The position numbers and the translations under genes are program-made. From contig JAFUWR010000220.1 in NCBI GenBank assembly GCA_017471125.1, positions 1-35,234 on the forward strand: DNA of 35,234 nucleotides, given 5' to 3'. The stretch is from Clostridia bacterium. Its GTDB lineage: Bacteria > Bacillota > Clostridia > Christensenellales > Aristaeellaceae. This document shows, one piece after another, positions 1-35,234 of this stretch (its first letter is position 1; each line of letters starts with the position of its first letter). The notes beneath the pieces were generated by a model. It worked only from the letters and a program-made list of their open reading frames with translations. It did no database searches and was not told the origin of the DNA.

Positions 1-1172
1 GCTTCCACGACCTCGACGGGGAGGGTGTCCTCGGCGGGTGCCTCGCCGATCTCGGCGTACACCGGCTCGTATTCCGCCACCAGGCCCTCGGCCTCCGCCA
101 TCAGCGCGGTCAGGGACAGCGGCAGGACGGCGTCGGACAGGTCCACGTCGGCGGTGTAGGTGTCGCGGACGATGACCGGCTCGACGACCTCGGCCTCCAC
201 CGGCGCGTCCGTCGGCGCCGGCGTGGGCGTGGGTTCCTCGGTGGGCTCGGGCGTATCGGTCGGTTCGGGCGTTTCGACGGGTCCTTCGGTACCGACTTCG
301 GTCGGTTCTTCTGTTGGTTCTTCGACGACAGGCGCTTCGAGGTCGGCCCAGACCGTGGTCGGTTCTTCGACCACTTCGACCTCGACCTCCGCTTCGGGGG
401 CTTCGGTCGGCTCGGGCGTCGGCTCCTCGGTGGGTTCGGGCGTTTCGGTCGGTTCGGGCGTCGGTTCCTCGGTGGGCTCCGGCGTTTCGGTCGCTTCCGG
501 CTCGTACTCGATGCCGTTTTTCAGGTACAGGGTGTGGACGCCGCCGTCCCTGGTGAACACGGCCAGCTCCACCATGTCGTCGTCGATGAAATCGCGCAGG
601 GCGGTGACCACGTAGTCGCCGTCCCCGTCGGGCTCCACGGCCACGGACAGGGGCTGGGCGTCGTCCAGCACGCTCTCCCCCGCCTCGTCCACGTCCTCCG
701 GGGCGATGTCCAGCCCCGCGCCCGCGAGCACCTCGCTCAACAGCGCCTGGCTGTGACCGTTCAGGTCATAGACGTGCTCCTGTCCGAACGCGGCGGGCAG
801 CTCCATCGCCTCCAGCTCCATCGTCTCCAGCTCCGCGGGACTTTCCTCGATCTCCCCGCCCAGCTCGAAGGCGTCGACCTCGGCCACGGCCGCCTCGGGG
901 CCGCCGCCGGGAGCCTCCTGGTAGCAGGCGTCGGTGTGGACGTGCTCGGGCTTTTCGCACGTCAAATACCCGCCGTCATCGTAGCAGCCCTCGCCGTGGA
1001 CGTGGGCCTCGATGCCGCAGGTCGGTATGTATTCCATTGTGTTGGCGTTCAGCTTGAGGCCGTCGCTGGTGAGCAGCAGCGTCGCCACGGCCAGCAGCGC
1101 CAGCAGCCGCTTCCAGAAGCGCTTTTTCCGCGCCTGGGCCACGAGCGCCTCGATGATCCCGTTCCTCTCCAT
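1..1172 (-). CDS. 5' part of a large membrane-anchored surface/adhesin-like protein; paralog of the N-terminal module of the giant protein at 19293..34901; continues past the left edge
   Basis: Missing from the ORF track because it has no stop inside the window. My reverse-strand translation starts at ATG 1172..1170, with a GAGGT SD about 9 nt upstream. It reads MERNGIIEALVAQARKKRFWKRLLALLAVATLLLTSDGLKLNANTMEYIPTCGIEAHVHGEGCYDDGGYLTCEKPEHVHTDACYQEAPG ... ALRDFIDDDMVELAVFTRDGGVHTLYLKNG ... followed by Pro/Glu/Thr-rich repeats, and stays open to position 1. The order of elements (basic N-terminus, TM helix, double Cys/His motif, acidic region, DFIDDD block, P/E/T linker) matches the start of the giant gene. 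Confidence 0.8.
   Translation of the reverse strand, partial: MERNGIIEALVAQARKKRFWKRLLALLAVATLLLTSDGLKLNANTMEYIPTCGIEAHVHGEGCYDDGGYLTCEKPEHVHTDACYQEAPGGGPEAAVAEVDAFELGGEIEESPAELETMELEAMELPAAFGQEHVYDLNGHSQALLSEVLAGAGLDIAPEDVDEAGESVLDDAQPLSVAVEPDGDGDYVVTALRDFIDDDMVELAVFTRDGGVHTLYLKNGIEYEPEATETPEPTEEPTPEPTETPEPTEEPTPEPTEAPEAEVEVEVVEEPTTVWADLEAPVVEEPTEEPTEVGTEGPVETPEPTDTPEPTEEPTPTPAPTDAPVEAEVVEPVIVRDTYTADVDLSDAVLPLSLTALMAEAEGLVAEYEPVYAEIGEAPAEDTLPVEVVE
200..505 (-). repeat. Pro/Glu/Thr-rich tandem low-complexity linker inside the partial adhesin gene
   Basis: Reverse translation gives EPEATETPEPTEEPTPEPTETPEPTEEPTPEPTEAPE and PVETPEPTDTPEPTEEPTPTPAPTDAP. On the + strand this appears as recurring ggtgggttcgggcgtttcggtcggttcgggcgtcgg units. 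Confidence 0.7.
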
Positions 1173-1261
1173 TTTCTTTTACCTCGTTCGGGGCCCATAT
1201 GGGGCCGTCCGCCCGGTCGGTCTATGAACTCCCTTTTCAAAAAAACATACTTATAGATATA

Positions 1262-1311
1262 GCATTCTATCATCATTGTAGCCCCGAACGATTACACCCG
1301 GGGTTACATGG
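1262..1311 (-). promoter_or_regulatory. Putative promoter/leader block of the left adhesin gene, homologous to 19170..19237
   Basis: The reverse strand reads catgtaaCCCCGGGtGTAATCGTtCGgggcTACAATgatgaTAGAATGc. The same order (GTAA, CCCCGGG palindrome, GTAATCGT, TA(C/T)AAT, TAGAATG) precedes the giant gene. The -10 TACAAT is the complement of 1275..1280. I found no convincing -35. Confidence 0.4.
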
Positions 1312-1376
1312 CGGGGTCGGTCAAATTTTACCTACCTATCCTATGCGATTCTATGCGTCTCGGTGCGCCGTCAGCA

Positions 1377-2099
1377 TCAGAGCTTGAGCGCCCCCATGAC
1401 CTCGGCCACGTCCCCGCGCACGACCAGCGAGGCCCGCGCGTCGGCGGGGGTGGGCTCGGCGTTGACGACGGCCAGGGTCCTGCCGTGGAAATAGCCCAGG
1501 AAGGACGCCGCCGGCTCCACGGACAGGGAGGTCCCCGCCACGATCAGCGTATCGGCGTTGGATATTTCACGGCACGCGCCCATGCAGGTGTACTTGTCCG
1601 GGGCCTCGCCGTAGAGCACCACCCAGGGCTTGACCACGCCGCCGCAGCGGTCGCAGCGCGGGATGCCCTCGGAGTTTAAGACCTTCTCCATCGGGAAAAA
1701 GGCGTTGCAGTCCATGCAGTAGTTTTCGTGGACGCTGCCGTGGACCTCGTAGACCCGCCGGTTCCCGGCGACCTTGTGCAGCCCGTCGATGTTCTGGGTC
1801 ACGATGCCGCGCAGCTTGTCCGCCTTTTCCAGCTCGTACAGCTTCTCGTGGGCGGCGTTGGGCCGCGCCTCCGGGTGCAGCATGTGCCGCCGGTAGAAGC
1901 GGAAGAAGGTCTCCGGGTCCAGATAGAAAAAGGACTGACTCAGGATCATCTCCGGCGTCAGTCCCTCGAATTCGCTGGCGTAAAGCCCGTCCCCCGAGCG
2001 GAAGTCGGGGATGCCGCTGGCGGTGGACACCCCCGCCCCGCCGAAGAACACGATGCGCCGCGCGCGGCTGACGACGTCCTGAAGGGGGCTTGATGTCAT
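1377..2099 (-). CDS. cobB: NAD-dependent protein deacylase, Sir2/CobB family (240 aa)
   Basis: Starts MTSSPLQDVVSRARRIVFFGGAGVSTASGIPDFRSGDGLY. Contains TQNIDGLH, HG, and a CxxC...CxxC zinc module (CMDCNAFF...CDRCGG). The ATG at 2099 overlaps the upstream stop as ATGA. The 607-aa ORF in the track is only a read-through of this frame. Confidence 0.9.
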   Translation of the reverse strand: MTSSPLQDVVSRARRIVFFGGAGVSTASGIPDFRSGDGLYASEFEGLTPEMILSQSFFYLDPETFFRFYRRHMLHPEARPNAAHEKLYELEKADKLRGIVTQNIDGLHKVAGNRRVYEVHGSVHENYCMDCNAFFPMEKVLNSEGIPRCDRCGGVVKPWVVLYGEAPDKYTCMGACREISNADTLIVAGTSLSVEPAASFLGYFHGRTLAVVNAEPTPADARASLVVRGDVAEVMGALKL

Positions 2100-3235
2100 G
2101 ATGCGATCCTCCTGCGGCGCTGTTTGTCGGCATAGAGCGCGGCGTCGGCGCGCTTGATGAACTGCGGCAGGCTCTCCCCCGCCGCGTAGCGCTCCCAGCC
2201 GATGCTGGCGTCGAGCCGGTAGGGCAGCCGGTGCTCCCTGTTGCATTGGACGAAATTGCGCCGCAAAAGTTCCACGAAGCCCGCGGCGGCGGGGTCGCCG
2301 TCGAAGAAGCCCATGATGAGGAACTCGTCCCCGCCGAACCGGGCCACGATGCCCCGCGCCCCGGCCATGGCGCCGGTCAGCACCCTGGCCGTCAGCACCA
2401 GCGCCCGGTCGCCCTCGGGGTGGCCATAGGCGTCGTTGATGCCCTTGAAGTCGTCCAGGTCCAGCATGAATAAATAAAGCCCGCGGCCCTCGCCGTCCTG
2501 CCTGACGTAATCGGCGAAAGCAGCGTCCAGGGTCTTGCGGTTGTTGAGGCCCGTCAAACTGTCGCGCAATATCTCCCGGTCCTGGTCGTCCATGTAGATC
2601 AGCACGATGGAGATGGCCGCGCAGGTCCACGTCCCCGGCATGCCCGCGAACGGCAGCGCCGCCAGCGTGCCCACCACCGGGATGATGTAGAACCCCAGCA
2701 GCTTCTTGACCGTGGTGTGGTAGGCGTCGTCGCTCCTGACCCGCATCTTTAGGAGGATGTGCAAAAGCGACGCCAGCAGCATGCCCAGCGCCGTGATCGT
2801 CTGGAGCCAAAACAGCGGCCCCCGGACGTAGTAGTTGTCGGGGGTGACGTCGAAGATCCATCCCGTCCACATGGACGCCAGGTTCAGCGCCGCGGACAGC
2901 ATCGCGGGCAGCGCCACGATGAACATGAGCCGCTTGGTGATGCGGTAGCCCAGGGTCTCCAGCACGTACAGGTACCACAGGCACCCCAGCCCCACGCCCA
3001 AGGGCAGGTACACGGCGTTCACCACTTTGTTCACGATCACGCCCCCGGGGAACTGCAGCCCGTCGATGGCGATCCAGACCGTGTCCAGCACCAGCGTGCA
3101 CATGATGCCGTACACCGTGTAGCGAAACAGCACCCTTCGCATCTGCTGGTTGACGTTGTTCTCGCTCTGGTAGGCGATGGCCGCAAGGATGATGAAACAC
3201 AATACATTTATTTCAATATGTATGGCTGTTGTCAC
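2096..3235 (-). CDS. Integral-membrane diguanylate cyclase, GGDEF domain (379 aa)
   Basis: About six N-terminal hydrophobic helices are followed by LTGLNNRKTLD...FMLDLDDFKGINDAYGHPEGD...ARFGGDEFLIMG. No RxxD I-site lies 5 residues before GGDEF. GTG start at 3235 with an AGAGGGA SD about 10 nt upstream. Confidence 0.9.
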   Translation of the reverse strand: MTTAIHIEINVLCFIILAAIAYQSENNVNQQMRRVLFRYTVYGIMCTLVLDTVWIAIDGLQFPGGVIVNKVVNAVYLPLGVGLGCLWYLYVLETLGYRITKRLMFIVALPAMLSAALNLASMWTGWIFDVTPDNYYVRGPLFWLQTITALGMLLASLLHILLKMRVRSDDAYHTTVKKLLGFYIIPVVGTLAALPFAGMPGTWTCAAISIVLIYMDDQDREILRDSLTGLNNRKTLDAAFADYVRQDGEGRGLYLFMLDLDDFKGINDAYGHPEGDRALVLTARVLTGAMAGARGIVARFGGDEFLIMGFFDGDPAAAGFVELLRRNFVQCNREHRLPYRLDASIGWERYAAGESLPQFIKRADAALYADKQRRRRIAS

Positions 3236-3251
3236 GTTATATCATCCCTCT

Positions 3252-4328
3252 TCATATCACGACCTGGTTCCTTCCCCCGTTCTTCCCCATGTACAGCTTG
3301 CGGTCGGCGCTCTCGATGATGGCGTCGACGGGGGACTGGAAGTCGTTCTCCTCCACGCCGATGGTGATGTTGATGGTGAAGTCGTGGCCCCCGAAGCTCA
3401 GCGGCATGCGGGCCACGGCCTCGCACAGGGCCTGCATCTCCTGCCCGCCGGCGTCGAGGTTCATCCCCGGCAGGAAGAAGCAGAACTCCTCCCCGCCCCA
3501 CCGGCAGACGCTGTACGCCTCGCCCGCGGCCTCCCGGAAGCGGTCGGCCAGCGCCCGCAGGGTGTAGTCGCCGCAGTTGTGGCCGTAGGTGTCGTTGACC
3601 CGCTTGAAGAAGTCGATGTCCGCGATGGCGATGCAGAAGTGCTCCTCGGGAAAGCCCACCTGGAATGCGTCGATGGCGTCCAGCATGGCGCGGCGGTTGG
3701 GCAATTGGGTCAGCGGGTCGGTGCCCGCCTCCCGGTGCAGCTCCTGGTTGTCGATGCGGAGCTGACGCTCGGCCTCCTGGAGGTCGGTGCTCAGATGGGC
3801 GCAGATCGTGGCCAATATCAGCGATATGGTGATGGAATTGAGCGATTGATAGAACATGCTGTCCGCGTTGGACAGCGCGCAGGTGGGGACGTGGACGGTG
3901 GAATACCGAAACAGCGCCATCCGCAGCCCCACCTGCGCCGCGAACCAGGCCGCCTTGAGCCACGGCGGCTCGTAGATGTTGAAGAATATGAGCACCATCA
4001 GCGGCAGCAGCAGGTGCTGCGCGCCGGTGCTCCAGCCGAAGGCGTGGACGCACCACGCCGACCAGATGGCGTTCGTCGCCGCGTACATGTACACGCAGGC
4101 CCGGGCGTTCACCCGCCCGATGGACCGCCGGCACGCCGCCGCCGCCGCGAGCATCAGAAGCGGCATCCAGTGCCAGCCGTCGCCCCGCATGCCGTACAGG
4201 AGGAAGCACAGCGGAAAGTACGCCATGAGCAGGCTGACGCCGGCCACCAGCGCGCTGCGATAGTAGCCCGGCAGGTCCTTCCCCGCCCGCGGCACCTTCT
4301 GCCTGAAAAACGCTTCGAGATGTTTCAT
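3252..4328 (-). CDS. Integral-membrane diguanylate cyclase, GGEEF variant (358 aa)
   Basis: Hydrophobic N-terminal half, then DPLTQLPNRRAM...IADIDFFKRVNDTYGHNCGD...CRWGGEEFCFFLPG. A 16-nt gap separates it from the next GGDEF gene, so the operon reads 4328 -> 1377. Confidence 0.9.
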   Translation of the reverse strand: MKHLEAFFRQKVPRAGKDLPGYYRSALVAGVSLLMAYFPLCFLLYGMRGDGWHWMPLLMLAAAAACRRSIGRVNARACVYMYAATNAIWSAWCVHAFGWSTGAQHLLLPLMVLIFFNIYEPPWLKAAWFAAQVGLRMALFRYSTVHVPTCALSNADSMFYQSLNSITISLILATICAHLSTDLQEAERQLRIDNQELHREAGTDPLTQLPNRRAMLDAIDAFQVGFPEEHFCIAIADIDFFKRVNDTYGHNCGDYTLRALADRFREAAGEAYSVCRWGGEEFCFFLPGMNLDAGGQEMQALCEAVARMPLSFGGHDFTINITIGVEENDFQSPVDAIIESADRKLYMGKNGGRNQVVI

Positions 4329-4374
4329 GGCCCGTCCGTCTTCCCCTTCGTATATGGGTATCCATATTACCTAT

Positions 4375-4403
4375 ATTATGCCAAAGATCGCGAATGTTTT
4401 CAA
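4375..4403 (-). promoter_or_regulatory. Candidate sigma-A promoter of the GGDEF-GGDEF-cobB operon
   Basis: Reverse strand: TTGAAA (complement of 4398..4403), 17-nt spacer, CATAAT (complement of 4375..4380). A GAAGGGGAAG SD precedes the ATG at 4328. Confidence 0.4.
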
Positions 4404-4548
4404 GCCCTTTTTACAATAATATTTTCAGTTTTGCGACAGATATTACAGATGTGTTTCCCAAAGGCCAGAAGCCGCCCGGCGGTCTGGTATATTATCTCCC
4501 ATCAAACTAATACACTATTAGTGTGATTATATATCTATTAGTATTGCC

Positions 4549-4590
4549 CCAAAACCAGCGCCATAACATTTGTTCTGGCGCTGGTTTTGG
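4549..4590. repeat. 42-nt near-perfect palindrome covering the first codons of pilin P1
   Basis: Left arm is ccaaaaccagcgccataaca (4549..4568). The spacer is tt. Right arm is tgttctggcgctggttttgg (4571..4590). The arms are reverse complements apart from one position (t4564). The right arm is the conserved pilin signal-peptide coding stretch, and the left arm is an inverted copy of it. Confidence 0.85.
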
Positions 4591-6023
4591 TGATGAGCCT
4601 TTTCACCAGCATGAGTGCGTTTGCGACTAGCATCAAGATTACTCCTGCCGAAGGATACAACCCAGACGATAACACTGTTGCTGAAACTTATCATGCGTAT
4701 AAGATTTTCAGCGCTGTAACTCCTTCGGGCTATGAAGGCGTTAACGATGACAATATTGAGACCGCCAAGACCTCTACGGATGTTGGTTTTCAGTATAAGC
4801 TGAGCGGGACCACCGATCCCTGGTATACTGCTGTTAATGCCTCTGGTTATTTTGATTTTAGCACTCAGTCTGATGGAAGCATCATTGCGACTTTGAAAAG
4901 CGCATATAATGCGGATGCATCTACTGCTCAAGCGATCGCTACTGCCTTAAAGCCCTATACCAAGGACGTAGATGCAACGAATGGTATCAATTGGAATTAT
5001 AACCTGACTCTCAATACAGCGCAGACAGTCGATGATGGCTACTATCTGATAGTTTCTTCTCTTGGTGAAAAGCTTGTGCTGGCTACTGCTGATATTGAGA
5101 TAACTGAGAAGAACACCTATCCTGGCGTAGACAAGACTCAGAAGGACCTTGACGACGGTAGTGCCTACATTGATGCTACCCTTGACACTCATGACAACGT
5201 AAGCGTTGCTGTTGGCGATGAGATTTCTTACCAGGTTAAGGTGACCATCCCCGCCACGATCAATGGAAACATTGTTGTGACAGATACCATGTCTGCTGGC
5301 TTGACTTTTGATAAGGATGCAGAAAACGCAATTACCGCAGACAAGGGCACCAAAGATACCGATTGGGCTATCACGTCCAGCAGCGCCCAGGGATGGGTTA
5401 TCACGATCAGCCCCACTACTGCCATGAAGGCTGCTGGCGACATCACTTTCACCTTTAAGGCCAAGGTGAACAGCAGCGCCGTTGTTGCGGATACCACCCG
5501 TAGGAACTCTGTAAAACTGGAGTATAGCAACTTCGAGCAGAACGACTATGTCCCCTTCGAACTCAAGTCTGCTGCCATCTATAAGTATGATGGAAATACG
5601 AGCACTGCTCTTGAAGGCGTTGTGTTCACCCTGAAGGAAGGGGACACTGAATTCCCGGTGTCTTACGATGCGACGAACGGTTACTATTACTATGATGCCG
5701 AAAATGGTTCCGCTGACATCTCAACCGGCGATGACGGTATGATCATTATTCGTGGCTTGGACGGTGACAAGGCTTACACCCTCACTGAGAAGACTCCGAA
5801 GCCTGGCTATAACACCCTGTCCGCTCCTGTCAGTCTGACCTTGCAGGCTATTGACTTTGAATTCACTACCAGCAATGCCGATCAGGTTGAGAACAACAAG
5901 GGCGCTGAGCTGCCCAGCACTGGCGGCATCGGCACCACCATCTTCTACGTGGCTGGCTCCATCATGGTCCTCGCTGCTGCAATCCTGCTGATCACTAAGA
6001 GGCGCATGGGTGCGAACGACTAA
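4587..6023 (+). CDS. LPXTG-anchored pilin-like / isopeptide-type fimbrial subunit P1 (start uncertain)
   Basis: Contains ...SMSAFA|TSIKITP..., YHAYKIF, GYYLIVS, an E-box-like AYTLTEKTPKPGYN, and C-terminal ELPSTGGIGTTIFYVAGSIMVLAAAILLITKRRMGAND. LPSTG lies at 5910..5924. The only starts available sit inside the hydrophobic core: TTG 4587, GTG 4590 and ATG 4593. There is no SD. Confidence 0.8.
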   Translation: MVMSLFTSMSAFATSIKITPAEGYNPDDNTVAETYHAYKIFSAVTPSGYEGVNDDNIETAKTSTDVGFQYKLSGTTDPWYTAVNASGYFDFSTQSDGSIIATLKSAYNADASTAQAIATALKPYTKDVDATNGINWNYNLTLNTAQTVDDGYYLIVSSLGEKLVLATADIEITEKNTYPGVDKTQKDLDDGSAYIDATLDTHDNVSVAVGDEISYQVKVTIPATINGNIVVTDTMSAGLTFDKDAENAITADKGTKDTDWAITSSSAQGWVITISPTTAMKAAGDITFTFKAKVNSSAVVADTTRRNSVKLEYSNFEQNDYVPFELKSAAIYKYDGNTSTALEGVVFTLKEGDTEFPVSYDATNGYYYYDAENGSADISTGDDGMIIIRGLDGDKAYTLTEKTPKPGYNTLSAPVSLTLQAIDFEFTTSNADQVENNKGAELPSTGGIGTTIFYVAGSIMVLAAAILLITKRRMGAND

Positions 6024-6120
6024 TTCCTACGTAGATCCTCGTGGATAGGATGCGTCTGGACAGGCTATAGAGCCTTTAGCAGGCCTCACAGCCTCCACAG
6101 TCGCCTCACATCCACACACT

Positions 6121-6152
6121 GCCCTGGGCCCCTAACCGGGCCTGGGGCTTTT
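6121..6152 (+). terminator. Intrinsic terminator of P1
   Basis: GCCCUGGGCCC-[CUAACC]-GGGCCUGGGGC forms an 11-bp stem with two G-U pairs, followed by UUUU (6149..6152). Confidence 0.75.
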
Positions 6153-6155
6153 CTA

Positions 6156-6763
6156 GTGTGCCGGGCATGGCACGATTCTTGCGGGTGAGAGTCCCGCCAC
6201 GGGTGGCTACCGCCAAGTGTAGCGAACCGCAAGCCGTTGACGGCGACGTCAACGGGGGAGGAAGCGGTGTAGCAAAGCCGACGAGCCTACGAACAGAAAC
6301 TGGATATAAGGCCAAACGGTGGGTAAGGTTGCTAGACAAACCGAAGCCCGAAAGGTAGACGTAAAACCGAGACGGTAAATCCAGAGGTTGTGCGGTGAAA
6401 GAATCGCGTCTTACCCCGGGAGGCCCGGTCAGCGAGGCGAAAGCCGAGTGCGAAAAAAGCGAGTGACCGGGAGTCAGCTGAGGCCATAGTAAGGAAGTGC
6501 ATTCCTGAAGGGCCTAATGTCGTGGCATTGCAGATCACTGTGAGTAAATCAACGATAGCCCGAACACGCAGCAAATGCCAAGGCGAAGGGATCGTAACCC
6601 GGAGCGGCAGGAGAGGCGGACATGCATTTTCGTTGATCTTTGCAAGCAGACTGCGAAGCAACGGACAGCAACGTTCGATACCATGCCACGATGTAGCGCC
6701 GTATACCTGACCGGTATGTACGGTGCAATGGGAGGGAGGGGGGCAAACCCCTCTCTACCCTAT
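6156..6763 (+). mobile_element. Group II intron, class C (IIC) ribozyme RNA with no intron-encoded protein (608 nt)
   Basis: The 5' end is GUGUGCCGGGCAUGG (6156..), followed by GGGUGAGAGUCCC (6183..6195). Many GNRA-capped stems are present. Domain V lies at 6696..6726: GCGCCGUAU/ACC-loop-GGU/AU bulge/GUACGGUGC, with a CGC triad as in IIC introns. Domain VI lies at 6730..6760 with bulged A6757, 7 nt from the 3' end ...CCCUAU (6763). A hairpin loop GCUAGACA holds UAGA (6333..6336), complementary to the last exon bases UCUA (6152..6155), which I read as the EBS1-IBS1 pairing. From memory, the sequence closely resembles the Oceanobacillus iheyensis IIC intron. No ORF longer than 86 aa lies inside and none looks like a reverse transcriptase. 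Confidence 0.85.
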
Positions 6764-6857
6764 TGCCTTTGTGTTGTCTTAACTGACTTTGATGAAAAAT
6801 ACAATGTAAATAATATCCCCAGGGAGTGTGGTTAACCCCCCAGGGATCGTTGTGTTC

Positions 6858-6890
6858 CTACGCCAGCACCATTGTGATCATGGCTGCGGC
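6858..6890 (-). pseudogene. Degenerate fragment of a pilin sorting-signal 3' end
   Basis: The reverse strand gcc gca gcc atg atc aca atg gtg ctg gcg tag reads AAAMITMVLA*. This resembles AAAILLITKRRMGA(N/G)(D/E)* with an internal deletion. It lies immediately 3' of P2. Confidence 0.4.
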
Positions 6891-6906
6891 GTTGGGCAGT
6901 TGCTGC

Positions 6907-7393
6907 TTATTCGCCAGCACCCATGCGGCGCTTGGTGATCAGCAGAATCGCAGCGGCCAGAACCATCAGAGAACCAGCAACGTAGAAGATGGTGGTGCCG
7001 ACGCCGCCGGTGCTGGGCAGGGTTGCACCAGTATAGTTGATCCAGAACCAAATACCATCCGGGAACAGCAGCATAGGTGGTCGTGGTGCCGTCCAGAGTC
7101 GCTACCTCAGTACCGAGGTTGTCCTTGTTGGCGGCAGCCCAAGCACGAGCGGTGGTAATAGCATCAAGAGTAGCCTCAGGAACGGGGCCCGTCAAGCCGC
7201 CCGGATAGCTGGAACCATACTGAACATCAGTCAGCTTACCAGCATTGTCCCCAGTGCCAGGAGTACCGGTGAAAATCTGATAAACTTTATAGGTATGAGT
7301 CACAGCATCATTGTCCCTATTAACAGTGATGTTGTAGGTCACCGGATCATCAGCAAAAGCCGGGATCATGGAAGCGATCATCATCGCCGCCAA
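6907..7393 (-). pseudogene. Pilin P2: internally deleted, frameshifted pilin gene
   Basis: The N-terminal frame reads (L)AAMMIASMIPAFADDPVTYNITV..HTYKVYQIFTG...AAVPGWYLVLD. Near 7038..7043 the reading frame changes, and ...INYTGATLPSTGGVGTTIFYVAGSLMVLAAAILLITKRRMGAGE* (stop 6907..6909) continues in a different frame. The roughly 400-aa core found in P1/P3/P4 is missing. The upstream ATG conserved in P3/P4 is ATA here. Confidence 0.75.
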
Positions 7394-7482
7394 AACCAGC
7401 GCCAGAACAAATAATCTGGCCTCGCTATCACCACACTACATATAGACACTACATCCGCCCCATCAGTATCACGATTTTCCCC

Positions 7483-7511
7483 TTGACAAACCCCTCCAAC
7501 CATGCTATTAT
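7483..7511 (+). promoter_or_regulatory. Consensus-like sigma-A promoter M1 with no obvious downstream gene
   Basis: TTGACA (7483..7488), 17-nt spacer, TATTAT (7506..7511). It shares architecture and flanks with 10456..10484 and 15141..15169. It points away from P2 and antisense into the DUF3800 gene. Confidence 0.5.
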
Positions 7512-7718
7512 GCTTATAGAAGATGCTCTGTCTTTTCCGAAGGCTTGCGTTCCACGCGGGGTATTTATGTAGGAAGGATGGAGCATTTTCTGTACCCTAT
7601 CATCACCCTTATCAGCCCCATCAGTGTGTACATTGTTGCACCGGCGCATCGCCATGAATTATTTGCTTCCTCAGCATAAAGAATGCACGACACGCAATGT
7701 GCCAAACACACGCTCCGT

Positions 7719-8531
7719 TTAGTCCGTTCCTTCTCCTCCCTGACCACGGAAGTCATGGCTACTCTCAAACAACCAATGCTCATACGGGCTCTCCCAGTGA
7801 GGATTCTCAAATCCCCTAAATCCTGTGGACATCTTGATATTGAACGCGGGCAGCATCGTTTGTATTTCCTGATTGATGTACTTGTACAGCTTCTCTTTCG
7901 CAATCGTCCGCTTCCCGCGCGTCCGCGCGCCGTCAGGCTTCACCAGGTGCAGATCATTCATTCGGAACTGCATCGCGCCGAGGATGATGTCGGTGCATTG
8001 CAGGATCACATGATCGTGGGAGCAGACTTCCGCGATATCTTCCCGGCGGATATGAACCCGGCTGCCGGCATAGTCTCGCGTGTTTGGCAGGTTCAACAGA
8101 TAGTCTTTGAAGCGTTCCCGCTTCTCTCGCGTGTCAGGTAGTTCGTCCAGATAGATGCGAACGAAGCACTCTTCCGGCGTGGTCCTCAATCCGAAACTGT
8201 GCTTGAGGAACTGGTAGTAGAGCTTGAAATACTTGTCCCGGTTTTTGTCGATGGGGGCTGAGCTCGTTTCCCGAAACATAATGCGGAAGCGAATCTTCCC
8301 GGCTCGGATAAAATCGAAGAATAGATGGATGAGTTCCTCATACTTCTCCAAATAGTTCGGTGTGACCTTGATCCACTTTACTTCACGGAGGAGGTTGAGT
8401 TCCGTTTTTTTATTATTTAGAGCGGTTGTAATCTCCTCCAGATATTGGAAAGGGAGAATGCAGCCTCCGAAGAAATCGCTGTATAGCGTGCCCTTGTCCA
8501 GGGATTCGTCGCAGTAGATAACGTATTCCAC
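7719..8531 (-). CDS. DUF3800-family protein (about 270 aa)
   Basis: I take the N-terminus as (V->M)EYVIYCDESLDKGTLYSDFFGG, matching my recollection of the DUF3800 opening (hydrophobic-Y-x-DES). GTG at 8531 has an AGGAG SD 7 nt upstream. The track ORF begins further upstream at TTG 8591, which I consider less likely. Confidence 0.65.
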   Translation of the reverse strand: MEYVIYCDESLDKGTLYSDFFGGCILPFQYLEEITTALNNKKTELNLLREVKWIKVTPNYLEKYEELIHLFFDFIRAGKIRFRIMFRETSSAPIDKNRDKYFKLYYQFLKHSFGLRTTPEECFVRIYLDELPDTREKRERFKDYLLNLPNTRDYAGSRVHIRREDIAEVCSHDHVILQCTDIILGAMQFRMNDLHLVKPDGARTRGKRTIAKEKLYKYINQEIQTMLPAFNIKMSTGFRGFENPHWESPYEHWLFESSHDFRGQGGEGTD

Positions 8532-8562
8532 AGTTTGGCTCCTGGTGTGAATAATTTCCCTG

Positions 8563-8591
8563 ATTATACCATGATAGGTGACGGAGCGCAA
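8563..8591 (-). promoter_or_regulatory. Promoter of the DUF3800 gene
   Basis: Reverse strand: TTGCGC (complement of 8586..8591), 17-nt spacer ending in TGG, then TATAAT (complement of 8563..8568). This is an extended -10. Confidence 0.5.
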
Positions 8592-8650
8592 GAGTGTGGG
8601 GAAGGGAAAATCGGTGGGGGGATTGCCAAAACCAGAGCGACAAAACCCTC

Positions 8651-8700
8651 AAAACGGGGACATCCCTGCCCCGGAGCGGTTTGCCCCAGAACAGGGATGT
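8651..8700 (-). terminator. Probable terminator of P3
   Basis: The reverse strand ACATCCCTG...CAGGGATGT forms a 9-bp stem, with an alternative inner CGGGG/CCCCG stem, followed by GTTTTG. The 3' flank (CTACG..TGGA..ATGCGT..AGGCT.TAG.CCT..CTCATCCACACA) is homologous to the 3' flank of P1 (6027..6120). Confidence 0.45.
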
Positions 8701-8763
8701 GTGGATGAGAATTCAGGCTAAAGCCTTGTTCTCACGCATTGCTTCCAGCTTATCGCGTAGCGA

Positions 8764-10404
8764 TTAGTCGTTGGCACCCATGCGACGCTTGGTGATCAGC
8801 AGGATGGCAGCAGCCAGAACCATGATGGAACCAGCCACATAGAAGATCGTGGTGCCGATGCCGCCGGTGGAGGGCAGGGTAGCGCCAGACTTATTCTCGA
8901 TCTGGCCAAAGATCTCGCCAGAGCCGAGTTCATCGGTAGTTCCGTCGATCTTAGTGTCAACAGTCTCAGTACCACTGCCATCGGCCTTATCACGAGTAAA
9001 GGTAAACTCACCGCCGCTGGGAGAGGCAGCATAACCAGTCGGGCCATTCAAGGCAGTGATGCTGTATACACCAGTAGTGCCATCAGCTGCAATGGTACGG
9101 GTGATGGAGAAGCTCAGAGGATCCATCGTGTTATATCCGTCAGGGGTAGTGGTCTCAACGAGGAGGTAGTCGCCAGCATCCAAGCCATCGAACTCAAAGT
9201 TAGTAACGCCAGTGATTTCCTGATCAACGGTGTAATAATCCGTATAATCAGTCAGAGTGCAAGCATCACCATACCGGTCATTAGTATCGTCAGCACCAGA
9301 AGCAAGCTTCTTATACAGGGTGAAACCAGCACCGGTCTTCGCTTCATAACCAGATTTGTCAGCCTTGGCTACGATCTTGTCTACATCCATCTTGTAGGTG
9401 AACACGACCGTAGTATCGTCGGGAGTGTCGCCAGTCTCTTCACCGCCCTGATCGTCATTGGGGTTGTTAGAGTATTCGACATGGCTGGTATTGGGGTTGC
9501 CAGGGTTGCCATAGACAACACCAGTACTATTCAGGGTAGAAGTGTAGTACACGCTGATAACAGAACCAGCTGCGACTTCGCCAATTTCCTTCAAATTGGC
9601 AAAGACGACTTCGAAGGCGCAATCATCATCAAGGCCAGTAGTTACAACCTCGAACCCTTCGGTGATCTCTGTATCACCAACATAAACCTTCACTGTGCTA
9701 GCATTGAAGGTCAGACCCTCACACTGCTCATCATGAAAGGTCAGATGATAAATCTTATAATTATCATACTGGTCGGTGATGGTAGCAGTCAGTTTAAAGG
9801 GAACCTCATCGCCGATGTCGTAGTCAGCATAATCACCGTAAGTCAGCCCCTTCAGATCGCTCAAGTCAATGTCAGTCGAGCTATCATTGTTTTCAGCAAC
9901 ATCCTTAGTAGAGGTGGTGGTATTTGCCTTACGAGTGATAGTGACATCACCCACAACCTTCACGATGTACAGGGAATACTCGTCACCCTCACCAGGCGTG
10001 AAACCAGAGGCATCCTTGATAAGATAATAGCCAGCCGGGACACTCGTCAAAGAAGCTCCAGCAGCAACGCCAGCCGCATAAGTACTACCATCAGCATAGG
10101 CATTCACGGCAACAGCAGTCTCTTGCGCGTCATTATCCATAGCGGCTAGGGTATCAAGCACATTTTGAGCAACAACGCCAGTGTTACTACTGCCAGAACC
10201 CCACTGTACATTAGACAAAACACCATCATACAGATCACCAGTAAAAATCTGATAGACATCATATGTGTGGGTAAAACCGGTCGAATCCGTAGGCATAGTC
10301 AGAGTAAAAGTCTGAGCATCAGCCATGGCCGGGATCATGGAAGCGATCATCATCGTCGCCAATACCAGCGCCAGAACAAAAAATCTGGCCTCGCCATCAA
10401 TCAA
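8764..10404 (-). CDS. LPXTG-anchored pilin-like protein P3 (546 aa from the TTG start)
   Basis: Reads (TTG)MIDGEARFFVLALVLATMMIASMIPAMA|DAQ..., then HTYDVYQIFTGD, GYYLIKD, an E-box DYLLVETTTPDGYN, and C-terminal TLPSTGGIGTTIFYVAGSIMVLAAAILLITKRRMGAND. No SD precedes the TTG. Confidence 0.88.
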   Translation of the reverse strand: MIDGEARFFVLALVLATMMIASMIPAMADAQTFTLTMPTDSTGFTHTYDVYQIFTGDLYDGVLSNVQWGSGSSNTGVVAQNVLDTLAAMDNDAQETAVAVNAYADGSTYAAGVAAGASLTSVPAGYYLIKDASGFTPGEGDEYSLYIVKVVGDVTITRKANTTTSTKDVAENNDSSTDIDLSDLKGLTYGDYADYDIGDEVPFKLTATITDQYDNYKIYHLTFHDEQCEGLTFNASTVKVYVGDTEITEGFEVVTTGLDDDCAFEVVFANLKEIGEVAAGSVISVYYTSTLNSTGVVYGNPGNPNTSHVEYSNNPNDDQGGEETGDTPDDTTVVFTYKMDVDKIVAKADKSGYEAKTGAGFTLYKKLASGADDTNDRYGDACTLTDYTDYYTVDQEITGVTNFEFDGLDAGDYLLVETTTPDGYNTMDPLSFSITRTIAADGTTGVYSITALNGPTGYAASPSGGEFTFTRDKADGSGTETVDTKIDGTTDELGSGEIFGQIENKSGATLPSTGGIGTTIFYVAGSIMVLAAAILLITKRRMGAND

Positions 10405-10455
10405 TTACTAATAGATGCTTCATATGCACTATTAGTATCAGATTCCCTATCCCTC

Positions 10456-10484
10456 TTGACCAATCCTCCGCCCTGTGGTAATAT
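10456..10484 (+). promoter_or_regulatory. Promoter M2 of the Rpn-like gene, divergent from P3
   Basis: TTGACC (10456..10461), 17-nt spacer, TAATAT (10479..10484). This is followed by the conserved GTTGTGGAAG and a 7-bp hairpin (TGTGGAA...TTCCACA). Confidence 0.55.
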
Positions 10485-10571
10485 TAAGTTGTGGAAGGAT
10501 CCATTTCGGACGTTTTCCACATGTGCGCGATTACGCATCAGATTTGTTGAAAGGTCAGGGGGTGATACTCC

Positions 10572-11438
10572 ATGCCACGCAAGCGTACCCGGAAGGCCAA
10601 CCGCAAGGCAAAGGATTCTGTATTCGTGGATCTGTTCCACCAGAAGAAGTATTGCCTACAGTTGTTTAAGTCCCTTCATCCGGAGATGGACGTCACTTCT
10701 TCTGACATCAAGACGATCACGCTCAAGCACATCGTCGTGGACCGGCAATACAATGATCTGGGCATTCTCGTCCAGGACAAGCTCATCATCTTGATCGAGG
10801 CTCAGTCCAAGTGGAGCGATAATATTCTGCTTAGGCTTTGGTTTTATGCATCTGACACCTACCTGACGCAGATCAAGAACAATCCTGCCTGGGACGTACA
10901 TGATACGAAGGCTATTCCACTTCCGCCACCGGAGTTTGTAGTGATTTACACAGGAAACCGAGATATCCCGCCGACCGTCAGCTTGAGAGAGCACTTCTTT
11001 AAGAATGCTAATGTGCCAATCGACTTGATCGCGAAGGTAATCCGGCAGGAAGGCAACGATATCATCGGCCAGTACATCACATTCTGCCATGTGTTCGATG
11101 ACATGGTGAAGAATTACGGACAGACCCGGAAAGCGGTGGAAGAAACGATAAGGATTTGCAGGGACAAAGGCGTCCTTGCAGAATATCTCCGAGACAGAGA
11201 AGAGGAGGTAATCGAAGCTATGGTTATGTTGTTTGATCAGCAGACTGCTGTTGAGCAGTACGGGGACAGAAGAGAGGCTGAGGGAGAGGCGAAAGCAACC
11301 GCCGCTGCCACCGAACGCGACAAGCGGCGTGTGTTAAAGCTGTTTGCAAAGGGAAACAGTCCGGAAGAGATCGCCGACGACATGGAGTTGGATTTGAAAT
11401 TGGTCAAAGAATGGCTTGCGGCACCCTCGATGGCGTGA
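10572..11438 (+). CDS. Rpn-family recombination-promoting nuclease / PD-(D/E)XK putative transposase (288 aa)
   Basis: Contains KDSVFVDLFHQKKYCLQLFKSLHPE and NDLGILVQDKLIILIEAQSKWSDNILLRLWFYASDTY, which I read as the D...E-x-Q nuclease core typical of this family. The C-terminal tail KGNSPEEIADDMELDLKLVKEWL looks HTH-like. The SD is AGGGGGTGA (10557..10565). Confidence 0.8.
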   Translation: MPRKRTRKANRKAKDSVFVDLFHQKKYCLQLFKSLHPEMDVTSSDIKTITLKHIVVDRQYNDLGILVQDKLIILIEAQSKWSDNILLRLWFYASDTYLTQIKNNPAWDVHDTKAIPLPPPEFVVIYTGNRDIPPTVSLREHFFKNANVPIDLIAKVIRQEGNDIIGQYITFCHVFDDMVKNYGQTRKAVEETIRICRDKGVLAEYLRDREEEVIEAMVMLFDQQTAVEQYGDRREAEGEAKATAAATERDKRRVLKLFAKGNSPEEIADDMELDLKLVKEWLAAPSMA

Positions 11439-11445
11439 GTGATGA

Positions 11446-11489
11446 CCACACTGATGGGGCTGAAAGATGCCTGTCAGTGTGGTTTTCTT
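11446..11489 (+). terminator. Intrinsic terminator after the Rpn-like gene
   Basis: CCACACTGA (11446..11454) pairs perfectly with TCAGTGTGG (11474..11482) across a 19-nt loop. TTTTCTT follows. Confidence 0.7.
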
Positions 11490-11555
11490 ATATTACTAAT
11501 AGAGCGGAAATAAGACTTACAGAGATGCGGAAATGGCAGGGTCAGATTTTTTCTC

Positions 11556-13313
11556 GTGGCGCTGGTGCTGGCAGTCATGATGCTGCTGGTCAGCGTAAGC
11601 GCATTAGCTGCTACAATTGAAAATAAGACCGACCATTCTTATGATGCCTATCAGATTTTTGCAGGAACTCATGTTGCTGGTGAAACCACAGGCAAACTGG
11701 GTGTTACTGGTTGGGGTAGCGGTATTAATGGAGATGCGTTTCTTACCGCATTGAAATCAAACTCTGCTTTTAATAAGACTACCGGTACAGGCGAGGATGC
11801 TGTAACTGAGAATGTTTTCAAAGACGCTAAGACTGCCGCTGATGTCGCTTCTATCCTTGGTGATAATGCCACTGATAAGAGTGATTTTGCAAAGGCTTTT
11901 GCGCTTGAAGCTGAGAAGCATCTCAAGACAGAAAAAACTGCCATCGCAGCTGGTGCTACAACTGCTGAACTCCTGGGCTATTATCTGCTTGTGGACACTC
12001 AGACTCTTGAAGATGGAGATGCCAAGAACCTTTCTCTGTTGGAGGTAACCGGCAAAGAGAAGTTCACTATCGAGAAGAAGTATGATAAGCCCTCTCTCGA
12101 TAAGGACATCATTGAGGATGATGCAAATGTCGAGGCAGCCGACAAGAATATCGGTGATACTATTACTTACGAGCTTCGTGGTACTTTGCCTTCCAACCTT
12201 GGAGACTTCACCAAGTATTACTTTGAGTTCTCCGATACTCTGTCTAAGGGCCAAGCGTATCAGGGCGATATAAAGGTCTACTTGAACGAAGTTAAGGCAA
12301 AAAATGACATCACTGGTAAGTTCACCATCAAGCATTCCACTGATAAGGGTGCTACTGACAAAACTGACGGTGCCTCTGCTACTGAATTCTCGATCAAAAA
12401 TGAGGACATTTTGGCTGCTTCCACTGGTATTGCCGGCGTGAAGGGCAGTGATGTTATCATTGTTCGCTATACCGCGATTCTGACAAAGGACGCTACCGTT
12501 GGGTCTACGGGCAACGAGAACAAGGCCAAGTTGACTTACTCCAGCAATCCGAACTATAATGGTGATGGCGAAAAGAAGGATACCCCCGAGGACAAGACCC
12601 TTGTTTTCACCTATGAACTGGATACCACCAAGGTTGACGGCGCTGAAGTTACCGTTCCCGATGGCGCGACCTATTATAATGCAGACGATACTGCTGCTGC
12701 TGACGCCTCTGAAGCCGCATATGCAACTGCCGACGGCGTGACGTATACCAAGGATGCTGCTGGTAAATGGCACAAGGCTATCGAAGGCGCTGAGTTCAAG
12801 CTGTATCGTATGAATGGAACCGACAAAGAATATGTCGTGCTTGAAGCCAGCTCTACCAAGGTTAAGAGTTGGACGAAGACCATTGGGGAAGCAACTGTTT
12901 TGACTTCTGCTGCAAACACGGGTCTGTTTGAAGTGTCTGGCTTGGATGCCGGTACTTACTACCTGGTTGAGACCAAGGCTCCCACTGGTTACAACCTGCT
13001 TAATGATCCTGTGAAGGTTGTAATTGCTGCGACTATCACTGGCTCAACCACTGGTACTGTGGGCGCGGCTGATGATCATGATAAGGTTGCTCCCGCTTTG
13101 ACCGCTCTCACTATCGCGGTAAACGATGGCACTGCCCAGAATGGTAAGTTAGCTACTGGTGAAGTCAAGGATACCATCGCCAATAATGGCGGTAATGTCC
13201 TCCCCTCTACCGGCGGCATCGGCACGACGATCTTCTACGTGGCTGGCTCCATCCTGGTCCTGGCTGCTGCGATCCTGCTGATCACCAAGCGTCGCATGGG
13301 TGCCAACGACTGA
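11556..13313 (+). CDS. LPXTG-anchored pilin-like protein P4 (585 aa from GTG 11556; true start unclear)
   Basis: Reads (GTG)ALVLAVMMLLVSVSALA|ATIENK..., then HSYDAYQIFAG, GYYLLVD, KPSLDKD, an E-box TYYLVETKAPTGYN, and C-terminal VLPSTGGIGTTIFYVAGSILVLAAAILLITKRRMGAND. In frame upstream the sequence is stop-DLQRCGNGRVRFFL with no start codon and no SD. Confidence 0.88.
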   Translation: MALVLAVMMLLVSVSALAATIENKTDHSYDAYQIFAGTHVAGETTGKLGVTGWGSGINGDAFLTALKSNSAFNKTTGTGEDAVTENVFKDAKTAADVASILGDNATDKSDFAKAFALEAEKHLKTEKTAIAAGATTAELLGYYLLVDTQTLEDGDAKNLSLLEVTGKEKFTIEKKYDKPSLDKDIIEDDANVEAADKNIGDTITYELRGTLPSNLGDFTKYYFEFSDTLSKGQAYQGDIKVYLNEVKAKNDITGKFTIKHSTDKGATDKTDGASATEFSIKNEDILAASTGIAGVKGSDVIIVRYTAILTKDATVGSTGNENKAKLTYSSNPNYNGDGEKKDTPEDKTLVFTYELDTTKVDGAEVTVPDGATYYNADDTAAADASEAAYATADGVTYTKDAAGKWHKAIEGAEFKLYRMNGTDKEYVVLEASSTKVKSWTKTIGEATVLTSAANTGLFEVSGLDAGTYYLVETKAPTGYNLLNDPVKVVIAATITGSTTGTVGAADDHDKVAPALTALTIAVNDGTAQNGKLATGEVKDTIANNGGNVLPSTGGIGTTIFYVAGSILVLAAAILLITKRRMGAND

Positions 13314-13330
13314 TCGACAGACCCATTTTT

Positions 13331-13364
13331 CCCCGGAGAGCAAGTCAAGCCCTCCGGGGCTTTT
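13331..13364 (+). terminator. Intrinsic terminator of P4
   Basis: CCCCGGAG (13331..13338) pairs with CTCCGGGG (13352..13359), followed by C and TTTT. Confidence 0.7.
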
Positions 13365-13380
13365 CATTAAGGAGGTTCTT

Positions 13381-13635
13381 ATGGCATATCCAGACACTAC
13401 CCATATCGCGAATGAATACAATGCTCTGCTGGAAGAGTTGCGCAAGGAGTATAATGAGGGTCATATGCCCGGCTACCATTCTTTTAAGACCCGATTTCGA
13501 TCGCATGACCTTGATTTATTAATGCGAAAAATCAACGGGAGTCCGTTTTTTATCGGTGAGGCAAGAAGATATGGCGCATTGATAGAAGTCAATGTCAGAT
13601 GGGATAAACTAATGAAGCACTTTACAAACAACTGA
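13381..13635 (+). CDS. Hypothetical small protein (84 aa)
   Basis: A strong AAGGAGG SD (13369..13375) sits 5 nt before the ATG at 13381. The protein is MAYPDTTHIANEYNALLEELRKEYNEGHMPGYHSFKTRF...; I recognise no family. The track ORF starts earlier (13300) without an SD. Confidence 0.55.
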   Translation: MAYPDTTHIANEYNALLEELRKEYNEGHMPGYHSFKTRFRSHDLDLLMRKINGSPFFIGEARRYGALIEVNVRWDKLMKHFTNN

Positions 13636-13706
13636 CCATTGGAGTTTTCATCTGTGCCAAAGATGTCAAACCACAAAGCTCACACGATACATACGAGCAT
13701 GCTCCC

Positions 13707-13784
13707 GTAGGGGCGGCGTTGCGCCGCCCGCCAGATACACCGATGCGAAATATACTCGGGCGGGCGCCGCAACGGCGCCCCTAC
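13707..13784. repeat. GC-rich REP-like palindromic element (copy 1)
   Basis: GTAGGGGCGGCGTTGCGCCGCCCGCC (13707..13732) and GGCGGGCGCCGCAACGGCGCCCCTAC (13759..13784) are inverted 26-mers with 2 mismatches. Each arm is also a hairpin on its own (GGCGGCG-TTG-CGCCGCC). A partial extra arm lies at 13811..13832. Confidence 0.8.
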
Positions 13785-14008
13785 ATCCCTGGCTCGGGTG
13801 ACCTGTATCAACGGCGTTGCGCCGCCCGCCCGGGGACCTCATCCGACCCGCTCCGCGGGCCACCTTCCCGATAGCAGTCGCGCTACTGCCCATAGGGCAG
13901 GCGCGACCAGCCCGCCCTGGGATTCTGCGAATCCGGGCGGCGCTGCCGCCGCTTCCGCTTCGCGAAGTAGCGGCGGTGCGTAAAGGGGGAAGGCAATATC
14001 AAGCATCC

Positions 14009-14032
14009 GTAGGGGCGATGCCCTCATCGCCC
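14009..14032. repeat. Second REP-like hairpin subtype
   Basis: GTAGGGGCGATGCCCTCATCGCCC has an 8-bp stem GGGCGATG/CATCGCCC. It shares the GTAGGGGCG head with the other elements. Further GC-rich inverted repeats lie at 13905..13975. Confidence 0.6.
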
Positions 14033-14068
14033 GTCGTATACGCCGTCACACCATTGGTTTATTCTCTA

Positions 14069-14097
14069 TTGACACCTTTACCGCGCTGTGCTAAACT
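14069..14097 (+). promoter_or_regulatory. Promoter of the second Rpn-like gene
   Basis: TTGACA (14069..14074), 17-nt spacer, TAAACT (14092..14097). Confidence 0.55.
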
Positions 14098-14126
14098 ATA
14101 CTCACACCGAGCAAGGAGAAGCCGCT

Positions 14127-14936
14127 ATGCCCCACTACCTCTCATCCCGCGAGGAGAAGATCGACGCCGCGCGTCGCATGAATCTGTTTTCCGATTTGTT
14201 CATGTCCGTGGCGCTGGATGATCGGCTCGCCTGTGAATACGTTCTTCGTATCCTAACGGGCATCCCATCCTTGGCGGTGCTTGAGATGCGCACACAGTAC
14301 CGTGTGAATAACATGATCGCCCGAGATGTCATTTTTGACGTTTTGGCTCAGGATGAAACGGGAAGGCTATACAACATTGAGGTGCAACGAACGGATACGC
14401 TCGATCACCCACGCCGCGTGCTTCTCTATGCGTCTGAATTGATAACTGAGTTTATGCGGAAGGGAAGCTCTGTGGACGATACGCCGGAAGTCTACATCTT
14501 TTATTTGAGTGAGACAGACATCTTAAAGACCGGTAAAAGTATTGCATGGGTAGAAAAGCGGTTGGCTGGGGAACCGTATTGCGACGGCCTTCACATCGCA
14601 TTTGCCAATGCGGAGGTGGATGACGGAAGCGAAGTGGCGGGGCTGATGCGGTATTTCAAAACCGCCGACCCGGATGATCTATCGCATGGCTCTCTTTCAC
14701 GGCGCATACACCTTTTGAAAAAGGAAAAGGAGGGCGAGGAACTCATGTGCCAGATCTCAGATAAGTTTGTTCAGGAAGGAAAGGTCCAGGGAAAAGTCGA
14801 AAGCATCGTCAATCTTACCGCCAAGATGTCCATCTCTGATGAAACTGCTATGGAATTGGTCGGTGTTGATGAAAAGGAACGTCCCCTTTATGCTGCATAC
14901 GTGAAAGAGATGAGGCGTGCAATGGCGACGGCTTAG
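14127..14936 (+). CDS. Rpn-family / PD-(D/E)XK nuclease-family putative transposase, second subfamily (269 aa)
   Basis: An AAGGAGA SD (14113..14119) precedes the ATG at 14127. The protein reads MPHYLSSREEKIDAARRMNLFSDLFMSVALDD...ARDVIFDVLAQDETGRLYNIEVQRTD...RRVLLYASELI, carrying the NL..D.LF and D..D..G..YN.E.Q signatures. The C-terminus has a QEGKVQGKVE-type repeat. Confidence 0.78.
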   Translation: MPHYLSSREEKIDAARRMNLFSDLFMSVALDDRLACEYVLRILTGIPSLAVLEMRTQYRVNNMIARDVIFDVLAQDETGRLYNIEVQRTDTLDHPRRVLLYASELITEFMRKGSSVDDTPEVYIFYLSETDILKTGKSIAWVEKRLAGEPYCDGLHIAFANAEVDDGSEVAGLMRYFKTADPDDLSHGSLSRRIHLLKKEKEGEELMCQISDKFVQEGKVQGKVESIVNLTAKMSISDETAMELVGVDEKERPLYAAYVKEMRRAMATA

Positions 14937-14948
14937 TGGTAAAAAACG

Positions 14949-15009
14949 CTGCCCCCTCCACCGGCTCGCCCTGCTGATCACCAAGCGTCGCATGGGCGCC
15001 AACGACTGA
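14949..15009 (+). pseudogene. Relic of a pilin sorting-signal end (P5 remnant)
   Basis: ctgccccctccaccggc is LPSTG coding with one extra c. It is joined to ctgctgatcaccaagcgtcgcatgggcgccaacgactga (LLITKRRMGAND*). The hydrophobic segment has been deleted. The last 39 nt differ from the P4 end (13274..13313) at one base. Confidence 0.75.
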
Positions 15010-15092
15010 TACTCGTTGCAACCGCCCCATTCGGAACGTGCGTGACGGCGACCGAGGCCGAATAGCCCCATGATCGACGTCCCGCGCACCCT

Positions 15093-15123
15093 GTCCCGGC
15101 TCCTCATCGCGAGGAGCCGGGAC
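15093..15123 (+). terminator. Strong hairpin, probable terminator closing the pilin island
   Basis: GTCCCGGCTCCTC-atcgc-GAGGAGCCGGGAC forms a 13-bp perfect stem, followed by TTGCGTCTTCTC. The T-tract is imperfect. Confidence 0.55.
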
Positions 15124-15140
15124 TTGCGTCTTCTCCCCTC

Positions 15141-15169
15141 TTGACCCAAAACTCGCTCTGTGGTACCAT
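15141..15169 (+). promoter_or_regulatory. Promoter M3 of the esterase-GTPase operon
   Basis: TTGACC (15141..15146), 17-nt spacer ending in TGG, then TACCAT (15164..15169), then GTCGTGGAAG as found after M2. Confidence 0.5.
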
Positions 15170-15306
15170 ATAGTCGTGGAAGCTGTCAGAGAACCTTTTC
15201 TTCTACTTTGGACGCATCCCCTCTCGCGACGGATGGATCAAGAGCTATTTGAAAGCCACGCGGAGTAGACAGGAGAAATGTTCAGGAACGACAAGAAGGG
15301 TGCACG

Positions 15307-16302
15307 ATGAAGAAGAAGCTGATACGGATCGCCATCATCCTGCCCTGCGCCGTGATCGCGCTGGGCATTTTGGCGTCCCTGTTGTCCCACGCCGTCTACG
15401 GGCGCACGCTGCGGGCGTCGGTCTACGAGGTCGTGCTGCGCCGCCGCTACGCAAATCCCCGCACGCCGGAGGAGGAGGTCGCCCGGCTGGAGGCCAAGCG
15501 CGACAAGGGCGAGAAGCCCTACACGCTGCCCGACGACCTCAAATTCAGCGTGCCCATCGAGGCCACCGACCGCGACGGCACGCAGGTGTTCGTGCTCAAC
15601 GGCGACGCGCCCCGGGACGTGATCGCGCTGTACCTGCACGGCGGCGCGTACATCAACCCCTTCAACGCCTACCAGTGGCGGTTCATGGACCGGCTGGCCG
15701 CGGAGGCGGACTGCCCGGTGGTGGCCCCGGCCTACCGCCTCGCGCCCTTCGCCACCTATGCCGACGCCTACGCTGACCTGACCGCGCTGTACCGGGACCT
15801 GCTGGACAAGAACCCCGACAGCCGCATCGCGCTGATGGGCGACTCCGCCGGCGGCGGGCTGGCGCTGGGCCTGGCCGAATACTGGCGCGACGAGGGCCTG
15901 CCCCTGCCCGACCGGCTGATCCTGTTCTCCCCGTGGGTGGACGTGTCCATGGACAACTCCGACATCCTGCCGCTGACCGCCATCGAGCCCATCCTCCACC
16001 TGGAGCTGGTGAAGCTCCACGGCATATACTGGGCCGGCGGGCAGGACACCCATCACTGGCAGGTCAGCCCCCTCTACGGCGACATGGCGGGCCTGCCCCC
16101 GGTGACGCTCTACTGCGGCACCCGGGAGCTGCTGCTGCCCGACATCACCCTCGCCGCGGATAAGCTCGCCGCCGCCGGGAACGACGTCGATCTCCACGTC
16201 GCCCGGGGCCTCAACCACGACTACCCCCTCATGCCCATCCCCGACGCCGAGCCCGCGGTGCGGGAGGCGATCGCCATCGTCAAAGCGCTGGAGGCACCAT
16301 GA
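15307..16302 (+). CDS. Membrane-anchored alpha/beta hydrolase, HSL-type esterase/lipase (331 aa)
   Basis: N-terminal TM segment MKKKLIRIAIILPCAVIALGILASLL. The oxyanion motif is LYLHGGAY and the nucleophile elbow is GDSAGG. Confidence 0.88.
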   Translation: MKKKLIRIAIILPCAVIALGILASLLSHAVYGRTLRASVYEVVLRRRYANPRTPEEEVARLEAKRDKGEKPYTLPDDLKFSVPIEATDRDGTQVFVLNGDAPRDVIALYLHGGAYINPFNAYQWRFMDRLAAEADCPVVAPAYRLAPFATYADAYADLTALYRDLLDKNPDSRIALMGDSAGGGLALGLAEYWRDEGLPLPDRLILFSPWVDVSMDNSDILPLTAIEPILHLELVKLHGIYWAGGQDTHHWQVSPLYGDMAGLPPVTLYCGTRELLLPDITLAADKLAAAGNDVDLHVARGLNHDYPLMPIPDAEPAVREAIAIVKALEAP

Positions 16303-18251
16303 CGAACACGAGCATAGCCATACTCGCCCACGTGGACGCGGGCAAGACGACATTTTCAGAGCAGATCCTCTGCCACGCTGGGGTGCTGCGCGCGGCGGGC
16401 CGGGTAGACCACGGCGACGCCTTCCTGGACGCGCACCCGCTGGAGCGCCAGCGCGGCATCACCATATTCTCCGACCAGGCGACGTTCGAGCGCGGGGGTC
16501 GGCGCTTCTTTTGGGTGGACACCCCGGGCCACGCGGACTTCGCCGCGGAGATGGAGCGGGCGCTGACGGCGGCGGACCACGCGGTGGTGCTGGTGTCCGG
16601 CGCGGAGGGCGTACAGGGCCACACGGAGACCATCTGGGCGCTGCTCGAGCGGCTGTCGATCCCGGCGTTCATATTCGTGAACAAGACCGACCGGGCGGGC
16701 TTCGACGCCGCCGCGACCTTGGGCGACCTGAAGCGCCGCCTGTCCCCGGACTGCGTGGACATGTCGGGCTTCGCGGGCGGGGACATGCCCGAGGCCGTCA
16801 TAGAGGCCGTGGCGGAGCGGGACGAGGCGCTGCTGGACAGGCTCATGGCCGACGACTACGACCCGGACGCCTGGCTCAGCGCCCTGCGCGGCGAGATCGG
16901 GCGGCGCGACCTGTTCCCGGTCTACTTCGGCTCGGCGCTGAACGACGCGGGCGTGGCGGCGTTTCTGGACGCGCTGTGCCTGCTGACCGAGGGCGTCGCC
17001 CCGGACGACGCGCCCTTCGACGCGCTGGTCTACAAGGTGCGCCACGACGCCCAGGGCGGGCGGCTGACGTTCTTCAAGGTGCTGTCCGGCAGCGTGGGCG
17101 TGCGCGAGGAGGTCGCCCTGCCCGGCGGCGGTGCCGCCAAGCTCAACGAGCTGCGGCTGTATTCCGGGCCGAAGTACAGGCCCGTCCCCCGGGCGGAGCG
17201 TGGCATGCTGGTGGCCGCGGCGGGACTATCGTCGGTGAAGCCCGGCGACCGCCTCGGCGCGGGCCGGGACATCCGCGGCCGCTTCGCCACCGAGCCCATG
17301 CTGGCCGCCTCGGTGGAGTGGGACGGATCTATACCCGCCGCCCGCGTGCTCCAGGCGCTTCGGCAGCTCGAGGCCGAGGACCCCGCGCTGAACGTGGCGT
17401 ATTCGGAGGCCACCGGCTCCATCGACGTGGACGTGATGGGCCCCATCCAGTTGGAGGTCTTGAAGCAGCTCCTCCTGGACCGCTTCGGCCTCGACGTGAC
17501 CTTCGGCAGGCTCCGGGTGATGTACATGGAGACCATCGCCGCCCCCGCCGTCGGCATCGGCCACTACGAGCCCCTGCGCCACTACGCCGAGGTGCAGCTT
17601 CGGCTGTCGCCGGGCGCGCCGGGCAGCGGCATCACCTTCGTCTCGAAGTGCCACGTGGACGAGCTGGCCCTGAACTGGCAGCGGCTCATCGAGACCCACG
17701 TGTTCGAGAAGGCGCACAAGGGCGTGCTCACCGGGGCGCGGCTGACGGACGTGAAGGTCGAGCTGCTCCACGGGCGGGCGCACCTCAAGCACACCGAGGG
17801 CGGCGACTTCCGCCAGAGCACCTACCGCGCCATCCGCAACGCGCTGATGTACGCGCCGTCCGTGCTGCTGGAGCCCATCTGCCGGTTCAGCCTGCGGTTC
17901 CCCCGGGACGACTATGGCCGGGTGATGGGCGACCTGACCCGCATGCAGGCCAAGCTCGACCTGCCCGACATGACCGGCGACGCCTGCGCCCTGGACGGGG
18001 AGGCGCCCTTCGCCGAGTTCTCCGGCTACATCGCCGGCTTCATGGCCGCCACCCACGGCCGCGGCGCTCTGCGCTACCGGCTGGCGCGCTACGCCCCCTG
18101 CCGCGACGCCGACGCCGTCGTCGCCGACGCCCATTACGACCCCCTCGCCGACGACACCCCCGACTCCGTGTTCTGCTCCCACGGCGCGGGCCACGTGGTC
18201 CCCTGGGACCAGGTCCGCGAATTTGCCCACACGCCGGTGGATGTCGTCTAA
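16299..18251 (+). CDS. Translation-factor GTPase of the Tet(M)/Tet(O) ribosomal-protection-like family (650 aa)
   Basis: Reads IAILAHVDAGKTTFSEQIL (G1), LERQRGITI, DTPGHADF (G3) and FVNKTD (G4). Length and layout resemble 639-aa Tet(M). It overlaps the esterase stop as ATGA. Confidence 0.85.
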   Translation: MTNTSIAILAHVDAGKTTFSEQILCHAGVLRAAGRVDHGDAFLDAHPLERQRGITIFSDQATFERGGRRFFWVDTPGHADFAAEMERALTAADHAVVLVSGAEGVQGHTETIWALLERLSIPAFIFVNKTDRAGFDAAATLGDLKRRLSPDCVDMSGFAGGDMPEAVIEAVAERDEALLDRLMADDYDPDAWLSALRGEIGRRDLFPVYFGSALNDAGVAAFLDALCLLTEGVAPDDAPFDALVYKVRHDAQGGRLTFFKVLSGSVGVREEVALPGGGAAKLNELRLYSGPKYRPVPRAERGMLVAAAGLSSVKPGDRLGAGRDIRGRFATEPMLAASVEWDGSIPAARVLQALRQLEAEDPALNVAYSEATGSIDVDVMGPIQLEVLKQLLLDRFGLDVTFGRLRVMYMETIAAPAVGIGHYEPLRHYAEVQLRLSPGAPGSGITFVSKCHVDELALNWQRLIETHVFEKAHKGVLTGARLTDVKVELLHGRAHLKHTEGGDFRQSTYRAIRNALMYAPSVLLEPICRFSLRFPRDDYGRVMGDLTRMQAKLDLPDMTGDACALDGEAPFAEFSGYIAGFMAATHGRGALRYRLARYAPCRDADAVVADAHYDPLADDTPDSVFCSHGAGHVVPWDQVREFAHTPVDVV

Positions 18252-18256
18252 ATGCC

Positions 18257-18423
18257 TTGCGGGGCTTTCTCAAATTGAATAGGACTGCATAGAACAGTCG
18301 TAGGGGCGCCGTTGCGGCGCCCGCCCGAGTACATATCACAGCGTTGTACCCGGCGGGCGGCGCAACGCCGCCCCTACGATCACATATAGCTGTATCACTA
18401 TCCGCTTTGAGACAGCCCCGCAA
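18257..18423. repeat. 167-nt palindromic REP/MITE-like element (copy 2) filling a convergent intergenic gap
   Basis: The outer inverted repeat pairs TTGCGGGGCTTTCTCAAA (18257..18274) with TTTGAGACAGCCCCGCAA (18406..18423). The inner 26-mers are GTAGGGGCGCCGTTGCGGCGCCCGCC (18300..18325) and GGCGGGCGGCGCAACGCCGCCCCTAC (18352..18377). It probably acts as a bidirectional terminator. Confidence 0.8.
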
Positions 18424-18429
18424 ACCTAT

Positions 18430-18765
18430 CTATTTCAGCACCTTGTCCAGGTTTTCAAGCGTATGCCCGATGCGCACGATCTGCGCCACGTCGCCCATGA
18501 CGCGGTAGATCAGATAGTAGTCGTGTTCCAGAAAATCCATCCGGCGCAGCTTCCGCCGCTGCATGATGGGATGCCTGCCGACCGCCACCCGGTCGCCCAT
18601 CAGACCCACCATCGCCTTGGTCTGCTCGTAGTCCTCAAAGACGGCGCGGGCGGCGTCGGGGTTATAGAGCGGCTTTTCCGCGATATAAGACAGTATCCTG
18701 GTCAGCCGCTGCTCCACGCGCCGGATGACCTGGACCTCCCACGTCTTCATCGTATCGTCGGCCAC
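18430..18765 (-). CDS. parE: Type II toxin, ParE/RelE family
   Basis: Reads ...MKTWEVQVIRRVEQRLTRILSYIAE...DYYLIYRVMGDVAQIVRIGHTLENLDKVL, with the typical Y(L/R)I.Y...D...I..I.H ending. The start is either GTG 18765 or ATG 18750. Confidence 0.75.
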   Translation of the reverse strand: MADDTMKTWEVQVIRRVEQRLTRILSYIAEKPLYNPDAARAVFEDYEQTKAMVGLMGDRVAVGRHPIMQRRKLRRMDFLEHDYYLIYRVMGDVAQIVRIGHTLENLDKVLK

Positions 18766-18771
18766 AGGCGC

Positions 18772-19011
18772 TCACCACCCGAATCGCGCCCGTATGCGCG
18801 CGCTCATCTCCTCGGCGGGATAGCCCTCCCCCCGGTCGAAATCCGCGAGGGCGGCGTCCAGTTCGGCCTCGAGCCGGGCTTCGGACGCGACGGCGACGAG
18901 GTCGTCGTCCTCCCCGCGGAGCAGCTCGACGATGCGCTCCTGGAGGCGTCGCAACTCCTCCTTGCTCAGGGAGGGCAGTATGCGGCATGCCGTGTCAAAG
19001 GTCTTTTGCAT
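18772..19011 (-). CDS. Cognate antitoxin (addiction-module component, about 79 aa)
   Basis: ATG at 19011 with a GAAGGGAG SD about 10 nt upstream. The protein is MQKTFDTACRILPSLSKEELRRLQERIVELL...DFDRGEGYPAEEMSARIRARFGW. It ends 6 nt before the toxin ORF. Confidence 0.65.
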   Translation of the reverse strand: MQKTFDTACRILPSLSKEELRRLQERIVELLRGEDDDLVAVASEARLEAELDAALADFDRGEGYPAEEMSARIRARFGW

Positions 19012-19169
19012 CGAAGTCAACTCCCTTCGGATGGGCTCGCGGGACGGGGCATGCGCCTACCATCCCATATTTTCATATTAGCACATCGCGGAGCAAAAAG
19101 CAAGGAAAACCGCGCGTCCGGCGTCGTTAGAAAAAGTTCTTATAAAATGCGATTTTTTATGTAAATTCC

Positions 19170-19237
19170 TGTAAACCCCCGGGGGTAATCGTCCGTGTAA
19201 CCCAGGGGGAGGTATAATGAAAGAGTTATAGAATGGC
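19170..19237 (+). promoter_or_regulatory. Promoter/leader block of the giant adhesin gene (homolog of 1262..1311)
   Basis: tGTAAACCCCCGGGGGTAATCGTCCG, then a partial duplicate tgtaacccaggggg, then TATAAT (19213..19218), then TTATAGAATGG. A 10-bp perfect palindrome CCCCCGGGGG lies at 19176..19185. A second palindrome TATGCGCATA sits in the leader near 19243. Confidence 0.5.
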
Positions 19238-19292
19238 TTTACGTATGCGCATATTTCAGCACACGAAACGCTCAAAAAACGGGGTGGAAGAT

Positions 19293-22200
19293 ATGGCAAA
19301 CAGCATCGACAAAATGGTACGGCAGGCAAAGAGCAGGCGCGTGCGCAAGCGCGTCCTGGCGCTGTTGGCGGTGGTGACGGTCTTTTTGACCTCCACCGGC
19401 CTGCGCTATGAGGTCATCGCGATGGACCGCGAGCCCAACTGCGGCCTCCTGGAGCACATGCACACCGAGGCGTGTCTGGACGACCTCGGCGCGCTCATCT
19501 GCGGCCTGGATGCCCACGTCCACACGGACGCCTGCTACCAGGACGCGCCCTACGCGCCCCTCGAGGCCGAGATAGAGGCGCCCCTCGAGGCCATCGAAGC
19601 CCCGGTGGAGGAGCTTGAGGCGATGGAGCTCGAGGCCGTGGACGAGTACGTACCGGAGGACGCGCTTCCCATCGAGGCGGAGACCCCCGCGCCCGAGTTC
19701 GTCTACGACATGAACGGCGCGGACCGCGCCCTGCTCAGCGACGTGCTGGCCGCGGCGGGCCTGGAGGTCGGCCTCGTGGACGAGGTCGGCGAGAGCGTGC
19801 TCAGCGACGACCAGGTCCCCTCCATCGCCGTGGAGCGCCGCGACGGGGACTACGCGATCACCGCCCTGCGCGACTTCATCGACGACGACCGGGTGGAGCT
19901 GGCCATCTTCGCCGCGGACGGCGGCGTGTACACCGTGCTGCTGGCCAACGGCGTCGTGCCCGTCGCGGCCACGGCTACGCCCGAGCCGACGGCAGCCCCC
20001 ACCGACACGCCCGAGCCGGAGTACACCGTCGCGCCCGAGCCGATGGACGACGACGAACCCGAGTACACCGTCGCGCCCGAGCCGATGGACGCCGGCGAGC
20101 CCGAGTACACCGTCGCGCCCGAGGTGGTCGAGCCGGCGGCGGAGGTCGACGCCTTTGAGCTGGGCGAGGCGACCCCGTCCGGCAAGCCTACCTATAATAT
20201 TGAAATCAATCTCTACGGCGAGACCGGCCCGTTCAGCCTGACCGCCTGGCTCGCGGACGCCATCGACCCCGAGGCCGACGACGCGCCCGCCTCCGAGTGG
20301 ACCATCGCCTATAACGATACCCTGTTTGAAGTCCTGCCCGACGGGGAGGACTGGCAGGTCATGCCCATCGGCGAATTCGACGAGACCGAGATCGACGTGG
20401 ACACCGGCGCGGCCCTGTACGCCGTCGCGCTGACCAACGCCGCCCCCGGCATGGACGCCCTCGAGACCGGCGTGGCCGTCATCCGCCCCGTGGACGGCGA
20501 CCTGCCCGCCGAGGCCGAGGGCCACGCCGACGTGCTGGACGCCGATGCCGCCGACGCTGCCTGGGCCCAGATCGAGAATTGGAAGGGCAGCCAGCTCCGC
20601 TTCGAGCGCACCTTCGCCGCCGCCCGCACCGCCGCCGCCGCGCCCAACGAGACCCGCGTGCAGGCCTTCGACATCGGCCTGGACAACGTGGACCCCGAGA
20701 CCTACGCCGAGGGTTTCGCCGTCACCGTGACCCTGCCCGAGGCCGTCTGCGGCCGCGACTTCCGCCTCTACCACATCCACGGCGACGGCGACATCGCCGA
20801 GATCGAGGACTTCGACCGCGTCGGCCACCCCGTCGATGACGCGAACGAGGTCGTCACCGCCTTCACCTTCACCACCGACCGCTTCAGCGAATTCGTGCTG
20901 GTCTACACCGTGGACTTCACCTATAACGGCTATACCTATCACATGCCCGGCGGCAGCCGCATGCTGCTGTCGAGCCTGCTGGACATCCTGCAAACGGGCA
21001 TCGCCATCGACGACGTGGCGGAGGTCGCGTTCTCCGATCCCGCGCTGGTCGACGTGCTCGCGTATGCCGACGCCCACGACTGGATGCTCAGGAGCCTCCA
21101 GCCCTTCGACACCCAGGAGACGCTGACCCTGACCCTGCAGAGCGGCGAGCAGACGATCATCTACGTGACGGATGAGGCGCAAGAGGCTTCAGACGGTACG
21201 ATGGACATCACCCACCTGCTGACCAAGGTCGGGGTCTACGAGAAGCAGGACGGCACATGGGTCAGCGCCGGTGATTCGGACAGCGCCGACCCGGTGAAAC
21301 TGCGCGGCGACAAGGAATACTATCTTGAATTCTCACTGGCCGAGGTGTTGAAGGCAAATGGCCAGTTCTCCGACGACGCTACGCCCATGAGGCTGTATCT
21401 GCCTGACGGGGTGCAGATCGTCGATGCGGCCCTGAATGGCAAAGAAGACACACTGACCATCAACCTGGGCGAGGATGGAGAATTCACCGGAAGCAAGGTC
21501 AAGTATGTCGCCAAGAGCGATAGCGATCCGCGGGGCTATATCGAGATCACTTGGAACGCGAACGATTCCACACAGTCGGATAAATTCGACGTGCTGACCG
21601 CCTCCGCCTTCGCGGAGATCACGCTGCGCTACAAGGTCAATATCACCACGGACACGGGCTCGATCAAGTTCAATGAATCCACGACCCTCAACGTCACCCC
21701 GGACAACAGCTTCGACGTGCACGCGACCAAGAAGGGCGAATTCGAGAAGGTCTGGAATGAAACGACCAATAAGTTTGACGCCCGCGTCAACTATACCGTC
21801 ACTGTGACCACCGACGGCAACGCTTCGCCTATACCGGTGAATGAGAATAAGACCCCGATCGAATATGCCAACAGCATCAAGGTGTCTGACCGCATCAACG
21901 GCGACCTGCTGGTGTATGACCCGAACAGCCTCGTCGTCACCCGCATGCCCGAGGATGAAAATACGCAGGGCGAAACCAAGGTATTGACCCTCAACGAAGA
22001 CTTTAGGATTATTACCGAAAATCCTGAGAGCACAAACGGCTTCGATCTGGAGATCATCAGCGACATTCAAGACAATGAGAAGGTCGTCATCACCTATTCC
22101 GCCGATGTGGATAAAACAAAGCTGGGCAACAACATGGGCACGGCGGAATCCACCGGCAACAGCGTGGCGGTCGAGGGCTCGGATTCCAGCGACACGGATT

Positions 22201-25200
22201 CCTTCGACATGGAAGGAAAGCTCGAGTATGTCGGTGTCGATAAGCTCGACCCCGGAACGGAGACCAAAAAGACGGTAGACGGCAAGGAATACCTGTGTGT
22301 GCCGTGGACCATCAAATACAATGATGAGCCCATCGTGTCCGTAAAGGGCGCGACGCTCACCGATACCCTCGCCTCGGACGCCATAAACGCCTCGATGTAT
22401 GATACCTCTGACGGCGCATTCGTTGTGAAGGTCTACGACGTAAATGGCGGCGATACGCCGATCAAAGTGCTCTATCCCGAATGGGGAGACGGCGCAGGCC
22501 AGGTCCACAAGACAGACTACGACTATACCCTCGGCTCGAACGACAACGTCAAGGTCGCCGGCTCGAAGTGGGAGTGGACGATCCCGGACGAAGCGGATTA
22601 TGGCGGCACCGGCCCCTATTCCTATGTGATCACCTACAACACCCTCATCAACGAGAATTTGTACGGGAAATTCGACTTCAAGAATACGGTGGAGGAGAGC
22701 AAGACCCACAATGCCGACGCGGCGACCTATACCTATCAGTCAAATGAGCAGCATACCCATCTGACGGTGGAAAAGAAGGCCCTGGAGGTGACCCAAAAGT
22801 ACATCAAGTGGCAGGTCAAGATCCCGCGCCAGGAGGTCCCGCTCAGAAACGCTTACCTGACCGATATCCATCCCAATGAGAGCGGCTATTACGAGTGGAT
22901 CGTGACGGACGCGAACGAAGCGAGATCGCTGGGCATCACAGACACCAATAAGCTCATCGACACGACCGGCCTGATCACCGCGGAAGAAGGTCATCCAGGG
23001 CATGAGGAGATGTCGACCTCCTATACGAGCAAATCCCGCACGATGTTCCACTTCTACTATTATACGGGAGATGTTGACGCAAGTGGCCAGCCCGTCGTGG
23101 TGGATTGCCTGCAGGCCAGGGGCGTGGGCAACGGCAAGGAGAATATCGTCATCACCTATTATACGAAGGTCGACGACAATTGGCTGAGAAGGACCATGAG
23201 CGAGGGCCTGAACCAGGACCACGTGAACAAGGTGCAGCTCCAGGCCAACAACCAGTATGCTGAGAGCTCCGACAAGGCGGTGCCCAGGACCCCCGATTTC
23301 AAGAAGATCGCGGAGAAGCAGCCCGTGGGCACCGCGGTCGTGGACGGCGTCCCCATGGACAAGCTGAAATTCACGCTGATCCTCAAGGGCATCGACGACA
23401 AGAAGGGCGACGGGAAGCCGGTAAACGACGTCCTCTATTCGGCAAACAACTGGTTTGACGAGAGCGACAATCTGGTCATCGAGGACGTGTTCGACGCCAG
23501 CCTCAAGATGCTCGGATTGGACGATGGCAGCGATAAGCTGATACTATATCAGGACATCCCCGCTGCCAAGGAGGGCGAGACGCAGAAGACCATCGAAGCG
23601 ACGTGGAAGCAAGAGGACATCACGGTGGAGGGAAAGGCCAAAAAGAAGGTCACCATCACCATCCCGAAGGAAAAATTCGGCGGAACGTACGGCCTGGTGT
23701 ACAGCCTGCCCTATTACATGACCTACGCTTCGCTGCAAGCTGCGCAAAGCCTGTCGCAAGAAAAGATGACAGGTGAAGGTAAGACCCGGTATACGACCTT
23801 CGGCAATTCGGCGAAGGTCAAGGGTATCGAAACGCTGTCGGATGGTCCCATCAACGTGACGGTGGACCTCAAGCCCATCGACAAGACCGCCGTGAAGAAG
23901 GACAACGGCAAATGGAAGTATTCCATCGTCATCAACCCCGTGGGCGCGACGCTGAACGGCGGCAACGACTATCGCCTGACCGACAGCTACGAAAACCTGG
24001 CGGTGGATTACCTGACCATGAAGATCTACGAGGTGGATTATTCTAAGAACGAAGAAAACCAAAAAGTAGACGTCACCAAAGACATCCTCTGGTCCTACCA
24101 CGGCAACGAGGGCATCTTCTGGCTGCACGACAGCAAACCTTACATCATCGAATACGAGACGTGGCCGGTGGGCAAGCTGGGCACCAGCTTTGTCATGACC
24201 AACACCGCCGAGATGCTGGGCTTCGACGATACCGTCGAGCAGGAGGTGGAGCTGTCCTCCGAGCACAGCGGCACCATCCGCAGCTACAAGCTCAAGCTCC
24301 TCAAGCACGCCGACGACGCCATGGGCCGCGGCATCGAGAACGTCGTGTTCCAGCTTTTCATGCTCAACGACGCGGGCGAGCGCGTACCGGTCACGTATGA
24401 CGCAGACTATGATAAGAACGGCGCCGGACTGAGGTGGACGAGAACCCCGCGTGAAGAAGATAACTTGACGCAGACCGAGTTTGCCTCCCCTGACAGCCAC
24501 AACATCGGCGACAAATATTACATCACGACCGACGAGAACGGCGAAGCCACGATCTTCCTCAACATGAAGCGGGACGGCGTGGCGCTGGAGCCCGGCCGGC
24601 AGTACTACCTCAAGGAGGTCTGGTGGCCCGAGGGCTATGACATCGAGGACATCTACTGGAGCTTCGTCATCAGCGATATGGACGACTTCACCAGCTATGT
24701 CTACCGCAACGGCGGCGTGCTGAAGGTCTCCAACGATACCGCCGGCGGCGCGCTGATCCTGCGCAAGGAATTTGGCGGCGTGGATGTGCCCTATTCCCTC
24801 AAGAGCGGCATACAGTTCCGGATCGACGGCTATAAGCCTTCTGATGTGGCTGGTGAGCCGGATCAGGTGGTCTTTACGCGCTATGCCTCCTATTCCGAAT
24901 TCAAGAAGTATACGCCTACTGCGGCTGAAGGTGGCACGCCCTACTATCGCTATCGCCTGCCCTGGAACGATTCGGAATTGAAGGCGCTGAGCGCTCAGGG
25001 CAAGACTGTCACCTACTTCAAGGTGACCGAGCTGTCGGATACCGCCGATATGCCCACCTTCTCTCTGGCGACCACCATCACGGGTGATACGGGCGTTGAG
25101 GTTATCTACGAGAGCGAGAAGCCCGTAGCGGCAAAGGTCACGATGCCGGATGATGAGAATAAGGATAGCAACATCACTACCCAGTTCACGAATACCTATA

Positions 25201-28200
25201 TCCCGAACCCGGAGAACATGCAACTGACCGTCTCCAAGGATTGGGGCGAGCTGGCGAAGAAAAAGACGGATAAGGCGGTCAAGTTCGCGCTGTACAAGAA
25301 TGGGGAGAGGTTTACTCTGACCGCTGCCAATGGCACAAATATTGACAACGGCTGCATCCTGCTGAACGACGCGAATGAATGTAAGGCCACCGTGACCGGC
25401 CTGCCCCGCTTCGACGAAAATAACAAGGAGATCGTCTGGACCATCGCGGAGGTCTGGGCGCAGTATACGAACAGCGACGACACCGAGACCGTGGACGGCG
25501 AGGCGATCGTGGCGGAGCACTTCACCACCACCGCCGTGAACGTCTCCACCAAGGGCGGTGAACCTGTCAAGGACAGCAACAATAAGGAGATCCAGGCCGA
25601 CGCGACCCGCAAGGGCACGGCCTGGCTGGTCAGTCTGCCCGTGGACCGGCACGGTGCGGTGCAGGACACCAACCGCACCATGCGCTTCACCAATGAGCTG
25701 AACGAGCTGGTGGAGGTCGAGGTAAAGAAGGTATGGGCGAATAACGACACGCATACGGACTTCGATTCCATCACCTTCGACCTCTACCGCACCACCGATC
25801 CGCTGCCGGAGAACAAGAGCAAGCTCAGCGAGTTGGTGGGCCAGAAGAACACCCAGCTCGTGTATGCCGGCGTGGAGCTGAACGCTGGAAATGACTGGCA
25901 CTATGAGAACAAGCACCTGAAGGGCTATGACGAGGACCTGGCCACCCAGTACAACTACTTCGCCATCGAGCGTCCCGTGGCGGGCTACGAGACCGGCTAT
26001 GCCATCGCGCTCGGAGACGGCCAGCAGACCCTCACCATCACCAACACGAAGGTGAATGAAACCGGTACGTTGAAGGTCAAGAAGGAGGTCTTTGGCCTGA
26101 CCGCAGAGGAGTTGACCGACCGGCAATTCTCCTTCACCATCACCAACAACGGGAAGTATCTGAATACGGACGGCAGTTTGACAGCAAATAATCCCGGGCT
26201 TACCCTTAGCGCTACGGGCGAGGGTGCTGTGATAACCTTTGAAAACGTCGCCCCGGGCATCTATACCATCACCGAGAATGACGCCAAGGTAGAACCGTAC
26301 ACCTGGAAGGCCCACATCGTGGAGGTTGCCGGGGGCAGCACCAGCGAAGTCACCACCGAGGGCAGCACCGCGCAGATCACCGTCGTCAAGGAAGCTACGG
26401 ACACCGTCACCATCAACAACACCTACCAGAAGGGCGAGAAGGACTTCACCTTCGGCAAGCTGTGGATCGGCCCCGGCGACAACCGGGAGACCCTGGTGTG
26501 GCCCACCGGCCAGTCGATAGAGGTCACGGTGCAGCGGCGAAAGACCGATGGTACAGTAGATGGCGATTTCAACCTCGTCTACACCATCTCCCGCGGCGAA
26601 TCGGCGGATTCGGAGGTCACAACGAAGTTTGAGAGGGTCAAGTCTGGCACTCTCCCGTCCGACATGAGCCACGCGCCGGATCTGGAGATACTGGCCCCGG
26701 GCAACAACTACCAGTACCAGTTCAAGCTGTCCGGCCTGCCCAAGGAATATGAAACGGGTAAGGAATGGGAGTACTTCGTAACTGAGACCAACTGGGATAA
26801 GGATGAGTTTGACAAGCATTACGGCGTCGTGAACGGCAAGCTGGCATCCTTCAACGATGATAGCTTTTTCGACGCGCACCAATGGGAGGACCCCAAGAAC
26901 CCGGGTCGCACCATCACCGGCAGCATCGTCAACCAGCGCAAGAGCATCAAGGGCTCCGTGCCGGTGCAGAAGGTGATCCCGGGCCGCACCATGATCCAGC
27001 CCGGCGAGTTCTGGTTCAAGCTGACCTACAACACCTATCATATCGACGAGACGACGAAGGAAAGGAAAGCCACTACCCATGTGGCCTATGCCTGCACGGA
27101 CGGCACCTACACCGGCAAGGTGCTCTTTGAGGATGTCGAGCTCGATATGAGCGCCATGGAGCTGAAGATCGTCAAGGGCCGCGTGGCGCTGGTGGGCCAG
27201 GTGGAGTATACCATCGAGGAGGTCCAGCCGGGCACAGAAATCACGGTCAATGACAAAACGATCACCGTCGAGAAGGCCCTGGGCGTGACGTATTTCACCA
27301 AGAAGATCACCGTGACCGACAAGATGGTCGTGGACTGGGAGACCGGCGAGGCCACCCACGGCCTGACCTGCAACTGGCAGGGCGGCTCGGAGCTGGGCGT
27401 GGACGTGGTGACCGTCAAGAACACCTATAAGCCTGAGACGCGCCAGCTCGAGGTGAAAAAGCTCTGGGATGACAAGGACAACCAGGACGGCAAGCGCGGC
27501 AAGGTGACCTTCAAGGTCGATTGCTACACCAAGGTCAATGACAGGGAGTTCAAACGCTCCACCCAGCCCTTTGAGCTCGACCTGTCTCAAGGCGACGGCA
27601 CCGCCACCATCGACGTGCCCGCCTTCATCGAGAGCACCCCGGTGCAGCGCTATGTGGTGCGCGAGACCAACGTGCCCGAGGGCTATACGGACACCGTGTC
27701 CGCCTATACGATCAATATCGTCAAAGTCCAAAAGACCTCGACGGATGCGGCCGACACGGTTGACGTGGAGTATGGTTCTGACGGCCGTTCCACCACCTAT
27801 AAAATGGCGAACGATCTGGACAAGACGGAGGTCCTTAAGGCGTACAAGGAGGACGACATCAACAGCGCCACCGCCGTAAATGGGCACGATCCGGAGTTGA
27901 CCTCGGTCAGCGTCACCAAGGAATGGAAGGATAATAATGATACTTCCAAGCGCGGCGCTGTCACCATGCAGCTTACCGCGACTTACCAGGACGATAGTGG
28001 GGTTACCCAAAAGCTTGCGTTTGCGAACGATTTGGTTTGGACGGACGGCATCGCCAAGGCTTGGGCGGATTACTTCGTTTACGCCGGGGTGACCGGTTAT
28101 CAAACCTCGCTTATGCCCTGCAAATTGAACGGCAGCGTACTGTTCCATACCTGGGAGGACCTTCCCAAGTACGCTCCCGGCTGCGTGGGCAAGGAGGTCA

Positions 28201-31200
28201 CTTATAGCGTCGTGGAGAAGGCGGACACCATCCCCACAGGCTATCATGTGACCAAGAATGAGTCCCAAAAGACCACCGCCGAGGATGGCAGCGTCAGCAC
28301 CGCCGCCACCATCGAAAACACCTATGAGACCGTCGATCTGACGGCCAAGAAGGTGTGGGACGACGACGGGGACCGCGACGGTCTGCGCAAAGACGTTACA
28401 GAGGTCAAATTCACCCTGTCTGCGGAAGCTCCCAAGGGCAATGATATTACCACTGGTTTAGTCGATGACACGAAGGTCGCGTTGTCCAACGCCGATCTCG
28501 TCAAAACGGTGGACAACACCCATTCGACGAACGTGACCAACAATGGGTTTGTCAAGCAGGAGTGGACGAGCGGGAAAGCAGTCGATTGGGCGAACCTGCC
28601 GAAATACTGGCATGGCGAGGAGATCACCTATATCGTGACCGAAACTGTCCCGGAAAATCTGGCAGGCTATGCGATGGGCCAGCCCAGCACTTCCGGCGCG
28701 ACACGCGCCATCACCAACACCCATACGCCCTACGTCACCGAGCTGCAATTGAAAAAGGAATGGAAGGATAACGACAACCAGGACGACAAGCGCCCTGACC
28801 CTGTCGATTTTGTCAAGAATCATGTTGTCCTGACCGCGCAGCTTGCGGATGGCAATATAGAACTGAAAATCGGTCAGAAAAAGCAGGGCACTGCTTCCAC
28901 GTATCTGCTGGAAAATCCTCCCGCCGGGTTTGCGAACGTCGAGGTGGTCATTGAAGGCAGCAACGAGAAGGAGAAGGTGACACAGTATTACACGATCACC
29001 TGGAAGAACCTGCCGAAGAATCAGGATCATGGGACGCTGATCGACTATACCCTCAAAGAAGCTCCGGTGGTTAAGGATTACACCAGTAATGCTGGGACAG
29101 ATGGCGCGATCACCCTTACCAGTAGCACCGATGAGGCGACCCAGAAGCGGACCCTCACTGGCAGCGTGATGAATGAGTATACGCCCGATGTGATGACGCT
29201 GAAGGTCAAGAAGGTCTGGAACCACGGCAAGAGCACGGCGACGACCAAGCCAAATGAGGCGACTGTCACGCTGGTCGCGAAGACGGCAAACGGCACAAAG
29301 CTGAATTATACCTCCGAGGCTTGGACGAGCAAGCATTATTACATCGTAGGTACTCAAACGCTGACCGGAGATGGCGCAGAGTATTCCTGGACAGGCCTGC
29401 CGAAGTATGTGCCCGGCAGCGTCGGCGATGTGGTCTATTACAGCGTGGAGGAGGACTTGTATTCTCTCGACGCCGGATATATGGTGCAGTACAGCGCGGA
29501 TTCCATCAAGGCCACAGATGTTACGACGGCAGTTTCACCTGCAACCACCCCCGAGGCTGAGATCACCGTCACCAACAGCTATGTGGACACCAACATCACC
29601 GCGACAAAGACCTGGAAGGACGATGCCAACCGCGATGATCAGCGTAAGCCTGCGACATTGAAGCTTCAAAAGAAGTTCAAGGGCGCAGCCGACAGCACGT
29701 ATGCGGACGTGAATACCCGTTCCTTCCCCGTGACCAATGAATCTATTGCGACGTGGACGGGCCTGCCGGTATACGAGAACGGCAAGGAGCTGGTCTACCG
29801 CGTCGTCGAGGATATGACCAGCGTACCGGGATATGAGAATGCCAACGACAAAGTGGAAGCTGCCTACGCGACGGACGAGGATAAGCCGTCTGTCGGCAAG
29901 ACCGGCAACGCCACGTTGTCCATGACCAACACGTATATCCCCAAGACGGTGGACGCACCCTTCAACAAGAAGTGGGAGATGCACGGCTATCCGGAGCATC
30001 CTTCGGATGGCACCTTCACGGACGCGCTGCACCTGTGGGCGTCTTATACCGAGGGTTCAAACACCTATAACTACGATGTAGGCGCGACGACAGGCGAAAC
30101 GAACGCGCTGCCTGATGATCTCAAGACCGCTTGGGATAAAGCGGTTGCCGATTGGAAGGCGAACATCCGCTTTGCCGCCAAGAACGCCGATATCGCGGTC
30201 GCTACCAATCTCAAGGAATCCACTGACAACCTGGGCGATGAGTTCAAGGTGGTCGTGATCGACCTGCCCCAATACATGCCCGGGAAGGTGGGCAAGCAGG
30301 TCACCTATACCCTGACGGAGGATGCGATCACAGACTATACGACGGCTTATCCCGCCGACGCGACTTCGCTTGCTATAAATGAGACGCTGACCAACGAACA
30401 CATCACCAAGGACCTGACCGTCAGCAAATCCCTGGTGAGCGACCTGGCGGCGGATGCCGACAAGACGTTCACATTCACGGTCACAGCCAGCACAGCGCTC
30501 CGCACCGATGTGGAATATACCACCATCACCGGCGCGACGACCGCCATCGCAGCGATCACTGCGGAGCAGATCAAAACGATCGTTGAAGGTGGTAGCGTGG
30601 TTGGCTTCACCAAGGGAACGGTGAACTTCAACAATAGCAAGCAGACGACTGTTTCTCTAAAGAAGGATCAGGCTGTTCGCATCGTGGGCTTGCCCACCAA
30701 CGTCACCTACACCGTGAAGGAGACGGTGCCGGATAATTTCAACACCCCGAAGTATGCGGCAGACGGCGAAACGGCAGTCAGTGGCAACGAATATGCCTGC
30801 GCTTTCACCAGTACCGGCAGCGATCATGCCGTCGCGTTCACCAACACCCGCAAGACGAACAACCTGACCGTGAGCAAGACCGTCGACAGCGCGCTGAGCG
30901 GGACGGACGGCAACACCACAGACGACGACCAGCATCATGCGTTCCACTTCAAGGTGACGCTGTCCGGCCTGGAAACCACAGTCGAAAAATATACTTACAG
31001 CGGTGTGGAATTCACAAAGGTTGATGACGATTACGTGGGCTACGTGACAATAACGCATGACAATAGGGTACAAATCGAAGGTCTGCCCTACGAGGCCACC
31101 TATACGGTGGAAGAGGTGAGCGACTGGACGGGCGCGTCTGACGAGGAAAAGGCTGCCGAGGCAACCCTCCTTGCCAAGTTTGACGTGGACCCGACCAACG

Positions 31201-34200
31201 CAAGCGGCACGGTCGTCGCGACCGCTCCCACCGCCAGCTTCACCAACACCCGCAAGACCATCGATCTGACCGTCAAAAAGAAGATCGCCGAGGCGCACAA
31301 GATCGATGGCGACGATGATATTCCTTTCAACTTCGAGGTCACGCTGACCCCGCCGACGGGCTATGCGTTGGGTTATAACACCATACAGCAGCAGATCGGA
31401 AATGACACGACGAAGAGGCCCTTGTCCTTCACCGAGGGCAAGGCCACCGTGTCCGTCAAGGGCAGCACCCCCGTGACCATCACCGGCATTCCCGTGGATG
31501 TGACCTATACGGTCAAGGAAGTCGACTCCACGAATTCCGCCGACTTCATACTGTCCACAGAAACGCTCAGTGGCACGGCGGCGGCAGGCGACACCAGCCC
31601 CATCGTGAAGGAATTCACGAACGACCGCAGGACCGGCGACCTGGTGGTATCGAAAGCCGTGGACAGCCCGGTGGTGTCGGAGTATACGGATAAGTATTAT
31701 AAGATCGACATCGAGTTGAAGACGGTGCGCACGAATGTGGCTGTCAACGGCACTTATACCGTCTCTCCCGCCGTGCGCCTTGATGAGAATGGCACGGCGA
31801 CTGACAAAGTGACCTTCACCGACGGCAAGGCGTCGATCTGGCTCAAGCATGAGGACAAGGTCCGGATCGTGGACATCCCCACCGGGGTGAATTATACCGT
31901 GACGGAGATTGCGCCGACCAACTTCACCAATGCGTTTGCCGTCGATGGTGAGGACAGGGATCCCTCTGTTCAAAGCGTGGCGAGTAATGAAGATGCGAAC
32001 CGCGGGGTCACCGGCAGGATCTATGCCAACATCGTCGAAGACGAAAGAATCACCAAGGACAATGCCGGCAAGGCGAAGGTCACCAACACCCGCGTCCTGG
32101 GTCAGTTGACGGTCACCAAGAGCGTGGTCAGCTCCGTCCAGGGCGACAAGGAGCATGCGTTCAGCTTCAAGATCACCTTTGACGAAGCTCTTGACCCGAC
32201 GAAGATCACTGCGATCGAGGATAGAAATTGGGCGTTTGACGCAACCGACAAGAAGATCGCGACGTTCAAGTTGAAGGACACCGAGAGCATCACCATCGAA
32301 GGCTTGCCGCTGGGCATGGGCTACAAGGTGGAGGAGCTCTCCGAGGACACCGCGCCCTACCAGAGCGCAAACTTCACCACAGTGATCACCCCTGCGACCA
32401 GCGCCAAGACGACAGGCGTGACCGTGCCTACCGCCGAAAGCAAGGTGGCAGAGGCGAGCAGCGACACCTTCACAAACACCCGCAAGCCTTACAGCCTGAC
32501 CATCAACAAGACCCTGGAAAACGCGATCCTGGATGATGACGGCGATCCCTTCTACTTTGATGTGGTGCTTAAGGGCGAGGATGGCAAGGCATTGGTCATT
32601 GATCCCAAGCAGCCGATCAAAGTGGGCAATACGGAGGTAAGTACGCCCACAGAGACCCCGAGCGGCGATCACCCGCTGTATTATTCCCAGACAAGCGAAA
32701 CAGAGGGCATTATCCACAATGTGAAGGTCGAGTGGAAGCTCAACAGCAATGGAAGCATACCTACCGGCGTAGGCGGAACCACCGTGATCTCCGGCCTGCC
32801 CGTCGGCACGACCTACAAGGTTACCGAGCAGGCCCCGGCGAATGCCAACCTGATTTACAAATCGGGCAATATGGATACGGAGGCCGAGCTCGAATCCGAC
32901 GCGACGCAGCCCTTTGTCAACGAACGCAAGACGGATGCCGAGTTGACGATCAGGAAAGTCGTGCAGAACACGCCAGTTGATACAGAGCGCAGCGCGAAGT
33001 ACAACATACAGGTGTCTCTGCTCAATCCGCAGAAGAACTTGGCGGTGACGAACATTCAGGCGGAGCTTTGGCGGGTCGATCCCACGTCGCAGACCGGGGA
33101 GCTCAAGAAAGACAAAGATCTCACCTTCACCAATGGCGTCGAAACCATTGACATCGGCAACGATGAGACCGTGACCATCAAGGGCATCCCCACGAACGTG
33201 ACCTTTACAGTTACGGAGCCTGGCGAGGAGCATTTCAGCAAGAGCTATCAGGCATCCTCGACCGATGAAGAGGTATTCACAAATGCCACGACGGAGACAT
33301 CTACCGCGGCCAGCGGCACGATCCTGAAGCCTGGCACCGTAAACACGACGGTCACCAACACCCGCAAGCTGGGCAGCCTGACCATTGGCAAGACAGTCGA
33401 TTACTCCACTGTGGACGGAGAGGAGTACTTCTGGTTCAAGGTGGCGCTCACGGGCGGAACGATCGACGATGGCCTGTATACTTCTGTCGGGAAGACCACG
33501 ATACCGGCGAGCCCGAAGTATACAAAGGCCGATGGTGGCTTGATCTTCGACAGCAATATTGCGTATATCAAGCTGAAGCACGGCGAAACCATCACGGCTA
33601 ATGGTCTGCCTGAGGGTCATACCTATACCGTAACCGAGATCGTCTCAGAGGCGGATTTCAACACTATCCCCACGACGATCCGCGGGACAGATTCGACCTA
33701 TACGAACGATTACGCCTATGCGGCGAAGTTTGATCCCTCCTGGGTGAAGACTGTTGCGGGGGATAGCACCGCGACAAAGAACGGCACGACCAACATGTTC
33801 ACGGACAGCGGCACCTCGGCGGACAAGTTCGACAAGATCACCGTGGCGGCGTCCACCGTGCAGTTCACCAACAGCCGCAAGACCGGCAGCCTGACGCTGA
33901 CCAAGACCGTCAACAGCCCGTTCAATTCGGAAAAGGCGGACGACTACTACGCCTTAACGGTGGAGATGAGAGTCGGCGAAGTGCCGATCCGTGGGACCTA
34001 TGGTGTTTCTCCCGCGATCCCAGCGGTGACGGAGGGAACGCCAAGCACAACGACGGTCTCTACGGTGACCTTTGGCGAGGACGGCAAGGCGACCGTCTAC
34101 GTGAAGGGCACGGTGAAGGACGATAATAATGCGGTGACCATCTCCGGCCTGCCCATCGAAGCGGTCTGCACGGTGACCGAGACATTGAGCACGGCGCAAT

Positions 34201-34901
34201 CCGCGATTTTTGCCGAGCCGACGGTGACTTACAAGGCAAACGTGAACGAAACCGAGGAGGCGGGAACAGAACCCGTCAGCATCGCGGCAAACACGATCTC
34301 TGGCGCGTTTGTCACCAACAGCCGCAAGGTGCAGCCCATCAGCCTGAAGAAGATCAGCACGGAGCCCAATGAACCGGCTCTGTCGGGGGCGAAGTTTGAG
34401 TTGAGCCCCGCCGGCGCTTCTCCCGCATGGACGATCTACCTTGTGTCCGGCACGGGCGGAGTATTCTCGCTGGACGACAGCCCGATCGGCGGTGCACGCG
34501 ATCCCAATCCGATTCCGGACGATGTGATCATTGATGGAAACGGTCTGCTCCAGCTGCCCGTGGTCAATGGCGTGGAAACGGAATACACGCTCACGGAAAC
34601 CAAGGCTCCCGACGGCTACAACACGCTGGCACCCGTGACGATCAAGGTCAGCAGTACCGATGTGAGCGATGTGGTCACCTTCGACGGCAAAAAGTGGGAG
34701 CACAGCACCACAACGGGACAGGGCGACGGCGGCAAGACGATCGACCAGGATCATAATACGATCGTGCTGCTGATCCCCAACTCCCCCGGCGTGGTCCTCC
34801 CCTCCACCGGCGGGGTGGGCACGAAGCCCTTCACGGCTGTGGGCTCGGCCCTGGCGCTCGTGGCGCTGGCGCTGCTGCTGAAGAAGCGCAAGGAATACTG
34901 A
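19293..34901 (+). CDS. Giant LPXTG-anchored multi-domain surface protein/adhesin (about 5202 aa from ATG 19293)
   Basis: A single uninterrupted ORF. I prefer the ATG at 19293 (GGTGGA SD; MANSIDKMVRQAKSRRVRKRVLALLAVVTVFL) because it aligns with the start of the left paralog. The layout is a TM anchor, a double Cys/His motif, an acidic repeat region, dozens of Ig-like/CnaB-type domains, and a C-terminal VLPSTGGVGTKPFTAVGSALALVALALLLKKRKEY. Confidence 0.9.
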   Translation: MANSIDKMVRQAKSRRVRKRVLALLAVVTVFLTSTGLRYEVIAMDREPNCGLLEHMHTEACLDDLGALICGLDAHVHTDACYQDAPYAPLEAEIEAPLEAIEAPVEELEAMELEAVDEYVPEDALPIEAETPAPEFVYDMNGADRALLSDVLAAAGLEVGLVDEVGESVLSDDQVPSIAVERRDGDYAITALRDFIDDDRVELAIFAADGGVYTVLLANGVVPVAATATPEPTAAPTDTPEPEYTVAPEPMDDDEPEYTVAPEPMDAGEPEYTVAPEVVEPAAEVDAFELGEATPSGKPTYNIEINLYGETGPFSLTAWLADAIDPEADDAPASEWTIAYNDTLFEVLPDGEDWQVMPIGEFDETEIDVDTGAALYAVALTNAAPGMDALETGVAVIRPVDGDLPAEAEGHADVLDADAADAAWAQIENWKGSQLRFERTFAAARTAAAAPNETRVQAFDIGLDNVDPETYAEGFAVTVTLPEAVCGRDFRLYHIHGDGDIAEIEDFDRVGHPVDDANEVVTAFTFTTDRFSEFVLVYTVDFTYNGYTYHMPGGSRMLLSSLLDILQTGIAIDDVAEVAFSDPALVDVLAYADAHDWMLRSLQPFDTQETLTLTLQSGEQTIIYVTDEAQEASDGTMDITHLLTKVGVYEKQDGTWVSAGDSDSADPVKLRGDKEYYLEFSLAEVLKANGQFSDDATPMRLYLPDGVQIVDAALNGKEDTLTINLGEDGEFTGSKVKYVAKSDSDPRGYIEITWNANDSTQSDKFDVLTASAFAEITLRYKVNITTDTGSIKFNESTTLNVTPDNSFDVHATKKGEFEKVWNETTNKFDARVNYTVTVTTDGNASPIPVNENKTPIEYANSIKVSDRINGDLLVYDPNSLVVTRMPEDENTQGETKVLTLNEDFRIITENPESTNGFDLEIISDIQDNEKVVITYSADVDKTKLGNNMGTAESTGNSVAVEGSDSSDTDSFDMEGKLEYVGVDKLDPGTETKKTVDGKEYLCVPWTIKYNDEPIVSVKGATLTDTLASDAINASMYDTSDGAFVVKVYDVNGGDTPIKVLYPEWGDGAGQVHKTDYDYTLGSNDNVKVAGSKWEWTIPDEADYGGTGPYSYVITYNTLINENLYGKFDFKNTVEESKTHNADAATYTYQSNEQHTHLTVEKKALEVTQKYIKWQVKIPRQEVPLRNAYLTDIHPNESGYYEWIVTDANEARSLGITDTNKLIDTTGLITAEEGHPGHEEMSTSYTSKSRTMFHFYYYTGDVDASGQPVVVDCLQARGVGNGKENIVITYYTKVDDNWLRRTMSEGLNQDHVNKVQLQANNQYAESSDKAVPRTPDFKKIAEKQPVGTAVVDGVPMDKLKFTLILKGIDDKKGDGKPVNDVLYSANNWFDESDNLVIEDVFDASLKMLGLDDGSDKLILYQDIPAAKEGETQKTIEATWKQEDITVEGKAKKKVTITIPKEKFGGTYGLVYSLPYYMTYASLQAAQSLSQEKMTGEGKTRYTTFGNSAKVKGIETLSDGPINVTVDLKPIDKTAVKKDNGKWKYSIVINPVGATLNGGNDYRLTDSYENLAVDYLTMKIYEVDYSKNEENQKVDVTKDILWSYHGNEGIFWLHDSKPYIIEYETWPVGKLGTSFVMTNTAEMLGFDDTVEQEVELSSEHSGTIRSYKLKLLKHADDAMGRGIENVVFQLFMLNDAGERVPVTYDADYDKNGAGLRWTRTPREEDNLTQTEFASPDSHNIGDKYYITTDENGEATIFLNMKRDGVALEPGRQYYLKEVWWPEGYDIEDIYWSFVISDMDDFTSYVYRNGGVLKVSNDTAGGALILRKEFGGVDVPYSLKSGIQFRIDGYKPSDVAGEPDQVVFTRYASYSEFKKYTPTAAEGGTPYYRYRLPWNDSELKALSAQGKTVTYFKVTELSDTADMPTFSLATTITGDTGVEVIYESEKPVAAKVTMPDDENKDSNITTQFTNTYIPNPENMQLTVSKDWGELAKKKTDKAVKFALYKNGERFTLTAANGTNIDNGCILLNDANECKATVTGLPRFDENNKEIVWTIAEVWAQYTNSDDTETVDGEAIVAEHFTTTAVNVSTKGGEPVKDSNNKEIQADATRKGTAWLVSLPVDRHGAVQDTNRTMRFTNELNELVEVEVKKVWANNDTHTDFDSITFDLYRTTDPLPENKSKLSELVGQKNTQLVYAGVELNAGNDWHYENKHLKGYDEDLATQYNYFAIERPVAGYETGYAIALGDGQQTLTITNTKVNETGTLKVKKEVFGLTAEELTDRQFSFTITNNGKYLNTDGSLTANNPGLTLSATGEGAVITFENVAPGIYTITENDAKVEPYTWKAHIVEVAGGSTSEVTTEGSTAQITVVKEATDTVTINNTYQKGEKDFTFGKLWIGPGDNRETLVWPTGQSIEVTVQRRKTDGTVDGDFNLVYTISRGESADSEVTTKFERVKSGTLPSDMSHAPDLEILAPGNNYQYQFKLSGLPKEYETGKEWEYFVTETNWDKDEFDKHYGVVNGKLASFNDDSFFDAHQWEDPKNPGRTITGSIVNQRKSIKGSVPVQKVIPGRTMIQPGEFWFKLTYNTYHIDETTKERKATTHVAYACTDGTYTGKVLFEDVELDMSAMELKIVKGRVALVGQVEYTIEEVQPGTEITVNDKTITVEKALGVTYFTKKITVTDKMVVDWETGEATHGLTCNWQGGSELGVDVVTVKNTYKPETRQLEVKKLWDDKDNQDGKRGKVTFKVDCYTKVNDREFKRSTQPFELDLSQGDGTATIDVPAFIESTPVQRYVVRETNVPEGYTDTVSAYTINIVKVQKTSTDAADTVDVEYGSDGRSTTYKMANDLDKTEVLKAYKEDDINSATAVNGHDPELTSVSVTKEWKDNNDTSKRGAVTMQLTATYQDDSGVTQKLAFANDLVWTDGIAKAWADYFVYAGVTGYQTSLMPCKLNGSVLFHTWEDLPKYAPGCVGKEVTYSVVEKADTIPTGYHVTKNESQKTTAEDGSVSTAATIENTYETVDLTAKKVWDDDGDRDGLRKDVTEVKFTLSAEAPKGNDITTGLVDDTKVALSNADLVKTVDNTHSTNVTNNGFVKQEWTSGKAVDWANLPKYWHGEEITYIVTETVPENLAGYAMGQPSTSGATRAITNTHTPYVTELQLKKEWKDNDNQDDKRPDPVDFVKNHVVLTAQLADGNIELKIGQKKQGTASTYLLENPPAGFANVEVVIEGSNEKEKVTQYYTITWKNLPKNQDHGTLIDYTLKEAPVVKDYTSNAGTDGAITLTSSTDEATQKRTLTGSVMNEYTPDVMTLKVKKVWNHGKSTATTKPNEATVTLVAKTANGTKLNYTSEAWTSKHYYIVGTQTLTGDGAEYSWTGLPKYVPGSVGDVVYYSVEEDLYSLDAGYMVQYSADSIKATDVTTAVSPATTPEAEITVTNSYVDTNITATKTWKDDANRDDQRKPATLKLQKKFKGAADSTYADVNTRSFPVTNESIATWTGLPVYENGKELVYRVVEDMTSVPGYENANDKVEAAYATDEDKPSVGKTGNATLSMTNTYIPKTVDAPFNKKWEMHGYPEHPSDGTFTDALHLWASYTEGSNTYNYDVGATTGETNALPDDLKTAWDKAVADWKANIRFAAKNADIAVATNLKESTDNLGDEFKVVVIDLPQYMPGKVGKQVTYTLTEDAITDYTTAYPADATSLAINETLTNEHITKDLTVSKSLVSDLAADADKTFTFTVTASTALRTDVEYTTITGATTAIAAITAEQIKTIVEGGSVVGFTKGTVNFNNSKQTTVSLKKDQAVRIVGLPTNVTYTVKETVPDNFNTPKYAADGETAVSGNEYACAFTSTGSDHAVAFTNTRKTNNLTVSKTVDSALSGTDGNTTDDDQHHAFHFKVTLSGLETTVEKYTYSGVEFTKVDDDYVGYVTITHDNRVQIEGLPYEATYTVEEVSDWTGASDEEKAAEATLLAKFDVDPTNASGTVVATAPTASFTNTRKTIDLTVKKKIAEAHKIDGDDDIPFNFEVTLTPPTGYALGYNTIQQQIGNDTTKRPLSFTEGKATVSVKGSTPVTITGIPVDVTYTVKEVDSTNSADFILSTETLSGTAAAGDTSPIVKEFTNDRRTGDLVVSKAVDSPVVSEYTDKYYKIDIELKTVRTNVAVNGTYTVSPAVRLDENGTATDKVTFTDGKASIWLKHEDKVRIVDIPTGVNYTVTEIAPTNFTNAFAVDGEDRDPSVQSVASNEDANRGVTGRIYANIVEDERITKDNAGKAKVTNTRVLGQLTVTKSVVSSVQGDKEHAFSFKITFDEALDPTKITAIEDRNWAFDATDKKIATFKLKDTESITIEGLPLGMGYKVEELSEDTAPYQSANFTTVITPATSAKTTGVTVPTAESKVAEASSDTFTNTRKPYSLTINKTLENAILDDDGDPFYFDVVLKGEDGKALVIDPKQPIKVGNTEVSTPTETPSGDHPLYYSQTSETEGIIHNVKVEWKLNSNGSIPTGVGGTTVISGLPVGTTYKVTEQAPANANLIYKSGNMDTEAELESDATQPFVNERKTDAELTIRKVVQNTPVDTERSAKYNIQVSLLNPQKNLAVTNIQAELWRVDPTSQTGELKKDKDLTFTNGVETIDIGNDETVTIKGIPTNVTFTVTEPGEEHFSKSYQASSTDEEVFTNATTETSTAASGTILKPGTVNTTVTNTRKLGSLTIGKTVDYSTVDGEEYFWFKVALTGGTIDDGLYTSVGKTTIPASPKYTKADGGLIFDSNIAYIKLKHGETITANGLPEGHTYTVTEIVSEADFNTIPTTIRGTDSTYTNDYAYAAKFDPSWVKTVAGDSTATKNGTTNMFTDSGTSADKFDKITVAASTVQFTNSRKTGSLTLTKTVNSPFNSEKADDYYALTVEMRVGEVPIRGTYGVSPAIPAVTEGTPSTTTVSTVTFGEDGKATVYVKGTVKDDNNAVTISGLPIEAVCTVTETLSTAQSAIFAEPTVTYKANVNETEEAGTEPVSIAANTISGAFVTNSRKVQPISLKKISTEPNEPALSGAKFELSPAGASPAWTIYLVSGTGGVFSLDDSPIGGARDPNPIPDDVIIDGNGLLQLPVVNGVETEYTLTETKAPDGYNTLAPVTIKVSSTDVSDVVTFDGKKWEHSTTTGQGDGGKTIDQDHNTIVLLIPNSPGVVLPSTGGVGTKPFTAVGSALALVALALLLKKRKEY
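19440..19541 (+). other. Duplicated C-x4-H-x-H-x3-C motif just outside the membrane anchor
   Basis: CGLLEHMHTEAC then LDDLGALI then CGLDAHVHTDACYQ. The left paralog has CGIEAHVHGEGC then YDDGGYLT then CEKPEHVHTDACYQ (complement of 918..1019). Spacing is identical and 8 Cys/His are conserved in each. Confidence 0.7.
20013..20123 (+). repeat. 42-nt tandem repeat (2.6 units) encoding EPEYTVAPEPMDxx
   Basis: The units are EPEYTVAPEPMDDD, EPEYTVAPEPMDAG and EPEYTVAPE(VVEP). They are nearly identical at the DNA level. Confidence 0.85.
25221..30386 (+). repeat. Array of CnaB-type / Ig-like domains inside the giant gene
   Basis: Domain openers recur: LTVSKDWGE, VEVKKVWANND, LEVKKLWDDKDNQDGKRG (27447), VSVTKEWKDNNDTSKRG, LTAKKVWDDDGDRDGLRK, LQLKKEWKDNDNQDDKRP, LKVKKVWNHGKS, ITATKTWKDDANRDDQRKP and FNKKWEMHG. 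Many are followed by LPKY..G..V.Y.V.E. Confidence 0.7.
30387..34310 (+). repeat. Nine tandem 130-170-aa modules of a second Ig-like domain type
   Basis: Each module opens with (F/V)(T/V)N(T/S/D/E)R(K/R/V)xxxL(T/V)(V/I/L)xK(T/S/A/K)(V/L/I). Approximate starts are 30387, 30837, 31237, 31615, 32080, 32467, 32914, 33352 and 33862. Each contains ...V.I.G(L/I)P.....YTV.E. The modules have diverged at the DNA level. A last E-box domain (TLTETKAPDGYN) follows at 34311. Confidence 0.7.
34797..34898 (+). other. Cell-wall sorting signal of the giant protein
   Basis: LPSTG (34797..34811), hydrophobic GVGTKPFTAVGSALALVALALLL, then KKRKEY. It differs from the sorting signal shared by the pilins. Confidence 0.9.
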
Positions 34902-34913
34902 TCGACCCACAAA

Positions 34914-35040
34914 GGGGCTGTCTTAAAGCGGATAGCGATACCGCTATAAGCAATAGTAGGGGCGGCGTGGCGCCGCCCGCCGGGTACAACGCGATGGAGC
35001 GTACCCGGGCGGGCGCCGCAACGGCGCCCCTACGACTGTT
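34914..35040. repeat. REP/MITE-like palindromic element (copy 3, opposite orientation to copy 2)
   Basis: GGGGCTGTCTTAAAGCGGATAGCGATACCGCTATAAGCAATA, then GTAGGGGCGGCGTGGCGCCGCCCGCC (34956..34981), then GGCGGGCGCCGCAACGGCGCCCCTAC (35008..35033), then GACTGTT. It aligns with the reverse complement of 18257..18423 over roughly 130 nt. Confidence 0.8.
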
Positions 35041-35071
35041 TTATTGTAAGCACCCAATAAAAATACGTGTA

Positions 35072-35100
35072 TTGTAAGCTCTTGCAGAATATGGTACAAT
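35072..35100 (+). promoter_or_regulatory. Candidate promoter of a nearly leaderless ORF
   Basis: TTGTAA (35072..35077), 17-nt spacer ending in TGG, then TACAAT (35095..35100). An ATG follows 8 nt later with no SD. Confidence 0.35.
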
Positions 35101-35108
35101 AAATCCAA

Positions 35109-35234
35109 ATGAACATACCAAAAGCGCCGTGTGGCGTTTCTGTTGCATTCCACAAGGCGTTCCTGGGTTACCTGAAGGGGCTTCAGGCGCAATCGCGCAC
35201 TTTCATCAGTTGCTTCCAGACTGCCCATGGCGTA
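35109..35234 (+). CDS. 5' end of an unidentified ORF leaving the right edge
   Basis: My own translation is MNIPKAPCGVSVAFHKAFLGYLKGLQAQSRTFISCFQTAHGV, open to the window edge. It is absent from the ORF track because it has no stop. I recognise no family. Confidence 0.3.
   Translation, partial: MNIPKAPCGVSVAFHKAFLGYLKGLQAQSRTFISCFQTAHGV

What the first reader, a model, noticed from the sequence alone, without database searches (positions are those of the whole stretch)
4549..15009. Family of LPXTG pilin cassettes with conserved ends, divergent cores, doubtful start sites and recombination scars
Seen in the sequence. The family comprises P1 (4587..6023 +), P2 (6907..7393 -, internally deleted), P3 (8764..10404 -) and P4 (11556..13313 +). 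End-fragments lie at 6858..6890 and 14949..15009, and possibly at 8622..8645. All copies share the 5' signal-peptide coding stretch tt(t)gttctggcgctggt(t/a)ttgg (P4 is more diverged). All share the same C-terminal roughly 35 aa, STGGIGTTIFYVAGSI(M/L)VLAAAILLITKRRMGAND. P3 and P4 are identical over the last 40 nt before the stop. P1 and P3 also share about 100 nt of 3' flank, and P2 and P3 share their 5' flank. The mature regions are highly diverged: only YxxYQIF, GYYL and the E-box remain. None of the four has a Shine-Dalgarno, whereas neighbouring genes do (13369 AAGGAGG, 14113 AAGGAGA, 10557 AGGGGGTGA). Only P3 has an in-frame start (TTG) upstream of the hydrophobic core. P1, P2 and P4 have none. 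The window contains no sortase. Two Rpn-family recombination-promoting nuclease genes are interleaved with the cassettes. Inference: this looks less like a normal sortase-pilus operon. It looks more like a store of exchangeable pilin variants, following pilE/pilS-style gene-conversion or cassette-turnover logic, recombining through the conserved ends. An expression site, a sortase, or both may lie elsewhere in the genome.
Basis: partly seen in the sequence, partly recalled or inferred. Interest (0 to 1): 0.8.

Follow-up and report, generated by a model that had tools for sequence, protein, structure and literature searches.

The report
Start-less sortase-pilin cassettes with shared ends
A gut or rumen Gram-positive bacterium keeps several very different surface-pilus subunit genes that share near-identical ends but lack their own translation starts, and related genomes show the cores being swapped through those ends, which points to a recombination-based way of changing the pilus not yet described for this pilus type.

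Summary
Window 4.5-15 kb carries three intact backbone-pilin ORFs of the sortase type (P1, P3, P4). It also carries one broken copy (P2) and one clear 3' remnant (14949-15010). The copies share a 5' box (TTGTTCTGGCGCTGG...) and the last ~115-150 nt, but their cores are only 26-30% identical. P1, P2 and P4 have no in-frame start. P3 has only a TTG with no Shine-Dalgarno. There is no sortase in the window.

The family extends well beyond this window. About 20 members from related metagenome loci keep 85-96% identical ends around cores that are at most 50% identical. Some relatives have a normal Shine-Dalgarno plus ATG (MTKNFKL...). Many others have lost the start in different ways, yet all keep long open frames. 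At orthologous loci the core is cleanly replaced, with breakpoints inside the two conserved ends. One relative joins the start-bearing upstream flank to the downstream flank of a start-less locus.

My best reading (about 0.45) is an archive of silent pilin cassettes exchanged by homologous recombination. The expression site and the sortase would lie elsewhere.

Against this, eight assemblies of this island are collinear and 100% identical, and no switching was seen. A frameshift at the T6 run and a role for the Rpn-like genes are not supported.

The parts
4542..6023 (+). P1, an intact backbone-pilin ORF with no start upstream of the hydrophobic core. The frame opens at 4542 and the first start-type codon is TTG at 4587. 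It has a type-a leader, in which the canonical ATG position is AAA.
4549..4590 (.). A 20+2+20 nt near-perfect palindrome made of the P1 5' box and its inverted copy. As RNA it forms a -30.5 kcal/mol hairpin that covers the first codons.
   Evidence: (I15)
6121..6148 (+). Intrinsic-terminator-like hairpin after P1.
6907..7393 (-). P2, a dead copy. It keeps the 5' ~200 nt and the 3' ~125 nt, has lost about 1.15 kb of core and is frameshifted. Its leader reads ATA...TTATTT.
8625..8643 (-). Possible remnant of a 5' box downstream of P3. Its significance is borderline.
   Evidence: (D6)
8764..10404 (-). P3, an intact pilin ORF. Its only in-frame start is TTG at 10404, with no Shine-Dalgarno. That TTG sits at the position of the ATG of relative P0271 (type-b leader).
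10572..11438 (+). Rpn1-like gene. It is a weak PD-(D/E)XK match with a C-terminal HTH. It recurs immediately upstream of pilin cassettes in L146.
11445..11490 (+). Strong hairpin followed by a U-run (terminator) between Rpn1 and the P4 leader. It is conserved upstream of type-b cassettes in L146 and L138.
11514..13313 (+). P4, an intact pilin ORF. The frame opens at 11514 and the first start-type codon is GTG at 11556, inside the hydrophobic core. ATGs at 11525 and 11533 are out of frame.
13274..13314 (+). The 3' end of P4, forming the proximal copy of a 41-nt direct repeat that brackets the cargo segment.
   Evidence: D4
13381..14936 (+). Cargo segment between the repeats: orf84, an 80-nt REP-like palindrome and the Rpn2-like PDDEXK_2 gene (14088/14127..14936). 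The same module occurs in L146 at 87-93% identity.
14949..15010 (+). Pilin 3' remnant. It holds an LPSTG-coding trace, an internal deletion, and then the last 41 nt at 98% identity to P4.
4223..14194 (.). Block with no SNP in seven other assemblies, while the flanks carry 98 SNPs. G+C is 48-56% here, against 62-71% in the flanks.

Best explanation
The four genes belong to a large, multi-locus family of orphan backbone pilins of the SpaA/SpaH sortase type, found in uncultured rumen or gut Clostridia. In this family a very divergent core is framed by two conserved DNA arms. The 5' arm is the coding for the hydrophobic part of the signal peptide. The 3' arm is the last ~115-150 nt, which code for the LPSTG sorting signal. 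Homologous recombination through the arms, reciprocal or by conversion, moves whole cores between loci and strains.

In this window the copies are archival. P1 and P4 have lost the Shine-Dalgarno, the start codon and the charged n-region. P1 is locked behind a hairpin and P4 sits behind a terminator. P2 is dead. P3 keeps only a TTG with no Shine-Dalgarno and may be weakly expressed in place. Full expression of a core would need recombination onto a start-bearing locus (Shine-Dalgarno + ATG ACG AAG AAT TYT AAA...), such as the one seen in relatives. That locus and the pilin sortase would lie elsewhere in the genome.

Shown: the anatomy, the conserved arms, the loss of starts with frames kept open, and cassette replacement plus a flank-swapped recombinant in relatives. 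Inferred: that the same exchange operates within this genome, and that it changes the expressed pilus.
For: - **Arms conserved at the DNA level.** The 3' ends are 83-96% identical between copies whose cores are at most 50% identical, median 32%. In the last 27 codons, 70-85% of codons for identical residues are themselves identical, against about 45% in the cores. The Ala codon of the 5' box is GCG in 13 of 14 copies, although GCG makes up 15% of Ala codons in the cores.
- **Starts lost independently while frames stay open.** Canonical relatives have GGAAGGAAG-N6-ATG ACG AAG AAT (L129, L130, L131, L149). At that ATG position P1 and L146-581 have AAA, L133 and L136 have ATT, and L128 and L144 have AAG. 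In type-b leaders the corresponding codon is TGT, TGC or TGT in P2, P4 and L138B; L138A has a shorter leader and also lacks a start. The same codon is TTG in P3 and ATG in P0271. Every start-less copy except P2 keeps a 480-660 codon frame, with 17-64 stops in each other frame.
- **Cassette replacement with breakpoints in the arms.** This is seen for L133 against L136 and for L129 against L131.
- **A flank-swapped recombinant.** L149 has an upstream flank 98% identical to the start-bearing L129 and a downstream flank 99.7% identical to the start-less L133 over 6.2 kb.
- **Insulation.** A terminator hairpin precedes P4 and is conserved in L146 and L138. P1 carries a hairpin at its 5' end. No promoter-like site lies upstream of any of the pilins.
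- **More cassette arrays.** They occur in the same samples as this organism: L138/L139 and L146-148.
- **Not a normal operon.** The nearest homologue of P4 lies in an operon with two sortases, whereas the window has none.
Against: - Eight assemblies of this island are collinear, have no indels and are 100% identical from 4223 to 14194. No switching is visible here.
- The P1, P3 and P4 cores occur with no other N-terminus among about 15 billion proteins, and their next relatives are 47% identical. No donor-recipient pair has been sampled.
- The expression site and the sortase of this organism were not found. My one genome-collection scan was wasted.
- The recombinants in relatives come from different samples. 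They could reflect exchange between strains, or a deletion between tandem loci, rather than programmed switching within a cell.
- P3 (TTG) and P0271 (ATG) show that some type-b copies may be translated in place.
Confidence: 0.45

Rival explanations
1. Decaying paralogues. A horizontally acquired island carries redundant pilin genes that have been cut off from their sortase operon and are being lost. Start codons and leaders mutated first. The long frames are still open only because the decay is recent, or because gene conversion from functional relatives keeps repairing them.
For: - The island has low G+C and holds junk: a truncated group II intron, the P2 wreck, and end fragments.
- It has no sortase, no promoter-like sites and no Shine-Dalgarno.
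- It is invariant across strains, as expected for a recent arrival.
- The start lesions are heterogeneous, as random decay would produce.
Against: - Leaders and n-regions of start-less copies have diverged to near saturation. For example, P1 matches the canonical first seven codons at about 8 of 21 nt (read by eye from the sequences).
- Over the same history at least nine start-less cores from four or more loci kept 480-660 codon frames, against only P2 and one fragmented copy in L138 that are broken. Loss of expression signals without loss of frame points to selection on the frame.
- The arms remain homogenised across species.
Confidence: 0.2
2. The genes are expressed where they are, from unconventional initiation. 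P3 would start at TTG 10404, P4 at GTG 11556 (MALVLAVMMLLVSVSALA) and P1 at TTG/GTG/ATG 4587-4593. Translation would be SD-independent or leaderless. The family would then simply be a set of co-expressed or alternatively regulated pilins, polymerised by a sortase encoded elsewhere.
For: - P3's TTG lies exactly where relative P0271 has ATG, nine codons before GTT CTG GCG. P0271 also lacks a good Shine-Dalgarno.
- In-frame R or K residues precede the hydrophobic core in all type-b leaders.
- P4 from the GTG would still carry a 17-residue hydrophobic stretch and an AxA cleavage site.
Against: - P1 translated from 4587 would have a 13-residue presequence with no n-region.
- Type-a leaders have lost the lysines of the canonical MTKNFK.
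- In-frame stops lie 4-13 codons upstream of the core in every copy.
- A terminator lies upstream of P4 and a -30.5 kcal/mol hairpin lies over P1's first codons.
- Other genes in the window do use a Shine-Dalgarno, and so do canonical family members.
Confidence: 0.2
3. Frame restoration at the T6 run. In P3 and P4 an ATG (ATG GCN RGG NCA GAT TTT TTG/C) lies in the +1 frame, and T_TTT_TTG/C is a -1 slippery heptamer. Programmed frameshifting, transcriptional slippage, or slipped-strand phase variation (T6 to T7, or T5 for P4's MRKWQGQIF start) would switch the pilins on.
For: - The geometry fits in both P3 and P4.
- Homopolymer switching of sortase pili is known in Bifidobacterium breve (PMC9187656, found).
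Against: - The feature is not conserved in the family. L138A reads GATTTGGTG and L138B reads GATGCGGTG.
- The upstream ATG is ATA in P2, L138A and L138B. The spacing from it to the core is 20 nt in most copies but 22 nt in L138A.
- Relative P0271 has the ATG directly in frame.
- All eight assemblies have T6 in both genes.
- A run of six T is short for slippage (my own knowledge).
Confidence: 0.03
4. A site-specific inversion system of the shufflon or Mycoplasma vsa type. A dedicated recombinase would act on the conserved 5' box, and the P1 palindrome would be a full site. Inversion would place different cassettes behind one start-bearing stub.
For: - Cassettes lie in both orientations: P1 +, P2 -, P3 -, P4 +.
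- The 5' boxes are short and highly conserved, and there is a 20+2+20 palindrome at P1.
- In M. pulmonis vsa the silent genes likewise lack their 5' ends (my own knowledge).
Against: - There is no tyrosine or serine recombinase in the window or in L133, L136, L138 or L146.
- No start-bearing stub exists in the island.
- The arrangement is fixed in eight assemblies.
- In relatives the breakpoints spread over about 30-140 nt of the arms rather than falling at one site.
- The 3' arm is just as conserved, which an inversion site would not need.
Confidence: 0.04

Closest known systems
Neisseria pilE/pilS pilin antigenic variation
   Same: Both have several loci of silent pilin copies without promoter, ribosome-binding site or start. 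Conserved blocks frame the variable sequence, there is a conserved 3' element, and expression comes from one complete locus after homologous recombination.
   Different: Neisseria uses a type IV pilin, not a sortase-assembled one. pilS copies are partial and about 80-90% identical to pilE, and short segments are converted. Here the copies are almost full length (only about 6-9 codons are missing) and the cores are 25-50% identical, so only whole-core replacement through the two arms is possible. No G4 or sRNA initiator was seen. Conversion within one genome was not shown.
Campylobacter fetus sap S-layer cassette system
   Same: Both have full-length, highly divergent surface-protein ORFs clustered in both orientations. 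They share a conserved 5' region used for RecA-type recombination, and only one copy is expressed because the expression signal is unique (my own knowledge).
   Different: In sap the unique element is a promoter on an invertible segment, and every cassette keeps its own start codon. Here the Shine-Dalgarno, the ATG and the n-region are missing and both ends are conserved. No invertible promoter segment was found in the window.
Mycoplasma vsa/vsp/vpma site-specific inversion families
   Same: Both have silent surface-protein genes that lack the 5' end, with the recombination site inside or next to the signal-peptide coding.
   Different: Those systems need a linked Xer-like or HvsR recombinase and a fixed short site. 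Neither was found here, and the breakpoints in relatives are spread over the arms.
Canonical sortase-pilus operons (SpaA, SpaH, RrgB type) and their known phase switches
   Same: The protein family and architecture are the same. The closest homologue lies in a tip / backbone / sortase / minor pilin / sortase operon. Known on/off switches of such pili are a G-tract in Bifidobacterium breve (PMC9187656) and leader-peptide attenuation in Streptococcus gallolyticus (PMC3894217).
   Different: Here the pilins are orphans without a sortase and occur in many copies. They lack starts and are interleaved with defence or toxin-antitoxin type genes. The T6 run does not behave as a switch.
Polymorphic-toxin and VARTIG-like hypervariable modules (PMC8416519)
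   Same: Both have a conserved frame around a hypervariable Ig-fold surface protein shaped by recombination between genomes. The downstream cargo genes vary, and displaced end fragments lie downstream.
   Different: There is no toxin or immunity pair here. The variable part is the whole mature pilin rather than a C-terminal tip. This is an analogy of layout only.

Membership tests
SpaA/SpaH-type sortase-assembled backbone pilin | Ig-like isopeptide domains (GramPos_pilinBB, SpaA fold, RrgB_K2N_iso_D2) | tested here: met
   P1, P3 and P4 match the Pfam domains with E from 1e-8 to 1e-21. P3 scores 65 bits on TIGR04226, above its cut-off of 30. P3 scores 67 bits on the whole-protein model NF033902, below its cut-off of 95.
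SpaA/SpaH-type sortase-assembled backbone pilin | C-terminal LPXTG sorting signal, membrane span and basic tail | tested here: met
   All copies end in LPSTGG...ILLITKRRMGAND. They match Pfam Gram_pos_anchor.
SpaA/SpaH-type sortase-assembled backbone pilin | E-box (YxLxETxAPxGY) | tested here: met
   The motif reads YTLTEKTPKPGYN in P1, YLLVETTTPDGYN in P3 and YYLVETKAPTGYN in P4 (alignment).
SpaA/SpaH-type sortase-assembled backbone pilin | Complete Sec signal peptide with its own start codon | tested here: not met
   P1, P2 and P4 have no in-frame start before the hydrophobic core. P3 has only a TTG with no Shine-Dalgarno.
SpaA/SpaH-type sortase-assembled backbone pilin | Linked class C sortase | tested here: not met
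   There is no Sortase Pfam hit among the called genes and no TLxTC motif in the six frames. The locus of homologue P0329 has two sortases.
SpaA/SpaH-type sortase-assembled backbone pilin | Pilin-motif lysine (YPKN-like) | not tested
   Candidate sites exist (P1 TYPGVDK, P4 KYDKPSLDK), but no model or structure was used to test them.
Silent-cassette gene-conversion system (pilE/pilS, vls type) | Donor copies lack a promoter, ribosome-binding site and start but keep open frames | tested here: met
Silent-cassette gene-conversion system (pilE/pilS, vls type) | Conserved blocks flank the variable part and are homogenised at the DNA level | tested here: met
Silent-cassette gene-conversion system (pilE/pilS, vls type) | A complete expression locus in the same genome | not testable with these tools
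   Only relatives show one: L129, L131 and L149.
Silent-cassette gene-conversion system (pilE/pilS, vls type) | Observed transfer of donor sequence into the expression locus | tested here: inconclusive
   In this island there are no variants in eight assemblies, and the three cores occur with no other N-terminus. In relatives there is core replacement and a flank-swapped recombinant, but these come from different samples.
Site-specific inversion system (shufflon, vsa, hin type) | Linked recombinase gene | tested here: not met
   None is present among the genes of the window or of L133, L136, L138 or L146.
Site-specific inversion system (shufflon, vsa, hin type) | Alternative orientations in the population | tested here: not met
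   All seven other contigs are collinear with the window.
Programmed -1 frameshift or homopolymer phase variation | Slippery heptamer or tract conserved among homologous leaders, or tract-length polymorphism | tested here: not met
   The heptamer is absent from L138A, L138B and P2, and the upstream ATG is lost in three leaders. The run is T6 in all assemblies.
Rpn family recombination-promoting nuclease | Score above the curated family cut-off | tested here: not met
   On TIGR01784 the two genes score 19.3 and 28.8 bits, against a cut-off of 52.1. On Pfam PDDEXK_2, 14088-14936 scores 46 bits (cut-off 27.4) and 10572-11438 scores 20.4 bits. They are distant PD-(D/E)XK relatives only.

The most novel reading that the evidence does not exclude
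This is the first recombinational cassette system for sortase-assembled (Gram-positive) pili. A commensal Clostridia lineage would keep dozens of start-less, full-length backbone-pilin cores at several loci. It would swap them, through a signal-peptide arm and a sorting-signal arm, onto a single start-bearing locus. That would change the whole shaft of the pilus, for evasion of phage or of host antibody. The cassettes would travel together with defence or toxin-antitoxin cargo genes bracketed by 41-68 nt repeats of the pilin 3' end.
Probability: 0.35. Interest if true: 0.85.

Novelty: new variant of a known kind. Interest (0 to 1): 0.62.

Why it matters
Variation of surface filaments by silent cassettes is a textbook strategy of Gram-negative pathogens and spirochaetes. 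For sortase-assembled pili the switches I know of are on/off only: homopolymer slippage and leader attenuation.

A library of start-less pilin cores with two recombination arms would show that gut and rumen Firmicutes can replace the entire pilus shaft. It would also explain why orphan pilin genes are scattered away from sortases.

Finally, it would tie pilus diversity to phage or immune pressure, because the cassettes sit among defence-type genes. The idea can be tested directly on existing rumen metagenome reads.

Tried and rejected
1. **Genome-collection scan with the 5' box.** The pattern was too common. As a result the organism's own genome, its sortase and its expression site could not be searched.
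2. **Protein search with the 45-residue C-terminus.** It returned only short fragments and was useless for N-terminus statistics. It did lead to L138, L144 and L145.
3. **-1 frameshift or T-run phase variation.** It is attractive for P3 and P4 but was rejected by comparison with L138A, L138B, P2 and P0271, and by the invariant T6.
4. **Group II intron trans- or alternative splicing** (prompted by PMC3919590). The intron piece at 6237-6513 has only D1-D4 matches and no domain V hit. It lies after P1's terminator and faces the 3' side of P2. I treat it as incidental.
5. **Read-through from Rpn1 into P4.** The two are in the same frame, but two stops and a terminator lie between them.
6. **Rpn as the recombinase of the system.** The cargo genes differ between loci, and family membership is weak.
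7. **Search for a sampled donor-recipient pair.** None was found among 21 family members; the highest core identity is 50%.
8. **dN/dS from population SNPs.** This was impossible because the island has no SNPs.

Full report
**What is in the window**

Positions 4.2-15.1 kb form a block of lower G+C (48-56%) between flanks of 62-71%. The block holds four paralogues:
- P1: frame open from 4542, ends at 6023, + strand.
- P2: 6907-7393, - strand.
- P3: 8764-10404, - strand.
- P4: frame open from 11514, ends at 13313, + strand.

P1, P3 and P4 match GramPos_pilinBB, the SpaA fold and the LPXTG anchor. P3 also matches the isopeptide fimbrial domain TIGR04226. They are backbone pilins of the sortase-assembled kind.

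Their cores are 26-30% identical. The ends are far closer:
- The 21-nt box TTGTTCTGGCGCTGGTTTTGG occurs four times, against 0.01 expected.
- The last 105-149 nt are 83-87% identical.
- The last 36 residues are identical apart from one M/L difference.
- P3 and P4 are identical over the final 40 nt.

P2 keeps only the two ends and is frameshifted. A real 3' remnant lies at 14949-15010. The proposed fragments at 6858-6890 and 8622-8645 are at or below the chance level. The P1/P3 3'-flank similarity covers about 45 nt, not 100.

**Start sites**

In P1, P2 and P4 an in-frame stop lies 4-13 codons before the hydrophobic core, and no ATG, GTG or TTG follows it. P3 has TTG at 10404. None has a purine-rich Shine-Dalgarno, whereas the Rpn1-like gene and orf84 do. 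No promoter-like site precedes any pilin.

A strong hairpin with a U-run lies between the Rpn1-like gene and the P4 leader (-27.5 kcal/mol, z -5.8). P1's first codons lie inside a 20+2+20 palindrome (-30.5 kcal/mol, z -6.5).

There is no sortase. None of the called genes has a Sortase domain, and no TLxTC motif occurs in any frame. The closest homologue of P4 (44% identical) sits in a classical operon with two sortases. The giant LPXTG adhesin at 19233-34901 has a different sorting signal. The shared tail is therefore specific to the pilin family.

**Population data for this island**

Seven metagenome contigs that carry the same Rpn1-like protein are collinear with the window and have no indel. 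They differ from the window at 98 positions in the flanks, but at none between 4223 and 14194. The island is therefore invariant, which fits a recent sweep or a recent transfer. It shows no inversion, no chimera and no change of the T6 runs.

The three cores occur in the 15-billion-protein collection only as alternative start calls of the same genes. Their next relatives are 47% identical.

**The family outside the window**

A scan of metagenome contigs with the 3'-end pattern gave ten loci. Look-ups of protein hits gave more loci. Several come from the same samples as the window's organism: L138/L139 and L146-148.

About 21 members have mutually distinct cores (at most 50% identical, median 32%). 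Their 3' ends are nevertheless 85-96% identical at the nucleotide level.

Conservation of the arms goes beyond what the protein requires:
- In the last 27 codons, 70-85% of codons for identical residues are themselves identical, against about 45% in the cores.
- The Ala codon of the 5' box is GCG in 13 of 14 copies, against 15% GCG usage in the cores.

The leaders fall into three kinds.
- **Canonical.** L129, L130, L131, L149 (P0267) and P0316 have GGAAGGAAG, six bases, then ATG ACG AAG AAT TYT AAA CTT (MTKNFKL).
- **Type a.** P1, the 581-residue pilin of L146, L133, L136, L128 and L144 keep the register, but at the ATG position they have AAA, AAA, ATT, ATT, AAG and AAG. Most of them have also lost the lysines.
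- **Type b.** In P2, P3, P4, L138B and P0271 the codon nine positions before GTT CTG GCG is TGT, TTG, TGC, TGT and ATG. L138A has a shorter leader, with a stop six codons before the core and no start. An in-frame stop immediately precedes this stretch in every copy except P0271, and P4's stop lies four codons further upstream.

P3's TTG therefore corresponds to a real ATG in a relative. P1 and P4 are truly start-less.

Every start-less copy except P2 keeps a frame of 480-660 codons, while the other two frames carry 17-64 stops each.

**Evidence for exchange through the arms**

- L133 and L136 are the same chromosomal place, next to a peptide ABC transporter. Their flanks are 98% identical and their 1.5-kb cores are unrelated. 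The similarity ends inside the signal-peptide coding and resumes about 120 nt before the stop.
- L129, L131 and L149 share one start-bearing upstream flank at 98% identity and carry three different cores.
- L149 has that upstream flank, but its downstream 6.2 kb is 99.7% identical to the downstream flank of the start-less L133 locus. This is a recombinant between a start-bearing and a start-less locus, formed by inversion, deletion or a long exchange.
- An 80-nt REP-like palindrome is shared by the window, L149, L150 and L136. These organisms are therefore relatives of the window's organism.

**Interpretation**

The simplest account is a cassette family. The signal-peptide arm and the sorting-signal arm serve as homology for recombination. 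Whole cores move between loci and strains. Many copies are kept without expression signals.

Expression signals were lost repeatedly and in different ways, while frames stayed open and arms stayed homogenised. This argues for archival copies that are selected when they reach a start-bearing locus, rather than for plain pseudogenes. I put this reading at about 0.45.

It remains inference for this genome. No switching was seen, no donor-recipient pair was sampled, and neither the expression locus nor the sortase was located.

**Rivals**

- Recent decay of a transferred island: about 0.2.
- In-place expression from TTG or GTG starts, most plausible for P3: about 0.2.
- A frameshift or phase switch at the T6 run. 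In P3 and P4 the ATG GCN RGG NCA GAT TTT TTG/C stretch places an ATG in the +1 frame and forms a slippery heptamer. I rejected it because the heptamer and the ATG are absent in L138A, L138B and P2, the spacing varies, P0271 has the ATG in frame, and T6 is invariant.
- A site-specific shufflon. It lacks a recombinase, a stub and any alternative arrangement.

**The interleaved genes**

The gene at 14088-14936 passes the Pfam PDDEXK_2 threshold. The gene at 10572-11438 does not. Both fall far below the NCBIfam Rpn cut-off.

An Rpn1-like gene followed by a terminator and a pilin is a recurring module. In other loci, however, the genes between cassettes are DUF2971, HEPN-like, MNT+HEPN, Phd/YefM, DUF3791/DUF3990 or DUF3800.

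The common theme is cargo of the defence or toxin-antitoxin type, often bracketed by the pilin 3' end and a 41-68 nt repeat of it. In five relatives the repeat starts at the same position, equivalent to 13247. I cannot explain that bracket. It may be a distal recombination arm that lets the cargo travel with a core.

**Comparison with known systems**

- In logic it is closest to pilE/pilS and to the C. fetus sap cassettes. It differs from pilE/pilS in pilus type, in near-full-length donors and in replacement of whole cores. It differs from sap in lacking start codons and in using two arms.
- It is not a member of the site-specific inversion families.
- Known switches of sortase pili are on/off only (PMC9187656, PMC3894217).
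- I found no paper describing silent cassettes for sortase pilins.

I rate it a new variant of a known kind, with interest 0.62.

Noticed in passing
window 4223-14194 against the flanks: Seven other assemblies have no SNP across the whole island, but 98 SNPs in the flanks. The SNPs cluster right at the borders, in the 5' part of GGDEF gene 3252-4328 and from 14195 inside the Rpn2-like gene, where 15 of 17 are synonymous. This looks like a recent island-specific sweep or transfer with recombination breakpoints at the edges.
   Followed up: partly
window 7522-7587 (+), with a promoter-like site at 7483-7511: There is a DUF3800-VIII RNA match (71.5 bits against a gathering score of 40.2), directly preceded by a near-consensus promoter (TTGACA-17-TATTAT with TG). 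It is convergent with the DUF3800 gene at 7719-8591 (-) and divergent from P2.
   Followed up: no
window 6237-6513 (+): A group II intron fragment matches only the D1-D4 models. It has no domain V hit and no intron-encoded protein. It sits just after the P1 terminator (6121-6148), as class C introns do, and is probably dead.
   Followed up: partly
window 13707-13784, 18299-18377 and 34956-35034; also L149 159-237, L150 and L136 33-60: An 80-nt G+C-rich palindromic REP-like element (GTAGGGGCGGCGTTGCGCCGCCCGCC...GGCGGGCGCCGCAACGGCGCCCCTAC) occurs three times in the window, once inside the island. It is shared with related metagenome loci, which marks them as relatives.
   Followed up: partly
window 10451-10497 and 15136-15182: A 47-nt promoter-like block is duplicated at 74% identity (CCCTCTTGACC...TGTGGTAATAT / ...TACCAT). 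One copy lies upstream of the Rpn1-like gene. The other lies at the right edge of the island, upstream of the hydrolase gene at 15307.
   Followed up: no
window 18241-19153: A segment of about 0.9 kb that holds a 233-residue ORF with no family match is replaced by about 54 nt in contig L002. It is an insertion/deletion polymorphism between strains.
   Followed up: no
window 19233-34901: A 5222-residue LPXTG protein has eight DUF7601 repeats, a DUF5979 domain and a SpaA-fold domain. Its sorting signal (LPSTGGVGTKPF...KKRKEY) differs from that of the pilin family. It may be a pilus tip adhesin, and the window ends 330 nt after it.
   Followed up: partly
L129, L133, L136, L137, L149 and L146; window 13274-13314 and 14970-15010: A single cargo gene (DUF2971, HEPN-like, an unknown gene, or the Rpn2-like gene) is repeatedly bracketed by the pilin 3' end and a 41-68 nt direct repeat of it. 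The repeat starts at the same position in five relatives. The mechanism is unexplained.
   Followed up: partly
L144 2457-8593: A family member with AAG at the start position, broken in this long-read contig, lies directly downstream of two large serine recombinase genes and a phage-type lysin. An integrated element may have its attachment site at or near a pilin cassette.
   Followed up: no
L149 about 320-350, and 1-1811: The start-bearing locus of relatives is preceded by 1.8 kb with no called gene. A near-consensus promoter (TTGTCA-17-TAAAAT with TG) lies about 1.45 kb upstream of the ATG. Rfam finds nothing there in L129, the only copy of this flank that was scanned. This may be a long regulatory leader.
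   Followed up: no

Follow-up and report, generated by a model that had tools for sequence, protein, structure and literature searches.

The pilin gene P1 carries, over its start region, a 42-nt near-perfect palindrome (positions 4549–4590) that is likely to be the scar of a one-step template-switch (quasipalindrome) mutation followed by a single later substitution, and P1 itself would now be a silent cassette or young pseudogene. The palindrome is present in the contigs of four public runs and absent from the relatives surveyed, two paralogs of P1 hold a short quasipalindrome at the same columns, and P1 lacks an in-frame start before its hydrophobic core. The template switch, its direction and the non-expression of P1 are what we infer.

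A 42-nt palindrome at the start of P1

The stretch of DNA analyzed here (the window) is the entire contig C152 (35,234 bp), which belongs to a metagenome bin of 394 contigs that is 96% complete and 8.6% contaminated. GC content drops to 46–58% from ~4.3 to 15 kb, with flanks at 62–74%, and this island holds four SpaA-type LPXTG backbone pilin paralogs, P1–P4 (PF16569, PF17802, PF00746). P1 matches all three domains above their cut-offs (PF16569 1.5e-16, PF17802 7.6e-9, PF00746 3.4e-8). The features referred to below are the following.

4500–4548, plus strand: P1 leader before the patch; aligns with the P2, P3 and P4 leaders and contains the CTATTAGTA motif
4542–6023, plus strand: P1 open frame, beginning right after the in-frame TAG (4539–4541) and running to the stop; SpaA-type LPXTG backbone pilin
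4549–4568, plus strand: left arm of the palindrome, CCAAAACCAGCGCCATAACA; inverted copy of the signal-peptide box
4569–4570, plus strand: palindrome centre TT; the same in the P2, P3 and P4 alignment columns
4571–4590, plus strand: right arm of the palindrome, TGTTCTGGCGCTGGTTTTGG; 20-nt box in signal-peptide coding DNA
4587–6023, plus strand: P1 gene from the first in-frame canonical start (TTG)
6878–7393, minus strand: P2; body frameshifted
7390–7420, minus strand: P2 site; box and ancestral-type quasipalindrome GCCAGA-N8-TCTGGC; 10/20 arm columns complementary
7719–8591: DUF3800 gene
8764–10404, minus strand: P3; SpaA-type pilin paralog
10359–10404, minus strand: P3 site; TTG 10404 in frame, ATG 10397 out of frame, T6, quasipalindrome and box; 9/20 arm columns complementary
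10572–11438: PDDEXK_2 (PD-(D/E)XK 'transposase', Rpn/YhgA-like) gene; match below Pfam's cut-off
11533–11571, plus strand: P4 site; ATG 11533 out of frame, T6 tract, diverged box; 7/20 arm columns complementary
11556–13313, plus strand: P4; ORF listed from GTG 11556
14088–14936: PDDEXK_2 (PD-(D/E)XK 'transposase', Rpn/YhgA-like) gene
14970–15010: pilin 3′ fragment, 41 nt

The pilin 3′ ends, which hold the sorting signal, are 83–92% identical over 95–149 nt and occur in both orientations. With its frameshifted P2 and 41-nt pilin 3′ fragment, the island looks decayed. No serine or tyrosine recombinase was found among the 14 island ORFs and 3 window ORFs tested, for which the only matches were the two PDDEXK_2 genes and DUF3800. 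When the bin's own genome was searched for an expression copy, this contig alone gave matches, whether to the P3 protein, to the pattern of the box or to the conserved 3′ end; sortase genes are located on other contigs (C351, C102, C275).

The palindrome consists of two 20-nt arms around a TT centre. The right arm, reverse-complemented, reads CCAAAACCAGCGCCAGAACA, and the two arms are complementary at 19/20 positions, the sole mismatch being T at 4564, where G would pair. In the P1 frame the right arm encodes ..FVLALVL... Allowing ≤3 mismatches, the perfect 20-mer has four sites in the window: 4549 (+) and 4571 (−), which are the palindrome arms, and 7390 (+) and 10359 (+), which are the 5′ ends of minus-strand genes. 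None of 100 dinucleotide-preserving shuffles contained a match.

The 42-nt hairpin has a predicted energy of −29.5 kcal/mol as RNA and −19.5 kcal/mol as DNA, and its 101-nt RNA context reaches −35 kcal/mol (z −4.3). As single-stranded DNA, 50 nt of P1 fold at −20.1 kcal/mol (z −8.0; shuffles equally good, 0/200), compared with −6.5, −5.5 and −4.6 kcal/mol at the same columns of P2, P3 and P4. The original prediction had described both a 20+2+20 palindrome with one mismatch and its capacity to form a 20-bp hairpin, and both descriptions hold.

Size alone does not make this palindrome unique, since the whole genome (3.19 Mb) contains ~163 comparable ones (arms ≥16 bp, ≤1 mismatch, loop ≤8). Those inspected among the 40 listed are terminator-like, showing a GC stem between an A-run and a T-run. 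What is distinctive in P1 is position and make-up: the palindrome is made of signal-peptide DNA and is without a T-run. An identity as an intrinsic terminator was ruled out because the GC stem has no directly following T-run; the stem runs into TGATGAGCC, and neither strand of 4300–4700 has a terminator-like site. The same interval also lacks, in a promoter scan, any plus-strand promoter of the sigma-70 type; visual inspection gives one candidate extended −10 element, TGGTATATT, at ~4485–4493. Nothing in 4300–4750 reached a gathering threshold in Rfam 15; the best scores were 19.2 bits for Thr_leader (threshold 55) and 18.1 bits for MIR5304 (threshold 75).

Presence of the palindrome in public runs

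Four public runs, all from a single study and none of them listed as RNA, hold the region, and three of them may be source samples. The palindrome and both flanks are present in independent contigs of all four, which span 3982–5951 in X1, 3900–5951 in X2 and X3, and 4512–5023 in X4, the last with 0 differences from the window. Depth at the palindrome equals that of neighbouring DNA (10–16x in X1–X3, ~4x in X4). The original prediction had proposed a check for polymorphism or heterogeneity at this junction; the contigs of the four runs of this one study list no other letter, indel or joint at 4549–4590, with the reservation that these are Logan contigs, which drop rare variants, so a minority allele could be hidden.

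Outside the palindrome, the contigs of X1, X2 and X3 differ from the bin contig only at eight clustered letters in 4116–4195, within the adjoining GGDEF gene. These differences may reflect strain mixing or an issue with the bin consensus.

The run contigs also contain joints elsewhere in the island. Joints at 6111/8762, 8878/11700, 5892/7379 and 5906/7197 connect opposite strands, and a 7021→7391 joint skips 369 nt in P2. Their short sides measure 32–42 nt at 90% likeness, and some are at full depth in three runs. The opposite-strand joints, at pilin 3′ ends or in DNA downstream, and the skip in P2 could stem from rearrangements, additional cassettes or copies of an intron. The list of joints for the four runs, drawn from contigs and leaving 135 loose ends aside, has none at 4549–4590, 7390–7420 or 10359–10389.

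Comparison with P2, P3 and P4

We aligned the P1 5′ end with those of P2, P3 and P4 (alignment A1), in which P1 is gapless against P2 and P3 from 4547 to 4640. Identity to P2, P3 and P4 is 25/47, 26/47 and 21/47 in the leader (4500–4546), rises to 20/20, 19/20 and 15/20 in the right arm, and is just 19/50, 21/50 and 10/50 in the 50 nt beyond. Given that this following DNA is far less identical, the 20-mer is a conserved box inside the signal-peptide DNA. The left arm has identities of only 9/20, 7/20 and 9/20 and resembles nothing except its own right arm.

The complementarity between the arms is likewise specific to P1, at 19/20 as against 10/20, 9/20 and 7/20 in P2, P3 and P4. At the palindrome columns, P2 and P3 have a contiguous 6-bp stem formed by the inverted repeat GCCAGA-N8-TCTGGC. 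As read from A1, the left arms of P1 and P2 differ at 11/20 columns, and at 10 of these 11 the P1 base is the one complementary to the right arm. The remaining difference, T at 4564, disrupts a pairing still present in P2, P3 and P4.

P1 and P3 share CTATTAGTA, after which P3 continues with ATG and a T6 tract and P1 with the inverted copy. The upstream alignment of P1 with P3 in the original prediction was correct up to this divergence. Its further claim, that the palindrome removed a conserved ATG and T-tract, stands as regards the letters, which P3 has and P1 does not, but the ATG is out of the pilin frame in both P3 and P4.

The cassette leaders also have another inverted repeat, TACTAATAG..CTATTAGTA, with 16-nt arms at 81% in P3 (10399–10444). 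P1 has ACTAATAcacTATTAGT plus one more CTATTAGTA at 4506–4543. This repeat could be a putative operator or promoter element.

Start codons of the four pilin genes

Translated in frame from 4530, P1 reads YIY*YCPKTSAITFVLALVLVMSLF..., the stop being the TAG at 4539, and codons 4542–4586 read YCPKTSAITFVLALV. Between this TAG and codon 4587, before the hydrophobic core, there is no in-frame ATG, GTG or TTG. The first canonical starts, TTG 4587, GTG 4590 and ATG 4593, lie inside or abut the stem. From 4587 the product reads MVMSLFTSMSAFA, a 13-residue leader before an AFA cleavage-like motif, with no charged N-region; in homologs this leader has ~25–30 residues. Because it lacks an in-frame start before the core and has only this 13-residue leader, P1 in its present form cannot yield a pilin that is secreted in the normal way. 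The pilin body itself is intact at 478 codons. The gene call on record begins at the internal ATG 4611 (470 aa), and users of the annotation should be warned that this start gives a 'pilin' without a signal peptide.

The sibling genes are also poor in starts. The ATG codons of P3 (10397) and P4 (11533) each open just a 15-codon ORF out of the pilin frame. The sole in-frame start of P3 is a TTG with no visible ribosome site, P4 starts at a GTG within the hydrophobic core, and P2 has no start. Since the ATG shared by P3 and P4 is out of frame, P1 was probably a start-poor cassette already. On the reading of these leaders, the palindrome probably overwrote a leader that was already defective rather than silencing an active gene. 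Start defects in the sibling leaders likewise suggest that the event was probably close to neutral. The silencing of P1 foreseen in the original prediction is in keeping with the lack of an in-frame canonical start before the core, but it needs correcting in that the leader was probably defective beforehand. The analyses made gave no support to its other suggestion, that translation of P1 depends on structure.

In P3 (10397–10380, minus strand) and P4 (11533–11556, plus strand) the ATG is followed by T6, and one extra T would place the ATG in the pilin frame. No length variants of these P3 and P4 T-tracts were seen in the contigs of the four runs.

Direction of change among relatives

Members of the family usually have an ATG and a K/R-rich N-region immediately ahead of the hydrophobic core. 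This arrangement is found in 11/12 complete pilin 5′ ends of genus relatives, together with a GGA-type ribosome site (the exception, L075, is start-less), and in 31/39 database homologs of P1, the other 8 beginning within or after the core. It is also found in all but one (L090, minus strand) of 86 5′ regions from 80 loci of other genomes, a survey of 88 ORF rows from which 2 without a detectable core were dropped. P3 and P4 retain an ATG at about the usual distance from the core. Given this family norm, the ATG kept by P3 and P4, and the likeness of the left arm to its own right arm, the palindrome is probably the derived state.

The longest close inverted repeat (≤1 mismatch, loop ≤12 nt) measures 20 bp in P1, 7, 10 and 6 bp in P2, P3 and P4 (windows of 131–141 nt for the four genes), and 5–11 bp in the 86 5′ regions of relatives (120-nt windows). 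The original prediction had noted that a palindrome conserved among distant homologs would point to a regulatory hairpin; it is absent from these 86 pilin 5′ regions, where 11 bp is the maximum. A pattern search of 185,579 species genomes gave 8 matches, all in records titled for other taxa, and the one inspected (L052) is a terminator-like hairpin. A P1-specific 25-mer just 3′ of the palindrome had 0 matches in metagenome_contigs, and the pattern of the normal P2/P3 site had 0 matches in genome_contigs.

When the 1.2-kb P1 region was compared with 40 relatives, the matches were GGDEF-gene fragments and one unrelated signal peptide, at the start of a sugar-binding-type protein (L037). The database homolog search found no P1 ortholog above 51% identity. 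Because this is the best homolog, the ancestral P1 leader is reconstructed from paralogs rather than orthologs; to judge from its absence in the 86 regions surveyed, the palindrome may be specific to the P1 lineage.

Two observations on other pilin leaders of the genus may be recorded. In another species (L083 2700–2850, contig G012:C395), an AT-rich pilin leader has no in-frame start before the core, and this pilin adjoins Schlafen/AlbA_2 and DUF4869 genes. In seven canonical pilins (L054, L055, L058, L059, L062, L067, L074), a hairpin CCATGC-N4-5-GCATGG can be seen by eye ~30–60 nt ahead of the ATG; it is a putative regulatory element that these genes may have in common.

A probable template-switch origin

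In the origin that we favour, the leader of a pilin paralog would already have held GCCAGA-N8-TCTGGC, a short and imperfect inverted repeat that is still present in P2 and P3. During DNA synthesis, a growing strand would have switched briefly to the opposite strand, copied the adjoining signal-peptide box (4571–4590) there and resumed in register, so that in a single step ~20 nt of leader (4549–4568) were overwritten with the reverse complement of the box. A later single substitution of G to T at 4564 would have produced the sole mismatch. The resulting P1 would be a silent cassette or young pseudogene with its pilin body intact.

The comparison with the paralogs provides support for this origin, which the original prediction had also named. 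A pre-existing imperfect inverted repeat is seen in P2 and P3, which stand in for the unmutated state of P1. The changes are clustered and raise complementarity, with 10/11 of them pairing with the right arm, and length is kept exactly, with no gap from 4547 to 4640.

Several points temper this argument. Divergence from the paralogs also affects the P1 flank (26/47 with P3), which makes low identity in the patch unexceptional taken alone; the case for template switching rests on the complementarity pattern and on polarity. Three positions beside the centre (ACA) were also converted, which fold-back at the old 6-bp stem would have spared; copying would thus have run inward through the old loop. 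By hand reading, microhomology at the outer junction is ≤1 nt. Finally, the box is an island of identity between paralogs with differing neighbouring DNA, and this, together with the second inverted box copy in another genome described below, could indicate selection or a directed process rather than accident.

Two other routes were rejected. Hairpin-opening (P-nucleotide-like) repair of a break would give a palindrome without a spacer and would preserve length exactly only by chance. Had two pilin sites undergone antiparallel site-specific recombination, a whole inverted pilin body would be expected to the left of the centre, but similarity ends after 20 nt.

Alternative explanations

We consider it unlikely that the palindrome is a selected element made of two boxes head to head, serving either as a DNA site or as a silencing RNA hairpin. 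As a DNA site it would bind a dimer or form a cruciform, on which a recombinase or the adjoining PD-(D/E)XK Rpn-like nucleases would act in cassette exchange. Such a function would fit the 20-nt box being far more conserved between P1 and P2/P3 than its flanks. It would also fit three Clostridia genomes (L090/G048, the RUG14376 record and the RGIG3778 record; loci L090, L206/L215 and L213/L217) in which a canonical pilin is paired with an inverted, start-less cassette, the two sharing a box. In these pairs the shared box is 20–23 nt long, or up to 36 nt at its widest reading, and has the same place in the signal peptide, the two genes are convergent, and they lie 3.9, 10.4 and 12.1 kb apart (the L090 boxes are at 1939–1974 and 5855–5890). 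This convergent architecture suggests switching by inversion; an alternative orientation of the three pairs was not seen.

The G048 genome (Oscillospiraceae) bears on the same question. Its start-less cassettes number at least five, and a box lies within 600 nt of the start of two of its contigs. Two of its start-less cassettes have an in-register inverted copy of the G048 box, 15–16 nt long, 72 nt upstream; three other aligned cassettes have unrelated sequence there. To judge from this alignment, G048 holds a second, independent inverted copy of a signal-peptide box. A PDDEXK_2 gene on G048:C40 (L189 11162–12031, minus strand), homologous to 14088–14936 (phmmer E 4.3e-33), lies ~1 kb from a start-less cassette, and phmmer found no such homolog in 80 other pilin loci (480 kb, 2.5-kb flanks). 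The same contig has a tyrosine recombinase gene (L189 18188–19381, plus strand) ~0.9 kb from another start-less cassette.

Several observations stand against a functional element. No recombinase is present among the 14 + 3 ORFs tested, the contigs of the four runs show no joints or variants at the box sites, and the genome lacks an expression copy carrying the box. An inverted box copy is found in 0/6 other cassette leaders (P2, P3, P4, L083, L215, L217), with arms only 2 nt apart there is nothing to invert, the mismatch disrupts a pair kept by the paralogs, and the island has its decayed look. For like reasons (arms 2 nt apart, no recombinase in the ORFs tested, no joints listed) an invertible element of the inverton or shufflon kind was rejected. 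The crossover site of a serine recombinase consists of two inverted half-sites around a 2-bp core. The geometry of the P1 palindrome, 20+2+20 with a non-palindromic TT centre, fits such a site; no recombinase gene was found among the ORFs tested, no partner site of the same form in the window, and no recombinant joint among those listed for the run contigs.

It is quite unlikely, in our estimation, that the patch was copied from the oppositely oriented 5′ end of P2 or P3 by ectopic template switching or short-patch gene conversion. The plus strand of P2 at 7390–7409 is exactly the perfect left arm, and the P3 copy differs from it at one position. The island pilins lie in both orientations with conserved 5′ boxes and 3′ ends (105–149 nt, 83–86%), and the opposite-strand joints among 3′ ends in the run contigs make exchange between copies plausible. 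However, homology to P2 and P3 stops exactly at 20 nt on both sides, so nothing marks either as the donor, and no joint at any of the three box sites is among those listed. The arm 2 nt away explains an in-register, length-neutral replacement without a distant partner. Since the P2 20-mer is identical to that of P1, the two donors are inseparable by sequence, and the inverted pilin 5′ end put forward in the original prediction survives to that extent; the 2-nt distance and the in-register return favour the gene's own arm.

A broader idea, which would join the P1 and G048 observations, strikes us as very improbable. Under it, gut Clostridia and this high-GC host would share a pilin cassette-exchange system that had spread between them, with the 20-nt box as its crossover or junction site. 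The inverted copies upstream of start-less cassettes (2 nt away in P1, 72 nt away in G048) would be recurrent, selected hairpin or cruciform DNA that initiates or marks recombination and that the Rpn-like nucleases might cut. A comparable case would be Neisseria pilE with the G-quadruplex that lies upstream of it.

Finally, although the window is one contig of a 394-contig bin with 8.6% contamination and has repeats in both orientations close by, a chimeric fold-back join made by the assembler or in library preparation is extremely improbable, since the palindrome is flanked by two different unique sequences and so is not a fold-back contig, and since independent k-mer contigs of 4/4 runs reproduce it and its flanks with 0 differences at the depth of neighbouring DNA, which argues against any assembly artefact.

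Relation to known systems

A template switch at the P1 start would belong to an ordinary, already known kind of mutation. One study (PMC7202029) identifies quasipalindromes as template-switch hotspots in E. coli. As in mutations of this kind, an imperfect inverted repeat in P1 would have been perfected by clustered changes templated from the other arm, with length kept. The P1 patch is long in comparison, with ~10 templated changes that extend a 6-bp stem to 20 bp, and it is a natural fixed allele reconstructed from paralogs, not a mutation observed in a reporter.

Short-range template switches, as described by Monttinen and Loytynoja (2022, PMC8794818), create a perfect stem in one step by copying of the complementary or nascent strand between four switch points, and mismatches arise later. 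The P1 stem, which would have been created in one step and have gained its mismatch later, resembles the cases in that paper. Those cases, however, are RNA genes with a functional stem, whereas the P1 stem lies over the start of a protein gene and appears function-destroying.

The island also invites comparison with surface-protein switching by inversion or cassette exchange, as in the Campylobacter fetus sap homologs, Moraxella pilin inversion (Piv) and Neisseria pilE/pilS. The likeness consists of paralogs in both orientations with conserved ends and variable bodies and, in relatives, a promoter and start in one copy only. Unlike in those systems, no recombinase was found among the ORFs tested here, nor an expression copy or a rearranged form at the boxes, and a palindrome is not the expected product of conservative inversion.

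In Bifidobacterium breve, G-tract slippage is reported to provide an ON/OFF switch of a pilus (PMC9187656). That switch, too, concerns a sortase-dependent pilin whose expression depends on a homopolymer near its 5′ part, to which the T6 tracts of P3 and P4 would be an analogous candidate. P1, in contrast to the switch described there, has lost the tract entirely, and the contigs contain no T-tract length variants.

For work on mutation mechanisms, P1 is a documented case of use: a clean natural example in which a single templated copying error would have built a 20-bp stem and erased the start region of a gene. The comparison also adds to the picture of the island, whose four pilin genes are start-poor cassettes and not ordinary expressed genes. 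If inverted box copies recur to serve cassette exchange, which is an unproven idea, the palindrome would gain wider interest; by itself it opens no new question.

Other features of the window

A 78-nt GC-rich element occurs in three copies (13707–13784, 18300–18377 and 34956–35033; 68–83% identical to the reference copy), which flank the right side of the island and a giant surface-protein gene. The element is itself palindromic, beginning with GTAGGGGCGGCG and ending with CGCCCCTAC. On the plus strand, 19233–34901 is a 5222-codon ORF with many internal direct-repeat families, and its end is weakly similar to the conserved pilin 3′ end (74% over 85 nt). An EF-G-like GTPase paralog (GTP_EFTU, EFG_III, EFG_IV, EFG_C) lies at 16299–18251 on the plus strand, in DNA of 70% GC.

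Follow-up and report, generated by a model that had tools for sequence, protein, structure and literature searches.

An ORF-less class C group II intron beside a pilin-gene terminator in a Clostridia bacterium, with evidence for derivation from a full-length retroelement by near-exact deletion of its RT/maturase gene

We examined a 608-nt element within a 35,234-bp contig of a Clostridia bacterium (the whole of that stretch is referred to below as the window) and found that it is a class C (IIC) group II intron without an open reading frame (ORF), placed a few bases past the intrinsic terminator of a pilin gene, P1. The explanation that we favour, and regard as likely, is that a class C retroelement inserted at the P1 terminator and has since been stripped of its RT/maturase gene by deletion. 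The initial annotation, prepared without database searches, had given positions for the terminator, the two intron ends, domains V and VI (DV and DVI) and the EBS1/IBS1 pairing, and these hold base for base in the sequence. What we add to it is an origin: judged from alignment to full-length relatives, the element arose when the RT/maturase coding sequence was deleted, almost exactly, from a full-length intron whose family is abundant in ruminant-gut metagenomes. The features are collected in Table 1.

Table 1. Position, strand and supporting evidence for the intron, its domains and the flanking features in the window
Feature	Position	Strand	Basis
LPXTG pilin P1 (SpaA-type), host gene upstream of the intron	4593..6023	+	ORF listing
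P1 intrinsic terminator, stem 6121-6148 plus TTTT	6121..6152	+	Terminator scan
IBS1 (UCUA), final 4 nt of the 5' exon	6152..6155	+	4/4 pairing with EBS1, covariation
ORF-less class C group II intron, 608 nt, GUGUG to CCCUAU	6156..6763	+	Rfam matches, termini
Domain I, including the EBS1 hairpin 6326-6343	6161..6419	+	Fold; RF02001; 71/72 consensus pairs canonical in the window
EBS1 (UAGA) in the terminal loop GCUAGACA of the D1 hairpin 6326-6343	6333..6336	+	Loop position, pairing
Domains II (6420-6475) and III (6481-6515), J2/3 between	6420..6515	+	RF01998, fold, compensatory changes versus relatives
Domain IV without ORF, 178 nt	6517..6694	+	Alignment to L062, L066-L078; closing-stem covariation
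Deletion junction, 14 unalignable nt (GGACAGCAACGTTC) replacing about 1308 nt (IEP coding sequence)	6663..6676	+	Alignment to full-length relatives
Domain V	6696..6726	+	RF00029 alignment; 12/12 pairs canonical, three with compensatory change in homologs
Domain VI	6730..6760	+	Fold; covariation in homologs
IBS3 candidate (U), first 3'-exon nt	6764..6764	+	T here in 13/13 clade members

The match of positions 6156..6763 to a group II intron is far beyond chance. A full Rfam scan of the window gave RF02001 (group-II-D1D4-3) at 6237-6409 (119.8 bits, E 2.9e-24) and RF01998 at 6451-6513 (42.9 bits), each above its gathering score. The DV/DVI model RF00029 was found at 6694-6763 by a sensitive scan (36.5 bits, E 4.5e-5), under its gathering score of 40; this shortfall is uninformative, because none of 13 other loci bearing the IIC 5' motif reached that gathering score either. 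The intron opens with GTGTGCCGGGCATGG at 6156, reading GUGUGCCGGGCAUGG...GGGUGAGAGUCCC, and closes with ...CUACCCUAU, whose last base is 6763 (CCCTAT); 12 full-length relatives have the same termini, and the GUGUG start and AU end agree with the GUGYG and AY ends of group II introns. Class C introns recovered from GTDB genomes, three introns of Oceanobacillus genomes among them, align with its 5' 45 nt, its D1 architecture and its EBS1 hairpin.

The proposed contact between the loop UAGA and the exon bases UCUA pairs at 4/4 positions and covaries. In 16 other class C introns, 3 of them from Oceanobacillus genomes, the EBS1 tetranucleotide is found at the loop positions that UAGA takes here; when loop positions 3-6 were set against the last four exon bases in these 17 distinct introns, 62 of 68 positions paired, compared with 29.9 +/- 4.6 for shuffled combinations, and 62 was not reached in any of 10,000 shuffles. 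The tetranucleotide UAGA itself was absent from the sampled relatives, so that the window element is unique among them. EBS2 appears to be absent, judging only by the short D1d and by the alignment to the introns from Oceanobacillus genomes. The 3' exon begins with U in 13/13 clade members, and this invariant base is hence without a covariation signal for IBS3. The assignment to class C made in the initial annotation is supported by the CGC triad, by the 4-nt EBS1-IBS1 contact and by insertion past a terminator stem, and the element agrees with class C in every RNA feature that could be tested. The one class C character that it lacks is an encoded class C IEP, an RT/maturase in D4 that in this class has no endonuclease domain; it is therefore described here as a class C ribozyme, an ORF-less derivative, and not as a complete retroelement.

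The P1 terminator stem has 11 pairs (9 of them G-C) and a loop of 6, and is followed by TTTT (6149-6152) and CTA (6153-6155), so that the intron starts 7 nt past the stem, in the sense orientation, with TTTTCTA between the two. A hairpin that ends a few bases ahead of the intron was seen in most of 54 related GTDB loci with the 5' motif, and the spacing in the window fits this hairpin-then-intron pattern; the P1 terminator is the kind of DNA hairpin that class C introns target. The intron is transcribed solely by read-through of this terminator and, lying downstream of it, is under no host selection to splice. At the P1 locus of four contigs with the identical intron (L001-L004), the gene called carries GramPos_pilinBB, SpaA and Gram_pos_anchor domains. 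The intron sits between convergent pilin genes, in a segment bounded by inverted repeats and candidate inversion sites. The paralogous pilin 3' ends within the window were considered as a source of an empty site and were rejected, as the paralogs share coding ends only and not the 3' UTR; no empty site, in which ...GGGGCTTTTCTA would be joined directly to TGCCTTTGTG..., was found in any collection searched.

The minimum free energy fold of the intron forms six domains, with z = -2.95, and is stabler than all 20 shuffles. Domain IV (D4) is made up of a closing stem (6521-6530 / 6684-6693) and about 145 nt of former IEP-gene 5'-UTR with a long hairpin at ~6546-6640; the closing stem covaries, with GUGGCA/UGCCAC, GUAACA/UGUUAC and AAUAUA/UAUAUU as alternative forms. 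DV has a 9-bp lower helix, a 2-nt bulge (A6716-U6717), a 3-bp upper helix and a 5-nt loop; its catalytic triad, C6697-G6698-C6699 (CGC), lies at the AGC positions of RF00029, and a YGC triad was present in 10/10 distinct DV sequences of relatives. DVI carries a bulged branch-site A6757, the 7th nt from the 3' end, over a 3-bp basal helix. Among ten homologs, double (compensatory) changes were found at 7/24 pairs of DV and DVI. The initial annotation had named a lack of covariance-model hits, and DV/DVI pairings that homologs do not maintain, as findings that would speak against a group II intron; the models match and the pairings are kept by compensatory change, so that its identification of the element stands.

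The claim that D4 holds no RT/maturase ORF was likewise sustained. At 178 nt this domain is too short for an IEP, and the ribozyme domains around it are complete. The IEP of a relative, used in tblastn against the whole window, found no RT remnant (best E=9); a group II-type RT motif was absent from all six frames of the 35,234-bp contig; and neither the sense ORFs of the intron (longest 62-86 aa) nor the antisense ORFs had a Pfam match above threshold, the sole match being sub-threshold (E=0.07). The hallmark sequences of the intron occur a single time in the window.

The parent family was recovered by pattern scans and protein search. Loci L032, L013, L064 and L065, from human-gut and uncultured Clostridia, have introns of 1894 nt that encode an IEP of 430 aa. 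In a closer group (L062, L066-L078) the introns measure 1910 nt and their 435-aa IEP contains RVT_1 and GIIM; this group comes from ENA assemblies of the ruminant gut, belonging to the projects in which the species of the window also occurs. The 435-aa protein scored 400.8 bits against TIGR04416, and its best relatives of solved structure were 7UIM (E 6.9e-109), annotated as a group II intron RT/maturase, and the GsI-IIC RT 6AR1 (E 4.2e-92); we take 7UIM to be the Eubacterium rectale IIC RT (MarathonRT). By these matches the 435-aa IEP is of class C type. The IEP family numbers 7977 proteins at E <= 1e-50, mostly on contigs of ~2 kb. One of these proteins, P0058, was found on 21 contigs at different sites, a pattern characteristic of an element that is actively spreading in multiple copies.

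Alignment of the window element to the closer group gave ~84% identity over intron positions 1-507 and ~88% over 522-608. In every full-length relative the homology broke at the same intron positions, 507/522; position 507 corresponds to a point 2-3 nt ahead of the GTG start codon (L062 497) and position 522 to the stop codon (L062 1802-1804). Since the break always falls at the start and stop codons of the relatives' IEP, the window element is a derivative from which the coding sequence was almost exactly removed. The Shine-Dalgarno sequence of the relatives, GAAGGAG, is changed to GACUGCG in the window (6650-6656). An independent case shows that such deletions do occur in this clade: L063 corresponds to the L013 locus from which 965 bp within the ORF have been cleanly lost. 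Among the full-length relatives recovered, the nearest has only ~85% RNA identity, and no recent parent or helper was identified. Three further IEP groups (P0094, P0092, P0103) were considered as closer RNA relatives and rejected as farther (~81%), and a 98% match in L092 was set aside since it covers the invariant DV segment only.

We asked in what state the ribozyme has been left. In comparison with L078, 39 substitutions fell in paired columns and 9 pairs were broken, against a random expectation of 28.9 +/- 2.8 (5000 simulations, in which the fewest broken pairs were 16). Where all three full-length groups have the same base, the window showed 42 substitutions of its own; they changed both sides of 6 pairs that were kept, left 3 pairs intact through single changes, and gave 6 pairs scored as broken. 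The D4 hairpin accounts for four of these 6, and there the window sequence pairs in a shifted register as a perfect 8-bp helix (AUCAACGA/UCGUUGAU); the residual mismatches outside that hairpin are A.C at 6172/6407 and A.G at 6492/6507. This pattern of substitution indicates that selection for RNA structure acted along the lineage of the window element, and the structure-preserving changes may all be older than the ORF loss. The DV bulge has changed from AC to AU (U6717), specifically in the window among the groups compared; as a proof of inactivation the C>U change was rejected, because the full-length intron L039 also carries an AU bulge, and U6717 is accordingly treated as a caveat. Divergence was 19.6% in the D4 5'-UTR and 12.3% in D1, and an argument for relaxed constraint from these relative rates was dropped, the lineages being inconsistent and the comparison uninformative.

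Four further metagenome contigs of the species (L001-L004) carry a 100% identical intron at this site, and their flanks differ from those of the window by 0.07-0.39%; the window and these four contigs represent the one known site of the element. A scan of GTDB genomes with the 5'-end pattern returned 54 loci, none from the species of the window and none ORF-less. A scan of metagenome contigs with the subclade pattern returned 4 loci (three full-length and one with a partial ORF deletion) and no second ORF-less copy. Both patterns required GGGTGAGAGTCCC and missed relatives with GCAAG or GAAAG loops, which were recovered through the protein search. Two scans of viral contigs gave 0 and 2 loci, both of the full-length type, and the plasmid and phage collections gave distant partial matches only.

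The history that we propose would begin with a full-length class C intron of the gut/rumen family reverse-splicing into single-stranded DNA at the P1 terminator hairpin, in line with the established behaviour of IIC introns (PMC8643678, PMC1702495). The target would have been chosen by the EBS1 (UAGA)-IBS1 (UCUA) pairing, together with a contact to the one base of IBS3 and recognition of the stem-loop. A later deletion would have removed the IEP gene, nearly exactly its coding sequence, and left the six domains, the D4 closing stem and the D4 5'-UTR hairpin in place; the DIVa region of group IIA introns, the equivalent of this D4 5'-UTR region, is a critical maturase-binding region (PMC2882425). 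The trimming of the ORF exactly to the limits of conserved RNA structure hints at selection that continued for a while on the flanking RNA, D4 hairpin included. Because the ribozyme part is structurally intact, the element has probably kept the capacity for self-excision from read-through transcripts. Without a maturase this would proceed chiefly through hydrolytic cleavage of the 5' splice site, by analogy with O.i.I1, which has a 3-bp DVI basal helix and a U at -3 and reacts mainly by hydrolysis unless a maturase aids (PMC4748821); a maturase would promote branching. Having no RT of its own, the element would not move unless a related IIC RT/maturase were supplied in trans, and its behaviour in the present data is that of one fixed, non-autonomous copy.

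Other histories could be drawn from the same observations. The element could be dead, a full-length insertion that lost its ORF in place and is now inert DNA that has not yet decayed. The single fixed copy, the position past a terminator where the host does not select for splicing, the lost Shine-Dalgarno sequence, the unique change at U6717 with two helix-base mismatches, the higher divergence of the D4 5'-UTR than of D1 and the precedent of in-place ORF deletion in L063 all agree with such a relic. Against it, the six domains, CGC triad, branch A, both termini and EBS1-IBS1 contact are all intact, and outside the re-registering D4 hairpin only 2 pairs are clearly broken, against 6 compensated on the window's branch; the bulge change is shared with full-length L039, and the removal of the ORF to its exact limits, with the adjoining RNA structure untouched, suggests selection after the loss. 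We regard a dead relic as rather doubtful. A little less probable still, in our estimate, is an active non-autonomous retroelement that arrived as ORF-less RNA and is spliced and mobilised in trans by a related full-length IIC RT/maturase. The lack of a second copy in any searched collection, the lone site, fixed and invariant in five contigs, and the lack of a helper tied to the genome (the nearest RT-encoding relative having ~85% RNA identity) argue against it. It would nonetheless explain a 4/4 EBS1-IBS1 match built on a UAGA that no sampled relative has, the survival of the ribozyme and of the structured D4 5'-UTR hairpin, as selection for maturase binding predicts, and the compensated helices on the window's own branch. 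The same ruminant-gut data sets, moreover, are rich in related IIC RTs, which occur there in multiple copies (P0058 on its 21 contigs), bacterial ORF-less introns nearly always occur together with a related ORF-containing intron (PMC4424553, PMC3245105), and trans mobilisation has been demonstrated for the ORF-less TeI3 of Thermosynechococcus elongatus (PMC2882425).

We consider it very improbable that the host has domesticated the ribozyme, such that cleavage at 6155/6156 trims phase-variable pilin read-through or insulates the convergent pilin genes. This idea draws on the site, between convergent pilin genes in a segment with inverted repeats and candidate inversion sites, and on the invariance of the intron among strains with flanks 0.1-0.4% different; but at so low a divergence the absence of any difference over 608 nt lacks significance, a post-terminator site is the default for every class C intron, and nothing ties the element to pilin expression. 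To our knowledge, a domesticated ribozyme of this sort has no precedent. A broader proposal, that we are looking at a living 'MITE-like' class C element, stripped by selection to a ribozyme and a maturase-binding D4 hairpin, which either parasitises the IIC RT/maturases of the rumen or is kept by the host as a transcript trimmer in an invertible pilin locus, seems to us improbable, though less so than domestication taken by itself. The class C retroelement that lost its RT/maturase gene after insertion at the P1 terminator is the account retained here.

As it stands this is a finding at the level of annotation, which leaves the understanding of group II introns unchanged. Of all group II introns those of class C are structurally the best known, and RTs in wide use come from them. 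The element offers a clean example, in that the parent family is identifiable, the ends of the deletion fall at the start and stop codons, and the hairpin kept in D4 points to what the RNA may still require; should a helper RT turn up in the genome that carries it, the element would be a natural system for class C trans-mobilisation and maturase recognition. The small size and missing ORF, which the initial annotation had singled out as unusual, are real, yet they place the element in a recognised and documented, rare category of bacterial group II introns (PMC4424553, PMC3245105, PMC8919778). ORF-less introns are catalogued in the Zimmerly database and were systematically extracted by Miura et al. 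(PMC8919778), six have recently been reported in phages (PMC12350094), the 608 nt of the window element being the size given there as typical of ORF-less introns, and for those of bacteria a trans-supplied RT/maturase is generally assumed (PMC4424553, PMC3245105). The literature searched contained no paper on the window element and none that singles out ORF-less class C introns.

With the IIC introns O.i.I1 (Oceanobacillus iheyensis), B.h.I1 (Bacillus halodurans) and GsI-IIC the element shares a compact ribozyme with the 5' end GUGUGCC(C/G)GGCAUGG...GGGUGAGAGUCCC, the EBS1 loop positions and the CGC triad; with O.i.I1 it shares the 3-bp DVI basal helix and the U at -3 (PMC4748821), and with class C introns at large the location a few nt past a terminator hairpin and the use of only a short IBS1 (PMC1702495, PMC8643678). 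Unlike those three introns it has no RT/maturase ORF in D4, and at D1 intron positions ~45-115 it has a subclade layout that is common to the ruminant- and human-gut relatives and unlike the Oceanobacillus type. Its resemblance to the IIC family of gut and rumen Clostridia (L062, L066-L078, L032/L013) extends to 82-85% RNA identity, the same termini, the DV loop UGACC, the D4 stem, the 5'-UTR hairpin and the 3' exon U; members of that family encode a 430-435-aa RT/maturase and are multi-copy, whereas the window element has no coding sequence, one known site and a unique EBS1.

Among ORF-less introns, C.te.I1 of Clostridium tetani (PMC4424553, PMC4024640) is similar in having no IEP gene known in the available sequence, and differs from the intergenic, post-terminator IIC intron of the window in its coding context, its alternative splicing and in not being of class C. 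TeI3 was likewise derived by deletion of the D4 ORF with retention of the DIVa region; its good EBS/IBS pairing was read as a sign of retrohoming, and it needs an IEP in trans (PMC2882425). It is, however, a IIB/CL intron that keeps remnants of both ORF ends, has proliferated to 17 copies and has been shown to be mobilised in trans (PMC2882425), whereas the window element is a IIC intron in one copy, with its coding sequence almost exactly gone and no known helper. The closest parallel within the same IIC clade is L063, likewise with an IEP-gene deletion at a fixed genomic site; there both ORF ends are kept in a 929-nt intron and the deletion looks recent, whereas in the window the whole coding sequence has been lost from an element that is ~15% diverged from its full-length relatives.

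On the far side of the ORF-less class C group II intron from P1, the upstream LPXTG pilin gene, lies a pilin relic that is followed by a second terminator-like hairpin, this one on the minus strand. The intron is thus flanked on both sides by the terminator of a pilin gene, the two genes being convergent. The relic (6878-7393, minus strand) is frameshifted, lies directly 3' of the intron, and holds one copy of the stretch that encodes the sorting signal at the pilin C terminus (LPSTGG, a TM segment and KRRMGA). This coding sequence was seen in 4-5 copies within the window, at 83-90% identity.

At its other end, the P1 gene begins exactly at a near-perfect palindrome, CCAAAACCAGCGCCATAACA-TT-TGTTCTGGCGCTGGTTTTGG (window 4549-4590), and no start codon for P1 was found in the window sequence upstream of it. 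Related copies of the palindrome are placed at the 5' ends of the two pilin genes on the minus strand; these copies look like sites for site-specific inversion, by which alternative pilin cassettes would be brought to one expression site. The intron is positioned within the putatively invertible segment 4560-7420. The coordinates of these and of the other features noted, including a DUF3800-VIII RNA motif with its promoter and a single very large ORF, are collected in the table.

Features of the window noted around and beyond the intron
Feature	Coordinates	Strand	Remark
Sorting-signal copy	5910-6024		
Terminator-like hairpin	6815-6847	-	13 pairs; follows pilin relic
Sorting-signal copy	6907-7031	-	
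Palindrome-related copy	7390-7420		5' end of minus-strand pilin gene
Sigma-70-like promoter	7483-7511	+	strong; TTGACA-17-TATTAT, extended TG; precedes RNA motif
DUF3800-VIII RNA motif	7522-7587	+	RF03075, 71.5 bits
DUF3800 gene	7719-8531	-	convergent with RNA motif
Sorting-signal copy	8764-8888	-	
Palindrome-related copy	10359-10389		5' end of minus-strand pilin gene
Sorting-signal copy	13200-13314		
Sorting-signal copy	14970-15010		
Single ORF	19233-34901	+	5222 aa; last 15.7 kb of contig

In ruminant-gut assemblies, the full-length IIC relatives (loci L066-L078, with RT/maturase proteins P0001-P0120) make up a very large family, carried mostly on contigs of ~2 kb. One identical protein, P0058, was encoded on 21 contigs with differing insertion sites, and at three loci (L068, L070 and L071) the EBS1 loops mismatch the present 5' exons. 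Seven GTDB loci (L018, L020, L027, L034, L036, L050 and L052) matched the 40-nt IIC 5' motif, and the sequence lying 150-230 nt downstream of the motif was in each case unlike domain I; these loci may represent intron 5' fragments or rearranged copies. Locus L063 is a natural allele of L013, a locus with a full-length IIC intron: at the same genomic site, 965 bp (L013 5609-6573) have been cleanly deleted from within the RT/maturase ORF, leaving an intron of 929 nt.
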